Shown here: positions 1 to 64,000 of the stretch, in pieces | Position numbering within the stretch: position 1 is the stretch's first letter | Layout: each line of letters opens with the position of its first letter | Sequence record: MK962758 | DNA from: Shigella phage JK55 | DNA: 64,000 nt | Reading direction: 5' to 3' (one strand) | The notes under the pieces: generated by a model | The model's database searches: none | What the model was told of the DNA's origin: nothing | What the model saw: only the letters and a program-made list of their open reading frames with translations | Translations under genes and position numbers: made by a program

Positions 1-1101
1 ATGCGCATGGTAAACGACCACGCAGAAGTGATTAAGAGTTCAACTTCTTTGGAGACATCTCAAGCACAGATTACAATGACACCTGAAATGTTCAGCCTTT
101 TGAGTTCAGGTGTATACACATTCAAAGAAAGGGCAGTGATTCGTGAACTGTCATGTAACGCAGTAGATGCTCAAAAAGAAGCTGGAAAAGAGAACATCCC
201 ATTCCATGTGCATTTACCTACTCGATTTGAGCCTTACTTTGAAGTCCGTGACTTTGGAACTGGTTTAACCCATGACAAAGTAATGAGTTTGTATCTGAAC
301 TATGGGGCTTCTACGAAGAATGACTCCAATGATTACATTGGTGCAATGGGTATCGGCTCAAAATCCCCATTTGCAATTGCTCAGTCATTCACAGTATCTA
401 GCTATGTTGATGGTGTTGTTAATAAGTACTCTGTTTACCTTGAGAATGGTATCCCTCAAGTAACTAAGCTTACTACCAACCCAACAAATGAACCCAATGG
501 TTTAGCTGTACGTGTGGCAGTTGCTGACCATCGTATTTCAAAGTTCTTTGAAGAGGCTGGTCACGTATACTCATACTTTGCTGTGAAACCAGAAAGTAAT
601 ATTGTATATGATGACGTGTTAGCAGATATGAACGTCATTGCCCGTGAAGAGGGTGTTTATGATGCCATGATTCATAAGCAAAGCTGGCGTTCTAGTGGTA
701 ACAGGACAGAGTTTAATGTGGTGATGGGTAACATTGCCTACCCTGTTAACATGGAAGCATTACTTGGTGATGATTTCTTCAAAATCTTGCCAGAATTTTT
801 CCGTAGGAGCGTAGACCTTGTAAACATCTACATGCCTATTGGTTCAGTTGCTATTGCAGCTTCTCGTGAAGCATTACAGATGAATGACACGACAAAAAAT
901 GTTATCATTGAGGCTACTAAAAAGATAACTGAAGCCATTACAAAGGATGTTATCAAGAAAGTTAATAGCCAACCTACACTCATGGATGCCGCACAGGCTT
1001 ATGCTGAGTTACGTTTGAACTCACGAGAGATGTTTAATGCTGTGTGTCCAAAGCTAGAGTGGGTGGCGTTAAGCTTGATTCTCTGGAAGAAGAATTGCTA
1101 A
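1..1101 (+). CDS. rIIA: rIIA-like protein, N-terminal part (GHKL-type ATPase fold)
   Basis: GHKL motifs visible in translation: N-box RELSCNAVDA, G1 box DFGTG, G2-like GAMGIGSKS; PxGSxxIAxSREAL segment typical of rIIA family; followed by rIIB-like gene. Ends at stop 1099-1101 while an overlapping frame continues (see 1044..2366). Confidence 0.6.
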   Translation: MRMVNDHAEVIKSSTSLETSQAQITMTPEMFSLLSSGVYTFKERAVIRELSCNAVDAQKEAGKENIPFHVHLPTRFEPYFEVRDFGTGLTHDKVMSLYLNYGASTKNDSNDYIGAMGIGSKSPFAIAQSFTVSSYVDGVVNKYSVYLENGIPQVTKLTTNPTNEPNGLAVRVAVADHRISKFFEEAGHVYSYFAVKPESNIVYDDVLADMNVIAREEGVYDAMIHKQSWRSSGNRTEFNVVMGNIAYPVNMEALLGDDFFKILPEFFRRSVDLVNIYMPIGSVAIAASREALQMNDTTKNVIIEATKKITEAITKDVIKKVNSQPTLMDAAQAYAELRLNSREMFNAVCPKLEWVALSLILWKKNC

Positions 1102-2366
1102 ACATTCGTCGTGGAATTATCTACGCAGAAGACGGCTCAGTTATTTATGAACGTGACGGCAAAGGTAATATTAAGGTTGATAGGAACGGGAACAATATCC
1201 CTAAAGTAGATTATCTTTATGACCCAGTTGCTTATGTCAAGTTCAACTCTTTAGAGAGTAAGATTCGTGCAACATCGCTTTCCTACACTCAAGAGGCAAG
1301 TATGTTCAATATCTTTGGTGCAATGCGTAAAAGCCAAATTGAACAGTTTTTGTTTGTTATAAATGACCGTCGCAATAAAAATGGTACTGAGAAGACTGTA
1401 GGACGCAATCAGATTCTGCGTGGTGCATGTCGAGACTATGCCAGCGAGTCAAGCCTGTTTCACAGATATAATGGTATTGTCTTTGTATTCTCTACAGAGA
1501 AAGAGCTAGATGACTTAATCAATCTGCACAAACTTGATAAGAGCTTGTTAAAGATTGTGAAGATGTCTGATAAGGAACACCATTATCAGCGTAAAGAAGC
1601 TGTGAGAGGTGTTGTAAAACTCTGGAAAGCTGTTCCAGCAGAAGGTGTAGCCTCATACACAGAGGTGTCAGAAGACTTAGACACGATTGAAGAGCCTCAG
1701 CTTTATATTAAGGCAGTAGGTGACACAGTTGATGGCGAATGTTTTTGCTCATCTCCAGATGATGTAGCTAAGTCAGTTGCCAATGTCATTGGAAAGACAG
1801 TCTATGTTTTCCGAAAAGCAAATTGGAAAAAGATACCAGAAGACTGGATTGAAGTAGATGAGAAGCTCTTGAACGACAGCTTAACTGATGTTCATTGGAT
1901 TAATCATAACAGGTATATGACACGCGTCTGTATGCGTGGTGTCCTAGACCTTACAAGCTGTTGGATTATTACCAGAAACTTTACGTTCAATAACAGGAAG
2001 ATTTCTGATGGTTATTGCTATTCACGGGATACAAACAAAACTATCTTCCTAGAAGGTAATGAAGATGCTGTTGAGGCAATGTTCGGTAAAATCCAATACA
2101 TTGCTGCACAATTTGCATACACTTACACTATTAGTGTGTTGCAAGATTTGAAAAGGTGTCTTGATAATGATACAAAACTTTACAAGAAAATTAAGAAAGC
2201 TGGTGACCGTATGTTTATTAAGGTAACAAACTACTTCTCAAAAAGAAAACAAGAAAACTTCTTGCTTTCTCATCTAGATTGGAATAAAGTGTCACCCGTC
2301 GAAGTAAGTAAGTTCTTAGGCTTTGATGTGAAGTGTGTTCCAGAAGGAACTACAATTTACGATTAA
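1044..2366 (+). CDS. rIIA: rIIA-like protein, C-terminal part (continues in -1 frame relative to 1..1101; frameshifted or split gene)
   Basis: ORF opens (GTG at 1044) inside the 3' end of the previous ORF; combined length about 790 aa fits rIIA-size proteins; frame change coincides with a (TG)3 tract at 1041-1047. Confidence 0.45.
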   Translation: MSKARVGGVKLDSLEEELLNIRRGIIYAEDGSVIYERDGKGNIKVDRNGNNIPKVDYLYDPVAYVKFNSLESKIRATSLSYTQEASMFNIFGAMRKSQIEQFLFVINDRRNKNGTEKTVGRNQILRGACRDYASESSLFHRYNGIVFVFSTEKELDDLINLHKLDKSLLKIVKMSDKEHHYQRKEAVRGVVKLWKAVPAEGVASYTEVSEDLDTIEEPQLYIKAVGDTVDGECFCSSPDDVAKSVANVIGKTVYVFRKANWKKIPEDWIEVDEKLLNDSLTDVHWINHNRYMTRVCMRGVLDLTSCWIITRNFTFNNRKISDGYCYSRDTNKTIFLEGNEDAVEAMFGKIQYIAAQFAYTYTISVLQDLKRCLDNDTKLYKKIKKAGDRMFIKVTNYFSKRKQENFLLSHLDWNKVSPVEVSKFLGFDVKCVPEGTTIYD

Positions 2367-2371
2367 AGTGT

Positions 2372-2401
2372 TTGACAAGGGGCTTCGAAGCCCCTTAGAA
2401 T
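2372..2401 (+). promoter_or_regulatory. sigma70-like promoter with perfect hairpin in spacer (TTGACA - AGGGGCTTCGAAGCCCCT - TAGAAT); could alternatively act as terminator-like hairpin after rIIA
   Basis: TTGACA at 2372-2377, 18-nt spacer forming 7-bp stem with TCGA loop, TAGAAT at 2396-2401. Confidence 0.4.
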
Positions 2402-2412
2402 AGCCTTACAAA

Positions 2413-3555
2413 ATGATTTATCAACTAACAAGAGAGAGTAATAAGATGACTACTAAAACTAAAGCACAGATTGACGCAGAAATTTACGAACTGGTTAAAG
2501 AAGGTAAGCTGACTAAAACAGCTATTGCACAGAAGTTCAATACTTCAACCCGTTCAGTTGGTCGTGCTGTAGAGCGTCATGAAGCAACCTTAAAAGGTAA
2601 GAAAAAGGTAGCTTCTAAACCAGCTACGAAGACTTTGAAGCAAGTTGCTAAATCAGTTAAAAAGAAAGCTGACAAACCAGTTGAAAAGGTTGTTAAAGAG
2701 CCTGTACAGAAAGCTCCGGTAAATAAACTGCATGAAGCTATGCAGAATGGCAACCAGATTGAGTACATGATTACTGGCGACTCTGTTATCATGACTTTCG
2801 GTGCAGATTCTGAAATCGTTGAATCTACCCATCCGAACTACAAAGAAATCGTGATGGCTGTTGTATCCGGTGAGTATAAGAAAGCTTTCGAACTGATGAA
2901 CATTCGTAAGTCTATCGAAAACTTCACTCAGGGTGCTATCACCATCAAAGGTGACAAGTTATTCTACGGTGCTGTTGAGATGCGTTCTACTCTGGTTGAC
3001 CGTATTCTTCACATGATGAAGACTGGAGATAAGGGTTTTGAACGCCTTGTGATGTTCTTCGAAAAACTGATGGAAAACCCATCTAAAGATTCTGTAGAAC
3101 AACTTTGGGGATTCGTATCTCACCTTGATGTTGAAATTGATGAAGAAGGCTACATCATTGGTTGGAAGAAAGTCTCTACTCGTGAAGGCAAGCTGGTTGA
3201 CTCCCACACCTACAGAGTACCTAATGATTTGGGTAACATTGTAGAAATGCCACGTTGGATGGTTGATAATAACCGTAACGTGACTTGCTCTCAAGGTCTT
3301 CACGTTGGTGCTTGGGATTACGTTCGTTACTTCTCAGGTGATACAATCCTGAAGGTTCGTGTCCATCCACGAGATGTTGTATCTGTTCCAACTGATTACA
3401 ACGATATGAAGATGCGTTCGTCTCGTTATGAAGTTGCAGCAATCGTTGATAATCAACGTAAAGTGCTGAAAGAATGGGATGGCAAGACTGAAGCTTTGCA
3501 TGTCATCGTTGGTACTGCTGGAGAACTTATCTCTCAACGTAAACGTGAAATCTAA
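2413..3555 (+). CDS. rIIB: rIIB-like protein
   Basis: Immediately downstream of rIIA-like gene; C-terminal HPRDVVSVPTDYNDMKMRSSRYEV and LVDRIL segments resemble rIIB family as I recall it; true start may be ATG at 2446. Confidence 0.45.
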   Translation: MIYQLTRESNKMTTKTKAQIDAEIYELVKEGKLTKTAIAQKFNTSTRSVGRAVERHEATLKGKKKVASKPATKTLKQVAKSVKKKADKPVEKVVKEPVQKAPVNKLHEAMQNGNQIEYMITGDSVIMTFGADSEIVESTHPNYKEIVMAVVSGEYKKAFELMNIRKSIENFTQGAITIKGDKLFYGAVEMRSTLVDRILHMMKTGDKGFERLVMFFEKLMENPSKDSVEQLWGFVSHLDVEIDEEGYIIGWKKVSTREGKLVDSHTYRVPNDLGNIVEMPRWMVDNNRNVTCSQGLHVGAWDYVRYFSGDTILKVRVHPRDVVSVPTDYNDMKMRSSRYEVAAIVDNQRKVLKEWDGKTEALHVIVGTAGELISQRKREI

Positions 3556-3572
3556 TAAATAACTTCTTAAAA

Positions 3573-3597
3573 GGCTGCTTCGGCGGCCTTTTTTATT
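3573..3597 (+). terminator. rho-independent terminator (GGCTGC-TTCG-GCGGCC + T-run)
   Basis: GC stem with UUCG tetraloop followed by TTTTTTATTT. Confidence 0.7.
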
Positions 3598-3655
3598 TGT
3601 ATTTTGTGCAGAGTGCTGTATAATTGTTGTCACGATAAACTAAACAGGAGAACCA

Positions 3656-4204
3656 ATGAAGAAATTGATTCTAGGTTTGTGCTTAATGTTTACAGCACAC
3701 TTATCTTATGCAGTTGACTGCCCAGAGCTATCAATTAGCCAAAAAGTAAACATGTTAAAAGCTTACCAGTATGGTGAGAATAACATGGGCAAAGGTTGGG
3801 GTATCACTCTAGCTGCTATAGCCTTACAAGAGTCAGAGTTAGGTCTGAAGGTAGAGAATAAAAAGACACATGATTATGGTATTTTCCAGAATCACTTGAA
3901 GACTGTTGTAAAGCGTAACAAAATTAGTCCTAATGTGGCTAAAAAGAAACTCTTAAAAGACTTTGACTATGCTGCGAAGGAAACGCACAAAGAGCTTGAG
4001 TTTTGGACAAAGGTGCATGGTCAGCCAAAGTCAAAGAAGACTTTACAAAAAGTTTTAGCATCATATAATGCTGGGTATTCGTACAGAATCCCTAAAGCTA
4101 AGAAATACTCTCAAGATGTCTATAACAATATGAAAGTTATCGCTCAATGTGAATTTGCAACAAACATTTCTAAGGTAAATCATGAAAAAATTAAGAAAGT
4201 CTGA
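3656..4204 (+). CDS. secreted lytic transglycosylase-like protein (SLT-domain motifs)
   Basis: N-terminal signal peptide (MKKLILGLCLMFTAHLSYA); motifs LQESELGL, YGIFQ and SYNAG match the E-S / G-x-x-Q / AYNxG pattern of family-1 lytic transglycosylases. Confidence 0.45.
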   Translation: MKKLILGLCLMFTAHLSYAVDCPELSISQKVNMLKAYQYGENNMGKGWGITLAAIALQESELGLKVENKKTHDYGIFQNHLKTVVKRNKISPNVAKKKLLKDFDYAAKETHKELEFWTKVHGQPKSKKTLQKVLASYNAGYSYRIPKAKKYSQDVYNNMKVIAQCEFATNISKVNHEKIKKV

Positions 4205-4877
4205 TGAAGTCCTGTGTCATGCTTATGACTTGCATCCTCATGAGTTTGGTCTTGATTCCTGTGTATGGACTCCAGAACAGTGCAGGGATTTTGAAGACAC
4301 TGCAAGAGAAGTTGTATGTTCACTTGAAGATTTCCACACATCAGAGCCAATTGTGAATGTTGTAGATAAAGAGACTGGACAAACTATAGGTGTAAGTCGT
4401 GATAGCTTAGTCATAGTCAATAAAGACCTTGTAGAAAAAGGTAACCTCATCTTAGCAGATATTGATGGTGTTCTTACAAATTTTAATCACGAAGATTGCT
4501 CAACGGAATTGACTGATGGGTCATTCTCACAGTACACTAATCTTCTTGACTCTGTAAGAGCAAAACCAACGTATGTCTTTAGTATTATTGATGCAATTGC
4601 TAATCATGCTGCCATTGGACTCTTGACAGCGAGAGGTGAATCTCAGAGAATACCTACTGAGATGTTTTTAAGGCATAACACAGAGCATGACTACATGCTT
4701 TTTATGCGTGGTTTTGGGACTAACTCTATAAGTGCAGAAAGTTTGAAAGTGAGGATGATTCAGTCTTGCATTCTGCCTTACTTTAATATAGTATGTTTTA
4801 TAGAAGATACAGAGAAGAATGTGCAGAAGGTGAACAGAATCCTTCCACACATCAAAACCATGTTAGTTAAACATTGA
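4182..4877 (+). CDS. HAD-superfamily phosphatase-like protein
   Basis: Motif ILADIDGVLTNF matches HAD motif I (DxDGx); otherwise unassigned. Confidence 0.35.
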   Translation: MKKLRKSDEVLCHAYDLHPHEFGLDSCVWTPEQCRDFEDTAREVVCSLEDFHTSEPIVNVVDKETGQTIGVSRDSLVIVNKDLVEKGNLILADIDGVLTNFNHEDCSTELTDGSFSQYTNLLDSVRAKPTYVFSIIDAIANHAAIGLLTARGESQRIPTEMFLRHNTEHDYMLFMRGFGTNSISAESLKVRMIQSCILPYFNIVCFIEDTEKNVQKVNRILPHIKTMLVKH

Positions 4878-4887
4878 GAGAAAACTT

Positions 4888-5352
4888 ATGAACAATATCA
4901 TTACGGTAGCACTGGACGTTACGGCAAACAAATCTGAAGTAGTTCGTAACATTATCAAGAGCAACTTTGAGGGTAAAATCTTCCGTGCTGTCAATGTAAA
5001 AGCAGACGGTAACATTCGGGAGTATCGTGCCCTTTTGAATGTTAAGAAACACGTCAAAGGTGCTGGTTCAACGACTGCACACAAAGAAAACCTGATGACC
5101 ATCTATGATATGGGGATGGCTTCAGAATTAGGTGCTGAAGGTATCGTTAAAGAAGGTGCTCCGTATCGCTCTTTCAATCTGGAAACTGCTCTCATGCTTT
5201 CCTTTACAAGTGGTTCTAAAACAACTACTTATCTCTTTACTGATGCTGCAACGGTATCTGCTATCAAGGATAGCACTGTCAAAGCTGGGGTAGCTGCTGC
5301 TGCAAAAGCTTCTTCGATGGCTGCAAATGTCCTTGCTAAAGTCCTCGGTTAA
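4888..5352 (+). CDS. hypothetical protein
   Basis: ORF with upstream purine-rich RBS; followed by terminator. Confidence 0.5.
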   Translation: MNNIITVALDVTANKSEVVRNIIKSNFEGKIFRAVNVKADGNIREYRALLNVKKHVKGAGSTTAHKENLMTIYDMGMASELGAEGIVKEGAPYRSFNLETALMLSFTSGSKTTTYLFTDAATVSAIKDSTVKAGVAAAAKASSMAANVLAKVLG

Positions 5353-5364
5353 GGTTAAGATACA

Positions 5365-5386
5365 GGCTCCTTCGGGAGCCTTTTTC
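5365..5386 (+). terminator. rho-independent terminator (GGCTCC-TTCG-GGAGCC + TTTTT)
   Basis: Perfect 6-bp GC stem, UUCG loop, T-run. Confidence 0.75.
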
Positions 5387-5404
5387 ATTTCAGGAGATTG
5401 TTAA

Positions 5405-5752
5405 ATGACATTTAAAGAGTTCTGTCAAGCTACTTTCATAATTGTTTTCTTAGTTGGGGCAGGTGTCTGGGGAGGATACTCTTACAGAGACTATCAAGTT
5501 GCTGAAGCTGAGCTAAATAATGAGAAACTAATAAGTGTTGCCAAAGATGCTTATCAGGAAGGTTTAGCCACACTGAGCACCAATTACAAAAATGATTTGA
5601 AAGATGTGCTTGCTAAGAATAAGCACACAAAAGAGGTACTAACATATGAAAAAACTAAGCCAGAGTTTTATAATGTTTGTGTTACTGATAATTATGTCAG
5701 GGTGTTCAACGAACAAAGTGAACAGTACATTCAAAAACTCCCAAGTAAGTGA
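5405..5752 (+). CDS. i-spanin candidate (Rz-like, N-terminal TM anchor)
   Basis: Single N-terminal TM helix (FIIVFLVGAGVWGG) then charged helical periplasmic domain; 3' end overlaps a lipoprotein ORF in another frame (classic Rz/Rz1 overlap). Confidence 0.45.
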   Translation: MTFKEFCQATFIIVFLVGAGVWGGYSYRDYQVAEAELNNEKLISVAKDAYQEGLATLSTNYKNDLKDVLAKNKHTKEVLTYEKTKPEFYNVCVTDNYVRVFNEQSEQYIQKLPSK

Positions 5753-5915
5753 GAGTGATAAGTACACTCAAGAAGATTCAAGATTCACTATCAAAGGTAA
5801 TACTGGTAGTGATGTGGCAGCAGCCCTTGAGTTCTATCGTGATGGATTTTACCAGTGCACAATCAAAGCTAATAACCTTATTGATATGATTTTATTAGGA
5901 AATAAACAGCAATGA
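5646..5915 (+). CDS. o-spanin candidate (Rz1-like outer-membrane lipoprotein)
   Basis: Signal peptide with lipobox IIMSGC; starts inside 3' end of the preceding TM-protein gene in a different frame. Confidence 0.45.
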   Translation: MKKLSQSFIMFVLLIIMSGCSTNKVNSTFKNSQVSESDKYTQEDSRFTIKGNTGSDVAAALEFYRDGFYQCTIKANNLIDMILLGNKQQ

Positions 5916-6181
5916 CAGAGAATGAAGATACTTTTTACGTAGAAGGGTACTTACTGTTACCGCGACCAAAAGAAACCTATATGCGAATTGACTTCATACC
6001 AACCATTATGGATAATGTGATGTGTCATATCTTTATGCAGGGTGTCACAGCACAGCTTAAGCATGTTGGTAAAGAGTGCAAAATAAAGGTTGACACTCAT
6101 CCAGAAATCAAAGAGAATCACTACACATGGTTCTTACCAGACTCTAAAGAAATCTTAGCAGTTCTTAAAACGAGGAAGTAA
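5912..6181 (+). CDS. hypothetical protein
   Basis: ORF, start overlaps previous stop (ATGA). Confidence 0.45.
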   Translation: MTENEDTFYVEGYLLLPRPKETYMRIDFIPTIMDNVMCHIFMQGVTAQLKHVGKECKIKVDTHPEIKENHYTWFLPDSKEILAVLKTRK

Positions 6182-6183
6182 CT

Positions 6184-6510
6184 ATGCAGATTAATGGAAG
6201 AGACTTTGTAGCCGTTTACTACGAGAAAGGTAAAGAAGTTGGCGTAGCACAAGTGTCTTATGGCAATGGTAAGTGGCTATATGGAACAATCGCAGTAGTT
6301 GGAACGAGAAGTGATACAAAAACTTTCAAAGATTGTGTTGAACTTCTTGAAGAATCCATCCATAATCATTGGTGTCTGATATGGATGACTGACAACGAAG
6401 TGAAGGAGCGTTTCAAAAAGATTGATATCAACATTGATAGTATTGAGCATGTTGATTTATATGAGCTAACCGAGAAGGTAAACTATGAAAGTAATACTAG
6501 CCAGAGATAA
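6184..6510 (+). CDS. hypothetical protein
   Basis: ORF tightly packed after previous gene. Confidence 0.45.
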   Translation: MQINGRDFVAVYYEKGKEVGVAQVSYGNGKWLYGTIAVVGTRSDTKTFKDCVELLEESIHNHWCLIWMTDNEVKERFKKIDINIDSIEHVDLYELTEKVNYESNTSQR

Positions 6511-6712
6511 AAAGACACGAAAACTTATCAGGTCAGCAGTGTTCATTGGACGAAATGAGGTCATCCCATTTACAGCAAATGATGTGATAGCTTACAGGAA
6601 GAACTTAGTATTCACTGACTGCTTACGTGGCTTCATCTCTGAACCATTGGAAAACTTTAAAAGTCGTTGTGGTAAAGGCATCATCATTCAAGAGGCAATT
6701 ATTCATGGCTGA
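6485..6712 (+). CDS. hypothetical protein
   Basis: ORF overlapping neighbours by a few codons. Confidence 0.4.
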   Translation: MKVILARDKKTRKLIRSAVFIGRNEVIPFTANDVIAYRKNLVFTDCLRGFISEPLENFKSRCGKGIIIQEAIIHG

Positions 6713-6905
6713 CTTCTGCAAAGACTGTTCTATCGAAATGTTCGGACGTGATACAGGTGACTTAAAAGGTCTTATCACTGAAGATGACTTTAAAGCTGGC
6801 TATGCAATGCCAGTAATCTGTGAAGGTTGTGGGTGCATCTGGGTAGACCACGAAGGACAGCGTGTAAAACCTTCAGAAGATAAAGAATCTTGGGAGAGAT
6901 GTTAA
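6705..6905 (+). CDS. hypothetical small Cys-rich protein (CxxC...CxGCGC)
   Basis: Internal ATG at 6705 with AAGAGG RBS about 10 nt upstream; contains CKDC and CEGCGC motifs (possible Zn binding). The ORF track start at 6627 overlaps the upstream gene extensively. Confidence 0.4.
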   Translation: MADFCKDCSIEMFGRDTGDLKGLITEDDFKAGYAMPVICEGCGCIWVDHEGQRVKPSEDKESWERC

Positions 6906-7691
6906 ATGGGTATTGTAAAAATCATCAATGGCGATATCTTTGCCGCATTTGATAAAGGTAAGTTTGACATCATTGGTCACGGTTGCAACTGTATGAATTT
7001 AATGGGTGCAGGTATCGCTGACAAGATTTCTAAACTTTACCCAAAAGCATATGAGACCGATACAGAAGTTTATCTATATGCAGGTGGTATAGGTCACAAA
7101 CCCTGTGAGAATTTACTAGGTAATTTCTCTGTAGCACGCTTAAAACAAGGTCGTATAGCTAACCTTTACACTCAGCTTAAGACTGGTAAAGATGCACGAT
7201 ACAGTGTTTTAGAGTCATCTTTGAAACAGCTTAACAGATACTGTGAAGTTAATCAGTTGAAGAAAGTTGGTTTACCTATGATTGGTGCAGGTATCGGTGG
7301 GCTGGACCCTCAAGCTGTCACAGTTATCATCAATCAGGTGATGAAGAGTGTAGATGTTTATCTGTATGTCTATGAAGGCGAGATGTACCACAAGTTACGC
7401 TCAGGTTGGAAGAACTACTGTGAACCAGAATACTTTGCAGGTGTAGCAGTGTTCACGGATAACGCAGTTACCCTCTTCAGACGAAGAAAAGGTAAGATAC
7501 ATCAAAGTAACCCTCCGGTTGAAAAGATGTCTCTAGGTAATGCTCTAGTTACCCACCTGTCGAAGAGCAATCACAGAATGGCTGTGACATTTGGTAGTGA
7601 TGCAGAAGCTTATATCTATGCAAGAACTGATGAGGATATCGAGGCAATCTTCTCTTCACCAGAAGTTACCTTCTTAGACGCAAAGAACTAA
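6906..7691 (+). CDS. macro-domain protein, TARG1/OARD1/DarG-like (ADP-ribose processing)
   Basis: N-terminal 160 aa show GDIF...HGCNCxNLMGAGIA...LPMIGAGIGGL...VYLYVY, matching the TARG1-type macro-domain pattern (GDLF, MGAGIA, MPRIGCGLDRL); about 100 aa of C-terminal extension unassigned. Confidence 0.55.
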   Translation: MGIVKIINGDIFAAFDKGKFDIIGHGCNCMNLMGAGIADKISKLYPKAYETDTEVYLYAGGIGHKPCENLLGNFSVARLKQGRIANLYTQLKTGKDARYSVLESSLKQLNRYCEVNQLKKVGLPMIGAGIGGLDPQAVTVIINQVMKSVDVYLYVYEGEMYHKLRSGWKNYCEPEYFAGVAVFTDNAVTLFRRRKGKIHQSNPPVEKMSLGNALVTHLSKSNHRMAVTFGSDAEAYIYARTDEDIEAIFSSPEVTFLDAKN

Positions 7692-7760
7692 GAAACTCTG
7701 TAGAATATTCACAATAGACTAAGCCTTTCTTATCTGGTAAATTTTTCAGGTAAGGAGGGC

Positions 7761-7943
7761 TTTTTCATTTCAGGATTGTGCAGGTATATTTCTATAGAGA
7801 AATCTGTAGAGAAAATTTTGAACTCCAAAGAGAAAATTCATTTTCAAACTGTGCAGGTAATCTCCAAAGGGCTTTTTCATTTTCAAAACGTGCAGACCCC
7901 GCTCAGGTCGGGCAAGAAAAATCATTTTAGAATTGTGCAGGTA
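7761..7943 (+). repeat. four direct copies of about 22-bp motif TTCATTT(T)CAnnA..GTGCAGGTA in intergenic region
   Basis: Copies near 7765-7786, 7838-7860, 7876-7896, 7922-7943; a fifth partial copy follows the terminator at 5380-5394. Confidence 0.6.
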
Positions 7944-7967
7944 GGTTTTTATAGAGAGCCAGACCAA

Positions 7968-7998
7968 CCCCTCTCCCCCTCTTACTCCCCCTCTCCCC
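7968..7998 (-). other. G-quadruplex-forming motif on minus strand (GGGG-AGA-GGGGG-AGTAAGA-GGGGG-AGA-GGGG); C-rich i-motif strand on plus
   Basis: Plus strand reads CCCCTCTCCCCCTCTTACTCCCCCTCTCCCC; four C/G tracts of 4-5 with loops of 3, 7, 3 nt in an otherwise AT-rich intergenic region. Confidence 0.6.
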
Positions 7999-8119
7999 AA
8001 AAGTCAAGAGAAAAATTTGTAGCGGATTGAAAAATAATTCTTGATTTGTGTTCTGTTTTGTGGTAGTCGTGTGCGCCCGTTTCATTACAGTTTTGCCAAA
8101 GATATTTTTAAAATTTTTC

Positions 8120-8179
8120 TTGACTCTTTGAACGGGGTTATCTAGTATTTGCATCAACGGGGAGGGAATGACCTTCCCC
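8120..8179 (+). promoter_or_regulatory. type-A early cassette: promoter (TTGACT-17-TAGTAT) plus 5'UTR hairpin GGGGAGGGAATGACCTTCCCC and GGAG RBS
   Basis: -35 at 8120-8125, -10 at 8143-8148, hairpin 8159-8179, conserved tail ACTAAATAAAGTCCTAAACTGGAGATTCAAAAATG to start 8212. Confidence 0.6.
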
Positions 8180-8211
8180 ACTAAATAAAGTCCTAAACTG
8201 GAGATTCAAAA

Positions 8212-8592
8212 ATGAAATATCGTGCGCCTAAATTCATCAACAAAGACAACTTTCGTAGCGTACTGGAGAAGTCACTTGATGAAAATTTCAAAGGTAATGT
8301 GATTGTTGTTCACTCGTTCAATTTTAAGTATGATATCAACGGGAATAAAATCAACCATTACACGGCAACCATGTTAGATGGCACTCTTTCAAGTGAAAAA
8401 ACAATTCTACATGCACTTGCTGGGCGTGGAAAAAACCTGATAAGATGCGATAAGAGACGTTATCAGGGTGGCGCATATGGTTACGATGACGCTATTTATC
8501 ATCTTGAAAATATGGGCTATCAAGTAGAAAAAGCTGGAGTATCACAAATCATCGGGAGCGATGGTTATGTAACAATCTTCAAAATTAACTGA
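8212..8592 (+). CDS. hypothetical small early protein
   Basis: ORF directly behind type-A cassette with GGAG RBS 8 nt upstream. Confidence 0.6.
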   Translation: MKYRAPKFINKDNFRSVLEKSLDENFKGNVIVVHSFNFKYDINGNKINHYTATMLDGTLSSEKTILHALAGRGKNLIRCDKRRYQGGAYGYDDAIYHLENMGYQVEKAGVSQIIGSDGYVTIFKIN

Positions 8593-8600
8593 TAAAGTAC

Positions 8601-8636
8601 TTTACAAGGGGCTTATAGTTCGATAAAGTAAGCCCC
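8601..8636 (+). promoter_or_regulatory. type-B early cassette: TTTACA-17-TAAAGT promoter-like element overlapping hairpin GGGGCTTA...TAAGCCCC
   Basis: -35-like TTTACA 8601-8606, -10-like TAAAGT 8624-8629, 8-bp stem hairpin 8608-8636, then AGATAAAGAGCTTTACCACT..GGAGA..ATG. Confidence 0.5.
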
Positions 8637-8681
8637 AGATAAAGAGCTTTACCACTCAATCCTAAATTGGAGAACTAAAAA

Positions 8682-8939
8682 ATGGCTATTATCAAAAACG
8701 TTGTAGTTACTGCAAAGACTCGCGATGACGCTCGCATTATGGCTAAAAAGTTATGCGGAAAAGTGGTTGACAACGGAAAACAATCTGCTGTAAGATGGGG
8801 CGTAAAGGCTGATAAACAACTAACCTTAAAACGCAGTTCAAACAACCTTTTTAAAGGTGTAAAATCACTCGGTAAAGTGAACGTCTTTACCAAAAAAGGC
8901 TATAAAATGCACTTATCATTAACTGGCAATTTAATCTGA
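8682..8939 (+). CDS. hypothetical small early protein (basic, 85 aa)
   Basis: ORF behind type-B cassette. Confidence 0.55.
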   Translation: MAIIKNVVVTAKTRDDARIMAKKLCGKVVDNGKQSAVRWGVKADKQLTLKRSSNNLFKGVKSLGKVNVFTKKGYKMHLSLTGNLI

Positions 8940-8947
8940 TAAAGTAC

Positions 8948-8983
8948 TTTACAGGGGGCTTAAAAGTTGATATCTTAAGCCCC
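8948..8983 (+). promoter_or_regulatory. type-B early cassette (TTTACA-17-TATCTT; hairpin GGGGCTTAA...TTAAGCCCC)
   Basis: Same architecture as 8601-8636 with 9-bp stem. Confidence 0.5.
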
Positions 8984-9027
8984 AGATAAAGAGCTTTACC
9001 ACTAAATCCTAAACTGGAGATTCAAAA

Positions 9028-9540
9028 ATGAAAACTGTAGACGCTACCTTTGAAGTTGTAAAAGAAAAATTCACCATTATTTATGAAGCTGTCAATTGCT
9101 TTGAAGCAAGCCATAATCTCGATAATTGGGAGTTTACAAACGACCATCAAGGCGGTGTGACTGTTAAAAATCCTAACTGTCAGCATAATGATTTTAAATA
9201 TGCAATCCCTTTGCATTACAGCCTTAAACAGCTTTCAAGTGACTATGCAAAACAAGGCCGCGATAATCCATCGAAAGAGGCTTACACGAGCTTACAGAAA
9301 GAACTAGAAAGAGATTTAGAGGCTTCAGAGTATAACCTTGCCGCGAAAGTTGTGGATGCAAACGGTAACACGGTTTTAGAAAGTTTTTATCTTGGTTATG
9401 CTTTCGATTGGTGCTATCGTGACGGCGATGATTTAGAGGATAGACTAAAAGAAGAGGTGAACAACGCAGACGCAGAATCTGAAGTATTAGAACGTTTGGA
9501 ATCATTGAAAGACTCAGTGATGAATATCTTTAAGAACTAA
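9028..9540 (+). CDS. hypothetical early protein (170 aa, acidic C-terminus)
   Basis: ORF behind type-B cassette. Confidence 0.55.
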   Translation: MKTVDATFEVVKEKFTIIYEAVNCFEASHNLDNWEFTNDHQGGVTVKNPNCQHNDFKYAIPLHYSLKQLSSDYAKQGRDNPSKEAYTSLQKELERDLEASEYNLAAKVVDANGNTVLESFYLGYAFDWCYRDGDDLEDRLKEEVNNADAESEVLERLESLKDSVMNIFKN

Positions 9541-9550
9541 ATAGATTTCT

Positions 9551-9590
9551 TTACACGGGGTTATCAAGCTGGTAGGATAGCCCCAGATAA
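9551..9590 (+). promoter_or_regulatory. type-B-variant early cassette (TTTACA-17-TAGGAT; hairpin GGGGTTATC...ATAGCCCC)
   Basis: Variant hairpin sequence but same positions relative to ATG at 9633. Confidence 0.4.
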
Positions 9591-9632
9591 ATAGATTTAT
9601 CAAATAAAGCCCTTAAACTAGGAGATTCTAAA

Positions 9633-9929
9633 ATGAAATTATCAAATCAAGTGCGTGAAAATTTGAGCAAATTACTCAACAAAATTGATTTCATTGAAAC
9701 ATCAAGGAATAGTCATGATGTTATGGAATGGTTACACGGCAAAATAAAAGGTCGTCGTGTAGTGATTTGCTTATGGAATAGTTGCAGGGAGTATAAAAAA
9801 CCTGTATTGCAAGTCAATATTTACGATGATACTTTTAAAAGCCCTGTAAAGTCTAAAAGCGATTTATTAGAATCTTATGAGATAACTGTAAGTGGCAAAG
9901 TATCACGTAAAGAGGAAACACCATGTTAA
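9633..9929 (+). CDS. hypothetical small early protein
   Basis: ORF behind cassette; 3' end overlaps next ORF. Confidence 0.5.
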   Translation: MKLSNQVRENLSKLLNKIDFIETSRNSHDVMEWLHGKIKGRRVVICLWNSCREYKKPVLQVNIYDDTFKSPVKSKSDLLESYEITVSGKVSRKEETPC

Positions 9930-10255
9930 TGACTGGTATCACTGCAATCATTGCCATTTTCGCGCTATATAAGGCATATAAAGCCTATAATCTAGCAAAT
10001 AAGGCAATCACACAGCAGGTTAGCAATAACCTTGTAGAAAGCTTTCTAGGACGTCTCAGTGATGAGCAAATAAAGCGGCTAGAGATGAGCTTCAGATATA
10101 AAGCGAAAACCTATCAGATAAGTGACATCTTCAAAGATGATTTTCAGCTTGTCGATGATTATAATGCTCTGATAAATGCTTTAAATATCAGTGACTTAAA
10201 AGACTACTACGCTGTAATTGTTCAAGAACTGAGCAAACGAAAAAATTCCTCTTGA
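9923..10255 (+). CDS. hypothetical small membrane protein (N-terminal TM helix)
   Basis: Hydrophobic segment LMTGITAIIAIFALY; start overlaps previous gene; no own cassette. Confidence 0.45.
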   Translation: MLMTGITAIIAIFALYKAYKAYNLANKAITQQVSNNLVESFLGRLSDEQIKRLEMSFRYKAKTYQISDIFKDDFQLVDDYNALINALNISDLKDYYAVIVQELSKRKNSS

Positions 10256-10310
10256 TTTTGGTTTTTAAAGCAAGTAAATTACTAATCAACGGGGAGGAAA
10301 TGACCTCCCC
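10252..10310 (+). promoter_or_regulatory. type-A early cassette (TTGATT-17-TAAATT; hairpin GGGGAGGAAATGACCTCCCC)
   Basis: -35 10252-10257, -10 10275-10280, hairpin 10291-10310 with compensatory stem change relative to other copies. Confidence 0.55.
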
Positions 10311-10343
10311 ACTACATAAAACCCTTAAACTAGGAGATTCAAA

Positions 10344-10616
10344 ATGTATACTACTAACAACGGTCGCACCTTAAACGTAACCCTGCGCCACTATGTGAAC
10401 GGTGTAATGCACTTCGAGGATTTACAAGCCGAACAACATATTCTGAATTGGCAACTTGCAGGGCTGCAAAAAACTGCTACAGGATACGGTAAAAAGATTC
10501 CAACTAGTTGGAAAGTATACTACGAAGGCCGTTTGCGTAGAATTTATCAAGATGTACACAGCAATAGCGCAACAAGTTACATCATGGTAAAAGGTAAAAA
10601 GCTGCATTTAGTATAA
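10344..10616 (+). CDS. hypothetical small early protein
   Basis: ORF behind type-A cassette. Confidence 0.55.
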   Translation: MYTTNNGRTLNVTLRHYVNGVMHFEDLQAEQHILNWQLAGLQKTATGYGKKIPTSWKVYYEGRLRRIYQDVHSNSATSYIMVKGKKLHLV

Positions 10617-10621
10617 AGTAC

Positions 10622-10657
10622 TTTACAAGGGGCTTATAGTTCGATAAAGTAAGCCCC
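10622..10657 (+). promoter_or_regulatory. type-B early cassette (identical hairpin to 8608-8636)
   Basis: AAGTACTTTACAAGGGGCTTATAGTTCGATAAAGTAAGCCCCAGATAAAGAGC repeated. Confidence 0.5.
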
Positions 10658-10702
10658 AGATAAAGAGCTTTACCACTAAATCCTAAATTGGAGAACTTAA
10701 AA

Positions 10703-11107
10703 ATGGCTATTAATAACCGTGAATTATCAATTTTAAAAGCACGTTTGACCGTTAACCGGATTAATGTCATCACGTCATCAGCACCAGATGAAACACTGCA
10801 AAACATTATTGGGAAGATTCAAAGTGTTATCTTAGACGTTGAAAGCGTAAAAAATTCATTGGCTGACGTTGCAGCAGGTATCACACTAGACGGTGCGCAA
10901 TATGAAATGTCCGACATGTTAGGCAAATCTAAGGTAATGAATAAAGAGTTAGATTTGAAAATGTTCCGATTTGCTGTTAAAGTGTGGCTATCTGTCGAGT
11001 ATGATGCTAACTTTGCAATCGCTGACTTTTTCGCCACTTGGTTGCAGCGTAATTTGACTAATCATGACTTCCGCGATATCTGTGATGCAATTTATGCAGA
11101 ACTCTAA
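10703..11107 (+). CDS. hypothetical early protein
   Basis: Start chosen at ATG 10703 (conserved GGAGAACTTAAAAATG context) rather than the track ATG at 10688, which lies within the RBS region. Confidence 0.5.
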   Translation: MAINNRELSILKARLTVNRINVITSSAPDETLQNIIGKIQSVILDVESVKNSLADVAAGITLDGAQYEMSDMLGKSKVMNKELDLKMFRFAVKVWLSVEYDANFAIADFFATWLQRNLTNHDFRDICDAIYAEL

Positions 11108-11116
11108 AAAATTTTG

Positions 11117-11176
11117 TTGACACTGGTTTTTAGATAGATTAAATTACACATCAACGGGGAGGGAATGACCTTCCCC
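11117..11176 (+). promoter_or_regulatory. type-A early cassette (TTGACA-17-TAAATT; hairpin GGGGAGGGAATGACCTTCCCC)
   Basis: -35 11117-11122, -10 11140-11145, hairpin 11156-11176. Confidence 0.6.
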
Positions 11177-11208
11177 ACTAAATAAAGTCCTAAACTGGAG
11201 ATTCAAAA

Positions 11209-11412
11209 ATGGCTATTATTAATGGTTTAACCATTGAAACTACACACATCAAAGATATCAAAGTTGGTGATATAGTCCTTTCCCACGGCGTAGAAAAAAC
11301 TGTCACTGCAAAGGATATCAAAGAGGATTCTTTCATGGGTAGGACTCTCTTCGGTGATTCTTATTGCTTAGGCTATCTTGCAGTTTTAAAAGTTGTCAAA
11401 AATAACAAATAA
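11209..11412 (+). CDS. hypothetical small early protein (67 aa)
   Basis: ORF behind type-A cassette. Confidence 0.5.
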   Translation: MAIINGLTIETTHIKDIKVGDIVLSHGVEKTVTAKDIKEDSFMGRTLFGDSYCLGYLAVLKVVKNNK

Positions 11413-11416
11413 AGTA

Positions 11417-11452
11417 CTTTACAAGGGGCTTAAAAGTTGATAACTTAAGCCT
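11417..11452 (+). promoter_or_regulatory. type-B early cassette (hairpin GGGGCTTAA...TTAAGCCTC)
   Basis: Same architecture; one stem mismatch. Confidence 0.45.
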
Positions 11453-11497
11453 CAGATAAAGAGCTTTACCACTAAATCCTAAACTGGAGATTCAAAA

Positions 11498-12040
11498 ATG
11501 AAATGTTTTCACGGAACTACTCAAGAAAATTTCCTCAACCTGATTAATAACGGTGATAAACCATCAGGCGCATGGAATTGTTCGGATATGGACGGCAATT
11601 TTTACGTGTATCCAGAAAATAAAATCTATGGCGACGATGAGGAAGAGATAACATCAGAAGGCATCCAGCAAGCTCTAGGCAATGCCACTATCACCGCAGC
11701 TTTTCAGATGAAGACTCAAAATATTGTTATCTTAGAACTCGATATTCCAGAGGATGAGCTGAATGACGATTATTATTGTGATAATATGTCGAGTGTAGCA
11801 AGTTTTACAGAGTACTTTGATGTAAATTGGATTAAAAAGGTCTATACAACAGAGTTTAACGCTATGTATTCACCTTTTTGTCTTCCTTCATTGGATAACC
11901 CAAATTTAAACTATCTTGATGAGTCTCTGGAGCTTCTTGCTAAAAGTGTTCAACAGTCGGACAGTATTCAGGTTTTTTGTGACATCATGGACACGCTGAC
12001 AGGAAACATCACAGAAGAGGATTTAAAGAGCTTTTTCTAA
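11498..12040 (+). CDS. hypothetical early protein (180 aa, acidic)
   Basis: ORF behind type-B cassette. Confidence 0.55.
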   Translation: MKCFHGTTQENFLNLINNGDKPSGAWNCSDMDGNFYVYPENKIYGDDEEEITSEGIQQALGNATITAAFQMKTQNIVILELDIPEDELNDDYYCDNMSSVASFTEYFDVNWIKKVYTTEFNAMYSPFCLPSLDNPNLNYLDESLELLAKSVQQSDSIQVFCDIMDTLTGNITEEDLKSFF

Positions 12041-12072
12041 AAACCTACACAATCACCTTATAAACACTGATT

Positions 12073-12093
12073 AGCCCCTTGTAGGGGCTTTTA
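12073..12093 (+). terminator. rho-independent terminator (AGCCCCT-TGT-AGGGGCT + TTTT)
   Basis: 7-bp GC-rich stem, short loop, T-run. Confidence 0.6.
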
Positions 12094-12106
12094 GAGGGCT
12101 TAAATC

Positions 12107-12340
12107 ATGCTAACAACCGTTTATCTCATCCTCTCAATTTGTAATGGCCATTCATGTGACTTTAAAGGGCTTGAAGAGTTTACAGGGAGTAAAGAAAATG
12201 CTATTCAAGTTTGCCAGATAGCAAGGCAAGACTATCCCGCCAGTGATGATATACAATGCTACTTTAAGACAGAAGATGAAGAAGGAATCTATTTCGACAG
12301 CGTTGATGGTCAATATGAAATTATCATTGAAAAAGACTAG
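12107..12340 (+). CDS. hypothetical small protein (77 aa)
   Basis: ORF with AGAGGG RBS; the only gene in the array without a cassette. Confidence 0.45.
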   Translation: MLTTVYLILSICNGHSCDFKGLEEFTGSKENAIQVCQIARQDYPASDDIQCYFKTEDEEGIYFDSVDGQYEIIIEKD

Positions 12341-12397
12341 ACAAGCCTGATAAAAGTCTGTAAATTGTCAATCAACGGGGAGGGAATGACCTTCCCC
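12338..12397 (+). promoter_or_regulatory. type-A early cassette (TAGACA-17-TAAATT; hairpin)
   Basis: -35 12338-12343, -10 12361-12366, hairpin 12377-12397. Confidence 0.55.
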
Positions 12398-12432
12398 ACT
12401 AAATAAAGTCCTTAAACTAGGAGATTCCAAAA

Positions 12433-12774
12433 ATGGCTTATGTAACCGTAATTACCGATAAAGCTGGCGCATCTTGGTCAACTCAGGTTAGTGATAAGAT
12501 GTCGCCTATGCAGTGCCTAAAATACTTTGAACAGTGGAACAAAGGCGAGGACACAAGCCCCTTTCAAGTGATGCAGATTATCCATGTAGACAACGAAGGG
12601 AAGAAAACAACTCTGAATAGTGAGTACTATGCAAGCCGTTTTGAAACGAGAAGTAAAACAATGAAGCTTCTACGTGAATCCGGTTATACCCATATCGCCG
12701 CGTTAATCTGGGATGACCTTCTAAAAAGTCAACGTATCAGCTATGTAAAGCCTGAAAAAATATTCATCAGTTAA
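12433..12774 (+). CDS. hypothetical early protein (113 aa)
   Basis: ORF behind type-A cassette. Confidence 0.55.
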   Translation: MAYVTVITDKAGASWSTQVSDKMSPMQCLKYFEQWNKGEDTSPFQVMQIIHVDNEGKKTTLNSEYYASRFETRSKTMKLLRESGYTHIAALIWDDLLKSQRISYVKPEKIFIS

Positions 12775-12903
12775 TCAATAACTTACAAAAAACTTTTAAA
12801 AAAGTGTTGACAATACCCCTTGACATTGGTAACTTTGTTCGAGGGGGTTTATCTAAAAGGGATTCACTTAAAAGATTCTTTATAGATAAGCTTAAAAAAT
12901 TGC

Positions 12904-12960
12904 TTGCAATCAGCTATCAAAACAAGTAAATTACTAATCAACGGGAGGGATAACCTCCCC
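12904..12960 (+). promoter_or_regulatory. type-A early cassette (TTGCAA-17-TAAATT; hairpin GGGAGGGATAACCTCCC)
   Basis: -35 12904-12909, -10 12927-12932, hairpin 12943-12960 with covarying stem. Confidence 0.5.
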
Positions 12961-12993
12961 ACTAAATAAAATCCTTAAACTAGGAGAGTCAAA

Positions 12994-13524
12994 ATGAACA
13001 AGTTTAAAGCTATCAACTTCATTCGTTCAAATGCTGTAATGTCAAAACCTGTAAAAGACACATACGAATTTCGCTGCAATGGGGTACACTTTGCAACCAT
13101 CACTAAGTCAGAAAACGGGGCTTATTACATTCATCGCCGTAATGTTTCTACTGTTGTAGTCTCTCACTTTATGCAAGCTGTAGCGGAATTATTACCGTTA
13201 TTCTTAGAGATTTACTTAGATGAGTGCAAAAACGTTCGTAACCACGTTAAAAACCTTTTAAACGGTTATAAAATGGCTTATGAACGTTCTATCAAGTCCT
13301 TAAACAAGTTTTATAAAGCCCCTGTAAATACTGTTTCAATGGCTTACAGTGTAAGCGGTGAGTTGGTTAGCCTCTTCGAAGTAGAAGAAATTGAACTATA
13401 TGACTCACGTCCTAGCGGTTACTCTAAGACACTGGGAGAAGGTTTATCTTTCAATATCAAGAACTTAGAAAAAACTTTAAAAGATATTGAAAAAGATATT
13501 GACGAAACAATCAAAAGTCTGTAA
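12994..13524 (+). CDS. hypothetical early protein (176 aa)
   Basis: ORF behind type-A cassette. Confidence 0.55.
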   Translation: MNKFKAINFIRSNAVMSKPVKDTYEFRCNGVHFATITKSENGAYYIHRRNVSTVVVSHFMQAVAELLPLFLEIYLDECKNVRNHVKNLLNGYKMAYERSIKSLNKFYKAPVNTVSMAYSVSGELVSLFEVEEIELYDSRPSGYSKTLGEGLSFNIKNLEKTLKDIEKDIDETIKSL

Positions 13525-13558
13525 ATTGTCAATCAACGGGGAGGGAATGACCTTCCCC
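13499..13558 (+). promoter_or_regulatory. type-A early cassette (TTGACG-17-TAAATT; hairpin); promoter lies inside 3' end of upstream gene
   Basis: -35 13499-13504, -10 13522-13527, hairpin 13538-13558. Confidence 0.55.
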
Positions 13559-13603
13559 GCTAAACAAAACCCTTAATCAACTTCCTAAACTGGAGATTCT
13601 AAA

Positions 13604-13852
13604 ATGGCTACTATCCGCGCAACTGTTAACGAATTTGGCTTCTACTCTCTGGACGTTAAATTTGACCTTGTAGGTACTGATAACGCCTTTGAAATGGTGA
13701 AAGGCCTTATCAGCCAGACCATCAGTGACTACAACCCCTCTGATGAATTCTGGAAAGAAACAAAACAAGAAGCCCTTAAAGATGGTTACACTTATCACTA
13801 TTGGGGCGAAAAAATTGTCTCCCTGTACTACGACAAAAAAGGCACTAACTAA
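13604..13852 (+). CDS. hypothetical small early protein (82 aa)
   Basis: ORF behind type-A cassette; last gene before the non-coding region. Confidence 0.55.
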   Translation: MATIRATVNEFGFYSLDVKFDLVGTDNAFEMVKGLISQTISDYNPSDEFWKETKQEALKDGYTYHYWGEKIVSLYYDKKGTN

Positions 13853-13890
13853 ACGCCGCAACGGGGCTAAATAGCCCCAGATACCTTTAC

Positions 13891-13941
13891 AGCCCCTTTC
13901 CCATATAGATTCGATAGAGTCTATCTCATAGGGGCTTTTTT
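13891..13941 (+). terminator. terminator-like hairpin (AGCCCCT...AGGGGCT + TTTTT) closing the plus-strand early array
   Basis: 7-bp stem with long structured loop then TTTTT; preceded by smaller hairpin GGGGCTAAATAGCCCC at 13864-13879. Confidence 0.5.
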
Positions 13942-14288
13942 ACGTCTTATCAAATCCCTTATACAACCCTTTCCCTTTCCTTTCCAGAATCTTATCAGAC
14001 CTTAAAAGCAATAACTCTATAGCTTACTCTATAGCCTTTTATTAAATCAACTTAAATATAAGCCCATAACCCGAAAGGGAAGGGCAACCATTTAAACGCT
14101 CTATAAAGCCCTATAACGGCCTTATTAACCTAACTTAAGGGATTGCATTACCTCACCCTTAAAAGCCCTTTATAAAGCTTCCCAGAGCCTTAAAAGAATC
14201 TTATAAGGGTATAAGCTTTATTATCTCGTTAGCTATCTTGTGAATAACTAAAAAGGGCTTGTTAGTGTCTTAAAAGTATGTTATAGGG

Positions 14289-14347
14289 GCTTAAAAGTTA
14301 CTTTGAAGTAGCTTAAAAGTTACTTTGAAGTAGCTTAAAAGTTACGT
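14289..14347. repeat. short tandem repeat, about 2.6 copies of 22-bp unit GCTTAAAAGTTACTTTGAAGTA
   Basis: Read directly: ...GGGGCTTAAAAGTTACTTTGAAGTAGCTTAAAAGTTACTTTGAAGTAGCTTAAAAGTTACG. Confidence 0.8.
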
Positions 14348-14389
14348 AAATGCTAGCCCCCTTAACAATTTCTTAACAATCCCTACATA

Positions 14390-15051
14390 GTTATGCTTTT
14401 AAGGCACTTGTTAGCAACTTGTTAGCCCCTTGTTAAATCTCTGTTAAGACCACGTAAAAGCCTTGTAAGAGTCTTTGACATAGCCTTTAAAGCTTCTGTA
14501 AAGCCTTATAAAAAGGTGTCTGTATAGTTGGGCTGTAGATACTAGGAAGAGACTTAAAAGAGCTTACAAGGAGCTATAGAGAGCTTTTAAGAGGGCTATT
14601 TAGAGATTCACTAGGGATTGGTAACAATACCAATTAAGAGGGAAAGGGAACGATAAGAAAAGAGTAGTGACCATGTTAACAACTTGTTAAAAAGATTAAA
14701 CACTTGTTAGGAACTTGTTAATTATCTTAACAAAATAACTCTTAACATTTAACTACTTAGCTCTTGTTAGTCATCTGTTAAGATTCTGTAAAGCCTATTC
14801 AGCAACTGTTAAGATTCTGTTACATCCTTGTTAGTTCTGTTAAGAATCTGTTAAGGCCTTTGAAGATTTGTTAAGAGCTTGAGAGAGTTGTTAAGAGATT
14901 GTTAAGGATATTTTAAAATTTTGCAAAGTACTTGTAAGGGAGTTGTTAAGGGCTACCAAGCAGATATACATCCTAATCAGATATTTTTCAGTTCCTTCAA
15001 AGACCCTAAAAAATGACTTGATAGCTCTATTTTATAAAAATTTTAAGATTC
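14390..15051. repeat. 662-bp tandem direct repeat, copy 1 (iteron-rich)
   Basis: Sequence from 14390 repeats at offset 662; all line-by-line spot checks identical. Confidence 0.85.
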
Positions 15052-15713
15052 GTTATGCTTTTAAGGCACTTGTTAGCAACTTGTTAGCCCCTTGTTAAAT
15101 CTCTGTTAAGACCACGTAAAAGCCTTGTAAGAGTCTTTGACATAGCCTTTAAAGCTTCTGTAAAGCCTTATAAAAAGGTGTCTGTATAGTTGGGCTGTAG
15201 ATACTAGGAAGAGACTTAAAAGAGCTTACAAGGAGCTATAGAGAGCTTTTAAGAGGGCTATTTAGAGATTCACTAGGGATTGGTAACAATACCAATTAAG
15301 AGGGAAAGGGAACGATAAGAAAAGAGTAGTGACCATGTTAACAACTTGTTAAAAAGATTAAACACTTGTTAGGAACTTGTTAATTATCTTAACAAAATAA
15401 CTCTTAACATTTAACTACTTAGCTCTTGTTAGTCATCTGTTAAGATTCTGTAAAGCCTATTCAGCAACTGTTAAGATTCTGTTACATCCTTGTTAGTTCT
15501 GTTAAGAATCTGTTAAGGCCTTTGAAGATTTGTTAAGAGCTTGAGAGAGTTGTTAAGAGATTGTTAAGGATATTTTAAAATTTTGCAAAGTACTTGTAAG
15601 GGAGTTGTTAAGGGCTACCAAGCAGATATACATCCTAATCAGATATTTTTCAGTTCCTTCAAAGACCCTAAAAAATGACTTGATAGCTCTATTTTATAAA
15701 AATTTTAAGATTC
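15052..15713. repeat. 662-bp tandem direct repeat, copy 2
   Basis: Identical to 14390-15051 in every segment compared. Confidence 0.85.
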
Positions 15714-16218
15714 TGAATAATTACCTATACAGTCTTTTAAAAATACAGGTAGAAACAGGCTTATAAGATACCTTGTTAGTACCGTGTTAGACCTTGTGAG
15801 ATAAGGTCTGTAAAGATATTCCTGTTAAGTTTGTTAAAACAGTCTATATAGAGGCTTAGTAATACCTAGTGAACACCTATAGAGAGTATCATAGCTAACC
15901 TAGAGATTAAGAGGTGTATAGGAGCTTCTAAGAGGGTGTAGAGAGATGGTTAAGGTGATTGTATAGGTTGTTAAGAAGGCTTGTTAGAAGAGTGTTTAGA
16001 AGGCTTGTTAGAGGGTTATTTAGAAGGGCTATACAGATGGGCTATTAAGACCACTAGATAGTTACTAAGATACTATATAGTACTATATAACTATATAGAG
16101 AGTAAGATTAAGAAGGTTGTTAAGAAGGATAGATATTTTGTTCACATATGATGGTGACCCAGAGGTTGGGACAACCGATAAAATTTTATAAAAAATATAA
16201 ATTTCGTAAATTTTACTC

Positions 16219-16249
16219 AATAAAAAGCCCCCAATTAAGGAGGCTCTTA
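16219..16249 (-). terminator. rho-independent terminator for minus-strand block
   Basis: On minus strand: GAGCCTCCTTAATTGGGGGCTTTTTATT (stem plus U-run) just after the stop of 16257..16850. Confidence 0.5.
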
Positions 16250-16256
16250 AGATATT

Positions 16257-16850
16257 TTAAATCAATGTTTCCAGAACTGTTTTTAGGGATGACTTAGTTG
16301 TCTGATAAAAATGAGTGAATCCGTTGTTGTTATCGAATATCTGCATCATGATATCATCTCCCTTGATTGGGTATACTCGGATATCATAGTGAAACCCGTT
16401 AAAGACAGCAGAACCATTACAGAACACACTAAAATCGTCCACTGAGATATACTCTTCATGTCCTGTGATTTTTATACAGACGCCTTTGCTCGGTCTCTTA
16501 GGGTTGATATCTTCCATCACAGACATACTCTGTCCACCAAGAGATACCATAGTGACCACTTTACGGTTCTTCTGTCTAAAGTACATTTTAACTTTCTGTA
16601 AAGTGTCTTCATAGAACGGATAAGACTTCTCTACAAAGATTCCTTCAAGTGGCTCTTTACCATTTTCAACTTCTCTGGTATGTCGTACTGCAAAGATAAT
16701 TTGTTGGAACCAGTCAAGATTTTCTTCGGAGAGTGCTTCACGAACATCACTCCAGTCAAGGACTAGGTAGTTACCTTCAACTTCTTTTAAGTTATCTTTT
16801 TCCATAGCTATCACACCATTATCGTAAAACTTGGTAGGCTGGTACTGCAA
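16257..16850 (-). CDS. hypothetical protein
   Basis: ORF in co-directional minus-strand block. Confidence 0.5.
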   Translation of the reverse strand: MQYQPTKFYDNGVIAMEKDNLKEVEGNYLVLDWSDVREALSEENLDWFQQIIFAVRHTREVENGKEPLEGIFVEKSYPFYEDTLQKVKMYFRQKNRKVVTMVSLGGQSMSVMEDINPKRPSKGVCIKITGHEEYISVDDFSVFCNGSAVFNGFHYDIRVYPIKGDDIMMQIFDNNNGFTHFYQTTKSSLKTVLETLI

Positions 16851-17283
16851 ACTTGTTGCTGTTGTGCTTAATAAGGTCTTCTTCTGTTACTAAGAATGTA
16901 ATCCCACATAAGTGCGTATAGTGGCTGTCATACTCAAATATTTTAAGTAAGTATTTACCATCATGATAGACAGATTCTACTACACCTTTTGCAACAATCT
17001 TTCCAGTCTTGAAATCTTTAAGAGGGTATGTATTACCGACTCTAGGGACTGTTTTCATCTCAGGCTCTTTTAGCTTATCACCAGCTTCTACATCACCTAG
17101 CAAGTGAGAACTTTCAAAAGCTACATATTGCATATAAGCCTCTGAGCATTCCCAGATAAAACAATGTACAAGAGCCTTAGCAGCATGTCTTGAACAATTC
17201 AACTTATCACAAATCTCTTTGTACATTTCATCTTTAGTTGAGTTGTCAAGCATTGCTTTTTGAACGACTTCTTTAATTTTCAT
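16819..17283 (-). CDS. hypothetical protein
   Basis: ORF; overlaps neighbour by about 30 nt so true start may be internal. Confidence 0.45.
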   Translation of the reverse strand: MKIKEVVQKAMLDNSTKDEMYKEICDKLNCSRHAAKALVHCFIWECSEAYMQYVAFESSHLLGDVEAGDKLKEPEMKTVPRVGNTYPLKDFKTGKIVAKGVVESVYHDGKYLLKIFEYDSHYTHLCGITFLVTEEDLIKHNSNKFAVPAYQVLR

Positions 17284-17335
17284 TTCGCTACCTTCTAAGC
17301 TTCTATAAAGGGGCTATCAAGTAACCCCTAAGTTA

Positions 17336-17560
17336 TTACTCAGACTTTTCAGTCTTCTTATCAGATTTCTTACTAGTCTTCTTCTCAGCTTTCTGCTCAG
17401 GTTCCTTCTCAGAAGTTGCCTTAATAACCATATCAAGAAGCTCTGATAAGTCACTCTTCAGCAAAGTAACAGGCTGCTCGTTGTAGAAGTTTTTGTCAAG
17501 ATAAACTTTAAACTCTTCTATAGAAGGAAATCCAAAAATTGGTACAGGTGTTTTAATCAT
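17336..17560 (-). CDS. hypothetical small protein with Lys/Glu-rich C-terminus
   Basis: ORF 74 aa. Confidence 0.4.
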   Translation of the reverse strand: MIKTPVPIFGFPSIEEFKVYLDKNFYNEQPVTLLKSDLSELLDMVIKATSEKEPEQKAEKKTSKKSDKKTEKSE

Positions 17561-17636
17561 TACTTAGTCTCTCCATAGGCATCTTTTAAGATTGCCTTGT
17601 TAATCATTTCAGCGATTGCAAAACGAACACATACAG

Positions 17637-18170
17637 CTATAATTGTAGGTTGCATTCTTTACTTACCTCTTCAAGTTTAACCTCAGAATCCTTAAGTCGT
17701 TTCTTATGAACTCTGAACCTTATTAGTGAGATGATAATACCAGCTAAAGGAACAGCATACAAGTACCAGATATCGTGTATCTTTGCAGTAATCTGTGTAA
17801 TGGTCAAGTCTTGAGCTATGCAGCTAATTGCTGATACTGCCAGTAACATTGCTAAGAAGAACGCCAGTACCATAACAATACTTAGGCAACCTCTGGCATG
17901 GTGTTCATGCTTAATACACTTATTCTTTTCGTCAACAACTCTGTTGTAGTCATTTGCAAAGTCTCTGTAGAAAGCTTTCAAGTATTCTTGAGTGTAGCCT
18001 TCAAAGCAACCTGTACCATACCAATAATCACCACCAAAATGTGCTATGATACCAACCTCTCCATTTGGTTTCGTCACTCTTAAAGAAGTATGATGGCAAG
18101 TATCCTGAAAATCTATCTTGTATCTTTCTTCGTAAATCATTTTCCAACCCCTCTCAATCGTTTGTTCCAC
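17637..18170 (-). CDS. hypothetical membrane protein (two predicted TM helices in C-terminal half)
   Basis: Hydrophobic stretches VMVLAFFLAMLLAVSAI and YLYAVPLAGIIISLI. Confidence 0.5.
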   Translation of the reverse strand: MEQTIERGWKMIYEERYKIDFQDTCHHTSLRVTKPNGEVGIIAHFGGDYWYGTGCFEGYTQEYLKAFYRDFANDYNRVVDEKNKCIKHEHHARGCLSIVMVLAFFLAMLLAVSAISCIAQDLTITQITAKIHDIWYLYAVPLAGIIISLIRFRVHKKRLKDSEVKLEEVSKECNLQL

Positions 18171-18355
18171 TCAAGGTCAACAAGTCTTTGCAGGACTTTC
18201 CCTCTAGGTGTTACGCCTTTTAAATCTGCATCGTAGCAACGGTAAAAGTCACCTTCAGCGTGTTTACCGTAGCATTTTCTGATATTCTGACTTCTGCGAT
18301 ACTGTTCTAACAGGGAAAGTTTGTAGTAATCTTCAACTGTAGTTAACTTTTTCAT
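18137..18355 (-). CDS. hypothetical small protein
   Basis: ORF 72 aa overlapping neighbour. Confidence 0.4.
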   Translation of the reverse strand: MKKLTTVEDYYKLSLLEQYRRSQNIRKCYGKHAEGDFYRCYDADLKGVTPRGKVLQRLVDLEWNKRLRGVGK

Positions 18356-18438
18356 TCTTTTACCATGTCTCTTCTCTAGAAACTAAAAAGGGAACTACCT
18401 CTCGATAGCTCCCATCATAATCAGTTTTGTATACTCGG

Positions 18439-19020
18439 TCAAGAGTATTTTTTAGGCAGTAACGCACTACGCTTGTTACTCTCTTCACTCAATAGTGCAA
18501 TGAAATCATCACTTTTACCTTTCCACGGGCTGAATGAAGGGATATGTTCACGGATAGCCTCGATAACCGTCTTAAGTGCTGTGTTCTTCATCCACCAATC
18601 AGAATCTGCTGATGCTACCACGTAGTATCCACCGTCATCAGTTAAAATTGGCTCTGAAATACATGGTGAAATTAAAGTGGTGATGATTGAACCATTGTTC
18701 ATGTAATATGTGCGCTTAATAACCTTTTCAAGAAGCTTGTGAAGGTCACCAAACAGTGTTACAAGTTCTTTGTGGTCGATGTCTTTTTCTAGGTTTGCTC
18801 GGTACTTCAATAGTGCAGCGTCAACCTCTCTATCATTAAACTTGAAGTACTGGACTTCATCAACAAGGCAAACACTGATGTTGTTAACATTCATAGTCAG
18901 CTTGCAAACTTTTGCAGGAGAGTTGATGCTTGGTTGAAAAAGTGCAACACACCCTTCAATATTCCCAAAGTGTTGTACAAGTGTTACTTGTGGAATGATA
19001 TCCTGTTGCTCTTCGGACAT
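18439..19020 (-). CDS. hypothetical protein
   Basis: ORF 193 aa. Confidence 0.5.
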   Translation of the reverse strand: MSEEQQDIIPQVTLVQHFGNIEGCVALFQPSINSPAKVCKLTMNVNNISVCLVDEVQYFKFNDREVDAALLKYRANLEKDIDHKELVTLFGDLHKLLEKVIKRTYYMNNGSIITTLISPCISEPILTDDGGYYVVASADSDWWMKNTALKTVIEAIREHIPSFSPWKGKSDDFIALLSEESNKRSALLPKKYS

Positions 19021-19364
19021 TACAGTTTCCTCATTAAATACTTTTTAAGTTGTGTGTTAGGTTTCTCAAAAACTTCTATAGAAGATATCTTAACAGATTC
19101 ACCACGCATACCAGTATGTTTGAATATGTAATACTCTAACATCCCTATGTACTTTGCTGGTAAGTCATATTTGACATACACCGTCACAGAATCTTCAAAT
19201 TCGACAACCTTTGTACCATCTTTGTAGTTAAACTCTTTAGGATGGTTGTAGTTGTCTATATCGTACATTAAAAAGAGTCTTTTACGTTGTAAGTCAAGCT
19301 TATTTGTTAAAGACTCTTTAATATCTGAGAAGTTTTTGTACACTGTGACATGGAGCTTACTCAT
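19020..19364 (-). CDS. hypothetical protein
   Basis: ORF 114 aa, start/stop overlap with neighbours. Confidence 0.5.
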   Translation of the reverse strand: MSKLHVTVYKNFSDIKESLTNKLDLQRKRLFLMYDIDNYNHPKEFNYKDGTKVVEFEDSVTVYVKYDLPAKYIGMLEYYIFKHTGMRGESVKISSIEVFEKPNTQLKKYLMRKL

Positions 19365-19650
19365 CGTTAAACTCTCTGACGAAGAAATAGTTGACTTTGT
19401 TATTACCTACCATAAGGTCAAAGCAGGTATTTTCAAAAGGTTTGTTGTAGGCATCGTATGAAATATATGGGTCAGCTACTTGCTTAGTGCTTAACTTCTT
19501 ACTTGATGGATTTAAGAGGCCACCATACAGTTTCTTGATAGCCTCTTCTACAACAGACCAGATAATTTCGTCAGTAATTTCTTCGTACAGGTCAAGTTCA
19601 CGCTCTAGTGAGAAGTCACAAATTGGGAAAATAACCTGTACTTTACTCAT
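19357..19650 (-). CDS. hypothetical protein
   Basis: ORF 97 aa. Confidence 0.45.
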   Translation of the reverse strand: MSKVQVIFPICDFSLERELDLYEEITDEIIWSVVEEAIKKLYGGLLNPSSKKLSTKQVADPYISYDAYNKPFENTCFDLMVGNNKVNYFFVREFNDE

Positions 19651-20039
19651 TAACGAATAACCTGTGTGACTTGAATTGCTTCAGTTACAGACAAGTCCCC
19701 TACTTTCTCTTCTTTGACAAAGGTGAAGGTAAGCTCAACAGGCTCTTGCTCTTCTTGCTCAACTGGAACACCATTAAGCTCATCAAAGATTGATTGAGTT
19801 GTCCAGTCTTCTCCACCATCTGGATAGTGGATTGCGTAAAGAGGGAACTCGATGCCAAACCAACCAAATACAGGGCAACCATCTTCATCATCACGCACTC
19901 TGCGAAGGGTGCTACCTGAGTCTGTAAAACGAAGACTAATATTGCCGTTACACTCAAAAATTATTGCATCAGCGAGACCAATATCTTCTCGACCATCATG
20001 AGCAAAAGTGTCAACTTTTACTTGAATCTCTTTATTCAT
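19650..20039 (-). CDS. hypothetical protein
   Basis: ORF 129 aa. Confidence 0.5.
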   Translation of the reverse strand: MNKEIQVKVDTFAHDGREDIGLADAIIFECNGNISLRFTDSGSTLRRVRDDEDGCPVFGWFGIEFPLYAIHYPDGGEDWTTQSIFDELNGVPVEQEEQEPVELTFTFVKEEKVGDLSVTEAIQVTQVIR

Positions 20040-20430
20040 AAAAACCTCTCTCTGCTAGTTTTATCTTTTCTCTTAGAGTTTCGCAACGCTCAATGTGGTA
20101 GTTTGCTTCACGCTCATGGGTTGCTAACTCTCTTTCAAGGATGGATTTATAATAACCTGCTAATTGCTCTTCTGTCAATGGGTGTTCAGAAATAATATCT
20201 AATCCACTTTCTCCAAGAGGGTTGAACCGACCATACTCGTCCACTTTGTATATCTCGAACCTGAAAAACCCATTTTTAGCATGAGTAATAGGTGATAGCT
20301 CAGCTAACTCTACAGTGAACTTTGTACAAACCTTATCACCACTTACTACAATCTGGCTGCCAATGATTCTCACCATTGAGCCATTGCGAGTGTACTTAAA
20401 AGTTCCAAAGTCACTAGCCCAAAGTTTCAT
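20032..20430 (-). CDS. hypothetical protein
   Basis: ORF 132 aa. Confidence 0.5.
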   Translation of the reverse strand: MKLWASDFGTFKYTRNGSMVRIIGSQIVVSGDKVCTKFTVELAELSPITHAKNGFFRFEIYKVDEYGRFNPLGESGLDIISEHPLTEEQLAGYYKSILERELATHEREANYHIERCETLREKIKLAERGFYE

Positions 20431-20481
20431 AGCTTTCTCCTTAGAAAATAAAAAAGGCTCCCGAAGGAGCCTATGAAGATA

Positions 20482-20946
20482 TTACTTTGGATATAGATTG
20501 TCAAGATAAATGTCAGCTTCCATTCTACGTCTGTTTTTCAGTCCGTTTGAAGTGACCTTCTGACCTTTGACTGTAACCTTGTTCCACCACTGCATAGCTT
20601 CTGCACAACCTACCTTATTACCAGCATTGTGTCGCTTGATAAATGTAGAATCCTGCATAGCTGTGATACCGATGTTGTATGTTTCACTTACAAGTGCATC
20701 GAACTCGTTCTGAGAAGTTGGAACCTTGATAGCTTTATTCACTGCTGCAACGAACTTCTCAACATCTGCAAGAAGATACCGTTCAGCTTGTTCAGCAGTA
20801 ATTTTCATACCCATCTTAACAGGTTTTCCGTCAATACGGATTGTACCATACCCGATTGTTGGGATTCCGGCAGAGTCTTCGTAAGCCTCTAACTTCAGAC
20901 CTTCAAAGAACTTAATAGCTTCTAAACCTTTTCTTGAGAGTTGCAT
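20482..20946 (-). CDS. endolysin, T4-lysozyme-like (glycoside hydrolase family 24)
   Basis: N-terminal GLEAIKFFEGLKLEAYEDSAGIPTIGYGT matches the catalytic E...D...T region of GH24 phage lysozymes. Confidence 0.75.
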   Translation of the reverse strand: MQLSRKGLEAIKFFEGLKLEAYEDSAGIPTIGYGTIRIDGKPVKMGMKITAEQAERYLLADVEKFVAAVNKAIKVPTSQNEFDALVSETYNIGITAMQDSTFIKRHNAGNKVGCAEAMQWWNKVTVKGQKVTSNGLKNRRRMEADIYLDNLYPK

Positions 20947-21830
20947 TATGCCTCCCCTGCTGGGTTAACTGTAACTGTTGCCGCATTAGATGTTACAGAG
21001 CCACCTGCGCCAGTCACTACACAGGTGTAGCTTCCTGCATCAGCAGCGGTTGCACCTTCTTTGGTGTAAGTTGCAGCAGTTGCGTCTGGGATGACTTCCT
21101 CATCTTTCTTCCACTGATAACCTGTTGCACCTGTTGCCACAACATTCAACGTTAAGGTCTCACCTTCATTGATTTCTTGATTGGTTGGCTGTTGAGTGAT
21201 GACAGGAAGTGCATTCACAGTCACTGTTGCTGCATCTGAGGTAACACTTGTTCCACCCTCTCCAGATACAACACAAGTGTATGAACCAGCATCAGAAGGT
21301 GCTACTGACTGTTTTGTGTAAGTTGCAGAATTGGCACTAGGGATGTCCTCACCATCCTTCTTCCACTGATATCCAGTGGCGTTAGTTGCTAGAATGCTTA
21401 GAGTAAGTGTGCCACCCTCATTGACTGTTTGACCTGTCGGTTGCTGAGTAATTGCTGGTGGCTTAATAGCATCCTTCAACTTAGCATTCAACATTGAGAA
21501 CGGCTTAACTCTTGCCAACCATTCACAGTAAATTGTGTCAACATCTTTACCATTGATGATTGCATACTGCAAATCCATGAAGAAATCAGCAGTTCTCATC
21601 TGTGCACCAACACTGTAAAGCAATTCATCACTAAATGGAACTTTGTAGTCTGGTTTGTAGTCAAACTTCTCAACTTCTGCAATATCAGCTTCAGGCCAAT
21701 ATGAACTATAGGTAAGTGGTAAAATAGCCTCTTGATATGTTCTAAAATCATACCTCTTACCAGCCTTTACATTTGCAATGAAACCCTTCACAAACTCTTT
21801 GAAGTCTGGGTAAGTCTTTGCTTTAATCAT
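20946..21830 (-). CDS. protein with N-terminal domain paralogous to 21827..22198 and two C-terminal Ig-like repeats
   Basis: Two about 85-aa repeats each ending AGSYTCVV(S/T)G and ATVTVN (Ig-like signature); N-terminal 125 aa alignable by eye with the adjacent upstream gene product. Confidence 0.55.
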   Translation of the reverse strand: MIKAKTYPDFKEFVKGFIANVKAGKRYDFRTYQEAILPLTYSSYWPEADIAEVEKFDYKPDYKVPFSDELLYSVGAQMRTADFFMDLQYAIINGKDVDTIYCEWLARVKPFSMLNAKLKDAIKPPAITQQPTGQTVNEGGTLTLSILATNATGYQWKKDGEDIPSANSATYTKQSVAPSDAGSYTCVVSGEGGTSVTSDAATVTVNALPVITQQPTNQEINEGETLTLNVVATGATGYQWKKDEEVIPDATAATYTKEGATAADAGSYTCVVTGAGGSVTSNAATVTVNPAGEA

Positions 21831-22198
21831 TTCTTTTTAGCCTCTAAATGTGCGTTTAGTTTAAAATAACCTTTGTGATGCGGAGATACATCACCAACAA
21901 CAATACCTTTAACCTTATAGCCTTTACCAATTACATACTGGATATCCATAAGGAATCTTCCAAGTCCAACAATATGGAACATTGGATATAATAGGTTCTC
22001 AGAATCTGGAATATTGATTTCAGGTTTGTAGGTACGCTGTTCGATTGTTGGTGTAATATCTTCTTCAGGCCATTTGCTGAGTCTCCATGTCAAAGGTGTT
22101 GGGATAACATCATTAAGGTTGTACCTTTCACCATTTTGCACGGAATTGATATAGGATTGTAGGAAGCAATAAAAGTCTTTTGCACTCTTAGCTTTCAT
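21827..22198 (-). CDS. hypothetical protein, paralog of N-terminal domain of 20946..21830
   Basis: Shared pattern K..DF..F...I..V..G.RY........P......W.E.DI......YKP... Confidence 0.5.
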   Translation of the reverse strand: MKAKSAKDFYCFLQSYINSVQNGERYNLNDVIPTPLTWRLSKWPEEDITPTIEQRTYKPEINIPDSENLLYPMFHIVGLGRFLMDIQYVIGKGYKVKGIVVGDVSPHHKGYFKLNAHLEAKKK

Positions 22199-22245
22199 TA
22201 AATATCCTTATAAATAGTTAAAGGGGCATCAGCCCCTATTCACAC

Positions 22246-22836
22246 TTAAGCTTTGGTCTTAAGTAGGTTCTTAAGTTTTTTAAGATTCATACTCTCATCA
22301 AACTTAAAACCAAATCCATTGACATAATCAATGAACTCGGATTTCTTACTAAGTGACAATGCGTAACTCATATCAAAGTTCTTACTTGTTTCTGCGTCTG
22401 GACTAGAGTTCACATCAAATGAAATTTCTGTAGGCTCTTGCTTACTTTTTCTCATATTATCAACCAACAAACATGTATAGTTTGCTGGATAGAAGTTTAC
22501 ACTACCATCAACGTAGCTGTATTTATTATTATGGATAAGGTTGGAAAATACCTTAAGGAATGTTTCTGAGTCGTGGCAAACAAGTTTGAATTGGCTGCTC
22601 TCTCCAAGCGCAACTAATGAGTACGGACTTTCACTATCAAAGTCATAATTTGGATTCGATGCCGTCACTGTTACACGCATCAAGTTATTAGCAATAGTCT
22701 TCTGTTTAAAAGAATTTTGAACATAGTGAAGACCCCTCTCACACTGATTGACTAGCTCTTTAAGTAGGTCATTTGCATATGGTGAGTTAATTGATACAGA
22801 GCCATCACTATTGTAATTAAAACTTACTGTTAACAT
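22246..22836 (-). CDS. hypothetical protein
   Basis: ORF 196 aa. Confidence 0.5.
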   Translation of the reverse strand: MLTVSFNYNSDGSVSINSPYANDLLKELVNQCERGLHYVQNSFKQKTIANNLMRVTVTASNPNYDFDSESPYSLVALGESSQFKLVCHDSETFLKVFSNLIHNNKYSYVDGSVNFYPANYTCLLVDNMRKSKQEPTEISFDVNSSPDAETSKNFDMSYALSLSKKSEFIDYVNGFGFKFDESMNLKKLKNLLKTKA

Positions 22837-23063
22837 TTTTCAGTTCTCCTGCGATTTATAATTTTGCTGCAATAGAAAAACGAAGTAAACTCACTGGAAG
22901 AAACCACTAAGTGTTGTTCACTAGATTGAGCCATTGCCCTGAAATACATTCCAGTCAAAGCATCATAGTGACTATTCTTTCCAATTGAGGTTATATAGCC
23001 ATGACTCTTTGCAGTTTGATATAAATCTATAATATCTGCGATTTCTAATTGGGAACTACACAT
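22830..23063 (-). CDS. hypothetical small protein
   Basis: ORF 77 aa. Confidence 0.4.
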   Translation of the reverse strand: MCSSQLEIADIIDLYQTAKSHGYITSIGKNSHYDALTGMYFRAMAQSSEQHLVVSSSEFTSFFYCSKIINRRRTEKC

Positions 23064-23227
23064 AGATAATCCTCTTGTCTTCTGTAATTTTGAAAGAACA
23101 GGTACAGACCAATTTCAGAGGATGAATAGTAGATTAACTCTACCCTTTTTGATTCCTTACAGTGATTGGTATTCTTACCTTTCTTCGGTTTATTTGATTT
23201 TCTCATTAAGTCTCCTTTGTAGAACAA
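23045..23227 (-). CDS. hypothetical small basic protein
   Basis: ORF 60 aa, first gene of minus-strand block. Confidence 0.35.
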   Translation of the reverse strand: MFYKGDLMRKSNKPKKGKNTNHCKESKRVELIYYSSSEIGLYLFFQNYRRQEDYLCVVPN

Positions 23228-23455
23228 GGCAGACCTACAGCTTTAAGTAAGATGGTACAGTAATCCATACAACAAGTCAAGAACTATTGCAAGTTAAAAA
23301 AGTTGTTGACAAAGTACTTGACAAGGTGTAGGCTTATAAATACTTAGAAGATAACTTAAAAGGTTCCTCTAAAAAGGCTATTTAAACAGATATCTTTCTG
23401 GATATCTATCTTTTATCTTAAAAGCCTTTTAAGAGGTCTTATAAGAGGCATACCA

Positions 23456-23827
23456 ATGAAAAACAGAACAAACAAAGGCCAGTTTAAAAAAGGCCAGTCT
23501 GGAAACCCATCTGGAAGACCGAAAGGCTCACGTAACAAAAGCTCTCTCGTAAAAGCTCAACTGACCATTGATAATTCTGCTGAGTTTGCTGCAAAGTTGT
23601 TTGAGGCGATTGTTACAAGGGATGCTGCTAAGCTTGCAGAGTTCGGTTTGACGACTGACGATGTAAACCTGAAGTCGATGATGGAAGCTGGTAAAACTAT
23701 CATGACCCACTCAGCAGGTGAGATGAAAGCGATTGCAGCAGACACTAAGAAAACCCCTGATAATGGTGGTCAAACCCAGACAGATAACAAACCAACGTTT
23801 TCTGCTGTAGCGACTCTCAAAAAATAA
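23456..23827 (+). CDS. hypothetical protein with N-terminal basic GNPSGRPKGSRN motif (DNA/RNA-binding-like)
   Basis: Motif KGQSGNPSGRPKGSRNK near N-terminus; TTGACA boxes upstream at 23305-23322. Confidence 0.45.
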   Translation: MKNRTNKGQFKKGQSGNPSGRPKGSRNKSSLVKAQLTIDNSAEFAAKLFEAIVTRDAAKLAEFGLTTDDVNLKSMMEAGKTIMTHSAGEMKAIAADTKKTPDNGGQTQTDNKPTFSAVATLKK

Positions 23828-23839
23828 TTTTAAAAGGTG

Positions 23840-23875
23840 TTGACAGACTCTATAAAGTTGCTCTAAAGTCTGTCA
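23840..23875 (+). promoter_or_regulatory. promoter-like TTGACA overlapping 9-bp inverted repeat TGACAGACT-N17-AGTCTGTCA (operator-like)
   Basis: Perfect inverted repeat 23841-23849 / 23867-23875 upstream of the vWA gene. Confidence 0.4.
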
Positions 23876-23908
23876 CATCAAACAACAAATGAGAGAAGAG
23901 AGTAAAAT

Positions 23909-25324
23909 ATGAGCGAATTATTTAAACATGCGCACCTTCATGCAGGTCGAACTGAAAATGGTGCTGTAAACCATACTTCATCAATGTCTGCTCTAGTAAA
24001 CTTTTACAAAGCTGCTGGTTCAAGCCGTAGCAATGTAGAAATCTTACCAGACCTGTTCTACAAAGCTTTGCGTGAGGATGTTGATGTTGCAGTTCGTATT
24101 TTACTGCATATGCGAGATGTACGAGAAGGTATGGGTGAGCGTAAAGCCTTCAGAACTGTTTTGCTTCAAGCAATTGAAGACAAAGTTTTAGAGCCTACAC
24201 AGGTTCTTCGCATTATGGATAAGGTTGCAGAACTTGGTCGTTTTGATGACTTCAAAATCTTCGTAGGTACTCGTTTCGAGACGGATGCCTTCAAACATTT
24301 AGAGGCAGCATTACTAGACCCTGCAACAGCAGGTTTGGCAGCTAAGTGGTTACCACGAGTCAAACCACGTCATAAGCAGTTTGTAAAACGTTTCTGCAAG
24401 TTTGCCAACTTGAGTGAGAAAGAGTACCGCACACTGTTATCTGCACTGTCTGATACGGTTGAGCAAAAAATCTCTGCTAATGAGTTTGGTAAGATTGACT
24501 ACAGCAAGATTCCTTCACTCGCTGCTGCACGTTACCAAAAGCTCTTTAACCGTAAAGATGGAGAACGTTACAAAGCTTACATCGAATCACTCTCAAAGGG
24601 TGAGGCTAAGATTAACGCTGGTGCTGTTTATCCATACGATGTGATTAAGTCTATCAAGCATGGTAATGCAGATGTTGCCAATGAGCAGTGGAAAGCACTA
24701 CCAAACTGGATGGCAGAAGGTGAGAACATCTTGTGTATGACTGATGTTTCAAGCTCAATGTCTTGGGTGAATCTTGGTTCAATCACTGCTCTGGATATTG
24801 GTGTATCACTTGCCTTGTATGTAGCAGAACGCAATACAGGTTGCTTTAAGAATGAGTTAATGGTTTATTCAACAAACCCTCACTTCATCGAACTGAGTGG
24901 TGATTTACGAAACCGTCATCGTCAGGTGATGCGACACGTTGAATATGGCTCAACTAACTTACAAGCAGCTTTTGACCGCATTCTTGAAACAGGTAAAAGA
25001 AACAACTTGACTCAGAAAGATATGCCAAGTAAGCTTATCATCTTCTCCGATATGGAGTTCAATCAGGTTGATGGAGCTAACGGTCGTACAAACTTTGAAG
25101 CAATTCAGAGTAAGTACAAAAAAGCTGGATATGAGATGCCACAACTGGTATTCTGGTACTTAGCAAACCGTAATGGTACTTGCGAAGTGTCTGTTAAGGA
25201 TAACGGTGTAGCAATGGTATCTGGTTTCTCTCCAGCCACTTTAAAAGCTTTGCTTGGTGGTGAGAAGTTTGACCCAATCAGTGTAATGCTCAAAGCAGTA
25301 ATGATTGACCGTTACATCTGGTAA
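23909..25324 (+). CDS. vWA-domain protein with MIDAS motif (DUF2828-like or Ro60/TROVE-like; unresolved)
   Basis: MIDAS-type DxSxS motif (CMTDVSSSMS) at about residue 280; N-terminal TENGA motif; lies directly upstream of the tRNA array. Confidence 0.5.
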   Translation: MSELFKHAHLHAGRTENGAVNHTSSMSALVNFYKAAGSSRSNVEILPDLFYKALREDVDVAVRILLHMRDVREGMGERKAFRTVLLQAIEDKVLEPTQVLRIMDKVAELGRFDDFKIFVGTRFETDAFKHLEAALLDPATAGLAAKWLPRVKPRHKQFVKRFCKFANLSEKEYRTLLSALSDTVEQKISANEFGKIDYSKIPSLAAARYQKLFNRKDGERYKAYIESLSKGEAKINAGAVYPYDVIKSIKHGNADVANEQWKALPNWMAEGENILCMTDVSSSMSWVNLGSITALDIGVSLALYVAERNTGCFKNELMVYSTNPHFIELSGDLRNRHRQVMRHVEYGSTNLQAAFDRILETGKRNNLTQKDMPSKLIIFSDMEFNQVDGANGRTNFEAIQSKYKKAGYEMPQLVFWYLANRNGTCEVSVKDNGVAMVSGFSPATLKALLGGEKFDPISVMLKAVMIDRYIW

Positions 25325-25342
25325 AAAGTTTCAAAAAGGGTA

Positions 25343-25371
25343 TTGACAATGTGTTTGATACCCTTTAATAT
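25343..25371 (+). promoter_or_regulatory. sigma70-like promoter ahead of tRNA cluster (TTGACA-17-TAATAT)
   Basis: -35 25343-25348, -10 25366-25371. Confidence 0.55.
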
Positions 25372-25489
25372 GTTCTACATAGAAACGAAACGAGAGCTTT
25401 TCTAAGATACTGAAAAATATTTTAAAAAAGTTCTTGACAATCACTAAAAAATAATGTTAAAGTGGTTACATAGAGTTTGAAAAGTTTAT

Positions 25490-25566
25490 CTCTGTTTAGC
25501 TCAGCTTGGTAGAGCGTTCCGTTTGGGGCGGTAAGGCCGGAGGTTCAAGTCCTCCAACAGAGACCA
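25490..25566 (+). tRNA. tRNA-Pro (anticodon TGG)
   Basis: Hand-folded cloverleaf: 7-bp acceptor CTCTGTT/AACAGAG, D-arm GCTC..GAGC, anticodon loop TTTGGGG, T-arm GGAGGTTCAAGTCCTCC, CCA encoded. Confidence 0.7.
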
Positions 25567-25573
25567 AATTAAT

Positions 25574-25651
25574 GTTCCAGTAGACAAAATGGTATAGTCA
25601 CCACTCTTTCAAAGTGGATATCTGAGGGTTCAAATCCCTTCTGGAACGCCA
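25574..25651 (+). tRNA. tRNA-Glu (anticodon TTC)
   Basis: Acceptor GTTCCAG/CTGGAAC, anticodon stem CCACT/AGTGG with loop CTTTCAA, T-arm GAGGGTTCAAATCCCTT, CCA encoded. Confidence 0.6.
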
Positions 25652-25738
25652 GTTTTGACAGAAGACCAATTACAGCAAACTGAATCTACTCATCTGACAC
25701 GAAATCGGACAAAGAAGATATTTGGTCTGGTCATTAAG
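25652..25738 (+). ncRNA. repeated structured element, copy a (ACAGAAGACCAATTACAGCAA ... TTGGTCTGG)
   Basis: Shares 5' motif and covarying closing stem with copies b, c, d. Confidence 0.4.
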
Positions 25739-25741
25739 AAT

Positions 25742-25818
25742 TGCGGGTATAGAGAAAGGGCGTCTCACATGTCTCATTAGCATGGTATCGGCAGGTTCGA
25801 CTCCTGCACCCGCCTCCA
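25742..25818 (+). tRNA. tRNA-Met or Ile2 (anticodon CAT)
   Basis: Anticodon loop CTCATTA, T-arm GCAGGTTCGACTCCTGC, acceptor about 6/7 bp, CCA encoded. Confidence 0.55.
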
Positions 25819-25819
25819 A

Positions 25820-25892
25820 ATTTACAGAAGACCGTTTACAGCAATACTTATTAAATTTTTAGCGGAAAAATTGAAAGATGCGGTCTGGTAAT
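25820..25892 (+). ncRNA. repeated structured element, copy b (ACAGAAGACCGTTTACAGCAA ... CGGTCTGG)
   Basis: As above; closing stem AGACCG/CGGTCT. Confidence 0.4.
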
Positions 25893-25901
25893 ACTAAACA
25901 T

Positions 25902-25975
25902 GGTTAGGAAGCACATAAGGTATGTGCGGTCGCCTGTTAAGCGAATGGCACAGGGTTCGAATCCCTGACTAACCG
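25902..25975 (+). tRNA. tRNA-Asn (anticodon GTT)
   Basis: D-arm GCAC..GTGC, anticodon loop CTGTTAA, T-arm CAGGGTTCGAATCCCTG; no CCA encoded. Confidence 0.55.
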
Positions 25976-25986
25976 CAAAATTTAAA

Positions 25987-26075
25987 TGTGTCGTTATCCC
26001 GTAGATGGTAGCGGTGGGGACTGTAAATCCCTTGTCATTGAGACTCGGTAGGTTCGACTCCTACACGGCACACCA
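25987..26075 (+). tRNA. tRNA-Tyr (anticodon GTA), long variable arm
   Basis: Anticodon loop CTGTAAA, about 15-nt variable arm, T-arm GTAGGTTCGACTCCTAC, CCA encoded. Confidence 0.6.
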
Positions 26076-26080
26076 ATAAA

Positions 26081-26158
26081 GGTTATGTAGTTTAATTTGG
26101 TTAAAATACTCCCCTGTCACGGGAGATGATGAGGGTTCAAATCCCTTCGTAACCGCCA
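26081..26158 (+). tRNA. tRNA-Asp (anticodon GTC)
   Basis: Anticodon stem CTCCC/GGGAG with loop CTGTCAC, T-arm GAGGGTTCAAATCCCTT, CCA encoded. Confidence 0.6.
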
Positions 26159-26216
26159 ATTTTGAGAGGGCTATTTAGCCCCTCCCTTAAAGAGTTCTTA
26201 CGAGTATTCTTTAAAG

Positions 26217-26296
26217 GAGTAGAAGACCAAATACAGCAAGAATGTATGATATTTTCAAGCCAATTCAATTTTGAAAAAATTTAAAACTTGGTCTGG
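26217..26296 (+). ncRNA. repeated structured element, copy c (AGAAGACCAAATACAGCAA ... TTGGTCTGG)
   Basis: As above; closing stem AGACCAA/TTGGTCT. Confidence 0.4.
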
Positions 26297-26306
26297 CTCA
26301 ACAAAT

Positions 26307-26450
26307 TTACAGAAGACCGTTTACAGCAAAACTTAAACAATCTATTTCTCGGTAAAGAAAAGGCGAAGGTTCGATTCCTTCACTCGGCAGAGGTCGAGTT
26401 GGTGTAATGGTAGCACTTAAGATGATAAACAACGGTCTGGTAATTATCTT
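26307..26450 (+). ncRNA. repeated structured element, copy d, expanded; contains tRNA-like T-arm (GAAGGTTCGATTCCTTC) and D-arm-like segment
   Basis: Closing stem AGACCGTT/AACGGTCT; internal T-loop motif and TGGTGTAATGGTAGCAC D-arm-like segment, but no complete cloverleaf found. Confidence 0.35.
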
Positions 26451-26585
26451 TGTAGATAAGTTATTAAGCTTACCTGTGAGTATGCGACCACAAAGGGTGA
26501 AAGGGTAAATTCTAGATTTAAACCCAAAAAGTCACATCGCTACAGACCTTAAGCAAGTCTGGGTAGCTTATCTACAAAGATAATT
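26441..26585 (+). repeat. 19-bp perfect inverted repeat (TAATTATCTTTGTAGATAAG / CTTATCTACAAAGATAATT) enclosing 105 bp
   Basis: Arms at 26441-26460 and 26566-26584; candidate RNase III-type processing stem or miniature inverted-repeat element. Confidence 0.6.
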
Positions 26586-26589
26586 TAAT

Positions 26590-26665
26590 GGAAGTGTAGC
26601 AGAATGGTGATGCGGCAGACTTTTAATCTGACAGGCGATGGGTTCGAATCCCTCCACTTCTACCA
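26590..26665 (+). tRNA. tRNA-Lys (anticodon TTT)
   Basis: Acceptor GGAAGTG/CACTTCT, anticodon loop CTTTTAA, T-loop TTCGAAT with weak T-stem, CCA encoded. Confidence 0.5.
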
Positions 26666-26669
26666 AAAT

Positions 26670-26746
26670 GGTTCAGTCGCAGATAAGGTAATGCAAGGGT
26701 CTCATAAGCCCTATGAATGTGGGTTCGAATCCCATCTGAACCTCCA
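26670..26746 (+). tRNA. tRNA-Met or Ile2 (anticodon CAT), second copy
   Basis: Acceptor GGTTCAG/CTGAACC, anticodon stem AGGGT/GCCCT loop CTCATAA, T-arm GTGGGTTCGAATCCCAT, CCA encoded. Confidence 0.6.
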
Positions 26747-26748
26747 AT

Positions 26749-26823
26749 TGTGGGTTAGCATAAATGGTAATGCAAACGGCTGATAACCGTTAGAAGAGGG
26801 TTCGATACCCTCACCTACAACCA
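26749..26823 (+). tRNA. tRNA-Ile (anticodon GAT)
   Basis: Anticodon stem AACGG/CCGTT loop CTGATAA, T-arm GAGGGTTCGATACCCTC, CCA encoded. Confidence 0.6.
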
Positions 26824-26838
26824 AATTCAATAAAGTTG

Positions 26839-26867
26839 TTGACATTGAGATGTGACTACTTTATAGT
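26839..26867 (+). promoter_or_regulatory. sigma70-like promoter inside tRNA cluster (TTGACA-17-TATAGT)
   Basis: -35 26839-26844, -10 26862-26867; about 200 nt of non-tRNA sequence follows before the next tRNA. Confidence 0.55.
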
Positions 26868-27070
26868 ACCCTTAGTTTTCGTTGCGTAGCGTCTATTTTG
26901 CAAATTTAAAATAAATGCAAACGACAATGTTTTTCTGGCAGTAGCTTGATAGGCTAAACACCAGTGAGGTCTTCCAATCCCTCATCAAAGAATTTGGCGT
27001 ACTCGCCCACGGTATGATTAATAAGGTGGGCATCTTTAAGGGCTTTCTAAGAGAGTCTTTAAAGATTAAT

Positions 27071-27147
27071 GCACCCTTAGTTCAACTGGACAGAGCAAAT
27101 GACTTCTAATCATTGAGTTACAGGTTCGAATCCTGTAGGGTGCGCCA
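27071..27147 (+). tRNA. tRNA-Arg (anticodon TCT)
   Basis: Acceptor GCACCCT/AGGGTGC, anticodon stem AATGA/TCATT loop CTTCTAA, T-arm ACAGGTTCGAATCCTGT, CCA encoded. Confidence 0.65.
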
Positions 27148-27289
27148 ATTAGTTAGCAGATTACTTAGACGACCTAAGCGGGTCTTCCTGTAGGGAGGTG
27201 GTCTGTATCTCATGTTTTCCAGAACATGTAAATAATCTGAGAAGGGGCTTTACAGTGTTGAGATAATACGGTAAGTTTCGAATTATAGT

Positions 27290-27372
27290 ATGGGACGATG
27301 TTAAGACTCTAAGGCATGAGCAACGGCCTCCAAAACCGTTTCAAAGGGGTTCAACTCCTCCGTCCCATGCCA
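27290..27372 (+). tRNA. atypical tRNA-like gene (possible anticodon CCA in an enlarged 9-nt loop; isotype unresolved)
   Basis: Perfect acceptor ATGGGAC/GTCCCAT, T-arm AGGGGTTCAACTCCTCC, CCA encoded, but 83 nt long with about 7 extra nt between acceptor and anticodon arm; stem AACGG/CCGTT encloses CCTCCAAAA. Confidence 0.35.
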
Positions 27373-27385
27373 AAGTCTTATTAGT

Positions 27386-27473
27386 GGTAGGTAGCGGCTA
27401 ATGGTAGCCAAACTGTCTTGAAAACAGTTGCCACTGTAGAGATACGGTGAGGGTTCGACTCCTTTACTTACCG
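27386..27473 (+). tRNA. tRNA-Ser (anticodon TGA), long variable arm
   Basis: Anticodon stem ACTGT/ACAGT loop CTTGAAA, long variable arm, T-arm GAGGGTTCGACTCCTTT; no CCA encoded. Confidence 0.55.
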
Positions 27474-27730
27474 CCTAATAAGATTTAAAGCCAAGCTTCA
27501 TTCGGATGTTGCTTTGGTATCCCTCGTGTATTGTCGTACACACTAATAAAGCACCTAGTAGGTGTCACGGAGAAGAGATAATATCAAGCTCTCCAAAGGT
27601 TCTAGTCACCGGATTAAACAAGACTATGCAAAGACCTTTTTAGGTCTTTTTAGAGGGCTTCTAAGGTTATTACAGCTTGTTGTGGAACCTTGTTGCTTAG
27701 GTTCTTAGAAGTTCTCTAAAAAGGTTTAAT

Positions 27731-27808
27731 GGGAGATTGACGGTAATTGGTAAACCTATCTCGCTTAGAACGAGATGTTTGAGGGTTCGAATCCCTTGTC
27801 TCCTACCA
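27731..27808 (+). tRNA. tRNA with anticodon TAG (Leu by code) but short variable arm
   Basis: Anticodon stem TCTCG/CGAGA loop CTTAGAA, T-arm GAGGGTTCGAATCCCTT, CCA encoded; class-I length. Confidence 0.45.
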
Positions 27809-27815
27809 AATTAAT

Positions 27816-27891
27816 GCAGGTGTAGCAAAATGGTTATGCGGCTGACTCTTAATCAGTAAGACGATGGGTTCAATTCCCTCCACCTGTACCA
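27816..27891 (+). tRNA. tRNA-Lys (anticodon CTT)
   Basis: Acceptor GCAGGTG/CACCTGT, anticodon stem GCTGA/TCAGT loop CTCTTAA, T-loop TTCAATT, CCA encoded; paralog of tRNA-Lys(TTT). Confidence 0.5.
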
Positions 27892-27897
27892 AACAAT

Positions 27898-27973
27898 GGG
27901 GTCATAGTTTATATGGTTAAAATTCGAGTTTTGCAAACTTGGGAACTGAGTTCAATTCTCAGTGACTCCACCA
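27898..27973 (+). tRNA. tRNA-Ala (anticodon TGC)
   Basis: Anticodon stem CGAGT/ACTTG loop TTTGCAA, T-arm CTGAGTTCAATTCTCAG, CCA encoded. Confidence 0.5.
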
Positions 27974-27979
27974 ATTAGT

Positions 27980-28054
27980 GCATCCATAGTTTAAACGGGA
28001 AAATTACAGTCTTCCAAACTGAGGTTGAGGGTTCGATTCCCTCTGGATGCTCCA
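27980..28054 (+). tRNA. tRNA-Gly (anticodon TCC)
   Basis: Perfect acceptor GCATCCA/TGGATGC, anticodon loop CTTCCAA, T-arm GAGGGTTCGATTCCCTC, CCA encoded. Confidence 0.6.
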
Positions 28055-28060
28055 AACAAT

Positions 28061-28137
28061 GCTGCTTTCGTATAATTGGCTATTACACATCCCTTGTAAG
28101 GATGGAAATGCAGGTTCGAGTCCTGTGAGCAGCACCA
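28061..28137 (+). tRNA. tRNA-Thr (anticodon TGT)
   Basis: Anticodon stem CATCC/GGATG loop CTTGTAA, T-arm GCAGGTTCGAGTCCTGT, CCA encoded. Confidence 0.65.
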
Positions 28138-28140
28138 ATT

Positions 28141-28232
28141 CAGAGGTCAAGTGAAAGACCGCTGGTGTCAACTGAAGACCGTAACAAATTCCACGGAGTT
28201 GAGTTAGCGGCACAACTTCAGACCTCTTTCAC
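28141..28232 (+). ncRNA. structured non-tRNA element between tRNA-Thr and tRNA-Val (nested inverted repeats)
   Basis: AGAGGTC...GACCTCT outer inverted repeat, CTGAAG...CTTCAG inner repeat, contains the GAAGACCGT motif shared with copies a-d; no T-loop motif. Confidence 0.35.
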
Positions 28233-28307
28233 ACTCGCTTAGTTTATATGGTAAAACATCACCCTTACAAGATGAAGAAAAAGGTTCAAGTCCTTTAGTG
28301 AGTACCA
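28233..28307 (+). tRNA. tRNA-Val (anticodon TAC)
   Basis: Acceptor ACTCGCT/AGTGAGT, anticodon loop CTTACAA, T-arm AAGGTTCAAGTCCTT, CCA encoded. Confidence 0.5.
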
Positions 28308-28308
28308 T

Positions 28309-28386
28309 GTTCCAGTATCCCAATTGGCAGAGGATGCAAGCTCAAACCTTGTATTAGTGACGGTTCGAATCCGTCTTGGAACACCA
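28309..28386 (+). tRNA. tRNA with anticodon CAA (Leu by code) but short variable arm
   Basis: Acceptor GTTCCAG/TTGGAAC, anticodon stem GCAAG/CTTGT loop CTCAAAC, T-arm GACGGTTCGAATCCGTC, CCA encoded. Confidence 0.45.
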
Positions 28387-28405
28387 ATTTTAAGAGGCTA
28401 TTTAG

Positions 28406-28963
28406 ATGAGATATTTGAAGTATGCTTCATGGATTTTCTTAGCTTTACTAGAACCATTTGCAGCAACCCTAGCAGTCATCTTAGCACCTTTCGTAGTTCC
28501 ATTCTACAGTGAGAAGAAAGGGCATCTACCTTTTGGATTCAGATGGATGGAGACCTATGACAACCCGATTGATGGTGATAAAGGCCACGTTGAGAGATGG
28601 GCTAAGATTAGAAAGATTGGCAAGCTCGGTGTTTATATGCAGAGAGTTGGATGGCTCTGGAGAAACAAAGCTTATAACTTCTCTTACCATGTATTAGGAA
28701 GAGATGTAAAAGATGTTACTAAGTGGAAAGGTAATATCAACGTAAGTTCTGACCCTGAAGATAATCAGACAGGTTATCTCCTAATGTGGAACAACAATGC
28801 TTGGGGATTATTCGCTTTTATTCCGTCAATTAAAATCTTTGGTAAACAGTTTTACTGGAGAATTTATGTTGGATGGAAACTAAAAAGTGTTGTCCCAGAA
28901 GAAAGAGCATTCTCAAGGGAAAGAGTTATGTTGGCATTCTTTATTCATCCACTGAGAAAGTAA
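28406..28963 (+). CDS. hypothetical membrane protein embedded in tRNA cluster
   Basis: N-terminal hydrophobic segments (IFLALLEPFAATLAVILAPFVVPF); AAGAGG RBS 9 nt upstream. Confidence 0.55.
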   Translation: MRYLKYASWIFLALLEPFAATLAVILAPFVVPFYSEKKGHLPFGFRWMETYDNPIDGDKGHVERWAKIRKIGKLGVYMQRVGWLWRNKAYNFSYHVLGRDVKDVTKWKGNINVSSDPEDNQTGYLLMWNNNAWGLFAFIPSIKIFGKQFYWRIYVGWKLKSVVPEERAFSRERVMLAFFIHPLRK

Positions 28964-28971
28964 AGATTTAA

Positions 28972-29047
28972 AGGGGATTAGTTTACAAGGTTAAAACCTC
29001 GGTCTTTGAAATCGAAGAAGTTGGTTCAATTCCAACATCCCCCGCCA
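28972..29047 (+). tRNA. tRNA-Gln (anticodon TTG)
   Basis: Anticodon stem TCGGT/ATCGA loop CTTTGAA, T-arm GTTGGTTCAATTCCAAC, CCA encoded. Confidence 0.55.
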
Positions 29048-29049
29048 AT

Positions 29050-29128
29050 GCTCCATTACTCCAATTGGCAGAGAGGCCAGACTTAAAATCTGTGTTATGT
29101 ATCGGTTCGAATCCGATATGGAGTACCA
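29050..29128 (+). tRNA. tRNA with anticodon TAA (Leu by code) but short variable arm
   Basis: Acceptor GCTCCAT/ATGGAGT, anticodon loop CTTAAAA, T-arm ATCGGTTCGAATCCGAT, CCA encoded; D-arm paralogous to the CAA tRNA. Confidence 0.45.
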
Positions 29129-29133
29129 AATTT

Positions 29134-29209
29134 AGCGGTATAGCATAACTGGCAATGCAGCAGTCTCTGAAGCTGTCTTATTAAGGTTCAAATCCTTATG
29201 CCGCTGCCA
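29134..29209 (+). tRNA. tRNA-Gln (anticodon CTG)
   Basis: Acceptor AGCGGTA/TGCCGCT, anticodon loop CTCTGAA, T-arm TAAGGTTCAAATCCTTA, CCA encoded. Confidence 0.5.
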
Positions 29210-29240
29210 CTTCTAAGGGTTCTTACGAGAGTCCTTAAAT

Positions 29241-29316
29241 GTGGCCTTATCATAAATGGTAATGACCCATGCTGTGAACATGGTCTATACGGGTTCAAAT
29301 CCCGTAGGTCACCCCA
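29241..29316 (+). tRNA. tRNA-His (anticodon GTG)
   Basis: Anticodon stem CCATG/CATGG loop CTGTGAA, T-arm ACGGGTTCAAATCCCGT, CCA encoded. Confidence 0.65.
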
Positions 29317-29322
29317 ATTTAT

Positions 29323-29398
29323 AGTCCAAGTAGCTTATATGGTTAAAGCGCGTGTCTGAAAAACATGAGAAGAGGGTTCGAATCCCACTGGACTACCA
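29323..29398 (+). tRNA. tRNA-Phe (anticodon GAA)
   Basis: Anticodon stem CGTGT/ACATG loop CTGAAAA, T-loop TTCGAAT, CCA encoded. Confidence 0.55.
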
Positions 29399-29416
29399 AT
29401 TTCAAAGGTGCTTAAT

Positions 29417-30149
29417 GAAAGAGATGACAGAACAAGGTAAGGAGATTTTTAATCTCTTAAAAACCGGTAAAGGGTTTTCTAACCCACTTATTACTGGTGC
29501 AGCAGTTCTCGGTGGAACCGTAGCTGCTTCTACATCACTTGTAAGCTCTATTAGTTCTGTAACAGACCCTACAATGCAGGAGAAACTTGTTGCTGCTGGA
29601 CTTACAACAGTCCTTCTAAACAGCTTTACAACAAGCCTTACAAGCACTACAGCAACTACTAAAACTCTGACAGACTACGGTCAAAAGTCTATTGATGAGT
29701 TTTCATCACGTATGCAGGTAGCAAAGGGGTATTCCAATGTTATGGGTGCAGCAGGAGAGCAAGTTGGTTGTACACCATTCAGTGGTATCATGGGTGTTGC
29801 TACAGAGTATGGTCAAAAAGCTATTAACATGATGAACAGTACACTAGATAGTGTTAATGGTGTGTTAAGTGACTTACAAGATGCTATTGATAAGGGTCTT
29901 GATACTGTTTCTGATTTAGCTAATCAGGCTGTTAGTAAGATTAATGAAGGTATTTCAAAGATTACAGCTTATGCAGATGAAGTTGTGCAGATGATTGAAG
30001 AAGAAGCTTCCCTTATTGCAGAGTACCTTAAAACGAATATCAATGGGTTCTTAGCAGGTATCTTACCAGACTGGTTTGATGATGCCTGTAAAACTGGTGT
30101 GATTGACACTATTGCAACACCAGAAATGAAGAGCGCATTACAGAAATAA
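29417..30149 (+). CDS. hypothetical protein (Ser/Thr/Ala-rich N-terminal region) embedded in tRNA cluster
   Basis: Start moved to ATG 29417 (AAAGGTG upstream) because the track start 29352 lies inside tRNA-Phe. Confidence 0.5.
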
Positions 30150-30150
30150 T

Positions 30151-30243
30151 GGAAGATTAACCCTAAAAGGTAAGGGAGCAGTTTGCTAAACTGCCAGTAG
30201 CTGAGAAATCGGTGTACCAGTTCAAGTCTGGTATCTTCCTCCA
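30151..30243 (+). tRNA. tRNA-Ser (anticodon GCT), long variable arm
   Basis: Perfect acceptor GGAAGAT/ATCTTCC, anticodon stem GCAGT/ACTGC loop TTGCTAA, about 20-nt variable arm, T-arm ACCAGTTCAAGTCTGGT, CCA encoded. Confidence 0.7.
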
Positions 30244-30247
30244 ATTT

Positions 30248-30323
30248 GAATCCGTGACAGAAATGGATATGTGCCTGTCTGCAAAACAGGTTTATAAGGG
30301 TTCGAGTCCCTTCGGATTCTCCA
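30248..30323 (+). tRNA. tRNA-Cys (anticodon GCA)
   Basis: Perfect acceptor GAATCCG/CGGATTC, anticodon stem CCTGT/ACAGG loop CTGCAAA, T-arm AAGGGTTCGAGTCCCTT, CCA encoded. Confidence 0.7.
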
Positions 30324-30360
30324 AGTTATTTTACTCTCTCTCAATTAAAATAATAATAAT

Positions 30361-30420
30361 GCCCTGCTATAAGTATTCTTCCTTTCGCTACCGAAGAGTA
30401 TTTTTAGACAGGGCTTTTTT
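30361..30420 (+). terminator. rho-independent terminator closing the tRNA cluster
   Basis: GCCCTG...CAGGGC stem enclosing an inner hairpin, followed by TTTTTT. Confidence 0.6.
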
Positions 30421-30485
30421 ACAGAGTTATACTTTATAAGAAGGCTTATACAGTATGTCTCTGACGTACATTGTGGTTTCTCCTT

Positions 30486-30509
30486 GACGGTCTCTGTGCC
30501 GTCTTTTTT
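30486..30509 (+). terminator. rho-independent terminator (GACGG-loop-CCGTC + TTTTTT)
   Basis: 5-bp GC stem plus T-run ahead of the morphogenesis module. Confidence 0.5.
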
Positions 30510-30545
30510 AAGGAGAAACATGGTTAATTATTTGGAGAAAACATA

Positions 30546-30746
30546 ATGAGTGAGGCCGTTTATAAAGAACTTTATGAAGCTAACAAAAAGCTAGAATTTA
30601 TGCAGAACACTATCATGGCAATTGCAGATAGATTATCTGTAGCAACAGGTATTGATATCAAAGAAGCCTCTATGGATGCACTTCTTGATGCTGTTGATGC
30701 AAAGTTCGAAGTTAAGAAAGAAGAGACTGCTACAGACTCTGAATAA
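30546..30746 (+). CDS. hypothetical small protein upstream of terminase (small-terminase candidate by position only)
   Basis: 66-aa ORF immediately 5' of the large terminase gene. Confidence 0.35.
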   Translation: MSEAVYKELYEANKKLEFMQNTIMAIADRLSVATGIDIKEASMDALLDAVDAKFEVKKEETATDSE

Positions 30747-30767
30747 TTCTATTTGCGGAGGTGCTTA

Positions 30768-32369
30768 ATGGACTTAAATGCTGTTAAGCAGAAGCGAGTG
30801 GAAGATGTTAGGAAAGTCCTAGCTGGAGAGTTGGGGCTTTCTGATGAAGTAAAAGAAATTATCAAATCATTCGGTAAAGACCCCTCTAAATTCCTTCCAA
30901 CTCAAATTCTGACTTTATTAAGATACACACCAGACCAAGTTCGCCTTATCTTTAAGTTGATGACTGATAAGAACTATGTAGCCCCTCAGCCGGGTTCTCA
31001 AGAGGTCTTTTTAAACACTAATGCTGACTTGGTACTCTATGGTGGTGCTGCTGGTGCTGGTAAGACTGCTGCATTGTTAATGGACTCTTTAAGATTTATT
31101 GAAGACCCTAACTATAATGCTGTGTATTTCCGTCGAAACACAACACAGCTACAAGGTGGTTTATGGCCTGCTGCAAAGAAACTATTTGGTAAGTTTGGTG
31201 GGATTCCTCACGAGCAGAAAATGACTATTACATTCCCTTCTGGGGCAACTATCAAGTTTACCTACCTAGAACTTGAAAAGCACGCTGAAGGTCATCAGGG
31301 TATTGAATACTCAGCTATTTACTTTGACGAAGGTACACACTTTTCTGCTTCACAGATTTCATATCTACAAACCCGTTTACGTTCTGGTGCTGAAGGTGAT
31401 TCATACATGAAGATTTCCATGAACCCAGACAGAGACCACTTTATTTATGATTGGGTAGAACCATTCTTAGATGAAGAAGGTTATCCAGACCCTGAAAAGT
31501 GTGGTCGTATTCGTTGGTATGTAATGAATGATGGTGTGATGGTTTCTGATTGGGAGAGAGACAAGATTCTTGAAATGTTCCCTCTGGAGATTCCTCAAAC
31601 ATACACCTTCATCTCTGGTACGATTGATGATAACCCAATTCTTGACTTCTTAGAACCTAAGTACCGTGGTAAGCTGGAAAACAACACCCCTGTAAACGTT
31701 GCAAGACTTCGTTTCGGTAACTGGAAGGCTCGTGCAGAAGGTTCAAACTATTGGCAAAGGCAATGGTGTGAAATTGTTGATTCACTCCCAGAGGATGTAT
31801 TTGATGTTAGAGCATGGGACTTAGCAGCAACTTTACCATCTGAAATTAACCCTAATCCAGACTGGACAGCAGGTGTTAAGATGGGTAAATCTAAAAAAGA
31901 CGGTTGCTATTATATCATTGATGTAGTAAGATTTAGAGATAGACCCTCTGGAGTCGAAACACAAATTAATTTGACTGCTGAAAGTGACGGTAAGCGAACT
32001 GGTATTTTTATCCCTCAAGACCCAGGCGCTGCTGGTAAATCCTACGCAACATCCCTCATCAGGAAACTTGCCGAGAAAGGTTATCGAGCAAGAGCCAAAC
32101 CAACAAATAAAGATAAAGTTACCCGCTTTGCGGGGTTTTCTGCTGCTTCTGAAGCTGGACTTGTAAAAGTTTTGAGAGGTAGTTGGAACGAAGCTTATTT
32201 CCAAGAGCTTGAAGGCTTTTGTGGTGATGGCAAAACTAAAGATGACCAAGTGGATGCTACCAGTGATGCTTTCAACAGTCTTAACGAAGTTAAATTATTC
32301 AAGCCACCATCAATGGGTGCTCACACAGACTTAGTGAGAGGAAACCCATATGAGGGGCTTAGACGTTGA
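30768..32369 (+). CDS. terminase large subunit
   Basis: Walker A P-loop LYGGAAGAGKT near N-terminus; first gene of head module; start set at ATG 30768 behind GGAGG RBS (track start 30753). Confidence 0.75.
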   Translation: MDLNAVKQKRVEDVRKVLAGELGLSDEVKEIIKSFGKDPSKFLPTQILTLLRYTPDQVRLIFKLMTDKNYVAPQPGSQEVFLNTNADLVLYGGAAGAGKTAALLMDSLRFIEDPNYNAVYFRRNTTQLQGGLWPAAKKLFGKFGGIPHEQKMTITFPSGATIKFTYLELEKHAEGHQGIEYSAIYFDEGTHFSASQISYLQTRLRSGAEGDSYMKISMNPDRDHFIYDWVEPFLDEEGYPDPEKCGRIRWYVMNDGVMVSDWERDKILEMFPLEIPQTYTFISGTIDDNPILDFLEPKYRGKLENNTPVNVARLRFGNWKARAEGSNYWQRQWCEIVDSLPEDVFDVRAWDLAATLPSEINPNPDWTAGVKMGKSKKDGCYYIIDVVRFRDRPSGVETQINLTAESDGKRTGIFIPQDPGAAGKSYATSLIRKLAEKGYRARAKPTNKDKVTRFAGFSAASEAGLVKVLRGSWNEAYFQELEGFCGDGKTKDDQVDATSDAFNSLNEVKLFKPPSMGAHTDLVRGNPYEGLRR

Positions 32370-32385
32370 TAGCTAGGTGAGAAGA

Positions 32386-33852
32386 ATGGCAGATATTACA
32401 GAAACACAAGAAAGCTTACCACCATTTAGAATGGGTGAAGTAGGTTCTTTGGGTCTGAAGGTTAAGAATGGAAGAATCTATGAAGAACCTCGTCAGGCAC
32501 TAAGGTTCCCTGAAAGTATTAAAACTTTTCAATTAATGATGCGTGACCCTGCTGTAGCAGCATCTGTAAATATTATTAAGATGTTTGTCAGAAAAGTCAA
32601 CTGGAGATTCGTACCTCCAAAGGGAAAAGAGCAAGACCCTAAAATGCTTGAAAGAGCAGACTTCTTTAATTCTTTAATGGATGACATGGAGCATGATTGG
32701 GCAGATTTTATTAACTCTGTAATGTCATTCTGCACTTATGGGTTCTGTGTTAACGAGAAAGTTTATAAGAAACGTCAGGGCAAGAAAGGGAAGTACCAGT
32801 CTAAGTTTGATGATGGTCTAATTGGATGGGCTAAATTACCAATCAGAAACCAATCAACACTTGATAAGTGGTATTTTGATGAAGACTTTAGAAAAGTTAC
32901 TGGTGTCAGACAAAATCTGAGAAATGTTTCACATATTGCTGGAGCAATTAATCTTGGAGAAAGACCACTAACAAGAAAACTTCCACGAGCTAAATTCATG
33001 CTGTTTAAGTATGATGATGAATATGGAAACCCAGAAGGTCGTTCACCATTACTTAATGCCTATGTACCGTGGAAGTATAAAGTTCAGATTGAAGAGTACG
33101 AAGCTGTTGGTGTTTCAAGAGACTTGGTAGGTATGCCAAAAATTGGTTTACCACCAGATTATCTGGATGAAAATGCAGAACCTGAAAAGAAAGCTTTCGT
33201 ACAATACTGCAAAACTGTTGTTAACGATATGATTGCTAATGATAGAGCAGGTTTAATCTGGCCTAGATATATCGACCCAGATACTAAAGAGGATATTTTC
33301 GAGTTCTCATTAGTATCTAGACAGGGTGCTAAAGCATACGATACAGGTTCTATTATTGACAGATATTCCAAGCAGATTATGATGGCATTTATGTCAGATG
33401 TTCTTGCTATGGGTCAGTCAAAATATGGTTCATTCTCTCTTGCAGATTCTAAGACAAGCTTACTAGCAATGTCAGTGGATATTCTGCTGAAGCAAATTAA
33501 GAACGTAATTAACCGTGATTTAGTTGCACAGACTTATGCTCTTAATATGTGGGATGATGAAGAACATGTACAAATCACATATGATGATATCGAAACTCCA
33601 GACCTTGAAGCAATTGGTTCTTATATTCAGAAGACTGTTGCAGTAGGTGCTTTGGAAGTTGACAAAGAGCTATCTAACAAACTTAGAGAGCATATTGGTC
33701 TTCCTCCTGCTGATGAGTCTCAACCAGTATCTGAAAAGCTTTCTCCAAATAGCCAAAGCCGCTCAGGAGATGGTTATAAGACCGCTGGAGAAGGTACTGC
33801 AAAGACACCTTCAGCGAAAGACCCAAGCACAGCAAATAAGGCAAATAAATAA
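32386..33852 (+). CDS. portal protein
   Basis: About 490-aa protein immediately after terminase, with acidic Gly/Ser-rich C-terminus; start ATG 32386 behind AGGTGAG. Confidence 0.6.
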   Translation: MADITETQESLPPFRMGEVGSLGLKVKNGRIYEEPRQALRFPESIKTFQLMMRDPAVAASVNIIKMFVRKVNWRFVPPKGKEQDPKMLERADFFNSLMDDMEHDWADFINSVMSFCTYGFCVNEKVYKKRQGKKGKYQSKFDDGLIGWAKLPIRNQSTLDKWYFDEDFRKVTGVRQNLRNVSHIAGAINLGERPLTRKLPRAKFMLFKYDDEYGNPEGRSPLLNAYVPWKYKVQIEEYEAVGVSRDLVGMPKIGLPPDYLDENAEPEKKAFVQYCKTVVNDMIANDRAGLIWPRYIDPDTKEDIFEFSLVSRQGAKAYDTGSIIDRYSKQIMMAFMSDVLAMGQSKYGSFSLADSKTSLLAMSVDILLKQIKNVINRDLVAQTYALNMWDDEEHVQITYDDIETPDLEAIGSYIQKTVAVGALEVDKELSNKLREHIGLPPADESQPVSEKLSPNSQSRSGDGYKTAGEGTAKTPSAKDPSTANKANK

Positions 33853-34352
33853 TGGCTGAAGTTATCTCTATTTCAAATGCTACACGAGTGCATTCGTATA
33901 GGGGTGTACTTATCATTACTGATAAATTATCTGTAGAGGCTGGCTCAAGGGTCAGCCTTTCAGGTTATGTAAGTGATGGTGGAGCCTCTGACGTTTTCAC
34001 TATTTGCAGGTTACTTGATGCACCAATGAGTGGAAAACCGTTTATTTCAGGAAATTGTAGTGAAATTGTTAAAATTCCATTTGACAGTTCATGCCTTTTG
34101 GGTGTAAAGTTATATAACTGCGAGAATAAACGTATCAATGTTAATAGCATTGAAGCCGCTTTCATTACCCTCGACACTGCATTTCAATCTCCAATGACAG
34201 TTAATAAAGAAACAAACAGACTTGAGTACATTTTTTCACAAAATGATTACAAAGTACTTGTCAAAGGTAAAGTTTATGATATGATTGTAAATGTGGTAGA
34301 TGAATCTGGTAACCATTCAACAGTCCTTAAACAAAAAGTAAGGTTTAATTAA
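33852..34352 (+). CDS. hypothetical head-module protein
   Basis: ORF between portal and protease genes; overlapping stop/start. Confidence 0.45.
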   Translation: MAEVISISNATRVHSYRGVLIITDKLSVEAGSRVSLSGYVSDGGASDVFTICRLLDAPMSGKPFISGNCSEIVKIPFDSSCLLGVKLYNCENKRINVNSIEAAFITLDTAFQSPMTVNKETNRLEYIFSQNDYKVLVKGKVYDMIVNVVDESGNHSTVLKQKVRFN

Positions 34353-34684
34353 TGGGAACATTAACTATTGATGGTAAGAATAAAATCCTCGCCACGCTAA
34401 CCCCAACGACTATTATTTTACACAATGTAGACCCAACGGCAGACCCTACAGCAAATAAGGTTACTCAGCCAGTGGCTATTTATTTTTCTGAACCGGATAA
34501 TGGCTTAATTGCCTCAGAAGACACAGTTAACATTACTGTCCCAGCTTCTGCAACGGTCTCACACTATAGCTTGTGGGATGCTAACGATAAATGCGTGGCA
34601 ACTGGTGCTCTTAGCAAACCTCAATTCTTTGCTGAAGAAGGTATTTATGTTATCTCTTCAGTCTCTGTAGATTTAAACAAATAG
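34352..34684 (+). CDS. hypothetical head-module protein
   Basis: ORF 110 aa. Confidence 0.45.
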   Translation: MGTLTIDGKNKILATLTPTTIILHNVDPTADPTANKVTQPVAIYFSEPDNGLIASEDTVNITVPASATVSHYSLWDANDKCVATGALSKPQFFAEEGIYVISSVSVDLNK

Positions 34685-34695
34685 GGTGAGTAAAA

Positions 34696-36042
34696 ATGAG
34701 TTCGAATATCTTCAGACTTGCTGATAGATTATTCAACCAACCTTTACTAGCCACTGAATCATTAGCTCACTCAGCAGCAACTTATGTGAATAACAGATTG
34801 CTGGGTGATGTCCAAGCAGCAGTAAACTTTGATAAACCCAAAGGTGAAGCAAGAAGTCTTTTAAAAGTGAAAGATGACATTGCTATTATCCCTATTATGG
34901 GTGGTTTAACCCATCGTATGACATTCATTGATGCAATGTGTACAGGTGGATTAAGCTCTTATGAAGGTTTGCGTAGAGGCTTTGACGAAGCTTTAGCAGA
35001 TGAGTCAATCAAGACTATTGTTCTGCACATCGATTCTGGTGGTGGTGAAGCTTCAGGTTGCTTTGAATTAGCACGTCACATTATGGCTTCAAGAGGCCAA
35101 AAGAAAATTATTGCTTATGTAGATGAGTTCGCTTGTTCCGCTGCATACGCTCTTGCATCTTCTGCTGAAGAAATTATCGCATCACCAGATGCAGATGTTG
35201 GTTCGATTGGTGTAATTATGGTTCATCAGGAATTAACTAAGGCATTTGAAAAGAATGGCGTAACAATTAACGTCATCAAAGCTGGTGAGTTTAAAGGTAT
35301 GGGTTCACCATTCCAAGCACTTTCAGAAGAAAGCAAAGAAAGACTTCAAAAGAGAATTAATGATACCTACGCAACCTTTACAGGTTTTGTAGCCGAATCT
35401 CGTAATCTCTCTGAAGAAGCTGTAAAGAATACTGAGGCGAATGTTTATTCTGCTCAGGAAGCTCTTGAACTTGGTTTAATTAACTCAATCATGTCTCAAG
35501 ATGATTTCTTAAATTACTTACAAGGTTCTGAAGAGGCTCCTGTAAGTTTAAACGTTAACAATTCAGGTGAAGAAATGACTGAACAAGAAAAGCAAGAACT
35601 AGAAGCTTTGCGTCTTCAGGTTGCTCAAATGAAAGCTAAAGAACAGGAAGCTGCTTTGTCAGATTTGACTAATAAGATTTCTGCTTCTGCTGAAGCTTTT
35701 GGATTTGATGCAAAAGAAGCTGCAACGACTATTTTAGGTGCTGGTCTTGATAACCCTCTGAGTGTTCTGTTTATGAATGCTATGGAAGGTGCTAACCAGA
35801 AACTTAATGAAACTATCGCGTCCCATGCTTCTGCAATGGAAGAAAAAGAATCAGAAATTACCAAGCTGAAAGAAACTGCTGGTGCTGTTCTTGAACATTC
35901 TAATGCTATGGAAGAAATGGGTAATGACGGCGAAGCTGATTTGGTTGAAGAAGAAAAAGAACCAGCTAAGAATGCTTCCGAAGACACCGCTGAACAACGC
36001 AAACTGGCTCTCCAGAATGCTCTAAAATCTCTTATCAAATAA
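34696..36042 (+). CDS. prohead protease (S49/SppA-like) fused to coiled-coil scaffold domain
   Basis: Motifs IVLHIDSGGGEASG and FACSAAYALASSA resemble the SppA/lambda C peptidase core; C-terminal about 170 aa are Ala/Glu/Lys-rich helical. Confidence 0.65.
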   Translation: MSSNIFRLADRLFNQPLLATESLAHSAATYVNNRLLGDVQAAVNFDKPKGEARSLLKVKDDIAIIPIMGGLTHRMTFIDAMCTGGLSSYEGLRRGFDEALADESIKTIVLHIDSGGGEASGCFELARHIMASRGQKKIIAYVDEFACSAAYALASSAEEIIASPDADVGSIGVIMVHQELTKAFEKNGVTINVIKAGEFKGMGSPFQALSEESKERLQKRINDTYATFTGFVAESRNLSEEAVKNTEANVYSAQEALELGLINSIMSQDDFLNYLQGSEEAPVSLNVNNSGEEMTEQEKQELEALRLQVAQMKAKEQEAALSDLTNKISASAEAFGFDAKEAATTILGAGLDNPLSVLFMNAMEGANQKLNETIASHASAMEEKESEITKLKETAGAVLEHSNAMEEMGNDGEADLVEEEKEPAKNASEDTAEQRKLALQNALKSLIK

Positions 36043-36053
36043 GGAACACAATA

Positions 36054-36431
36054 ATGGCATATCAAGGTTTTACTAAGTTAGGTAACAGAGAACCTCTGAA
36101 TGATATCATTCTTTGGGAACAGATTACACCAACAGGCCACTCTCGTAAAGAGTACACTCCAGTTGCTTCAACAGAATACCGCGTAGGTGAAGTTCTGAAA
36201 GCAGATGGTACTAAGGTACAAGCTGGAGAAGAAGCCCAAGCAGACTCTGTATGTATCGTTAATTTCTACGCAGACCTGCAACTGTCTTATCATGGTCAGT
36301 TGAAAGTGGTAGGTATCCACCGTGATGCAGAACTGAAAGACCTGCTAACTCTTGAATCAAGCGTTGATGCTACTGAAGTCAAGAAAGCTCTGGCTGCTAA
36401 AGGTATTGATTTCGTACCAACTGGCCTGTAA
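36054..36431 (+). CDS. head decoration protein candidate
   Basis: 125-aa ORF between protease-scaffold and major capsid genes (lambda D position). Confidence 0.45.
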   Translation: MAYQGFTKLGNREPLNDIILWEQITPTGHSRKEYTPVASTEYRVGEVLKADGTKVQAGEEAQADSVCIVNFYADLQLSYHGQLKVVGIHRDAELKDLLTLESSVDATEVKKALAAKGIDFVPTGL

Positions 36432-36464
36432 TAACAATAATAAGACATTCTGGAGAATTTTACA

Positions 36465-37574
36465 ATGTTGACTAATTCTGAAAAAAGCAGATTTTTCCTT
36501 GCTGACCTGACTGGTGAAGTCCAGTCTATCCCTAATACTTATGGGTATATTTCCAACTTAGGTCTGTTCCGTTCAGCACCAATCACCCAAACTACTTTCC
36601 TTATGGACTTGACTGATTGGGATGTTAGCTTGCTTGATGCGGTAGACCGTGATAGCCGTAAAGCAGAGACTAGCGCACCTGAGCGTGTTCGTCAAATCAG
36701 CTTCCCAATGATGTACTTCAAAGAAGTTGAAAGCATTACTCCTGATGAGATTCAGGGTGTACGTCAGCCAGGCACTGCAAACGAACTGACTACTGAAGCT
36801 GTAGTACGTGCTAAGAAGCTGATGAAGATTCGTACCAAGTTCGATATTACTCGTGAGTTCTTGTTTATGCAAGCTCTGAAGGGTAAAGTTGTTGATGCTC
36901 GTGGTACTCTGTATGCTGACCTGTACAAGCAGTTCGACGTTGAGAAGAAGACTATTTACTTCGACCTTGACAACCCTAATGCTGACATCGATGCTGCTAT
37001 TGAAGAACTGCGTATGCACATGGAAGACGAAGCTAAGACTGGCACTGTAATCAACGGTGAAGAAATTCACGTAGTTGTTGACCGTGTATTCTTCAGCAAA
37101 CTGGTTAAGCACCCTAAGATTCGTGACGCTTATCTTGCACAGCAGACTCCACTGGCTTGGCAACAGATTACTGGTTCTCTGAGAACTGGTGGTGCTGACG
37201 GCGTTCAGGCTCATATGAACACTTTCTACTACGGTGGTGTTAAGTTTGTCCAGTACAACGGTAAGTTCAAAGACAAGCGTGGTAAGGTTCATACTCTGGT
37301 TAGTATTGATGGTGTTACTCAGGATGGAACTGTAGGTGTAGGTCATGCTTTCCCTAACGTTTCTATGCTGGGTGAAGCAAACAACATCTTCGAAGTGGCA
37401 TATGGCCCATGTCCTAAGATGGGTTATGCAAATACTCTGGGTCAGGAACTGTACGTATTCGAATACGAAAAAGACCGTGACGAAGGTATTGACTTTGAAG
37501 CTCACTCTTACATGCTGCCATACTGCACACGTCCTCAGTTGCTGGTAGATGTTCGTTCTGACGCTCAAGAATAA
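36465..37574 (+). CDS. major capsid protein
   Basis: 369-aa ORF after protease/decoration genes; strongly biased codon usage; lambda E-like order. Confidence 0.65.
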   Translation: MLTNSEKSRFFLADLTGEVQSIPNTYGYISNLGLFRSAPITQTTFLMDLTDWDVSLLDAVDRDSRKAETSAPERVRQISFPMMYFKEVESITPDEIQGVRQPGTANELTTEAVVRAKKLMKIRTKFDITREFLFMQALKGKVVDARGTLYADLYKQFDVEKKTIYFDLDNPNADIDAAIEELRMHMEDEAKTGTVINGEEIHVVVDRVFFSKLVKHPKIRDAYLAQQTPLAWQQITGSLRTGGADGVQAHMNTFYYGGVKFVQYNGKFKDKRGKVHTLVSIDGVTQDGTVGVGHAFPNVSMLGEANNIFEVAYGPCPKMGYANTLGQELYVFEYEKDRDEGIDFEAHSYMLPYCTRPQLLVDVRSDAQE

Positions 37575-37595
37575 TATTCTTAAGGAGGGTTATGA

Positions 37596-38045
37596 ATGTG
37601 TTATACAGGCGACCCAGCCAATAACCCTCTTGATAGAGTAAGAATCCTCTGCACAGACACCAATAATGATGAAATTCTTATTGAGCAGTCTGTGCTAGAG
37701 TGGTTCTATCTAGAATCTGGAAAGGATGAAAAGAAAGCAGCCATCAAAGCTCTTAAATATTTACTCTTTCAAGTAGCCAAGATGGGAGATGAGAAGGTTG
37801 GTGGTGTTTATTTACGTAACTCTTCCAGATTCAAGTCTCTGAAAGCTGTTTATGACGACCTTGTTAAAAGCTCTGTTTCAGGACTACCCTATGCAGGTGG
37901 TATTAATCAGTGTGATATTGACATGCGTCGTCAGAATCCTTGCTCTGTCAAGAAATACACAGAATATGGTGATGCTGCCAGATACGAAGGCAGAGATTAC
38001 TGCAACCGTGTTAATGGCGTATTTATTATCGAGCGAGATGAATAA
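37596..38045 (+). CDS. head-tail connector/completion protein candidate
   Basis: Position between capsid and tail genes. Confidence 0.4.
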   Translation: MCYTGDPANNPLDRVRILCTDTNNDEILIEQSVLEWFYLESGKDEKKAAIKALKYLLFQVAKMGDEKVGGVYLRNSSRFKSLKAVYDDLVKSSVSGLPYAGGINQCDIDMRRQNPCSVKKYTEYGDAARYEGRDYCNRVNGVFIIERDE

Positions 38046-38527
38046 TGGTTAAAAGGGTTATTCACCCCGCTAGAGCAAAATTAGTCGGGGCTATGAAGAA
38101 CTTGCAAACGGCTAATGCTCAAGTTGGGTATTTTCAAGAACAAGGTCAACATAGCTCTGGTTTTTCTTATCCTGCTTTAATGTATTTACAAGAAGTTATT
38201 GGGGTTCCTTCAGCTTCTGGTAAAGTATATCGTAGGTTGTTTGAAATTACTATGATGCTAAACAAACAGACCTTGTTAGAGCAGACTAAGAAGAATCTAT
38301 ATAAGCAACTTAGCAGTCTCAACACAGACCCTTCGAATACCTTAGAAGCATTTGCAAAAAATGCTCAAAAGGCAATTAAAAGAGGCTTTGGTAATTCTGC
38401 TATCCTCCCTCCTAACGCACCTTCCACAGTCAAGAAAAAAGGCTTTAATGCACCTCTTGTTGAGACAGGTGACTTAAGAGATAACCTTGCTTATAAAATT
38501 TCTACTAAGAAGGGTATTAAGAAATGA
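38045..38527 (+). CDS. head-tail connector/completion protein candidate
   Basis: Position; overlapping start/stop. Confidence 0.4.
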   Translation: MVKRVIHPARAKLVGAMKNLQTANAQVGYFQEQGQHSSGFSYPALMYLQEVIGVPSASGKVYRRLFEITMMLNKQTLLEQTKKNLYKQLSSLNTDPSNTLEAFAKNAQKAIKRGFGNSAILPPNAPSTVKKKGFNAPLVETGDLRDNLAYKISTKKGIKK

Positions 38528-38925
38528 GACTCTTAAACAGACACAGCTTTGTAGTAAAGCGTAAAGTCTCTGAAGACGGTTATTATAACGATGATGGTGA
38601 TTGGGTAGCTTCACAAGATATTGTAGAGGTTAACTGTAAAGGTAATATCCAGCCATATATCAAAGGTTCTGTAAAGAACGGTACACAGATTGCTTTACCG
38701 GAAGGTATTAGACTTACCGATACAAGAATCCTGTATACCACATATAAGCTTAGAACTTCAGATGATGTAGAGTGGAATGAGTCTGATATTGTTATGATTG
38801 ATGGTCATGAGTATGAAGTATTTATGACTATGGATTGGTCACAGCAATTAGCCCATACGTCCCATTATGAATATATCATTATTAGAAGGGATAAAATGAA
38901 TGCAGTTAGAAACAGCAGAACTTGA
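38524..38925 (+). CDS. head-tail connector/completion protein candidate
   Basis: Position. Confidence 0.4.
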   Translation: MRLLNRHSFVVKRKVSEDGYYNDDGDWVASQDIVEVNCKGNIQPYIKGSVKNGTQIALPEGIRLTDTRILYTTYKLRTSDDVEWNESDIVMIDGHEYEVFMTMDWSQQLAHTSHYEYIIIRRDKMNAVRNSRT

Positions 38926-39499
38926 AAAAGGTCTAGTTAGAACCTTAGTGGATGTTATTGGTCACAGACTAGCTCGTGATAAAAATAATAGGCCAAACGT
39001 AATTAGAGCTTACCCTTCTGATAACTCAAATGACAAAGGTTTAAAACCTGACCAGCCATTTATCACCGTATATTGTCAAGATGCTGCAACACCTTATGGT
39101 TGGGTTCTTGATAAGTTTGTTGAGGATGATGTAGTTTGCTACAGAATTGCTTTTCAGATTCCTGTATTGATTACGGTAAATGGTAAAGGTGCTCACAGTA
39201 TTATGCTTGAGCTTAAACAACGATTAGAGATGAGTTCAGTCAGAGATTTAATCCTTGAAGAAACAGGAGCTACAGTACTAGACACTGGAGCTATCCCGAA
39301 TGACTACACTTATCTCAATACAGATTTCGAAAATTCTGCGCCTCTTGTTGTAACTCTTGTAAAAAACTCAGTCCTGAAGGATGAACGTGGAAGTATTATT
39401 GAGCGTGTCATTGTTGATGGTGAGTTGGTTTATGAAGAAGGACAAGAGCCACCAGAATATACTATCCATCTAGATGTAGACTCCAAAGGGGTAAAATAA
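38900..39499 (+). CDS. tail completion protein candidate
   Basis: Position before sheath gene. Confidence 0.4.
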   Translation: MQLETAELEKGLVRTLVDVIGHRLARDKNNRPNVIRAYPSDNSNDKGLKPDQPFITVYCQDAATPYGWVLDKFVEDDVVCYRIAFQIPVLITVNGKGAHSIMLELKQRLEMSSVRDLILEETGATVLDTGAIPNDYTYLNTDFENSAPLVVTLVKNSVLKDERGSIIERVIVDGELVYEEGQEPPEYTIHLDVDSKGVK

Positions 39500-40852
39500 A
39501 TGTGGAATCCAATTGTTAATGTAGATATTACATTGAACACCGCAGGAACTACAAGAGAAGGTTTTGGTTTGCCACTATTCTTAGCTTCAACAGATAACTT
39601 TGAAGAAAGAGTGCGTGGTTACACTTCCTTAACTGAAGTTGCTGAAGATTTCGATGAGAGGTCTGCTGCATATAAGGCTGCTAAACAACTTTGGAGTCAG
39701 ACTCCTAAAGTAACTCAGCTTTATATTGGTAGACGTGCTATGCAGTACACTGTATCAATTCCTGATGCCGTTACCGAAAGTACAGACTACTCAATTACTG
39801 TAGCTGTTGGCGGTGGAATTTCTCAACCATACCAGTACACAGCACAAGATTCAGACACTGCTGAGGTAGTGTTGCAACAGTTTAAAACACAGATTGAAGC
39901 TGACCCAACAATCAAAGATAAGGTTTCTGTGAATGTAACTGGTAGCAATGGCTCTGCCACAATGATTATTACCAAAGCTGGTGATAATGACTTTGTGAAA
40001 GTAACAACCACAGCACAGACTGTATATATTGCAAGTACAACTGCTGATACAGCAGCAACTGCTCTGGCAGCTATCGAAGCTTACTCTACTGACTGGTATT
40101 TCATTGCAGCAGAAGACAGAACTCAACAGTTTGTCTTAGCAATGGCTTCTGAGATTCAGGCTCGTAAGAAAATCTTCTTTACGGCTAACTCTGATGTAAC
40201 AGCCCTACAAGGTACAGAATTAGCCAGTGCAAATGATGTTCCAGCACAGCTTGCTAAGAATATGTACACTCGTACAGTTTGCTTGTGGCATCACGCAGCA
40301 GCAGAAGATTACCCAGAGATGGCATACATTGCTTATGGTGCTCCATATGATGCAGGCTCAATTGCTTGGGGTAATGCTCAGCTAACTGGCGTAGCAGCTT
40401 CTCTACAACCATCTAATCAGAGACCTCTGACAAGTATTCAGAAGTCTGCTTTAGATGTACGTCACTGTAACTTTATTGACCTTGATGGTGGTGTTCCAGT
40501 GGTTCGTAGAGGGATTACTTCTGGTGGGGAATGGATTGATATCGTCCGTGGTGTTGACTGGTTAGAATCAGACCTGAAAACTTCTCTGAGAGACTTGCTA
40601 ATTAACCAGAAGGGTGGTAAGATTACTTATGATGATACTGGTATTACCCGTATTCGTCAAGTCATTGAAACCTCTCTGCAAAGAGCAGTCAACAGAAACT
40701 TCCTGTCATCTTACACAGTTAATGTTCCTAAAGCCTCTCAAGTTGCTTTAGCAGACAAGAAAGCACGTATCCTGAAAGATGTTACCTTCGCAGGTATCTT
40801 AGCAGGGGCTATCTTGGATGTTGACTTGAAAGGTACAGTGGCTTACGAATAA
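39500..40852 (+). CDS. tail sheath protein candidate
   Basis: 450-aa protein followed by a 148-aa tube-size protein, chaperone pair and tape measure (P2/Mu-type order). Confidence 0.5.
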   Translation: MWNPIVNVDITLNTAGTTREGFGLPLFLASTDNFEERVRGYTSLTEVAEDFDERSAAYKAAKQLWSQTPKVTQLYIGRRAMQYTVSIPDAVTESTDYSITVAVGGGISQPYQYTAQDSDTAEVVLQQFKTQIEADPTIKDKVSVNVTGSNGSATMIITKAGDNDFVKVTTTAQTVYIASTTADTAATALAAIEAYSTDWYFIAAEDRTQQFVLAMASEIQARKKIFFTANSDVTALQGTELASANDVPAQLAKNMYTRTVCLWHHAAAEDYPEMAYIAYGAPYDAGSIAWGNAQLTGVAASLQPSNQRPLTSIQKSALDVRHCNFIDLDGGVPVVRRGITSGGEWIDIVRGVDWLESDLKTSLRDLLINQKGGKITYDDTGITRIRQVIETSLQRAVNRNFLSSYTVNVPKASQVALADKKARILKDVTFAGILAGAILDVDLKGTVAYE

Positions 40853-40867
40853 TAGAGGTAAATTGGA

Positions 40868-41314
40868 ATGGCTATGTATCAGCAATATTCCCCTAAAGAC
40901 GTTGTATGTAGCTGGAACGGCATTGCTATTGAAGGCTTTGCTCCAGACTCATTCTTGCGTCTACAGAGAACATCACCACTTGTGACACCAGTTGTTGGTG
41001 CAGGTGGTCAGGTTGCTCTGACAAGAAATGCAGACAAGACAGGTACTATTGAGATTGAGTTAATGCAGACTTCTCTCTCTAACCAGATGCTTTCTGCAAT
41101 TCAAGCTAAACAAGACAATATGGAACTTGAAGAAGATATCTCTTCTAACTTCGTAATCTACGACCCATCAGGCTCTGTTCTGGCAACTGGTATTAACGCT
41201 TGGTTGCAGGAGTTACCGCAGATTGAACTTGGTCGTGACCAGAACTCTAAAACTTGGATTTTTGGTTGTGAGAAGTTAGACTACACTTCTACAATTCCAG
41301 CGTCAAGTGTTTAA
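40868..41314 (+). CDS. tail tube protein candidate
   Basis: 148 aa, immediately before chaperone genes; followed by terminator. Confidence 0.5.
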   Translation: MAMYQQYSPKDVVCSWNGIAIEGFAPDSFLRLQRTSPLVTPVVGAGGQVALTRNADKTGTIEIELMQTSLSNQMLSAIQAKQDNMELEEDISSNFVIYDPSGSVLATGINAWLQELPQIELGRDQNSKTWIFGCEKLDYTSTIPASSV

Positions 41315-41326
41315 TAAATCCTATAA

Positions 41327-41358
41327 GGGGGAGACTTTAAAAGGTCTTCCCCTTTTTT
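41327..41358 (+). terminator. rho-independent terminator after tube gene
   Basis: GGGGAGAC...GTCTTCCCC stem plus TTTTTT. Confidence 0.55.
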
Positions 41359-41387
41359 GTTTCTTTTAAAAGTATTAAGGAATCACA

Positions 41388-41786
41388 ATGAAAACAGAAT
41401 CTAGAGTAATTAATGGTAAGAAAGTAAATATCATCCTGCTTGGGGCAAGAGATGGTATTAAGATGTCTATGAAGTTGGGTAAAATTGTTGTTCCAACATT
41501 TGCACAGATGCTGTCAAGTCTTACGGATAAAGATAAGAAAGAAGCTCCAATGGTTCCATTTAAAGAGCTTGTTGAAGCTTGTTTTGACAGAATTGAAGAA
41601 ATTAACCTTGAAGAGATGGCAACCCTGTTATTTCAAGGGGCAACTGTTGATGACTTCCCACTTAATATTGATACGTACTTCCAAGCAAACTATGGTGAGT
41701 TCATTGATTACTTAGCATTTGCGCTGGAGGCAAACTTCGGAAGTTTTTTCGAAGCAAGCATTTTCAAAAGCCTAACTTCTCAGTAA
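41388..41786 (+). CDS. tail assembly chaperone (G/E-like)
   Basis: Position upstream of tape measure; slippery heptamer T_TTT_TTC at 41744-41750 with -1 frame open into the next gene. Confidence 0.6.
   Translation: MKTESRVINGKKVNIILLGARDGIKMSMKLGKIVVPTFAQMLSSLTDKDKKEAPMVPFKELVEACFDRIEEINLEEMATLLFQGATVDDFPLNIDTYFQANYGEFIDYLAFALEANFGSFFEASIFKSLTSQ
41744..41750 (+). promoter_or_regulatory. candidate -1 programmed ribosomal frameshift slippery site (T TTT TTC)
   Basis: Heptamer in the zero frame of the chaperone gene; -1 frame is stop-free from 41708 through the ATG at 41789. Confidence 0.5.
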
Positions 41787-41788
41787 AC

Positions 41789-42027
41789 ATGGGTAACACT
41801 CTACAGACACCACTAACTGATGCTGCTGTAGAGGCAACCTATGAAGAAGCAGACGAGATGAAATTTGTGCTTGCTATTTATGGTATGGAAGGGTGTAAAG
41901 AAACACTTGACCAACTCTTTGCTATGACATTCTCTGATTTATTATCATTGAGACAATTTCTTGAAATTCAGAGGTCGTATAAAGAGGAAATTGCTTACAA
42001 CGAACTTAGAAGAGCAGGAAAAATGTA

Positions 42028-42028
<1 letters not shown>
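41789..42028 (+). CDS. tail assembly chaperone extension (GT/E'-like)
   Basis: 79-aa ORF in -1 frame relative to upstream chaperone, just before tape measure. Confidence 0.5.
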
Positions 42029-50029
<8,001 letters not shown>

Positions 50030-50031
50030 TA

Positions 50032-51180
50032 ATGGCAGTAGGTGAAATTCAAATTAGTGCCTTGCCTCAAGCAGCCTTACCAATTGACCTTAGTGATATC
50101 TTCCATCTTAAACAGGGTATCGAGGATAAGAGATGCACTCTTGAGCAATTACTTGCTCCACACTCAAGCCTAAGAAATAACCCTCATGGTGTTACTAAGA
50201 CACAAATTGGTTTAGATAACGTTATTAATGCTCTCCAGTTAGTTGCTGAAAATAACTTATCAGACATTGTTAATGTAGCTGAGGCAAGAGCAAATCTACA
50301 GATTATGTCTTCAGAAGAGGTTAATAATCTTATTCAACAACATATTGATGATAAGAGCAACCCACACAATACCACTAAGGCACAGGTTGGGTTAAGTAAT
50401 GTTCAGAACTGGGTGACATCTAACCTTTATAACGAGGATGCAGATAAGTATGCTACAGCAAGAGCAGTAAATAACTTGTACAAGGCTGTTCAGGCTTCTT
50501 ATCCAGTAGGTACTATCCATCTCTCTATGAATCCTGCAAACCCTTCTACATATTTAATTTGTGGAGGTACTTGGGAGTTAGTTTCAAAAGGAAGAGCACT
50601 TGTAGGTTATGATAGTGCTTCTAGGCCAGTTGGCTCAACGTTTGGTTCGCAGACTACTGCACTGACAGTTAACAACATTCCTGCACATACTCACTCAGTA
50701 TACGTCACTGGTGGTGGTCACACACACGGTGCAACGGCCTCTATCAGTGCTTTTGACTACGGTACTAAAGGGACTACAACGTTTGACTATGGAACAAAGA
50801 CTGTATCTACTTATGACTATGGTAACAGAACAACCAGTGCTGCTGGTTTAACACAAACAACATTCATTAATCGTGGTTATGCTGATGGTGGTTGGAGAGG
50901 TTTATCAGTTGAGGGGGCAAGCTATGACCCAAGAGCTACGCTGACAACAGCTAACAACCACACTCACTCTGTAGCAATTGGTGCACATAATCACACAGTT
51001 GGTATTGGTGCTCACAGTCATTCTGTTGCAATTGGCTCCCACAACCACTCAGCAACAGTAACAGTAACCGGAGCAGGTGAGCATTCGCACTCTGGCACAA
51101 CTGGCACAACTGGTTCTGGTCAAGCATTTAGCGTTGAACAGCCATCCTTCGTATTGTATGTATGGCAGAGAACAGCTTAA
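50032..51180 (+). CDS. tail fiber protein with C-terminal tail-collar-like domain and HxH repeats
   Basis: Motifs NIPAHTHSV, GGGHTHGA, NNHTHSVAIGAHNHTVGIGAHSHSVAIGSHNHS; C-terminus FSVEQPSFVLYVWQRTA shared with the next fiber. Confidence 0.65.
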   Translation: MAVGEIQISALPQAALPIDLSDIFHLKQGIEDKRCTLEQLLAPHSSLRNNPHGVTKTQIGLDNVINALQLVAENNLSDIVNVAEARANLQIMSSEEVNNLIQQHIDDKSNPHNTTKAQVGLSNVQNWVTSNLYNEDADKYATARAVNNLYKAVQASYPVGTIHLSMNPANPSTYLICGGTWELVSKGRALVGYDSASRPVGSTFGSQTTALTVNNIPAHTHSVYVTGGGHTHGATASISAFDYGTKGTTTFDYGTKTVSTYDYGNRTTSAAGLTQTTFINRGYADGGWRGLSVEGASYDPRATLTTANNHTHSVAIGAHNHTVGIGAHSHSVAIGSHNHSATVTVTGAGEHSHSGTTGTTGSGQAFSVEQPSFVLYVWQRTA

Positions 51181-51189
51181 TTTCTTTAC

Positions 51190-51210
51190 AGGGGCTGTAT
51201 AGCCCCTTTT
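51190..51210 (+). terminator. rho-independent terminator between fiber genes (GGGGCTGTATAGCCCC + TTTT)
   Basis: Perfect hairpin plus T-run. Confidence 0.55.
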
Positions 51211-51226
51211 AAGAGGAAAATTTATA

Positions 51227-53614
51227 ATGGCAGATTACAAGTTGAGTGAATTAAACTCAATTGATACAATTCGTTCAGACGACCTCCTTCATGTCAGGGT
51301 TAAAAAGAGACCTGAAATGCTGGGTGATGAAGACCGTCGAATGACCTATCAAGACTTCTTAGCATCTTTTAAACTAGAAAGGTTTGTCCAGATTGCTGGT
51401 AGCACTATGACGGGTGACTTAGGAATTGTCAAGTTACTTTATGGTGGTAAGGCAGTATTTGACCCTACAGGTTCTTCTGAGATTACTATGGGGGATGTTT
51501 TAAAGGCTTTTAAAATCAATGCAAATGGTCTTAAACTAACTATTGCAGATGCTTCAAGGTCTGCAACTGTTTATCATACTCTTAATAAGCCAAGTCCTAA
51601 TGAGCTTGGAATGAGAACCAATGAAGAGAATGATGCAAGATATGCAAGACTCGCTGTAAATAACGCCTTTAGGGCCACTCAAAATATTCTATCTGATAAT
51701 GAAACTATTATTGTTAAGAATGTTACACAAGGGATGCCGCTGTATATTCGCGGTCAAGATGCAGATGGCTCTAACAGGTGGTATCTAGGCAATGATAACA
51801 AAGGTACAGACAATCTTGTTTTAAAAAATGTTAAATCTGGTGCATATGTAGCTATTTTGGATAGCTTAATCACTGTGAACAAATCTATCCAGATTACTGG
51901 TCAAGTTCAGCCTTCTGACTTCTCTAACTTAGATGCTAGATACTTTACTCAGACAGCAGCTAATCAGAGATTTGCACAGTTAGTTGGTAATAACACATTC
52001 AGTGGTTTAAACACATTCAACCAACTAAGTGTTTTCAAAAAAGATGGTGAAGCAATTAGGCTACAGAATGCCAATGCTGCACAACCATTGTACATTAAGG
52101 CGATTGATAGCACAGGTGTCAACAGATGGTACATTGGTAATAGTAACGAAGGTGATAACGTAGCTCTAGAAAACTACAAAACTAGTGGCAAGATTACTGT
52201 AGGGACAAGTGTTAATATCAATAAAACACTAACTGTAACTGGTCAAGTTCAACCTTCAGATTGGACTAACATTGACTCTCGTTATGTTCTTATCGGTTCA
52301 TACGCAAATCTTGCTAAGAAGAATGAAGCTAACACATTCACTTTACAGCAGAATATTCAATCTGATGGTGAAGCATTAAGAATCTACAGCAAGGCTCAGA
52401 ATAATTCTTCTTACATTGTTGGTAAGAATACTGATAACACAAATAAGTGGTTTATCGGTTGTGGTACTAATGGTTCTGGTACGGCATCATTCCATAACTA
52501 CTTGACTGGTGCAAGACTCGATTTAGCTGACGAAGTTCTTCTGTCTAAATCTCTACAGATTACTGGACAGGTAAAACCTTCTGATTGGTCTAACTTAGAT
52601 GCTAGATTCTTGAAGGTTTCTGGAAGCACAGCAGCGAACCTTATTATTGACTCTACTAACCACGGTGTGATGACTGGTAAGCTTATCTCCATCCCAACTA
52701 GGGCTGACTGGAACAGACCACAAGGTTTTACAGCTATGGCTATAGCGCCTGATTCAAGTGTCATCCCAGACTTCCCAGCAGGTCCAATCGCATACCTACA
52801 CGTCTTTGCTAAAAGAGATACTAAAGGTGGTCAATTAGCATTCTTGGCAAACTACTCTACTAAGGGCATTTGGCTAGCGAGAAGTTTAACTTCAACTGAT
52901 GCGATTACCTTTGAGAAAATCTATACAGATGGTACTAAGCCAACCCCTTCTGAGCTTGGTGCATACACTAAAGCTGAAACTGACCAGAAGATTGCACAGG
53001 CAGTAAGTGACTCTACAGACCTTAACAAAATCTACCCAGTAGGCATTGTAACGTGGTTTAACAGTAATGTTGACCCTAATACAGCACTGCCTGGCCTAAC
53101 TTGGACGTATCTGAAGAATGGCGTTGGTAGGACTATTAGAATTGCAGCAGCAAATGGTTCAGATGTTGCTACAACTGGTGGTTCAGATTCTGTAACGTTA
53201 GCTGTTGGTAACTTACCTTCACACACTCACAGTTTTTCTGCTACCACTTCATCTTTTGACTACGGAACAAAAAACACTAACACGACTGGTGCTCACGCTC
53301 ACTCTGTAAGTGGCTCTACTTCATCTGATGGTTACCACAACCACGCTATCTCGTGGATTGGTCAGAACTCTACACACTACTCTGGTGGTGGTGGTGGTAG
53401 AATCGGTACAGGTCCGGGTTACACTGATGCGGGTGGTGCGCACACCCATACAATCTCTGGTACTGCCGCTTCTGCTGGTAACCATGCTCACAGTGTAGGT
53501 ATCGGTGCTCACACTCATACAGTTAGTGGTAACACTGGTGGTACAGGTTTTGGTTCAGCATTTAGTGTTACTAACCAGTTCTACAAGTTAATGGCTTGGG
53601 TAAGAACTGCTTAA
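51227..53614 (+). CDS. long tail fiber protein with internal about 100-aa repeats and C-terminal tail-collar-like domain
   Basis: Three repeats containing ITGQVQPSD(F/W)(S/T)N(L/I)D(A/S)R(Y/F); C-terminal [37 protein letters not shown] and [17 protein letters not shown]. Confidence 0.65.
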
Positions 53615-53693
53615 TCCCTTGTTGACTGATTGTTAAGATGGTGTTAATATTCTTTATGGGTATTCTCACCATCTTGGCTGATGAGGTGATTAA

Positions 53694-53891
53694 ATGCCTA
53701 CAATCCTAGCAATTCTTCTAAAAAATCTAGGTAGCTTCTTCTGGAAACTCATTTTATCCCTTCTAAGTGAATACATGATTGAGAAAGTGTTCTTTAGGCT
53801 TGCAAGATATCTTGCGAGTAAAACAGACACACCTATTGATGATGAGTTCGTAGATAACTTAGAAAAAGCTTTTAAGGGGGAGAATAAATGA
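53694..53891 (+). CDS. hypothetical small membrane protein
   Basis: 65 aa with N-terminal hydrophobic helix. Confidence 0.4.
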   Translation: MPTILAILLKNLGSFFWKLILSLLSEYMIEKVFFRLARYLASKTDTPIDDEFVDNLEKAFKGENK

Positions 53892-54259
53892 AGTGGCTAG
53901 AGGAAGCTTTTAAAAACAATATTGGTGCAATTGTTGTTGGTATTTTTAGTGTTATTGGGATGTATACCACTATGCAAGTTTCAAGTGGTAAGCAAGAAGT
54001 GTCTGTCACAACAAAGTTACAGCAGCTAGATAATTATTCCAAAAGTAACTATTCAGCTATTCGTGATTTACAGTCTGACATGAGACTGATTCAGCTAGGG
54101 ATGGAGAACCAGAAAGTTCAGTTAGAGAATGTTAAGGGTGAAAACGCAAAACTTACCAAAACTCTTGATAAATTCTCTGACAGTGTAAATAATCTGGCTC
54201 AATCAGTATCAGCCCTCCAAGCTATTACTGAGAAGAACACAAAGAATACTGAAAAATAA
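53888..54259 (+). CDS. hypothetical membrane-anchored coiled-coil protein
   Basis: TM helix IGAIVVGIFSVIGMYT then heptad-like region. Confidence 0.45.
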   Translation: MKWLEEAFKNNIGAIVVGIFSVIGMYTTMQVSSGKQEVSVTTKLQQLDNYSKSNYSAIRDLQSDMRLIQLGMENQKVQLENVKGENAKLTKTLDKFSDSVNNLAQSVSALQAITEKNTKNTEK

Positions 54260-54267
54260 AATTTTAA

Positions 54268-54293
54268 GGCTCCTTTTTACGGGAGCCTTTTTT
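54268..54293 (+). terminator. terminator between convergent blocks (GGCTCC-loop-GGAGCC + TTTTTT)
   Basis: GC hairpin flanked by A-run upstream and T-run downstream. Confidence 0.65.
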
Positions 54294-54297
54294 GTTT

Positions 54298-55197
54298 CTA
54301 CTTACCTACTGACAAAGGTGCTTCAATCTTTCCTGCATGTTGGTAGTTACTAATTCCACCGATAAAGTCACTTGCAGTAAGATGTTTCAGGTCACTTAAA
54401 GTATTAAGTTGTAGACCAATCTCAAAAGTTGGTGCATGGAACTCTTCATTGTTCATCAGTTCATAAACCTGCTTCATATGGTTCTGATAAATCTGAGTAT
54501 CCCCAAAGACACCTATCAAGTACCGTGGAGTATATCCAGTCATCTTGCAAAGTACTTCCAGAATAAAACCATAAGATGCAATGTTAAATGGAAGACCTAA
54601 AAAGGTGTCTACAGAACGTTGATACCATTGTAAGTCAACCTCACCTTCGTTAGTGATATAAATCTGAAACAGAACATGACAAGGTGCTAAAGCCATTGAG
54701 TTAGCTGCAATATCTGCTGCATTCCAAGCATTAACAAGCATGTAACGGTCTGTGATATCACCTTTCATCTTCGTTACTAAGGTCTCTAACTGGTCTACAA
54801 CACAACCGTTATGACCTTCAAAGTTTCTCCACTGAACCCCGTAGATTCTCCCACCTGCATCTTCTAACCAGTCTTGCTCAGAAGAATAGTTAGAGCTTAA
54901 CCAGCGTTTAAAATCATCTGACCAGATAGTCCAACGTTCCCCATCATTTTCACCCCAAGTACGATAACGGAGTTCACCAAGTTTATTCTCACCATTCAGG
55001 AACCATAAAGCTTCCCCAATAACTTGCCGTGTAAACACCTGTTTAGATGTTAAGAGTGGGAAACCAGTACGCATATCAAAACGAAATTGTGGTGGAGCAA
55101 ATGCAGAGATAACATCTCCAGTTCGTGTAGTACGCAGTTCACCAACGGATAAAACATGGTTCAGGATATTTTTGTAACTCAAATCAGCTTGTGACAT
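54298..55197 (-). CDS. thyA: thymidylate synthase (ThyA type)
   Basis: Active-site region NSMALAPCHVLFQIY matches the ThyA ALAPCH signature; length 299 aa. Confidence 0.8.
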   Translation of the reverse strand: MSQADLSYKNILNHVLSVGELRTTRTGDVISAFAPPQFRFDMRTGFPLLTSKQVFTRQVIGEALWFLNGENKLGELRYRTWGENDGERWTIWSDDFKRWLSSNYSSEQDWLEDAGGRIYGVQWRNFEGHNGCVVDQLETLVTKMKGDITDRYMLVNAWNAADIAANSMALAPCHVLFQIYITNEGEVDLQWYQRSVDTFLGLPFNIASYGFILEVLCKMTGYTPRYLIGVFGDTQIYQNHMKQVYELMNNEEFHAPTFEIGLQLNTLSDLKHLTASDFIGGISNYQHAGKIEAPLSVGK

Positions 55198-55198
55198 A

Positions 55199-55744
55199 TC
55201 AAAAGTGCCCTTTTACTTGTGGAACATAAATCTCAAAGGTTGCTTTACCATCCTCTGAGGGTCTTGATTGTACCTTTGCAAATACACGGCTATCATACAG
55301 TTTATCAAAGAAGTTTTCAAAAGGTAAATACACAGTGGCCTCTTCAGTGACTTTATGGAAAACTGTATGGAAAACTACACCAGCATACGGCAAAGCATCG
55401 ACAAGAACACCTGCACCACCAATTACAAAGACATCTTCATCAATAGAGCTATCAAGATACTTCAAAAATGCTCCAAATGACTCTTTACTGGCTTTAGCAT
55501 ACATTACATCATCTTTGCCAAAGTCTATGCCTAAGTATGGTACAGAATTTGTTAAGATGAGGTTTGCACGTTCTGGTAAAGGTTTACTACCCAGAGTCTT
55601 AAAAGTCTCATTACCCATGACTACTAAGTTATTTTTAGTGAGTCTCTTAAACTCTTGCATGTCCTGTTTATGTCGAGGCCACGGCATACCAGTCGGTGTA
55701 CCAAATTCACCGTTTTCACCACTTGCAAATATTAGTTTAATCAT
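55199..55744 (-). CDS. frd: dihydrofolate reductase
   Basis: N-terminal MIKLIFA...GMPW pattern typical of DHFR; directly upstream of thyA. Confidence 0.7.
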   Translation of the reverse strand: MIKLIFASGENGEFGTPTGMPWPRHKQDMQEFKRLTKNNLVVMGNETFKTLGSKPLPERANLILTNSVPYLGIDFGKDDVMYAKASKESFGAFLKYLDSSIDEDVFVIGGAGVLVDALPYAGVVFHTVFHKVTEEATVYLPFENFFDKLYDSRVFAKVQSRPSEDGKATFEIYVPQVKGHF

Positions 55745-55784
55745 TTTGTAAACCCTTTCTTAATGAACCAGTTGATGACACTCT

Positions 55785-56000
55785 TCACAAATTTACTACG
55801 ATGGTAGATAAAATGTGAGAGGGTTGGTATGAACCATAAGCCCAGAAAGCGATAATTTCATTACACCCTGTGCATCGGGTACTTTCTTCAGCAATATGAC
55901 CATTGACTATTTCACTTACCTCACCTTGTAAGTCTGTACACCCACAATGTGGACAACGGATAGGTGTTCCATCAGACTCATAGCAGTGTTCAATTTTCAT
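55785..56000 (-). CDS. small zinc-ribbon protein
   Basis: CPHCGC ... CTGCN Cys pairs. Confidence 0.45.
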   Translation of the reverse strand: MKIEHCYESDGTPIRCPHCGCTDLQGEVSEIVNGHIAEESTRCTGCNEIIAFWAYGSYQPSHILSTIVVNL

Positions 56001-56516
56001 CTATTTAACCTCAAAAACTGGCTCAAGAACCAATATAAAGCCTACACAGTCATCTTCTTCATCCAGAATACCATCAAAGTTCTTAGGAACGAAGTCGAAG
56101 AGGCTCATAACAAAGCAGTCAGAAGTGACCTTGATAGTTCCTCCCATGTTCTCTACAGTCAACACTGTACGACTTTCTTTTACCTCCCTCAGAAGATTAC
56201 CCACAAAGTCGTCTAAGAAGTACTTCATCAATGACTTAAAACCTTTAGGATAATCTGTACCAGAGTATGTTTCAATCTGAGGTACAAGCTTAACATTTAT
56301 ACTAGTCTTTGTTAAGAACGTTTTAGAGAACATACTATCAGGTAACTTACAAACAGTCTTTCCAGTACCTTCATGCTCAATCTCAACAAAACCAGCTTCG
56401 TCGCCACATGTAACTATTTTAAAAGATGCTTCATTCTCATACTGTGAAGCCATAAACTTTTTAAGCATCTCTTTAAGGAAGTCTGCATGAGCATCTTGTA
56501 AGAAGATATCAATCAT
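56001..56516 (-). CDS. hypothetical protein
   Basis: ORF 171 aa. Confidence 0.5.
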   Translation of the reverse strand: MIDIFLQDAHADFLKEMLKKFMASQYENEASFKIVTCGDEAGFVEIEHEGTGKTVCKLPDSMFSKTFLTKTSINVKLVPQIETYSGTDYPKGFKSLMKYFLDDFVGNLLREVKESRTVLTVENMGGTIKVTSDCFVMSLFDFVPKNFDGILDEEDDCVGFILVLEPVFEVK

Positions 56517-56529
56517 AGTTAATCACCTA

Positions 56530-56889
56530 TTATGGGAACAAACACTTAATGTCATCGTTTTTGAAAACAAAACTTGTGTAATTATGACCATCAACATCCA
56601 GCCAAACAGCCTGAACATCTACACCATCAAGATTTTGGTAAAGCTCTTTGATGAAGTGGTCTTTTACAATCTGACTGCTAGTTGTTTCCAACTTAATGTT
56701 CGAGATTGCTGAACCTACAGCCATATAGCCCATGACACGTTTCTTCTCAGTATGCTTAATCTTACCATCTTTGTAAGCCATAATGAGATTGGAAAGAATC
56801 TTTACACCATAATACTTTTCAAGGTGAGTAGGTACACCATAAAAGCCTAATGCGAAGTTTTCAGAGTGGATAATGTTTTCACGTTTCAT
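56530..56889 (-). CDS. hypothetical protein
   Basis: ORF 119 aa. Confidence 0.5.
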   Translation of the reverse strand: MKRENIIHSENFALGFYGVPTHLEKYYGVKILSNLIMAYKDGKIKHTEKKRVMGYMAVGSAISNIKLETTSSQIVKDHFIKELYQNLDGVDVQAVWLDVDGHNYTSFVFKNDDIKCLFP

Positions 56890-56890
56890 A

Positions 56891-57220
56891 CTAGTCTGCC
56901 AACCTTAAATTGAAATTAACACCAAATTTTTCACATACTTCCAACATATACTCAAGGGAAACATTACCAGTGAGGTGGATTATGTTGGATACACGAGCCT
57001 GAGAGATACCACAAATTTTAGCAACTTGCTCTTGAGAAAGACCTCTGGATTTAATCTCTCTCTTAAAACGATGTGCAACGAAGTCTCTCATTTCGTCTAC
57101 ATCCATTGGACAAATATAACTCTCCATTTCAGCCTCTCTATCAGCCTCCCAATCATCTTGTGGAGCATAAGGGTCAAAAACTTCATTCATCTTTCTTCTT
57201 CCGTTTGCGTGAAGTGTCAA
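56891..57220 (-). CDS. helix-turn-helix DNA-binding protein (XRE/Cro-like)
   Basis: RGLSQEQVAKICGISQARVSNIIH matches HTH pattern. Confidence 0.55.
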   Translation of the reverse strand: MTLHANGRRKMNEVFDPYAPQDDWEADREAEMESYICPMDVDEMRDFVAHRFKREIKSRGLSQEQVAKICGISQARVSNIIHLTGNVSLEYMLEVCEKFGVNFNLRLAD

Positions 57221-57395
57221 TCAATGAATCTATGTTTGTAGCCCTAACCTTTTCACGTTCATCGTTAAGATAATCATCAAGAGCCTTTTCAATCTGTGAA
57301 TCATCTTGACAGATAACTGTAAAGACTGTAAAGCCGTCTGTATCGTCAATTATCTTACCATAACCGCTTCTGGGATGTAACTTTTTAAGAGCCAT
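57183..57395 (-). CDS. hypothetical small protein
   Basis: ORF 70 aa. Confidence 0.4.
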   Translation of the reverse strand: MALKKLHPRSGYGKIIDDTDGFTVFTVICQDDSQIEKALDDYLNDEREKVRATNIDSLIDTSRKRKKKDE

Positions 57396-57396
57396 A

Positions 57397-57780
57397 TCAA
57401 ATACCTGTGCAGCTTCTGTTTTCTAAGAAATACTCAACACCATACATAGCTTTTTGCATCAAATCTTCTTTAAACTGGATACGATGATTAAGCATAGCCT
57501 GTACATCAATATCATCATGGTGCTTCTCTTTGATATTTGCAGATTGCAGGAAATACTCTGCAAGAACACGATACTGATAGTCAGTTACCTTATCAGTCAT
57601 CTCTGTTAAAGACTCTTCAGAGATTGGTTTAAGTAGCTCACCATTAGCCAGAGCAACACCTTTTACAATCTGACAAGTGTCTTCTGAAACACCTGATAAG
57701 TCAACATTTGGAAGTTCTGTTGCATTGACTGGTAAATTTATTGCCATAACCATTGCAGCAGCTAATAAAATCTTTTTCAT
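57397..57780 (-). CDS. secreted/periplasmic hypothetical protein
   Basis: Signal peptide MKKILLAAAMVMAINLPVNA. Confidence 0.5.
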   Translation of the reverse strand: MKKILLAAAMVMAINLPVNATELPNVDLSGVSEDTCQIVKGVALANGELLKPISEESLTEMTDKVTDYQYRVLAEYFLQSANIKEKHHDDIDVQAMLNHRIQFKEDLMQKAMYGVEYFLENRSCTGI

Positions 57781-57963
57781 AATGACCTCAAAGTTATATT
57801 AAATTTTGTATTACATTGAGTATAAAAATAAGCTATAACACCTGACTTGTCAACAGATTTTATAGCTTATTTGGCAGATTTTTTATAAGGCTACTGCCAT
57901 CCTTCCATACCAAACCCTACCGAACAGAACCATGCTTTGCCATACTGGACAACACCTGACCAG

Positions 57964-58003
57964 ACATCACTTAAAAACCCTTTCAAAGACTCTTAAGTGA
58001 TGT
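57964..58003. repeat. inverted repeat hairpin ACATCACTTAA-N18-TTAAGTGATGT, copy 1
   Basis: 11-bp perfect arms. Confidence 0.7.
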
Positions 58004-58247
58004 AATCGAATTTTAATGTAGCTCCGATTAACTACCCATACCTTGCATTACTTCACCAAACCGTACATTACTTCACCAAACCATACATTACCAGACCATG
58101 CCACACCTGTCCAAACTCAACCTCATTAAAAGACCCTGTTTAAAGACCTTTTAAAAAGGTAAGTCTCATTTTAATGTAGCTGAGACTAACTACCCATACC
58201 AAACAGCACCGCACTATGCCTTACCCCACCTCACCGAGCCTCGCCCC

Positions 58248-58289
58248 ACATCACTTAAAAAACCCTTTTCAAAGACTCTTAAGTGATGT
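58248..58289. repeat. inverted repeat hairpin ACATCACTTAA-N20-TTAAGTGATGT, copy 2
   Basis: Same arms and near-identical loop as copy 1. Confidence 0.7.
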
Positions 58290-58502
58290 TGGTGAGTACC
58301 CGTTGGTTTATGCTGCTCAGTATACTCACCAAATTTTCTATGTCAACAACTTTTTATAAAAAGTTCTGATAGCTATATGTGTCACGAAACAAAAGATTGT
58401 AAACAAGACACCCATTGCAAAAGATGTGTCCAAAAGCTTACTTGCAACATATGACAATACAAAGACAACCAGTATAAACATAATGACTGTACTGAACATA
58501 GT

Positions 58503-59639
58503 TTACTCATAATCCCTAATAACTAGCCCAACAGGAAACTGTAAAGAACCCTTACGAGTCATCTTCTGGAACTGAACCGTTAAAGGTTTCCCGATAAACT
58601 CTTCAGGATGCTCAGCAAGATACTGTTTCTTCTCATGAGTAGTCTTCCATGAGACATCTACAAAGACGTTAGGAAGAGTCTCTACAACGAACTTACCGTG
58701 ACCACGTTTATCGGTCTTGACACCAGTCACTTTAAACTCTTCAGTGTGCATCTTCTTGTGCTTAATCAAGAAGTATGAACGGTGACAACACTCATAGAAG
58801 GAGTCTTCAGAGATTGAACGGTACATTGCACCTTCAAACTTAGCTTCAACCCACTTATCATGAGCTTCATCAAACTCTTCCCAAGAATTTACACGACGAG
58901 ATTTAACAGGGACAACTTTACAGCCGTCTCTAAAGTCATTCAATGGTGAAGTCTCAATAATATCTCTACGCTCAGGCCACGTTTTAGTACTGTCACAGAT
59001 ATCATACCAGTAGAACTTAAGTAAGTGTCTGTCAGGATTGTCTTCATTTTTAATCATGGAGACAATATCTTCTAAGTCCCACCCATGAGCATAAATCTCT
59101 CCATCAAATTCATCAACATCTTTGTGGAGCCTTAACATTGCCATAATGTCAGGTATTAGTTCAGTAGGGATTTTGTAAACAGTATTCTCACGAGAATATG
59201 CTGTAAATACACTGCCAATACTTAAGTGTCTTGAAATTCTACAACGTACACCATCAAGTTTTGGTTGAGCATCAGCAGGGAACTTCAGATACTTTGCATG
59301 ACTAACCTTTGCAGCATCATGAGCAAGTTGTACACCTACTTTCTCAGTATTCTTTGCAGACTCTTTTGTGTAAGCGTAGCCTTTACGGTCAACTTGCTTT
59401 TTATACTTAGCAGCAACTTCAAAGAGAGCTTGCTGTTCAGCGTTACGCTCATTCTTTTTACCGATGTTTTTCGGTTCTGCTGTGTACTCTTCAAACATCA
59501 TCTTGCCATTTTCTTTACCATAGGTTGTAATAACTTTGTCACCTACAGCAACGCATGACCAGACGTTGAAAGAGCCATCTTTATTTTGTTTGTATAGGAT
59601 TGTCATTTTTATTCCTCTGAGTGATACCAAGTATTGCAA
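58503..59639 (-). CDS. ATP-dependent DNA ligase
   Basis: Adenylation motif I KLDGVR (AQPKLDGVRCRIS); 378 aa. Confidence 0.75.
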   Translation of the reverse strand: MQYLVSLRGIKMTILYKQNKDGSFNVWSCVAVGDKVITTYGKENGKMMFEEYTAEPKNIGKKNERNAEQQALFEVAAKYKKQVDRKGYAYTKESAKNTEKVGVQLAHDAAKVSHAKYLKFPADAQPKLDGVRCRISRHLSIGSVFTAYSRENTVYKIPTELIPDIMAMLRLHKDVDEFDGEIYAHGWDLEDIVSMIKNEDNPDRHLLKFYWYDICDSTKTWPERRDIIETSPLNDFRDGCKVVPVKSRRVNSWEEFDEAHDKWVEAKFEGAMYRSISEDSFYECCHRSYFLIKHKKMHTEEFKVTGVKTDKRGHGKFVVETLPNVFVDVSWKTTHEKKQYLAEHPEEFIGKPLTVQFQKMTRKGSLQFPVGLVIRDYE

Positions 59640-59800
59640 GCATTACATGCGTAAAGCTCTAAGTCATTTTTATCTGGTTTATGAAAACAGTTTGCTCCGC
59701 AGTGGCAACGAAATGGCTTTCCACCAACTGTCAGGACGAAGGACTGAATCTTTCCATCAGGAGTCCGTACAGCATTTTTATGCTTATCTTCTTTGTTCAT
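59609..59800 (-). CDS. small zinc-finger protein
   Basis: CHCGANC ... CNAC Cys/His pattern. Confidence 0.45.
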   Translation of the reverse strand: MNKEDKHKNAVRTPDGKIQSFVLTVGGKPFRCHCGANCFHKPDKNDLELYACNACNTWYHSEE

Positions 59801-60102
59801 TTCCTCTTGCCACCAATTTCTACGTCAATAACTTGAACATCACCAGCAACATCAAACTTATGAATGATGCTTTCCACAGTGTAAGTCCAACCATCAATGC
59901 GAACCAACTCACCTTCTCGTGGGACGATTGGGTTACGTTGAGCTACCGTTGTAGTAGAGTGAACAACATCATAACAATAGATATAGTTTACTAGGACTTC
60001 CATCGTGAAACCCTCACTCAATAACCGTAGTGTGTGATTGACCATTTTTGCCATAGCTATAAGATGTTGTTGTTTGGGAGTTTGGACATCTGACAACAAC
60101 AA
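59797..60102 (-). CDS. hypothetical protein
   Basis: ORF 101 aa. Confidence 0.45.
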   Translation of the reverse strand: MLLSDVQTPKQQHLIAMAKMVNHTLRLLSEGFTMEVLVNYIYCYDVVHSTTTVAQRNPIVPREGELVRIDGWTYTVESIIHKFDVAGDVQVIDVEIGGKRK

Positions 60103-60250
60103 TATCTCTGCTTATAGCATCACCATGTAACTTGTATACTCTGCAATCTTGCATCTCTGGTGGGAGGCTGTAAGAAGCATTTTTATCTTCATAAGAAGGG
60201 TTGCAGCCAGATAGAAAAATAACACCAAGCGCAATTACTGATTTCCACAT
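60014..60250 (-). CDS. small lipoprotein (lipobox LSGC)
   Basis: MWKSVIALGVIFLSGC signal peptide; start taken at internal Met giving a canonical signal peptide. Confidence 0.5.
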   Translation of the reverse strand: MWKSVIALGVIFLSGCNPSYEDKNASYSLPPEMQDCRVYKLHGDAISRDIVVVRCPNSQTTTSYSYGKNGQSHTTVIE

Positions 60251-60437
60251 AATACACCCCTGTTTACTGTTCACGATGCTCTACTTCTCTGTATGTACGT
60301 CGATAATGAATGATAAGTGGTGCTAATTCATTGCTTTTAACATTTGAGCGTAACAGTTGCCAGTCAAAACCTTTACCAACTCTTCCATATAAATTAAAAA
60401 ACTTAACTTTGCGTTTCATTTTCGGTATCTCCAATAT

Positions 60438-60665
60438 TCAGAGGTTAATATTAATACGTTCGCCCTTAAGGACTCCAGTACGGTCCCTTGCAATCTTACC
60501 ATCAACAATAAGGATATGCGCAGACCTTAAAGAGTCATTATTAAAACCTTTTACGAACTTACTAGGCATCACTACAATAAGCATCTCCTGAATCAACTCT
60601 GGAGTATAGCAGTTATCATGAAGTTGTTGGATAACGTCTGCAAGTGTCATTTTTGATGTCTCCAA
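60438..60665 (-). CDS. hypothetical small protein
   Basis: ORF 75 aa in minus-strand block. Confidence 0.4.
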   Translation of the reverse strand: METSKMTLADVIQQLHDNCYTPELIQEMLIVVMPSKFVKGFNNDSLRSAHILIVDGKIARDRTGVLKGERININL

Positions 60666-60856
60666 TACTCAATGTCAATAAGTTCTTGTGCAATGCTTTT
60701 CAGATTACCTTTCAAGAAAACCTTCTCAGAACCTGAAAGAGATGAATTGTCAATTAACCTGTTCATTCTCTCAAACAACTTCTGCTTACGGTTCTTGATA
60801 GTTTCCTTTGAAGCGCCTTTCATCATCGCTGCATGGGTTCTTCCACGATGGCTCAT
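60647..60856 (-). CDS. hypothetical small basic protein
   Basis: ORF 69 aa. Confidence 0.4.
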   Translation of the reverse strand: MSHRGRTHAAMMKGASKETIKNRKQKLFERMNRLIDNSSLSGSEKVFLKGNLKSIAQELIDIEYWRHQK

Positions 60857-60907
60857 AAGTCCTCCTATACAAGATATTGTATAAGGTACTCTTCCCTGAG
60901 CACCTTG

Positions 60908-61459
60908 TCAAGATAGTTTTGCAAACTCTCCGTGGAGTTTAATAGCAGCTTCACAGTAAGCTTTATGGGCTTCTTCTGGTGTGTCAAACATACCAAGATG
61001 ATAGTTTTTACCTTGTAAACGTATCATTGCTCGAAACCTTTTACTTATCTTCTGTACACCTTTTGGCAACCCAGATGGGGACTCTCTTGACCGATTGCAA
61101 GAGTTTTGTGAAGCTGTACAAACCCTTAAATTCAAGTACCTATTGTCCCAACCGTCCCCATTCTTATGGTCAACCTGTAAGGTTTTATCAGGTAGATATC
61201 CATCCATATACAAGATAACTAAACGATTTGCTTGGTAACCCCTTCCATCAATCAGCAACTGAACTGACTTGTGTCCATCAGTATTTGTTCTGTAGTTTCC
61301 AGCCCTCTTACCTCCAAATCTAGAGTTAAAGTTTGCATTACCTTCTCTAAACTTCCAAGTAAAGACCCCTGTTTCGGGGTCGTAGTCCAATAGCTCCTTA
61401 AGACGAATTTCTGTAATCATTTCAACACCATCAATGCACTTCCAACCAGCTCTTACCAA
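60908..61459 (-). CDS. HNH homing endonuclease with AP2-type DNA-binding domain
   Basis: HNH core QVDHKNGDGWDNRYLNLRVCT and C-terminal KGV...FRAMI..QGKNYHLGMF.TPEEA..AY..A...LHGEFA (AP2-like); sits at the 3' end of the DNA polymerase gene, overlapping its stop. Confidence 0.7.
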   Translation of the reverse strand: MVRAGWKCIDGVEMITEIRLKELLDYDPETGVFTWKFREGNANFNSRFGGKRAGNYRTNTDGHKSVQLLIDGRGYQANRLVILYMDGYLPDKTLQVDHKNGDGWDNRYLNLRVCTASQNSCNRSRESPSGLPKGVQKISKRFRAMIRLQGKNYHLGMFDTPEEAHKAYCEAAIKLHGEFAKLS

Positions 61460-64000
61460 CCTTACCTGTGCCAGTTACAAGCGTCTCACTCTTCAAACCT
61501 AAATTCTTAGATGCCTGACCATACATCCAGTCAGTTATGGCTTTAACTTCTTGAGTCATACTTTCTGGGCACTCCCAACTGTTTTCATCGTGGTATGCCA
61601 GCAAAAGCCTAGCACCAATTGCTGGTTTTCGTCCATTTAATTTTGTCAACCCTTCTTCACATGCTCTTCTACAAGCAAGGTTAATTGCCTCATTTTGAAT
61701 CTGAGCCTCTGAACCCATCAAAAGATAGTTCAATAATTTGTGTGGAGATTTACACCACAACCAAGCTCCTGCAACCTTTACAAAACCTCCTTTAGAGATT
61801 GCAGCAGTCTTACCAAACACCTCTTCAAGTGCCTTTTTAGTTGCTTTGTAGTCAGCTTCCAAGTCATCTAGCAGCTTCTTAATTTTAGGCAAACGAATAA
61901 AGTAAGTCTGTTTAGTTAGTGCGCCTTCCTGAGTAGTTGCAGCTTTAATCGTCTTAGCAAACTTCTCATCACCTGCACCGAACAGCAGTGCATAGATACC
62001 ATTCTTAGCTTTCTTACGACCCTTACTAATCTCATGGAGAAGGTTCTCATCCTGAGTAGCACGACAAGTCAAGATGTCCTGCTCATCATTCAAGCTAAAG
62101 TAAATACTATTCAGTGTATGCGCATCAGTCCCTGAATAGACAACATACAGGTCATTCTCAGAGTCATAACGAAGGTACTTATCAATCTCTGGGTTGAGGT
62201 ACTCATCAAAGTGTTTGCAGTAATAGCGTCCATCTTCTTGACGAATAAACTCAATCTCTTCTTTACCTTGCGTTACCGCTTTGGTGAAGTCTTTGTCACC
62301 CATAAAGTTACAAAGGAGAACTAGCTGGGCTGAGTTCATGTCTACAGAGACAACGTTAGTACCTTCTTCACAAATCCACACTGCCCTCATTGGTTCCCCA
62401 TAGACAGCAGCACCAGACGGTACGTTTACAATACCATATTGTGTCATACGTCCAGTTGAAGTGCCAAATACCATTGCACCAGCACTAAGGCGACCATCAG
62501 GACGAATCTGGTTCAACCAACCTTTTTCATCATCTTTTGAGTTCTCAATAGTTCTGCGTCGGTGCATTAAAGTATAGTACTTAGCAATCTTCTGTCCAAG
62601 CTCACCTTCAATCGTATCATAAGATGATTCAGTAAGTTTTGGTGAAGTACGGATTAAGCAAGGCTCAAGCAAATCTGTGTACTTCTTCACAGACCAGTTA
62701 TGCTCAATGTACTGTACACCTTCGTGCTCAACATAGCTCAAACCACACCGCTCAACCATTTCCTGCCACTTAGGATGTTTTGTAATCATCTTTTTATTGT
62801 CTTTGAAACGACAAACTTTGACAGGGCGACCGTCTGAGTCTTTCTTGTAGTTCCAGTCATCTGGAATCCAACCAACTGATTTCAAGTAGTCTTTAACAAC
62901 TGCTACCTGAGTCATACGAGAAACTTCAAACTCAATTGGTGTATATGGTGCATCAATCAAACCTGTGTAGCGACTTGACTCAAGTTCAAAGTGGTTAACA
63001 ACGTGGCTGTTATAGTACTTCACAGTTTTGACTGTTTTTACTGGCTTCCAGTCTTTGCATTTCTTACCAATCTTTGCATTCAACTCATTGCAAATTGCAC
63101 GAGCATCCTTCATTGCTACAAAACCTTCCTTGTACTCTTCACCAGTTACAGAGTTGGTTGGTGTATAGCAATTCCTTTTTTCAATGTTAAAAATCTTTGT
63201 AGTTGGCTTACCAAATGGTTTGATTTCATAAGTCTGCATCTCACCATTACGTACCTGCTGACGATACTTTGTCTTAGGGTACTTGGTAATTCTTTTCAGT
63301 CCATCTGCATGACCAAATGTTTCAACATACTCATTCCAAGCTTTTGCAAACTCTTCTCCAGTGACTTTACCTTTGGTCTTAATAGTTGGAGGTAGATGTG
63401 GTTCAACCTCTGAAGCAAGCTCATTAGTCAACTTGTCAAGCTCCTTTACATGGAACTCCATAAGCTCTTTATCAGCTTTCCAACCATTGATAGCTTGTTG
63501 ACTCATCCAGAAAGATGTTTCTTTAGCTCGCATGTAAGTTTCATAAGTGTCTATACCACACTTCTTAAGCTTGAGATACTCGTTATCAAGTGCCCGTTTA
63601 GTTTTGGCATTAATACGGATATCTTCTACAACACGAGTGAAGATTTCTGCATTCCACACACCCCAATGTTCAATCTCTGGTTTACGGACACCAACACGAG
63701 CACCCCATGCAGCCAAACCATGAGCACCTTTATAGCCCTTTGGAGTTGGTCTATCCATCCACTGAACACGGGACTGGATAAGAGAATCCTGAAAGAAATT
63801 ACTCCACGGTTTACACTTTGGATTATCAAAGTTCCATAAATCAGGTGCAATGTGATTAAAAACCCACCAGTCATAACCGAGACCATTATGGATGCAAAGA
63901 CGTTTTGCCTTTAACGCAAATTCAACACCTTCACGTAAACCACCTTTGATGTACTTAGTGTACTTGTGACCGAGGATAGGCTCATCTGTAAAGACCCATA
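61431..64000 (-). CDS. DNA polymerase, family A (T7-like), 5' end beyond window
   Basis: Motif A VDMNSAQLVLLCNFM, motif B RKKAKNGIYALLFGAG, motif C LAYHDE; reading frame stays open upstream of the track ATG (63758) to the window edge and includes an exonuclease-like HNGLGYD segment. Confidence 0.75.
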   Translation of the reverse strand, partial: WVFTDEPILGHKYTKYIKGGLREGVEFALKAKRLCIHNGLGYDWWVFNHIAPDLWNFDNPKCKPWSNFFQDSLIQSRVQWMDRPTPKGYKGAHGLAAWGARVGVRKPEIEHWGVWNAEIFTRVVEDIRINAKTKRALDNEYLKLKKCGIDTYETYMRAKETSFWMSQQAINGWKADKELMEFHVKELDKLTNELASEVEPHLPPTIKTKGKVTGEEFAKAWNEYVETFGHADGLKRITKYPKTKYRQQVRNGEMQTYEIKPFGKPTTKIFNIEKRNCYTPTNSVTGEEYKEGFVAMKDARAICNELNAKIGKKCKDWKPVKTVKTVKYYNSHVVNHFELESSRYTGLIDAPYTPIEFEVSRMTQVAVVKDYLKSVGWIPDDWNYKKDSDGRPVKVCRFKDNKKMITKHPKWQEMVERCGLSYVEHEGVQYIEHNWSVKKYTDLLEPCLIRTSPKLTESSYDTIEGELGQKIAKYYTLMHRRRTIENSKDDEKGWLNQIRPDGRLSAGAMVFGTSTGRMTQYGIVNVPSGAAVYGEPMRAVWICEEGTNVVSVDMNSAQLVLLCNFMGDKDFTKAVTQGKEEIEFIRQEDGRYYCKHFDEYLNPEIDKYLRYDSENDLYVVYSGTDAHTLNSIYFSLNDEQDILTCRATQDENLLHEISKGRKKAKNGIYALLFGAGDEKFAKTIKAATTQEGALTKQTYFIRLPKIKKLLDDLEADYKATKKALEEVFGKTAAISKGGFVKVAGAWLWCKSPHKLLNYLLMGSEAQIQNEAINLACRRACEEGLTKLNGRKPAIGARLLLAYHDENSWECPESMTQEVKAITDWMYGQASKNLGLKSETLVTGTGKVGKSWLEVH

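Follow-up and report, generated by a model that had tools for sequence, protein, structure and literature searches.

An interval of a Felix O1-like phage that very likely holds VIPR guide-RNA genes without their effector

Between the DNA ligase gene and a secreted-protein gene in the replication block of Shigella phage JK55 lies an interval of about 720 bp (positions 57781–58502 of the window, the 64,000-nt stretch of record MK962758 analyzed here) that is crowded with repeats, and it raises the question of what these repeats are for. The preliminary description of the interval had proposed a second origin, a packaging signal or a structured non-coding RNA. The last of these was right in kind, as the interval is predicted to encode guide RNAs with a covarying hairpin-plus-pseudoknot tail, whereas the other two did not hold.

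Organization of the interval on the minus strand

The window derives from a Felix O1-like myovirus, and matches to the interval were found in 230 phage records, almost exclusively from Escherichia or Salmonella Felixounavirus. It is bounded by two minus-strand genes, the DNA ligase gene (59639–58503) and the 127-aa gene of a secreted protein with a signal-peptide-like N-terminus (57780–57397). The interval had been described as non-coding throughout; this stands for about 557 nt (57781–58337), which are free of ORFs, but not for the ligase-proximal 162 nt, which form a 53-aa ORF (58338–58499, minus strand; phrog_22006, E 8.1e-32) that is present in the ORF list and specifies a hydrophobic two-helix protein. 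Flanked by the ligase stop codon and promoter P1, this ORF is separate from the guide-RNA array. It is annotated in relatives such as Bas63 and found in some relatives only, and Escherichia phage SUSP1 carries unrelated sequence at its place.

Labels given to the locus in GenBank records include 'DR_4', 'repeat_region', 'possible binding site of StbAB' and promoter/terminator, and the genome papers on Felix O1, wV8 and UAB_Phi87, together with the Bas63 gene-essentiality preprint, hold no explanation of the region. Searching positions 56500–60000 against Rfam 15 returned nothing within 57781–58502 and four weak matches elsewhere, all below gathering scores. A tRNA or tRNA-like remnant was rejected as well: the 25 tRNA genes of the window are all located at 25–30 kb (25490–30323, plus strand), with none at the locus.

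The repeats first noted were all confirmed. The inverted repeats with 11-bp arms, ACATCACTTAA-N18/20-TTAAGTGATGT, occur at 57964–58003 and 58248–58289 with no other copy in the 64 kb (0.00 copies expected from 100 shuffles); TTTTAATGTAGCTNNGANTAACTACCCATACC is present twice, at 58011–58042 and 58169–58200 (0.00 expected); and the tandem CATTACTTCACCAAACC.. repeat has a 20-nt period and 2.3–2.7 copies (58046–58098). Three features had been missed, namely a further hairpin (S, 58121–58159), a third array with its tail (57873–57961) and a 5-nt GGT periodicity of the minus strand, where GGT follows GGT at lags of 5, 10 and 15 nt in 8, 6 and 8 cases and at lags of 7–9 nt in none (shuffled sequence: mean 0.41, maximum 5). 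The GC-skew analysis proposed as a check singled out the interval as the window's strongest GC skew, with 38 G and 117 C on the plus strand. Every repeat listed initially can be assigned to a part of the VIPR guide-RNA units that flank vipr–vap in relatives: the 'TTTTAATGTAGCT..AACTACCCATACC' boxes are two tails of type B, the inverted repeats are hairpins H1 and H2, and the short tandem repeat is a four-unit duplication within array A2. Translated small ORFs together with unconserved repeats had been named as what would speak against the description; instead, the modules are kept across the genus.

Read 5' to 3' on the minus strand, the elements follow the order P1, H2, A1 with tail Ba, S, A2 with tail Bb, H1, A3 with tail T2a, P2 and the secreted-protein gene. 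A promoter scan placed P1 at 58319–58346 (TTGACA, 16-nt spacer, TATACT; 11/12 consensus positions). Judged by this near-consensus, sigma-70-like sequence, P1 is likely the promoter of the guide-RNA array, and its 28 nt recur identically 5' of vrRNA1 in SUSP1, garuso, ekra and Shy; expression of the SUSP1 vrRNAs was observed by small-RNA sequencing (bioRxiv 10.64898/2026.04.26.720920). P2 (57853–57825; TTGACA, 17-nt spacer, TATTTT) serves the secreted-protein gene and coincides with a promoter annotated in ASO1A. An AT-rich inverted repeat of 19 bp (57826–57872, 89% complementary) holds the −35 hexamer of P2 in its loop; this repeat is conserved in all relatives and could be a regulatory site of the secreted-protein operon.

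The hairpins also read on the minus strand. H2 (58248–58289), the second inverted repeat, forms about 18 bp including G-U pairs as minus-strand RNA, with a folding energy of −16.9 kcal/mol (z −5.4) versus −10.1 for the plus strand; the corresponding values are −16.8 (z −5.7) versus −10.2 for H1 (57964–58003), the first inverted repeat, and −14.2 versus −8.4 for S (CCTTTTTAAAAGG...CTTTTAATGAGG), which marks a unit boundary. It is because of the G-U pairs that H and S fold far better as minus- than as plus-strand RNA. The guide arrays themselves are without structure (z about 0). No intrinsic-terminator-like site (GC-rich stem plus T-run) that would account for H or S was detected in 57600–58700. 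In relatives, S and the Ba tail form a direct repeat on both sides of vipr–vap, and in wV8 a 58-nt 'DR_4' repeat is annotated at S, with DR_4 repeats on both sides of genes for 195-aa and 146-aa proteins.

The locus thus described comprises three units, each a degenerate array of GGY+NN pentamers (10–14 units) followed by a 34-nt hairpin-plus-pseudoknot tail. A1 (58196–58245, minus strand) has 10 GGYNN units, 8/10 of them GGY-conforming, with the NN code GA TC GA GG AA AT GC GC TT (AT). A2 (58038–58107, minus strand) holds 14 units in register, contains a 20-nt, four-unit tandem duplication and conforms in 9/16 units, the array being counted as 14–16 units. A3 (57907–57961, minus strand) has 11 units, 7/11 conforming. 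This conformity is below that of the best SUSP1 guide (11/11), yet inside the range of the expressed SUSP1 vrRNAs, the others of which reach 12/14, 9/13 and 6/10. In 22 related IMG/VR loci, where arrays usually count 9–13 units, the pentamers are cleaner and in register (G.89, G 1.0, T.94) and NN is near random. All three arrays of the window show what has been published for vrRNAs, that is, 9–16 tandem YNNGG repeats with GGY conserved and NN variable. In Bas63 (JohannRWettstein), the second guide, about 400–450 nt past the ligase stop on the transcribed strand, repeats GGTTAGGTAT about 4.5 times. This two-unit slippage expansion, comparable to the 20-nt duplication in A2, shows that array growth proceeds in multiples of 5 nt.

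Three tails close the units, all on the minus strand. Ba (58162–58195), the second 'TTTTAATGTAGCT...' box, combines a GTAG:CTAC pseudoknot with the 7-bp stem AGTCTCA:TGAGACT. Bb (58004–58037), the first such box, has the same pseudoknot and the stem AATCGGA:TTCGATT, in which the position of the single G-U pair is A-U in one relative (L017) and G-C in another (L019). T2a (57873–57906; pseudoknot AAGG:CCTT, stem GGCAG:CTGCC) is a paralogue of the SUSP1 vrRNA1 tail (GTGG:CCAC and GGTAG:CTACC). A gap-free alignment was made of 14 distinct tails, which represent four paralogous types. Under a model of a 7-bp stem (5-bp in the T2 types) plus a 4-bp pseudoknot, 93.5% of cells were paired, compared with 28–39% in slid controls; 9/11 pairs had changed on both sides, and the pseudoknot helix was 100% paired. 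The window therefore carries the tail published for the SUSP1 clade, which is about 40 nt long and invariant, with a hairpin and a pseudoknot.

With its two promoters, the promoter and terminator annotated in ASO1A and repeats that flank a gene cassette present in some relatives and absent from others, the interval might be taken for an ordinary regulatory spacer, in which promoters and terminator-like hairpins carry no functional RNA and the repeats merely aid gene shuffling. We consider this very improbable, since it offers no intrinsic-terminator-like site and leaves the pentamer phasing, the covarying tail and the in-frame targets described below unexplained.

Relation to VIPR loci and loss of the effector genes

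In 14 of the 22 related IMG/VR loci, the modules flank genes for the 195-aa and 146-aa proteins. The 195-aa protein is near-identical to PDB entry 36pp, 'SUSP1 Vipr protein' (E 8.5e-129), and neither cassette protein had a significant family match in Pfam. A scan of IMG/VR with (GGTNN)6GGT picked up clustered degenerate arrays in many unrelated viral contigs, and in about 29 unrelated viral contigs, retrieved by DNA pattern alone, a homologue of the 195-aa protein adjoins degenerate (GGTNN)n arrays. Phased GGY every 5 nt plus short conserved punctuation is thus a DNA signature by which arrays can be sought without reference to protein. Some of these unrelated contigs hold much larger guide arrays than the window: one (L047) has roughly a dozen consecutive GGTNN arrays at 2217–3420, punctuated by AAGGAATGGTTTAATGAATTTAATTT; a second (L037) has seven at 3396–3850 on its minus strand, punctuated by AAGGCTAATG; and a third (L125) has its arrays at 3243–4392. 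All three carry a short conserved motif instead of the pseudoknot tail and a distant Vipr homologue beside the arrays.

The VIPR mechanism, a very recent addition to the ways in which RNA directs a protein to DNA, is known from two bioRxiv preprints of 2026, which are not peer-reviewed (10.64898/2026.04.26.720920 and 10.64898/2026.04.26.720927). They describe Vipr as a RAMP-like protein of about 20 kDa and vrRNAs as RNAs of about 100 nt, with 9–16 YNNGG repeats, conserved GGY, hypervariable NN and an invariant tail of about 40 nt that, in the SUSP1 clade, includes a pseudoknot. One Vipr protomer per repeat sequesters GGY and presents NN, so that a helical filament forms on the vrRNA; NN then pairs with double-stranded DNA, every third base being skipped, and transcription of competing phages or satellites is repressed. 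In SUSP1, one vrRNA lies 5' and three lie 3' of vipr–vap1, and 18 of the 20 SUSP1-clade guides with identifiable targets aim at an E. coli satellite phage. The loci in these preprints were located via the Vipr protein, and their authors propose that VIPR predates CRISPR.

The interval is syntenic with SUSP1 agp040...agp037, in the order ligase, P1, H, arrays, P2 and secreted-protein gene. Besides position, it shares with the experimentally characterized type II VIPR locus of SUSP1 P1, H, S, GGY/NN arrays of 10–14 units and tails of types B and T2, and its guides match the same E. coli satellite family by the same 1-nt-skip rule, with the wobble position skipped. Unlike SUSP1, which has both vipr and vap1 between its guides, the window has three guide genes in one uninterrupted array and neither protein gene. 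Taken together, these findings make it very likely that the interval represents the guide-RNA portion of a VIPR locus of type II (SUSP1 clade) from which both protein genes have been lost. The kind of system is already known; what the window presents is its effector-less form, with the guide genes intact and the satellite still matched.

Reading of a conserved triplet every 5 nt in single-stranded RNA by a protein oligomer is a trait that Vipr shares with TRAP. The TRAP site of the Bacillus trp leader consists of (G/U)AG triplets separated by 2–3-nt spacers, TRAP being a ring and its spacers holding no information, whereas the guide of VIPR is made up of the two spacer bases.

Among close relatives, the distance from the ligase gene to the secreted-protein gene varies from 273 to 2132 nt with 1–5 modules. 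This variation, with arrays that vary freely at NN, argued against both other functions proposed at first. A replication origin, built either of iterons and hairpins or of a promoter followed by a G-rich transcript that primes an R-loop, would suit a site among ligase and polymerase genes with the window's strongest GC skew and a near-consensus promoter reading into a G-rich, C-poor transcript. We nevertheless hold it to be extremely unlikely: near-identical phages share no fixed conserved element here, every element is explained as part of a vrRNA, and identical modules stand beside Vipr genes in unrelated viruses. In addition, the genes on both sides are on the minus strand, and the window-scale sign change of GC skew, which may mark a gene-orientation switch and is unrelated to the guide locus, lies away from the interval at about 54 kb. 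The chance that the interval is a DNA packaging signal is close to nil. The presence of repeats speaks for it and nothing more, and against it stand the high variability of the region among relatives and the 608-bp direct terminal repeats of the Felix O1-like phage UAB_Phi87 (PMC4837284), whose ligase gene lies at about 57 kb in an 87.6-kb record. Several further candidates were dropped once the link to Vipr was established, namely an R-loop origin, primase-site clusters, two-tetrad G-quadruplexes, an opposite-strand Rho rut site, Type III restriction-site decoys, a TRAP-like ring protein and an IS200-like mobile cassette.

The effector genes are missing from the window, which covers 64 of the roughly 87 kb of the genome. 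The best tblastn hit in it had E 0.26 with Vipr and E 3.0 with the 146-aa Vap1, and a profile HMM built from about 150 homologues reached E 0.57 at best against the six-frame ORFs of the window, compared with about 1e-37 to 1e-43 for control ORFs. All 130 Vipr-encoding phage records have vipr at one single genomic place, which makes a copy in the remaining 23 kb or so of this genome improbable. Of the Felix O1-like (Ounavirinae) records in GenBank, 118 have a gene for Vipr at ≥90% identity, against 259 records with the same neighbourhood; therefore, roughly half are without vipr, including Bas63 and humlepung. Such loci, which thus appear in about half of a well-sampled phage group and in a laboratory phage, are missed by a search based on the Vipr protein.

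The vipr-positive relatives suggest how the window lost the genes. A1 recurs unchanged, together with its promoter, H, tail and S, as the first guide 5' of vipr in garuso and ekra. Likewise, A2 and A3 recur unchanged together with Bb, H and T2a as the final two guides 3' of vap in Shy (100% identity for A2); other relatives carry different deletion products with one or two guides. We infer that homologous recombination between the flanking direct repeats, each a Ba tail plus an S hairpin, removed vipr and vap1, as a crossover between the copy 5' of vipr and the copy 3' of vap would give exactly the order seen in the window. Because the guides are identical to those of garuso, ekra and Shy, this deletion between repeated tail/S modules was probably recent. 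Repeated tail and hairpin modules would likewise explain the coming and going of the vipr–vap cassette. A comparable role in gene gain and loss is played by the promoter-early stem-loop (PeSL) cassettes of T4-type phages, repeated intergenic promoter/hairpin modules that flank small genes and drive their gain or loss by recombination; the repeats of the window differ in being themselves predicted functional RNA genes (vrRNA tails and hairpins), beyond regulatory signals.

Predicted targets in an E. coli satellite

To search for targets of the guides, we located the satellite via the gene for the SUSP1 baseplate protein agp017, following the clue in the preprint that a baseplate protein is common to the satellite and SUSP1. 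Of 5,426 complete E. coli genomes, 474 contained the satellite, strains PAR, Z1323PEC0010 and GN4751 among them. Its variants (L157, at about 4450–16350, and L158–L161) encode two serine recombinases, a tape measure protein and a baseplate protein and are inserted at yciI/tonB or at other sites. We scanned five variants of about 11.5 kb each under the 1-nt-skip rule. SUSP1 guides served as positive controls and reproduced the published result, with 20/22 NN positions matched for vrRNA1, 25/28 for vrRNA2 and 18/20 for vrRNA4.

All three guides of the window matched this competing element at ≥80% of NN positions with the wobble base skipped. A1 matched 17/20 NN positions (85%) in frame in the large serine recombinase gene (predicted target GAATCAGAGAGGAAGATTGCAGCGTT), a level reached by 2/200 permuted guides. 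A2 matched 24/28 (86%) in a gene for an HTH-domain protein (predicted target GTGTTAGATAAGTTATTAGATAAAACATTAGATAATAATAT; 0/200 permuted), including 18/18 over its 3' nine units, and A3 matched 18/22 (82%) in frame in a hypothetical gene (predicted target CAGAATCCAATGAAAATATCATCAAGCTTG; 5/200 permuted). The permutation nulls for A1 and A3 are modest. In the targets of A1–A3, every skipped base is a codon position 3. The last unit, GGTAT, is nearly constant beside the tail and accounts for a mismatch in A1 and in A3; when it was omitted, the scores became 17/18 and 18/20, respectively. The target of A2 contains a 12-nt (LDK-type) repeat, to which the 20-nt duplication of the guide corresponds.

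Across 71 distinct guides, a satellite match of ≥80% was found for 32/52 guides that occur only in vipr-positive phages and for 8/17 that occur only in vipr-minus phages. By comparison, 1–2 guides reached this level in equal-sized flanking chromosome or after permutation. No site in the window matched its own guides at ≥80% of NN positions, and blastn of the array DNA against the 5,426 E. coli genomes gave no match. An exact-pattern scan of IMG/VR returned 0 matches for A1 and A3, as it did for the positive control, SUSP1 vrRNA1; in GTDB, A1 had 4 matches, a number in line with chance, and each of them came from an unrelated environmental MAG.

Retention of guides without Vipr

Without Vipr, the RNAs may be transcribed but would silence nothing on their own. 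Given guides identical to those of vipr-positive phages, decay has had no time to set in, and a recent remnant is the default reading: the orphan guides are most likely a young remnant, usable only with Vipr supplied in trans.

Selection might instead keep the guides for loading in trans onto the Vipr of a co-infecting vipr-positive relative, a 'free-rider' genotype that we consider unlikely. It would fit the observation that about half of the relatives are without vipr, yet each vipr-less locus examined retains P1, H, at least one array and an intact tail. It would also fit GGY conformity, at 0.69 in vipr-less and 0.78 in vipr-positive loci, a small gap between closely related sequences, and the satellite matches kept by the 8/17 guides noted above. 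Guide-only elements do exist: none of the five satellites encodes a Vipr homologue, and one of them (L161, 5061–5093, minus strand) has its own vrRNA array with a T2b-like tail. Against trans use, identity with the guides of vipr-positive phages leaves too little time for decay, so that selection is not required; the smallest deletion products are those expected from repeat-mediated recombination anyway; and the arrangement pays only if co-infection is frequent.

Even less probable, by a wide step, is that the arrays act as decoys that titrate the Vipr of rival phages, an RNA anti-VIPR conceived by analogy with RNA anti-CRISPRs. The intact Vipr-binding determinants (tails and GGY motifs) and the strong promoter would suit such a function, but specific in-frame satellite matches would be needless for a pure decoy, and the guides are identical to those found in a working context in vipr-positive phages. 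That effector-less phages, which include this one, Bas63, humlepung and roughly half of the relatives sampled, retain transcribed satellite-directed guides either for use with, or in competition for, the Vipr of co-infecting relatives is on the whole doubtful. If true, VIPR would be a 'public good' that phages share, some of them as guide-only genotypes; the VIPR preprints describe no such arrangement. With garuso, ekra or Shy on one side and this phage on the other, there are natural vipr-positive/vipr-negative pairs with identical guides, usable for measuring what VIPR is worth on satellite-bearing hosts.

Guide genes without an effector gene in their own genome are also what the satellite vrRNAs represent. 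A satellite, however, depends by definition on a helper and can expect the Vipr of that helper, whereas a lytic phage without vipr can count on no such supplier. Orphan CRISPR arrays and phage-borne mini-arrays are likewise guide arrays without, or set apart from, effector genes; they differ in chemistry and code, as the guide of VIPR lies in non-contiguous NN dinucleotides within pentamers and has no spacer-repeat structure.

A second ORF-free region of about 1.1 kb was observed elsewhere in the window, at 13853–14942; it combines tandem GCTTAAAAGTTACTTTGAAGTA repeats with a strong GC skew of its own. The region is 80–91% conserved in 255 Felix O1-like records, where it is often annotated 'repeat_region'. 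In phage ZX4221 its counterpart stands at the extreme end of the sequence record and is present twice, and this region may thus be a genome terminus or a direct terminal repeat.

Follow-up and report, generated by a model that had tools for sequence, protein, structure and literature searches.

An HNH-AP2 endonuclease gene of patchy distribution behind the DNA polymerase gene of Shigella phage JK55

Introduction

In the 64,000-nt stretch of DNA from Shigella phage JK55 that was analyzed here (the window), an ORF for an HNH endonuclease directly follows a gene for a family A DNA polymerase. This arrangement raises two questions, namely whether the HNH gene is a mobile element which targets a replication gene and whether the polymerase, which is long ahead of its motif A, carries an insertion itself.

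The window is the genome of a Felixounavirus (FelixO1-like) with 98% identity to the phages NRG857CP1 and ekra. The pairing of the polymerase with a trailing HNH gene is genuine but ordinary, as it is already annotated in public phage genomes, and it is likewise known that the HNH-AP2 gene behind the polymerase of FelixO1-like phages is carried by some close relatives only. In this genus, which is well sampled and serves in the biocontrol of Salmonella and E. coli, the locus represents a standard hot spot of homing endonucleases. HNH-AP2 endonucleases of Bacteriophage Felix 01 (PMC4237383) and of phage RB49 are cited in the AP2/ERF literature, and six HNH copies were reported for FelixO1 (PMC3185647). 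The features of the locus are listed in Table 1.

Table 1. Coordinates of the features at the polymerase-HNH locus; amino acid positions of the polymerase refer to the part encoded in the window.
Feature	Position	Strand	Basis
Family A, T7 gp5-like DNA polymerase gene, 3′ 2570 nt	61431..64000	-	Pfam, PHROG, PDB, fold match
Exo II, HNGLGYD	aa 37	-	alignment
Exo III region, VEDI (invariant D126)	aa 124	-	alignment
Part between Exo III and motif A with three lineage-specific expansions	62673..63326	-	alignment with ~705-aa relatives and T7 gp5
Motif A, SVDMNSAQL	aa 551	-	alignment
Fourth expansion, between motifs A and B	62172..62261 (aa 580-609)	-	alignment
Motif B, RKKAKNGIYALLFGAG	aa 661	-	alignment
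Unoccupied site of group I intron insertion within motif B, GCAC/TGCTG (Y-A-L-L-F-G)	61987..61988	-	alignment of intron-plus and intron-less loci
Motif C, YHDE	aa 802	-	alignment
Polymerase gene 3′ end, divergent haplotype	61431..61672	-	binned identity, dot alignments
Four-codon mini-ORF, ATGGTGTTGAAATGA	61417..61431	-	read from the sequence
Present/absent block, 519 nt replacing 6 nt (TTAGTA)	60912..61430	-	junction alignments with fjerdesal, wV8 and others
Free-standing HNH-AP2 homing endonuclease gene (probable), type A allele, 170 aa	60908..61420 (stop included)	-	Pfam, PHROG, PDB
GC-rich hairpin GACCCCGAAACAGGGGTC followed by TTTACTT, within the HNH ORF (codons D-P-E-T-G-V)	61364..61381	-	terminator-like match
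HNH_3 (beta-beta-alpha-Me) nuclease core, aa 63-107 of 170, VDHKNGDGWDNRYLNLRVCTASQN	61100..61234	-	Pfam, alignment with I-HmuI
AP2-like DNA-binding domain, aa 124-164	60929..61051	-	Pfam AP2, sub-threshold (26.6 bits, cut-off 33.3)
Conserved intergenic block, TTGACA-led	60857..60911	-	junction alignments

DNA Polymerase Gene

The frame of the polymerase gene stays open from its TGA stop codon (61433-61431) up to the window edge at position 64000, and 855 of the 906 amino acids found for the full gene in relatives are encoded within the window. The full CDS is annotated in ekra. DNA_pol_A is the only Pfam match (58.5 bits, cut-off 34.3), PHROG 17 was matched with an E-value of 1e-102, and all matches to Pol I models of NCBIfam were below threshold. 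T7 gp5 is the best sequence match in the PDB as well as the top Foldseek match (E 5e-24) of the AF2 model, which has a pLDDT of 90.1. With DNA_pol_A, motifs A to C, Exo II and Exo III and the T7-like fold, the protein is a T7 gp5-like polymerase of family A. Exo I is visible only in the polymerases of full-length relatives, as its position falls outside the window.

Like T7 gp5, the FelixO1-like polymerase has conserved Exo I to III and motifs A to C. A gene for an ATP-dependent ligase belongs to its operon, and a T7-like primase-helicase is present in FelixO1. In contrast to these similarities, the identity to T7 gp5 is only 16-18% in the structural alignment, the region of the thioredoxin-binding loop differs, and the protein is about 200 amino acids longer by means of about eight expansions (215 amino acids in total).

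The preliminary description of the locus had pointed out a long region between the exonuclease part and motif A and had considered that it could be an insertion. The length is real, since this region comprises about 427 amino acids and the corresponding region of T7 gp5 roughly 300, but it does not go back to a single insertion. Alignment to T7 gp5 and to relatives of about 705 amino acids, relative to which the expansions were called, defined lineage-specific in-frame expansions, three of which are located before motif A (window-encoded aa 225-253, aa 277-328 and aa 395-442) and further ones past it. At least seven extra segments of 7-52 amino acids each are scattered over the protein. They are fixed across the subfamily, with the same length down to 63% identity, and they fold confidently in the AF2 model (pLDDT 71-89). 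The extra length consists of several ancient in-frame expansions.

An intein or a single mobile insertion is ruled out by the continuous ORF, the absence of a Hint domain and the scattered, subfamily-conserved segments. Signs of an intein or intron were not found in the window polymerase, which is a single ORF with intron-less spacing at motif B (59-nt gap). It is a normal T7-type enzyme, neither split nor invaded in this genome. The value of the results on the locus and on the polymerase lies mainly in annotation.

HNH-AP2 Gene

The longest ORF for the HNH protein begins with a TTG at 61459 (60908-61459, minus strand, 183 amino acids) and overlaps the polymerase gene by 29 nt. The preliminary description had placed the start of the HNH gene inside the final codons of the polymerase gene, which holds only for this TTG. 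It is not conserved as a start across the alleles; the start common to them is the ATG at 61420, which is located 10 nt past the polymerase TGA and is preceded by GGTG. The overlap is thus an artefact of choosing the start of the longest ORF. Annotated starts vary as well, with the overlapping TTG in ekra and an upstream ATG, absent from the window, in warpig and Mushroom.

The ORF matches Pfam HNH_3 (E 6e-12, 45.4 bits, cut-off 24.8; aa 76-120 in the numbering of the 183-aa ORF) and PHROG 99, "HNH endonuclease" (E 7e-60), whereas no model of NCBIfam was matched. Its best sequence match in the PDB is I-HmuI (1U3E, E 1.7e-3), with which the intact catalytic pattern VDHKNG...NLR...SQN (DH...NLR...QN) lines up. 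In the C-terminal part, the AP2 domain scores above the Pfam cut-off in the sister types B, C and D (38-51 bits), whose C-terminal helix is identical to that of the window allele, and the AP2 domains of the plant ERF proteins ERF096 (E 0.016) and WRI1 match this part in the PDB. The gene is an own ORF between genes, in a separate frame past the polymerase stop and outside any intron or intein. In warpig, which has the same type A allele, and in VSe11, which has type B, Rfam searched at a relaxed threshold (E up to 0.1) gave the motif B intron of the polymerase gene as the only match and nothing around the HNH gene.

The nucleotide sequence of the gene matches ekra_59 ("HNH endonuclease") with 100% identity and others with 97.7-99.6%, and the annotation in ekra, Alf5, Mushroom and further phages reads HNH (homing) endonuclease. 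The Felix O1-like HNH-AP2 genes ekra_59, Mushroom gp38 and that of Alf5 have the same HNH_3 plus AP2 architecture at the same place behind the polymerase. There is no substantial difference between them and the window gene except for the chosen start codon.

I-HmuI of the Bacillus phage SPO1 is a nicking HNH homing endonuclease encoded in a group I intron of the DNA polymerase gene, so that both enzymes occur in connection with a phage polymerase gene. The N-terminal region and beta-beta-alpha-Me core of I-HmuI align with the window protein. However, the similarity is weak, and I-HmuI is intron-encoded with a different C-terminal DNA-binding module, whereas the window gene is free-standing and intergenic with an AP2-type C-terminus.

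The polymerase gene and the HNH gene are connected by a four-codon mini-ORF, the ATG of which overlaps with the stop codon of the former (TGATG) and the TGA of which overlaps with the start codon of the latter (ATGA). Type B alleles have their HNH ATG at the first position of this mini-ORF. A function in translational coupling may be assumed from this arrangement. On the other side, the TGA of the TTGACA-led block doubles as the HNH stop, and the next gene (60647-60856) belongs to PHROG 5180 of unknown function. A sigma-70 promoter in this block was not called by the scan, and its -10 element at 17-nt spacing is poor.

Presence, Absence and Allele Types

Presence or absence of the HNH gene, allele type and intron state were scored at 37 loci. 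The gene is missing from 14 of them (about 38%) by an indel of about 513 nt with clean edges, with the polymerase and the neighbouring genes intact. Eleven of these HNH-less loci have a 9-nt gap between the anchors compared to 522 nt, and three differ in the arrangement of the downstream genes. In the HNH-less junction, the polymerase stop is followed by TTAGTA and TTGACAAGG, which places the insertion site between the polymerase stop and the TTGACA-led block; the latter is kept with and without the HNH gene. Among 260 GenBank records matching the region, 160 show any HNH match at the sensitivity used.

Four HNH-AP2 types with 39-51% amino acid identity occupy this one site in different relatives, and all 23 occupied loci have a full-length HNH ORF without frameshifts. 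Sporadic presence with precise boundaries among close relatives is expected of a mobile endonuclease gene, and the preliminary description, which had read the arrangement in this way, is borne out by the 14 loci without HNH gene, the exact junction and the other alleles at the identical site. The opposite outcome, an HNH gene at the same place in all relatives without any indel, was looked for and not seen.

Mosaic Flanks and Divergence

Compared to the HNH-less phage fjerdesal, the window is 100% identical over 61800-62200, but identity falls to about 75% in the final ~240 nt of the polymerase gene, which appear from this drop to be a foreign haplotype. With ekra, the window shares this haplotype without differences and a mismatch-free tract over at least 58901-61600 (2.7 kb), flanked by regions which differ by 2-4%. 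The polymerase 3′ haplotype and the HNH gene do not always go together: a haplotype like that of the window was found at three HNH-less loci (L025-L027), and either haplotype can accompany types B and C. Ordinary recombination in the generally mosaic Felixounaviruses could yield the same mosaic tracts.

The synonymous divergence of the HNH gene is far below that of the backbone, with a dS of 0.34 versus 1.0-1.2 between the window and locus L032 and of 0.038 versus 0.32 between the window and Mushroom. By this measure, the HNH gene seems to be younger than the backbone. Its dN/dS is well below 1 over the whole gene and 0.11 at the deepest comparison, which indicates a maintained protein.

Proposed Mode of Spread

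Taken as a whole, the ORF at 61420-60908 very probably encodes a free-standing HNH homing endonuclease with an I-HmuI-like core and an AP2-type DNA-binding domain, and constitutes a selfish cassette. The cassette sits in the early replication operon, exactly between the polymerase stop and the predicted conserved leader of the next gene. From the sequence, we infer a nuclease activity with a target at or near the locus, as well as the mode of expression and the homing process outlined here. The HNH gene would be co-transcribed with the polymerase gene and weakly translated from the ATG at 61420 by means of the Shine-Dalgarno-like element GGTG, possibly by termination-reinitiation via the four-codon bridge ORF. 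In a mixed infection, the enzyme would then nick or cut near the locus in genomes which lack the cassette or carry another allele, and recombinational repair would copy the cassette plus flanking DNA (co-conversion). Such homing with co-conversion would lead to the patchy distribution, the replacement of alleles and the mosaic 3′ end of the polymerase gene.

A comparable behaviour is known from the free-standing Seg and Mob endonucleases of T4-type phages, in which SegH and Hef replace mobC and mobE at the same sites. Common to both are the intergenic cassette, the patchy spread, genes sharing one site and mosaic flanks resembling co-conversion. However, Seg proteins belong to the GIY-YIG family, AP2 is missing from the Mob proteins of the HNH type, and the activity of the T4-type enzymes was demonstrated experimentally, whereas that of the window protein is predicted.

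The purifying selection at the deepest comparison would also fit a domesticated nuclease kept by phage selection, which benefits the phage either by marker exclusion of co-infecting relatives or by nicks that start recombination-dependent replication. The position in the early replication operon directly behind the polymerase and the retention of some allele at the site in more than half of the sampled relatives agree with this. Nevertheless, such a domestication is unlikely, since the sampled relatives without the gene have an intact polymerase and intact neighbours, and the turnover of alleles and a dS lower than that of the backbone are predicted for selfish spread. Exclusion of competitors is moreover a normal by-product of homing and therefore hard to tell apart from the selfish cassette itself.

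The conserved 3′ end of the gene bears on a further explanation, according to which the ORF is a decaying, inactive relic or a non-cutting AP2-type protein which only regulates the promoter-like TTGACA block downstream. The HNH stop lies inside this block, the DNA sequence of the last 70 nt is conserved between all alleles, and AP2 is a transcription-factor fold in plants. However, the catalytic His/Asn pattern is intact in the alignment to I-HmuI, the ORF is neither truncated nor frameshifted at any occupied locus and its dN/dS is low, and the HNH-less phages retain the TTGACA block without the gene, which makes a relic or mere regulator very improbable.

Group I Intron in Motif B of Relatives

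In about 37% of the relatives, motif B of the polymerase gene is interrupted by a group I intron that is not annotated and that the window lacks. It is inserted in the sequence GCACTGCTG and has a length of about 270, 311 or ~805 nt. The motif B intron of warpig matches Rfam RF00028 with 63.3 bits, and 97 GenBank records contain at least 80% of the intron. The long form has its own Endonuclease_7 ORF. No paper on a polymerase intron in Felixounavirus was found in a literature search. Due to this widespread intron, two CDS named "DNA polymerase" appear in many GenBank records, which could be useful to know for annotators and engineers.

In warpig, garuso and Mushroom, an ORF-less form is located about 555 nt upstream of the HNH gene. 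This resembles the collaborative homing described for the psbA gene of cyanophages, in which case the HNH enzyme would cut the intron site in motif B. The distribution largely refutes this explanation, which is extremely improbable: HNH gene and intron assort independently and occur in all four combinations, as the window and ekra have the HNH gene without the intron, L025-L028 have the intron without the HNH gene, and loci with both or neither were also found. Furthermore, the long intron encodes an endonuclease of its own, and the window, despite its HNH gene, has an unprotected intron-less site identical to that of the HNH-less fjerdesal.

Conserved DNA Elements within the HNH Alleles

About 40 nt into the HNH ORF, a hairpin of the form GACCCC-N6-GGGGTC with a T-rich tail was identified, which occurs once in the window. 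The RNA hairpin has a dG of -12.8 kcal/mol, and it is encoded by rare codons (joint usage probability 1.4e-4). Its stem does not vary between any of the alleles at the site downstream of the polymerase, so that support by covariation is impossible. Besides the hairpin, the four types share ~97% identity in the last ~70 nt of the HNH gene (about 60911-60980), whereas their proteins are otherwise only 39-51% identical.

It is possible, if rather doubtful, that the hairpin and the 3′ block are conserved cis-acting modules which belong to the element and not to the protein. In that case, read-through from the polymerase into the nuclease gene would be throttled by the hairpin as an attenuator or terminator, and nuclease specificities would be swapped at one site with the 3′ block and the hairpin patch as a homology anchor. 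The observations on hairpin and intron leave the understanding of homing endonucleases unchanged. A hairpin conserved in every HNH allele may be useful to phage annotators and engineers.

Further HNH copies were not detected in the 64-kb window by tblastn with all four allele types. A second HNH-AP2 site exists in Felixounavirus, the flanks of which are absent from the window, and an exact-motif scan recovered the same hairpin 18-mer in the paralogues at this second site.

Presence and Variants of the HNH Endonuclease Gene

The G+C content is ~39%. In a megablast search, the stretch 60400-64000, which carries its genes on the minus strand, matched 260 phage records, nearly all from FelixO1-like myoviruses of the genus Felixounavirus. 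The closest over the full query were Felixounavirus NRG857CP1 (98.4%) and Escherichia phage ekra (98.0%). The HNH endonuclease ORF abutting a family A DNA polymerase gene, as noted in the preliminary description, was borne out by Pfam and PHROG matches. The ORF 60908-61459 contains an HNH_3 domain (Pfam, E 6e-12) and matches PHROG 99 "HNH endonuclease" (E 7e-60). Its AP2-like C-terminus reaches 26.6 bits, below the Pfam cut-off of 33.3. Among PDB sequences the protein matches I-HmuI best, an HNH nicking enzyme encoded in the polymerase intron of SPO1, and the catalytic patterns of the two align; plant ERF/WRI1 AP2 domains come next.

This is a known element at its customary position: the gene is annotated as HNH (homing) endonuclease across many GenBank records and HNH genes of Felixounavirus have been published. 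Six HNH endonuclease copies were reported for the FelixO1 genome (PMC3185647), HNH-AP2 endonucleases of "Bacteriophage Felix 01" were cited as relatives of the plant AP2 domain (PMC4237383), and the number of homing endonuclease genes varies within Felixounavirus (PMC8300805). The main finding adds nothing new to what is known, and the original observation is confirmed except for the start-codon overlap and the idea of a single insertion in the polymerase.

The HNH gene was scored in 37 loci, namely the window, 6 from GenBank and 30 from IMG/VR. In 11 of them, 9 nt separate the last polymerase codon from a conserved block (TTGACAAGGTGCTCA...), compared to 522 nt in the window; three further loci also lack the gene and show a different downstream gene arrangement. 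The junction without HNH gene reads ...CAC TAA TTAGTA TTGACAAGG, and that of the window ...CAT TGA, followed by 519 nt and TTGACAAGG; the TGA inside TTGACA serves as HNH stop codon. Judged from this alignment, the junction is exact. The remaining 23 loci are occupied by four divergent HNH-AP2 types, A (window), B, C, and D, which share 39-51% protein identity and are full length throughout; in types B, C, and D the AP2 domain scores 38-51 bits, over the Pfam threshold. In GenBank, 27 records contain type A along 80% or more of its length, and 160 of the 260 records matching the region have some HNH gene match. Rather than the same gene at the same position in all relatives without an indel signature, which by the preliminary description would have refuted its reading, an exact indel and alternative alleles were observed; this supports the proposed reading as a mobile endonuclease.

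The last 24 amino acids are identical across types A-D, and the 3′ end of the gene, which encodes the AP2 C-terminal helix (...TPEEAHKAYCEAAIKLHGEFAKLS), is ~97% identical at the DNA level. This block, missing from HNH-less genomes, is a possible site of crossover when alleles are exchanged. At a second Felixounavirus locus outside the 64-kb window, the HNH-AP2 gene likewise occurs as several divergent alleles (MLTQQTLKEYLHYDPETGVFTW...), in ten sampled relative loci (L041, L042, L044, L048, L052, L053, and L057-L060). Multi-allelic endonuclease hot spots therefore recur in the genus.

Features at the polymerase 3′ end, in the polymerase and nearby (L numbers, sampled relative loci; aa numbers refer to the window-encoded part of the polymerase)
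Feature	Position	Strand	Remarks
Ligase gene (ATP-dependent DNA ligase)	58503-59639	minus	Pfam DNA_ligase_A_M and OB domain; PHROG 114, E 1e-95
Conserved 3′ block of HNH gene	~60911-60980	minus	last ~70 nt
Hairpin GACCCCGAAACAGGGGTC, then TTTACTT	61381-61364	minus	inside HNH ORF; GACCCC-N6-GGGGTC and T-rich tail
Four-codon ORF ATGGTGTTGAAATGA	61431-61417	minus	bridges polymerase stop (TGATG) and HNH start (ATGA)
Empty intron site	61987-61988	minus	intron-less allele
Extra segments between Exo III and motif A	aa 225-236, 247-253, 277-328, 395-442	minus	alignment
Extra segment between motifs A and B	aa 580-609	minus	alignment
Further extra segments	aa 722-733, 787-796	minus	alignment
Motif B intron, examples	L002:4545-4860; L003; L006:4555-5360; L024-L028

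Start Codon and Hairpin

The HNH ORF had been described as starting within the last polymerase codons. This holds for the longest ORF, with the start TTG 61459 chosen by the annotators of ekra, but the ATG at 61420 (MITEIRLKELL...), which is conserved in types A and C and preceded by GGTG, lies 10 nt past the polymerase TGA. The upstream ATG used in the phages warpig and Mushroom reads TGG in the window. Type B alleles have their HNH ATG at the first position of the four-codon ORF, where it overlaps the polymerase stop. This overlap and the bridging ORF suggest that HNH translation could be coupled to that of the polymerase by termination-reinitiation.

A hairpin (dG -12.8 kcal/mol), present in a single copy in the window, may act as an attenuator or a recombination anchor. 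Its loop is variable, and its stem is invariant in all HNH-AP2 alleles at the site. HNH-AP2 paralogues at a second genomic site contain the identical 18-mer, but this set was gathered by exact-motif search and is thus not independent evidence of stem conservation. The stem lies in rare codons (CCC is 1 of 48 proline codons in the three genes counted), with a joint usage probability of 1.4e-4.

Mosaic Flanks and Divergence

Compared to the HNH-less phage fjerdesal, the window polymerase is 100% identical at ~61800-62200 and then ~75% over the last ~240 nt (61431-61672). Compared to ekra, there are zero mismatches from at least 61600 to 58901 (at least 2.7 kb), a tract that runs from the polymerase 3′ end across the HNH gene and four to five small ORFs into the beginning of the ligase gene; outside it, the two genomes differ by 2-4%. 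A clear mosaic junction is apparent from these alignments around 61600-61800. Type A occurs with the window-like polymerase 3′ haplotype in 7 of 7 loci, and 11 of 14 HNH-less loci carry the other haplotype, but the linkage is incomplete, and types B and C were found with both.

Synonymous sites have diverged far less in the HNH gene than in the adjacent polymerase gene (dS 0.34 versus 1.0-1.2 against the relative locus L032; 0.038 versus 0.32 against Mushroom), and the dN/dS of the HNH gene is 0.11-0.5. By these values, the gene is of more recent origin than the DNA around it and remains constrained as a protein. Mosaic flanks and low dS fit intron-less homing with co-conversion; general recombination in the mosaic Felixounaviruses could also yield both.

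In some GenBank relatives, the ligase gene is annotated as two overlapping "DNA ligase" CDS, an upstream 63-aa ORF and the main ORF.

Extra Length in the DNA Polymerase

The ORF call at the polymerase gives 775 aa (61431-63758), but the frame is open upstream to the window edge, so that 855 codons at the 3′ end of the gene fall within the window; the complete gene encodes 906 aa in the phages ekra, wV8, and FelixO1. The protein matches Pfam DNA_pol_A (58.5 bits, cut-off 34.3) and PHROG 17 (E 1e-102), and its top match is T7 gp5, both by sequence among solved structures and by predicted fold: an AlphaFold2 model built with 31 homologues (mean pLDDT 90.1) gave T7 DNA polymerase chains throughout as top fold matches (E 5e-24, probability 1.0). 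Of the conserved motifs, the window encodes Exo II, the Exo III aspartate and motifs A-C, and Exo I (DxE) was found in full-length homologues.

The long region between the exonuclease-like segment and motif A had been considered a possible insertion. Alignment with T7 gp5 and with ~705-aa protein-database relatives (35-39% identity) showed extra residues in separate segments, 171 in sum when compared to these shorter proteins and 215 when compared to T7. The scatter over several segments rules out a single insertion. The segments are predicted to be structured (pLDDT 71-89, beta-rich elements), have the same length in relatives down to 63% identity (loci L031 and L035) and diverge like the rest of the gene. 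No Hint/intein signal (Pfam) and no intron (motif B site spacing and alignment with intron-bearing alleles) were found in the window polymerase. The term insertion thus applies only if it means lineage-specific expansions in the thumb and fingers that are old and fixed.

A Group I Intron in Polymerase Motif B of Relatives

In relatives, motif B (YA/LLFGAG; slash, intron site) is interrupted by a group I intron (Rfam RF00028, 63.3 bits), at least 80% of which is present in 97 GenBank Felixounavirus records. It occurs in forms of ~270, 311, and 805 nt, the longest with an Endonuclease_7 ORF (Pfam, 71 bits). The FelixO1 genome paper states that introns are absent (PMC3185647), and a literature search found no paper describing a Felixounavirus polymerase intron. 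Intron and HNH gene assort independently among the scored loci, which argues against collaborative homing of the two.

All inspected records, and the feature lists among the sampled rows, give the intron-bearing polymerase as two "DNA polymerase" CDS, with no intron annotated in any of them. The proposed splice junction (...GCGT/TATTG...) restores YALLFGAG, with four synonymous differences from the intron-less sequence GCACTGCTG.
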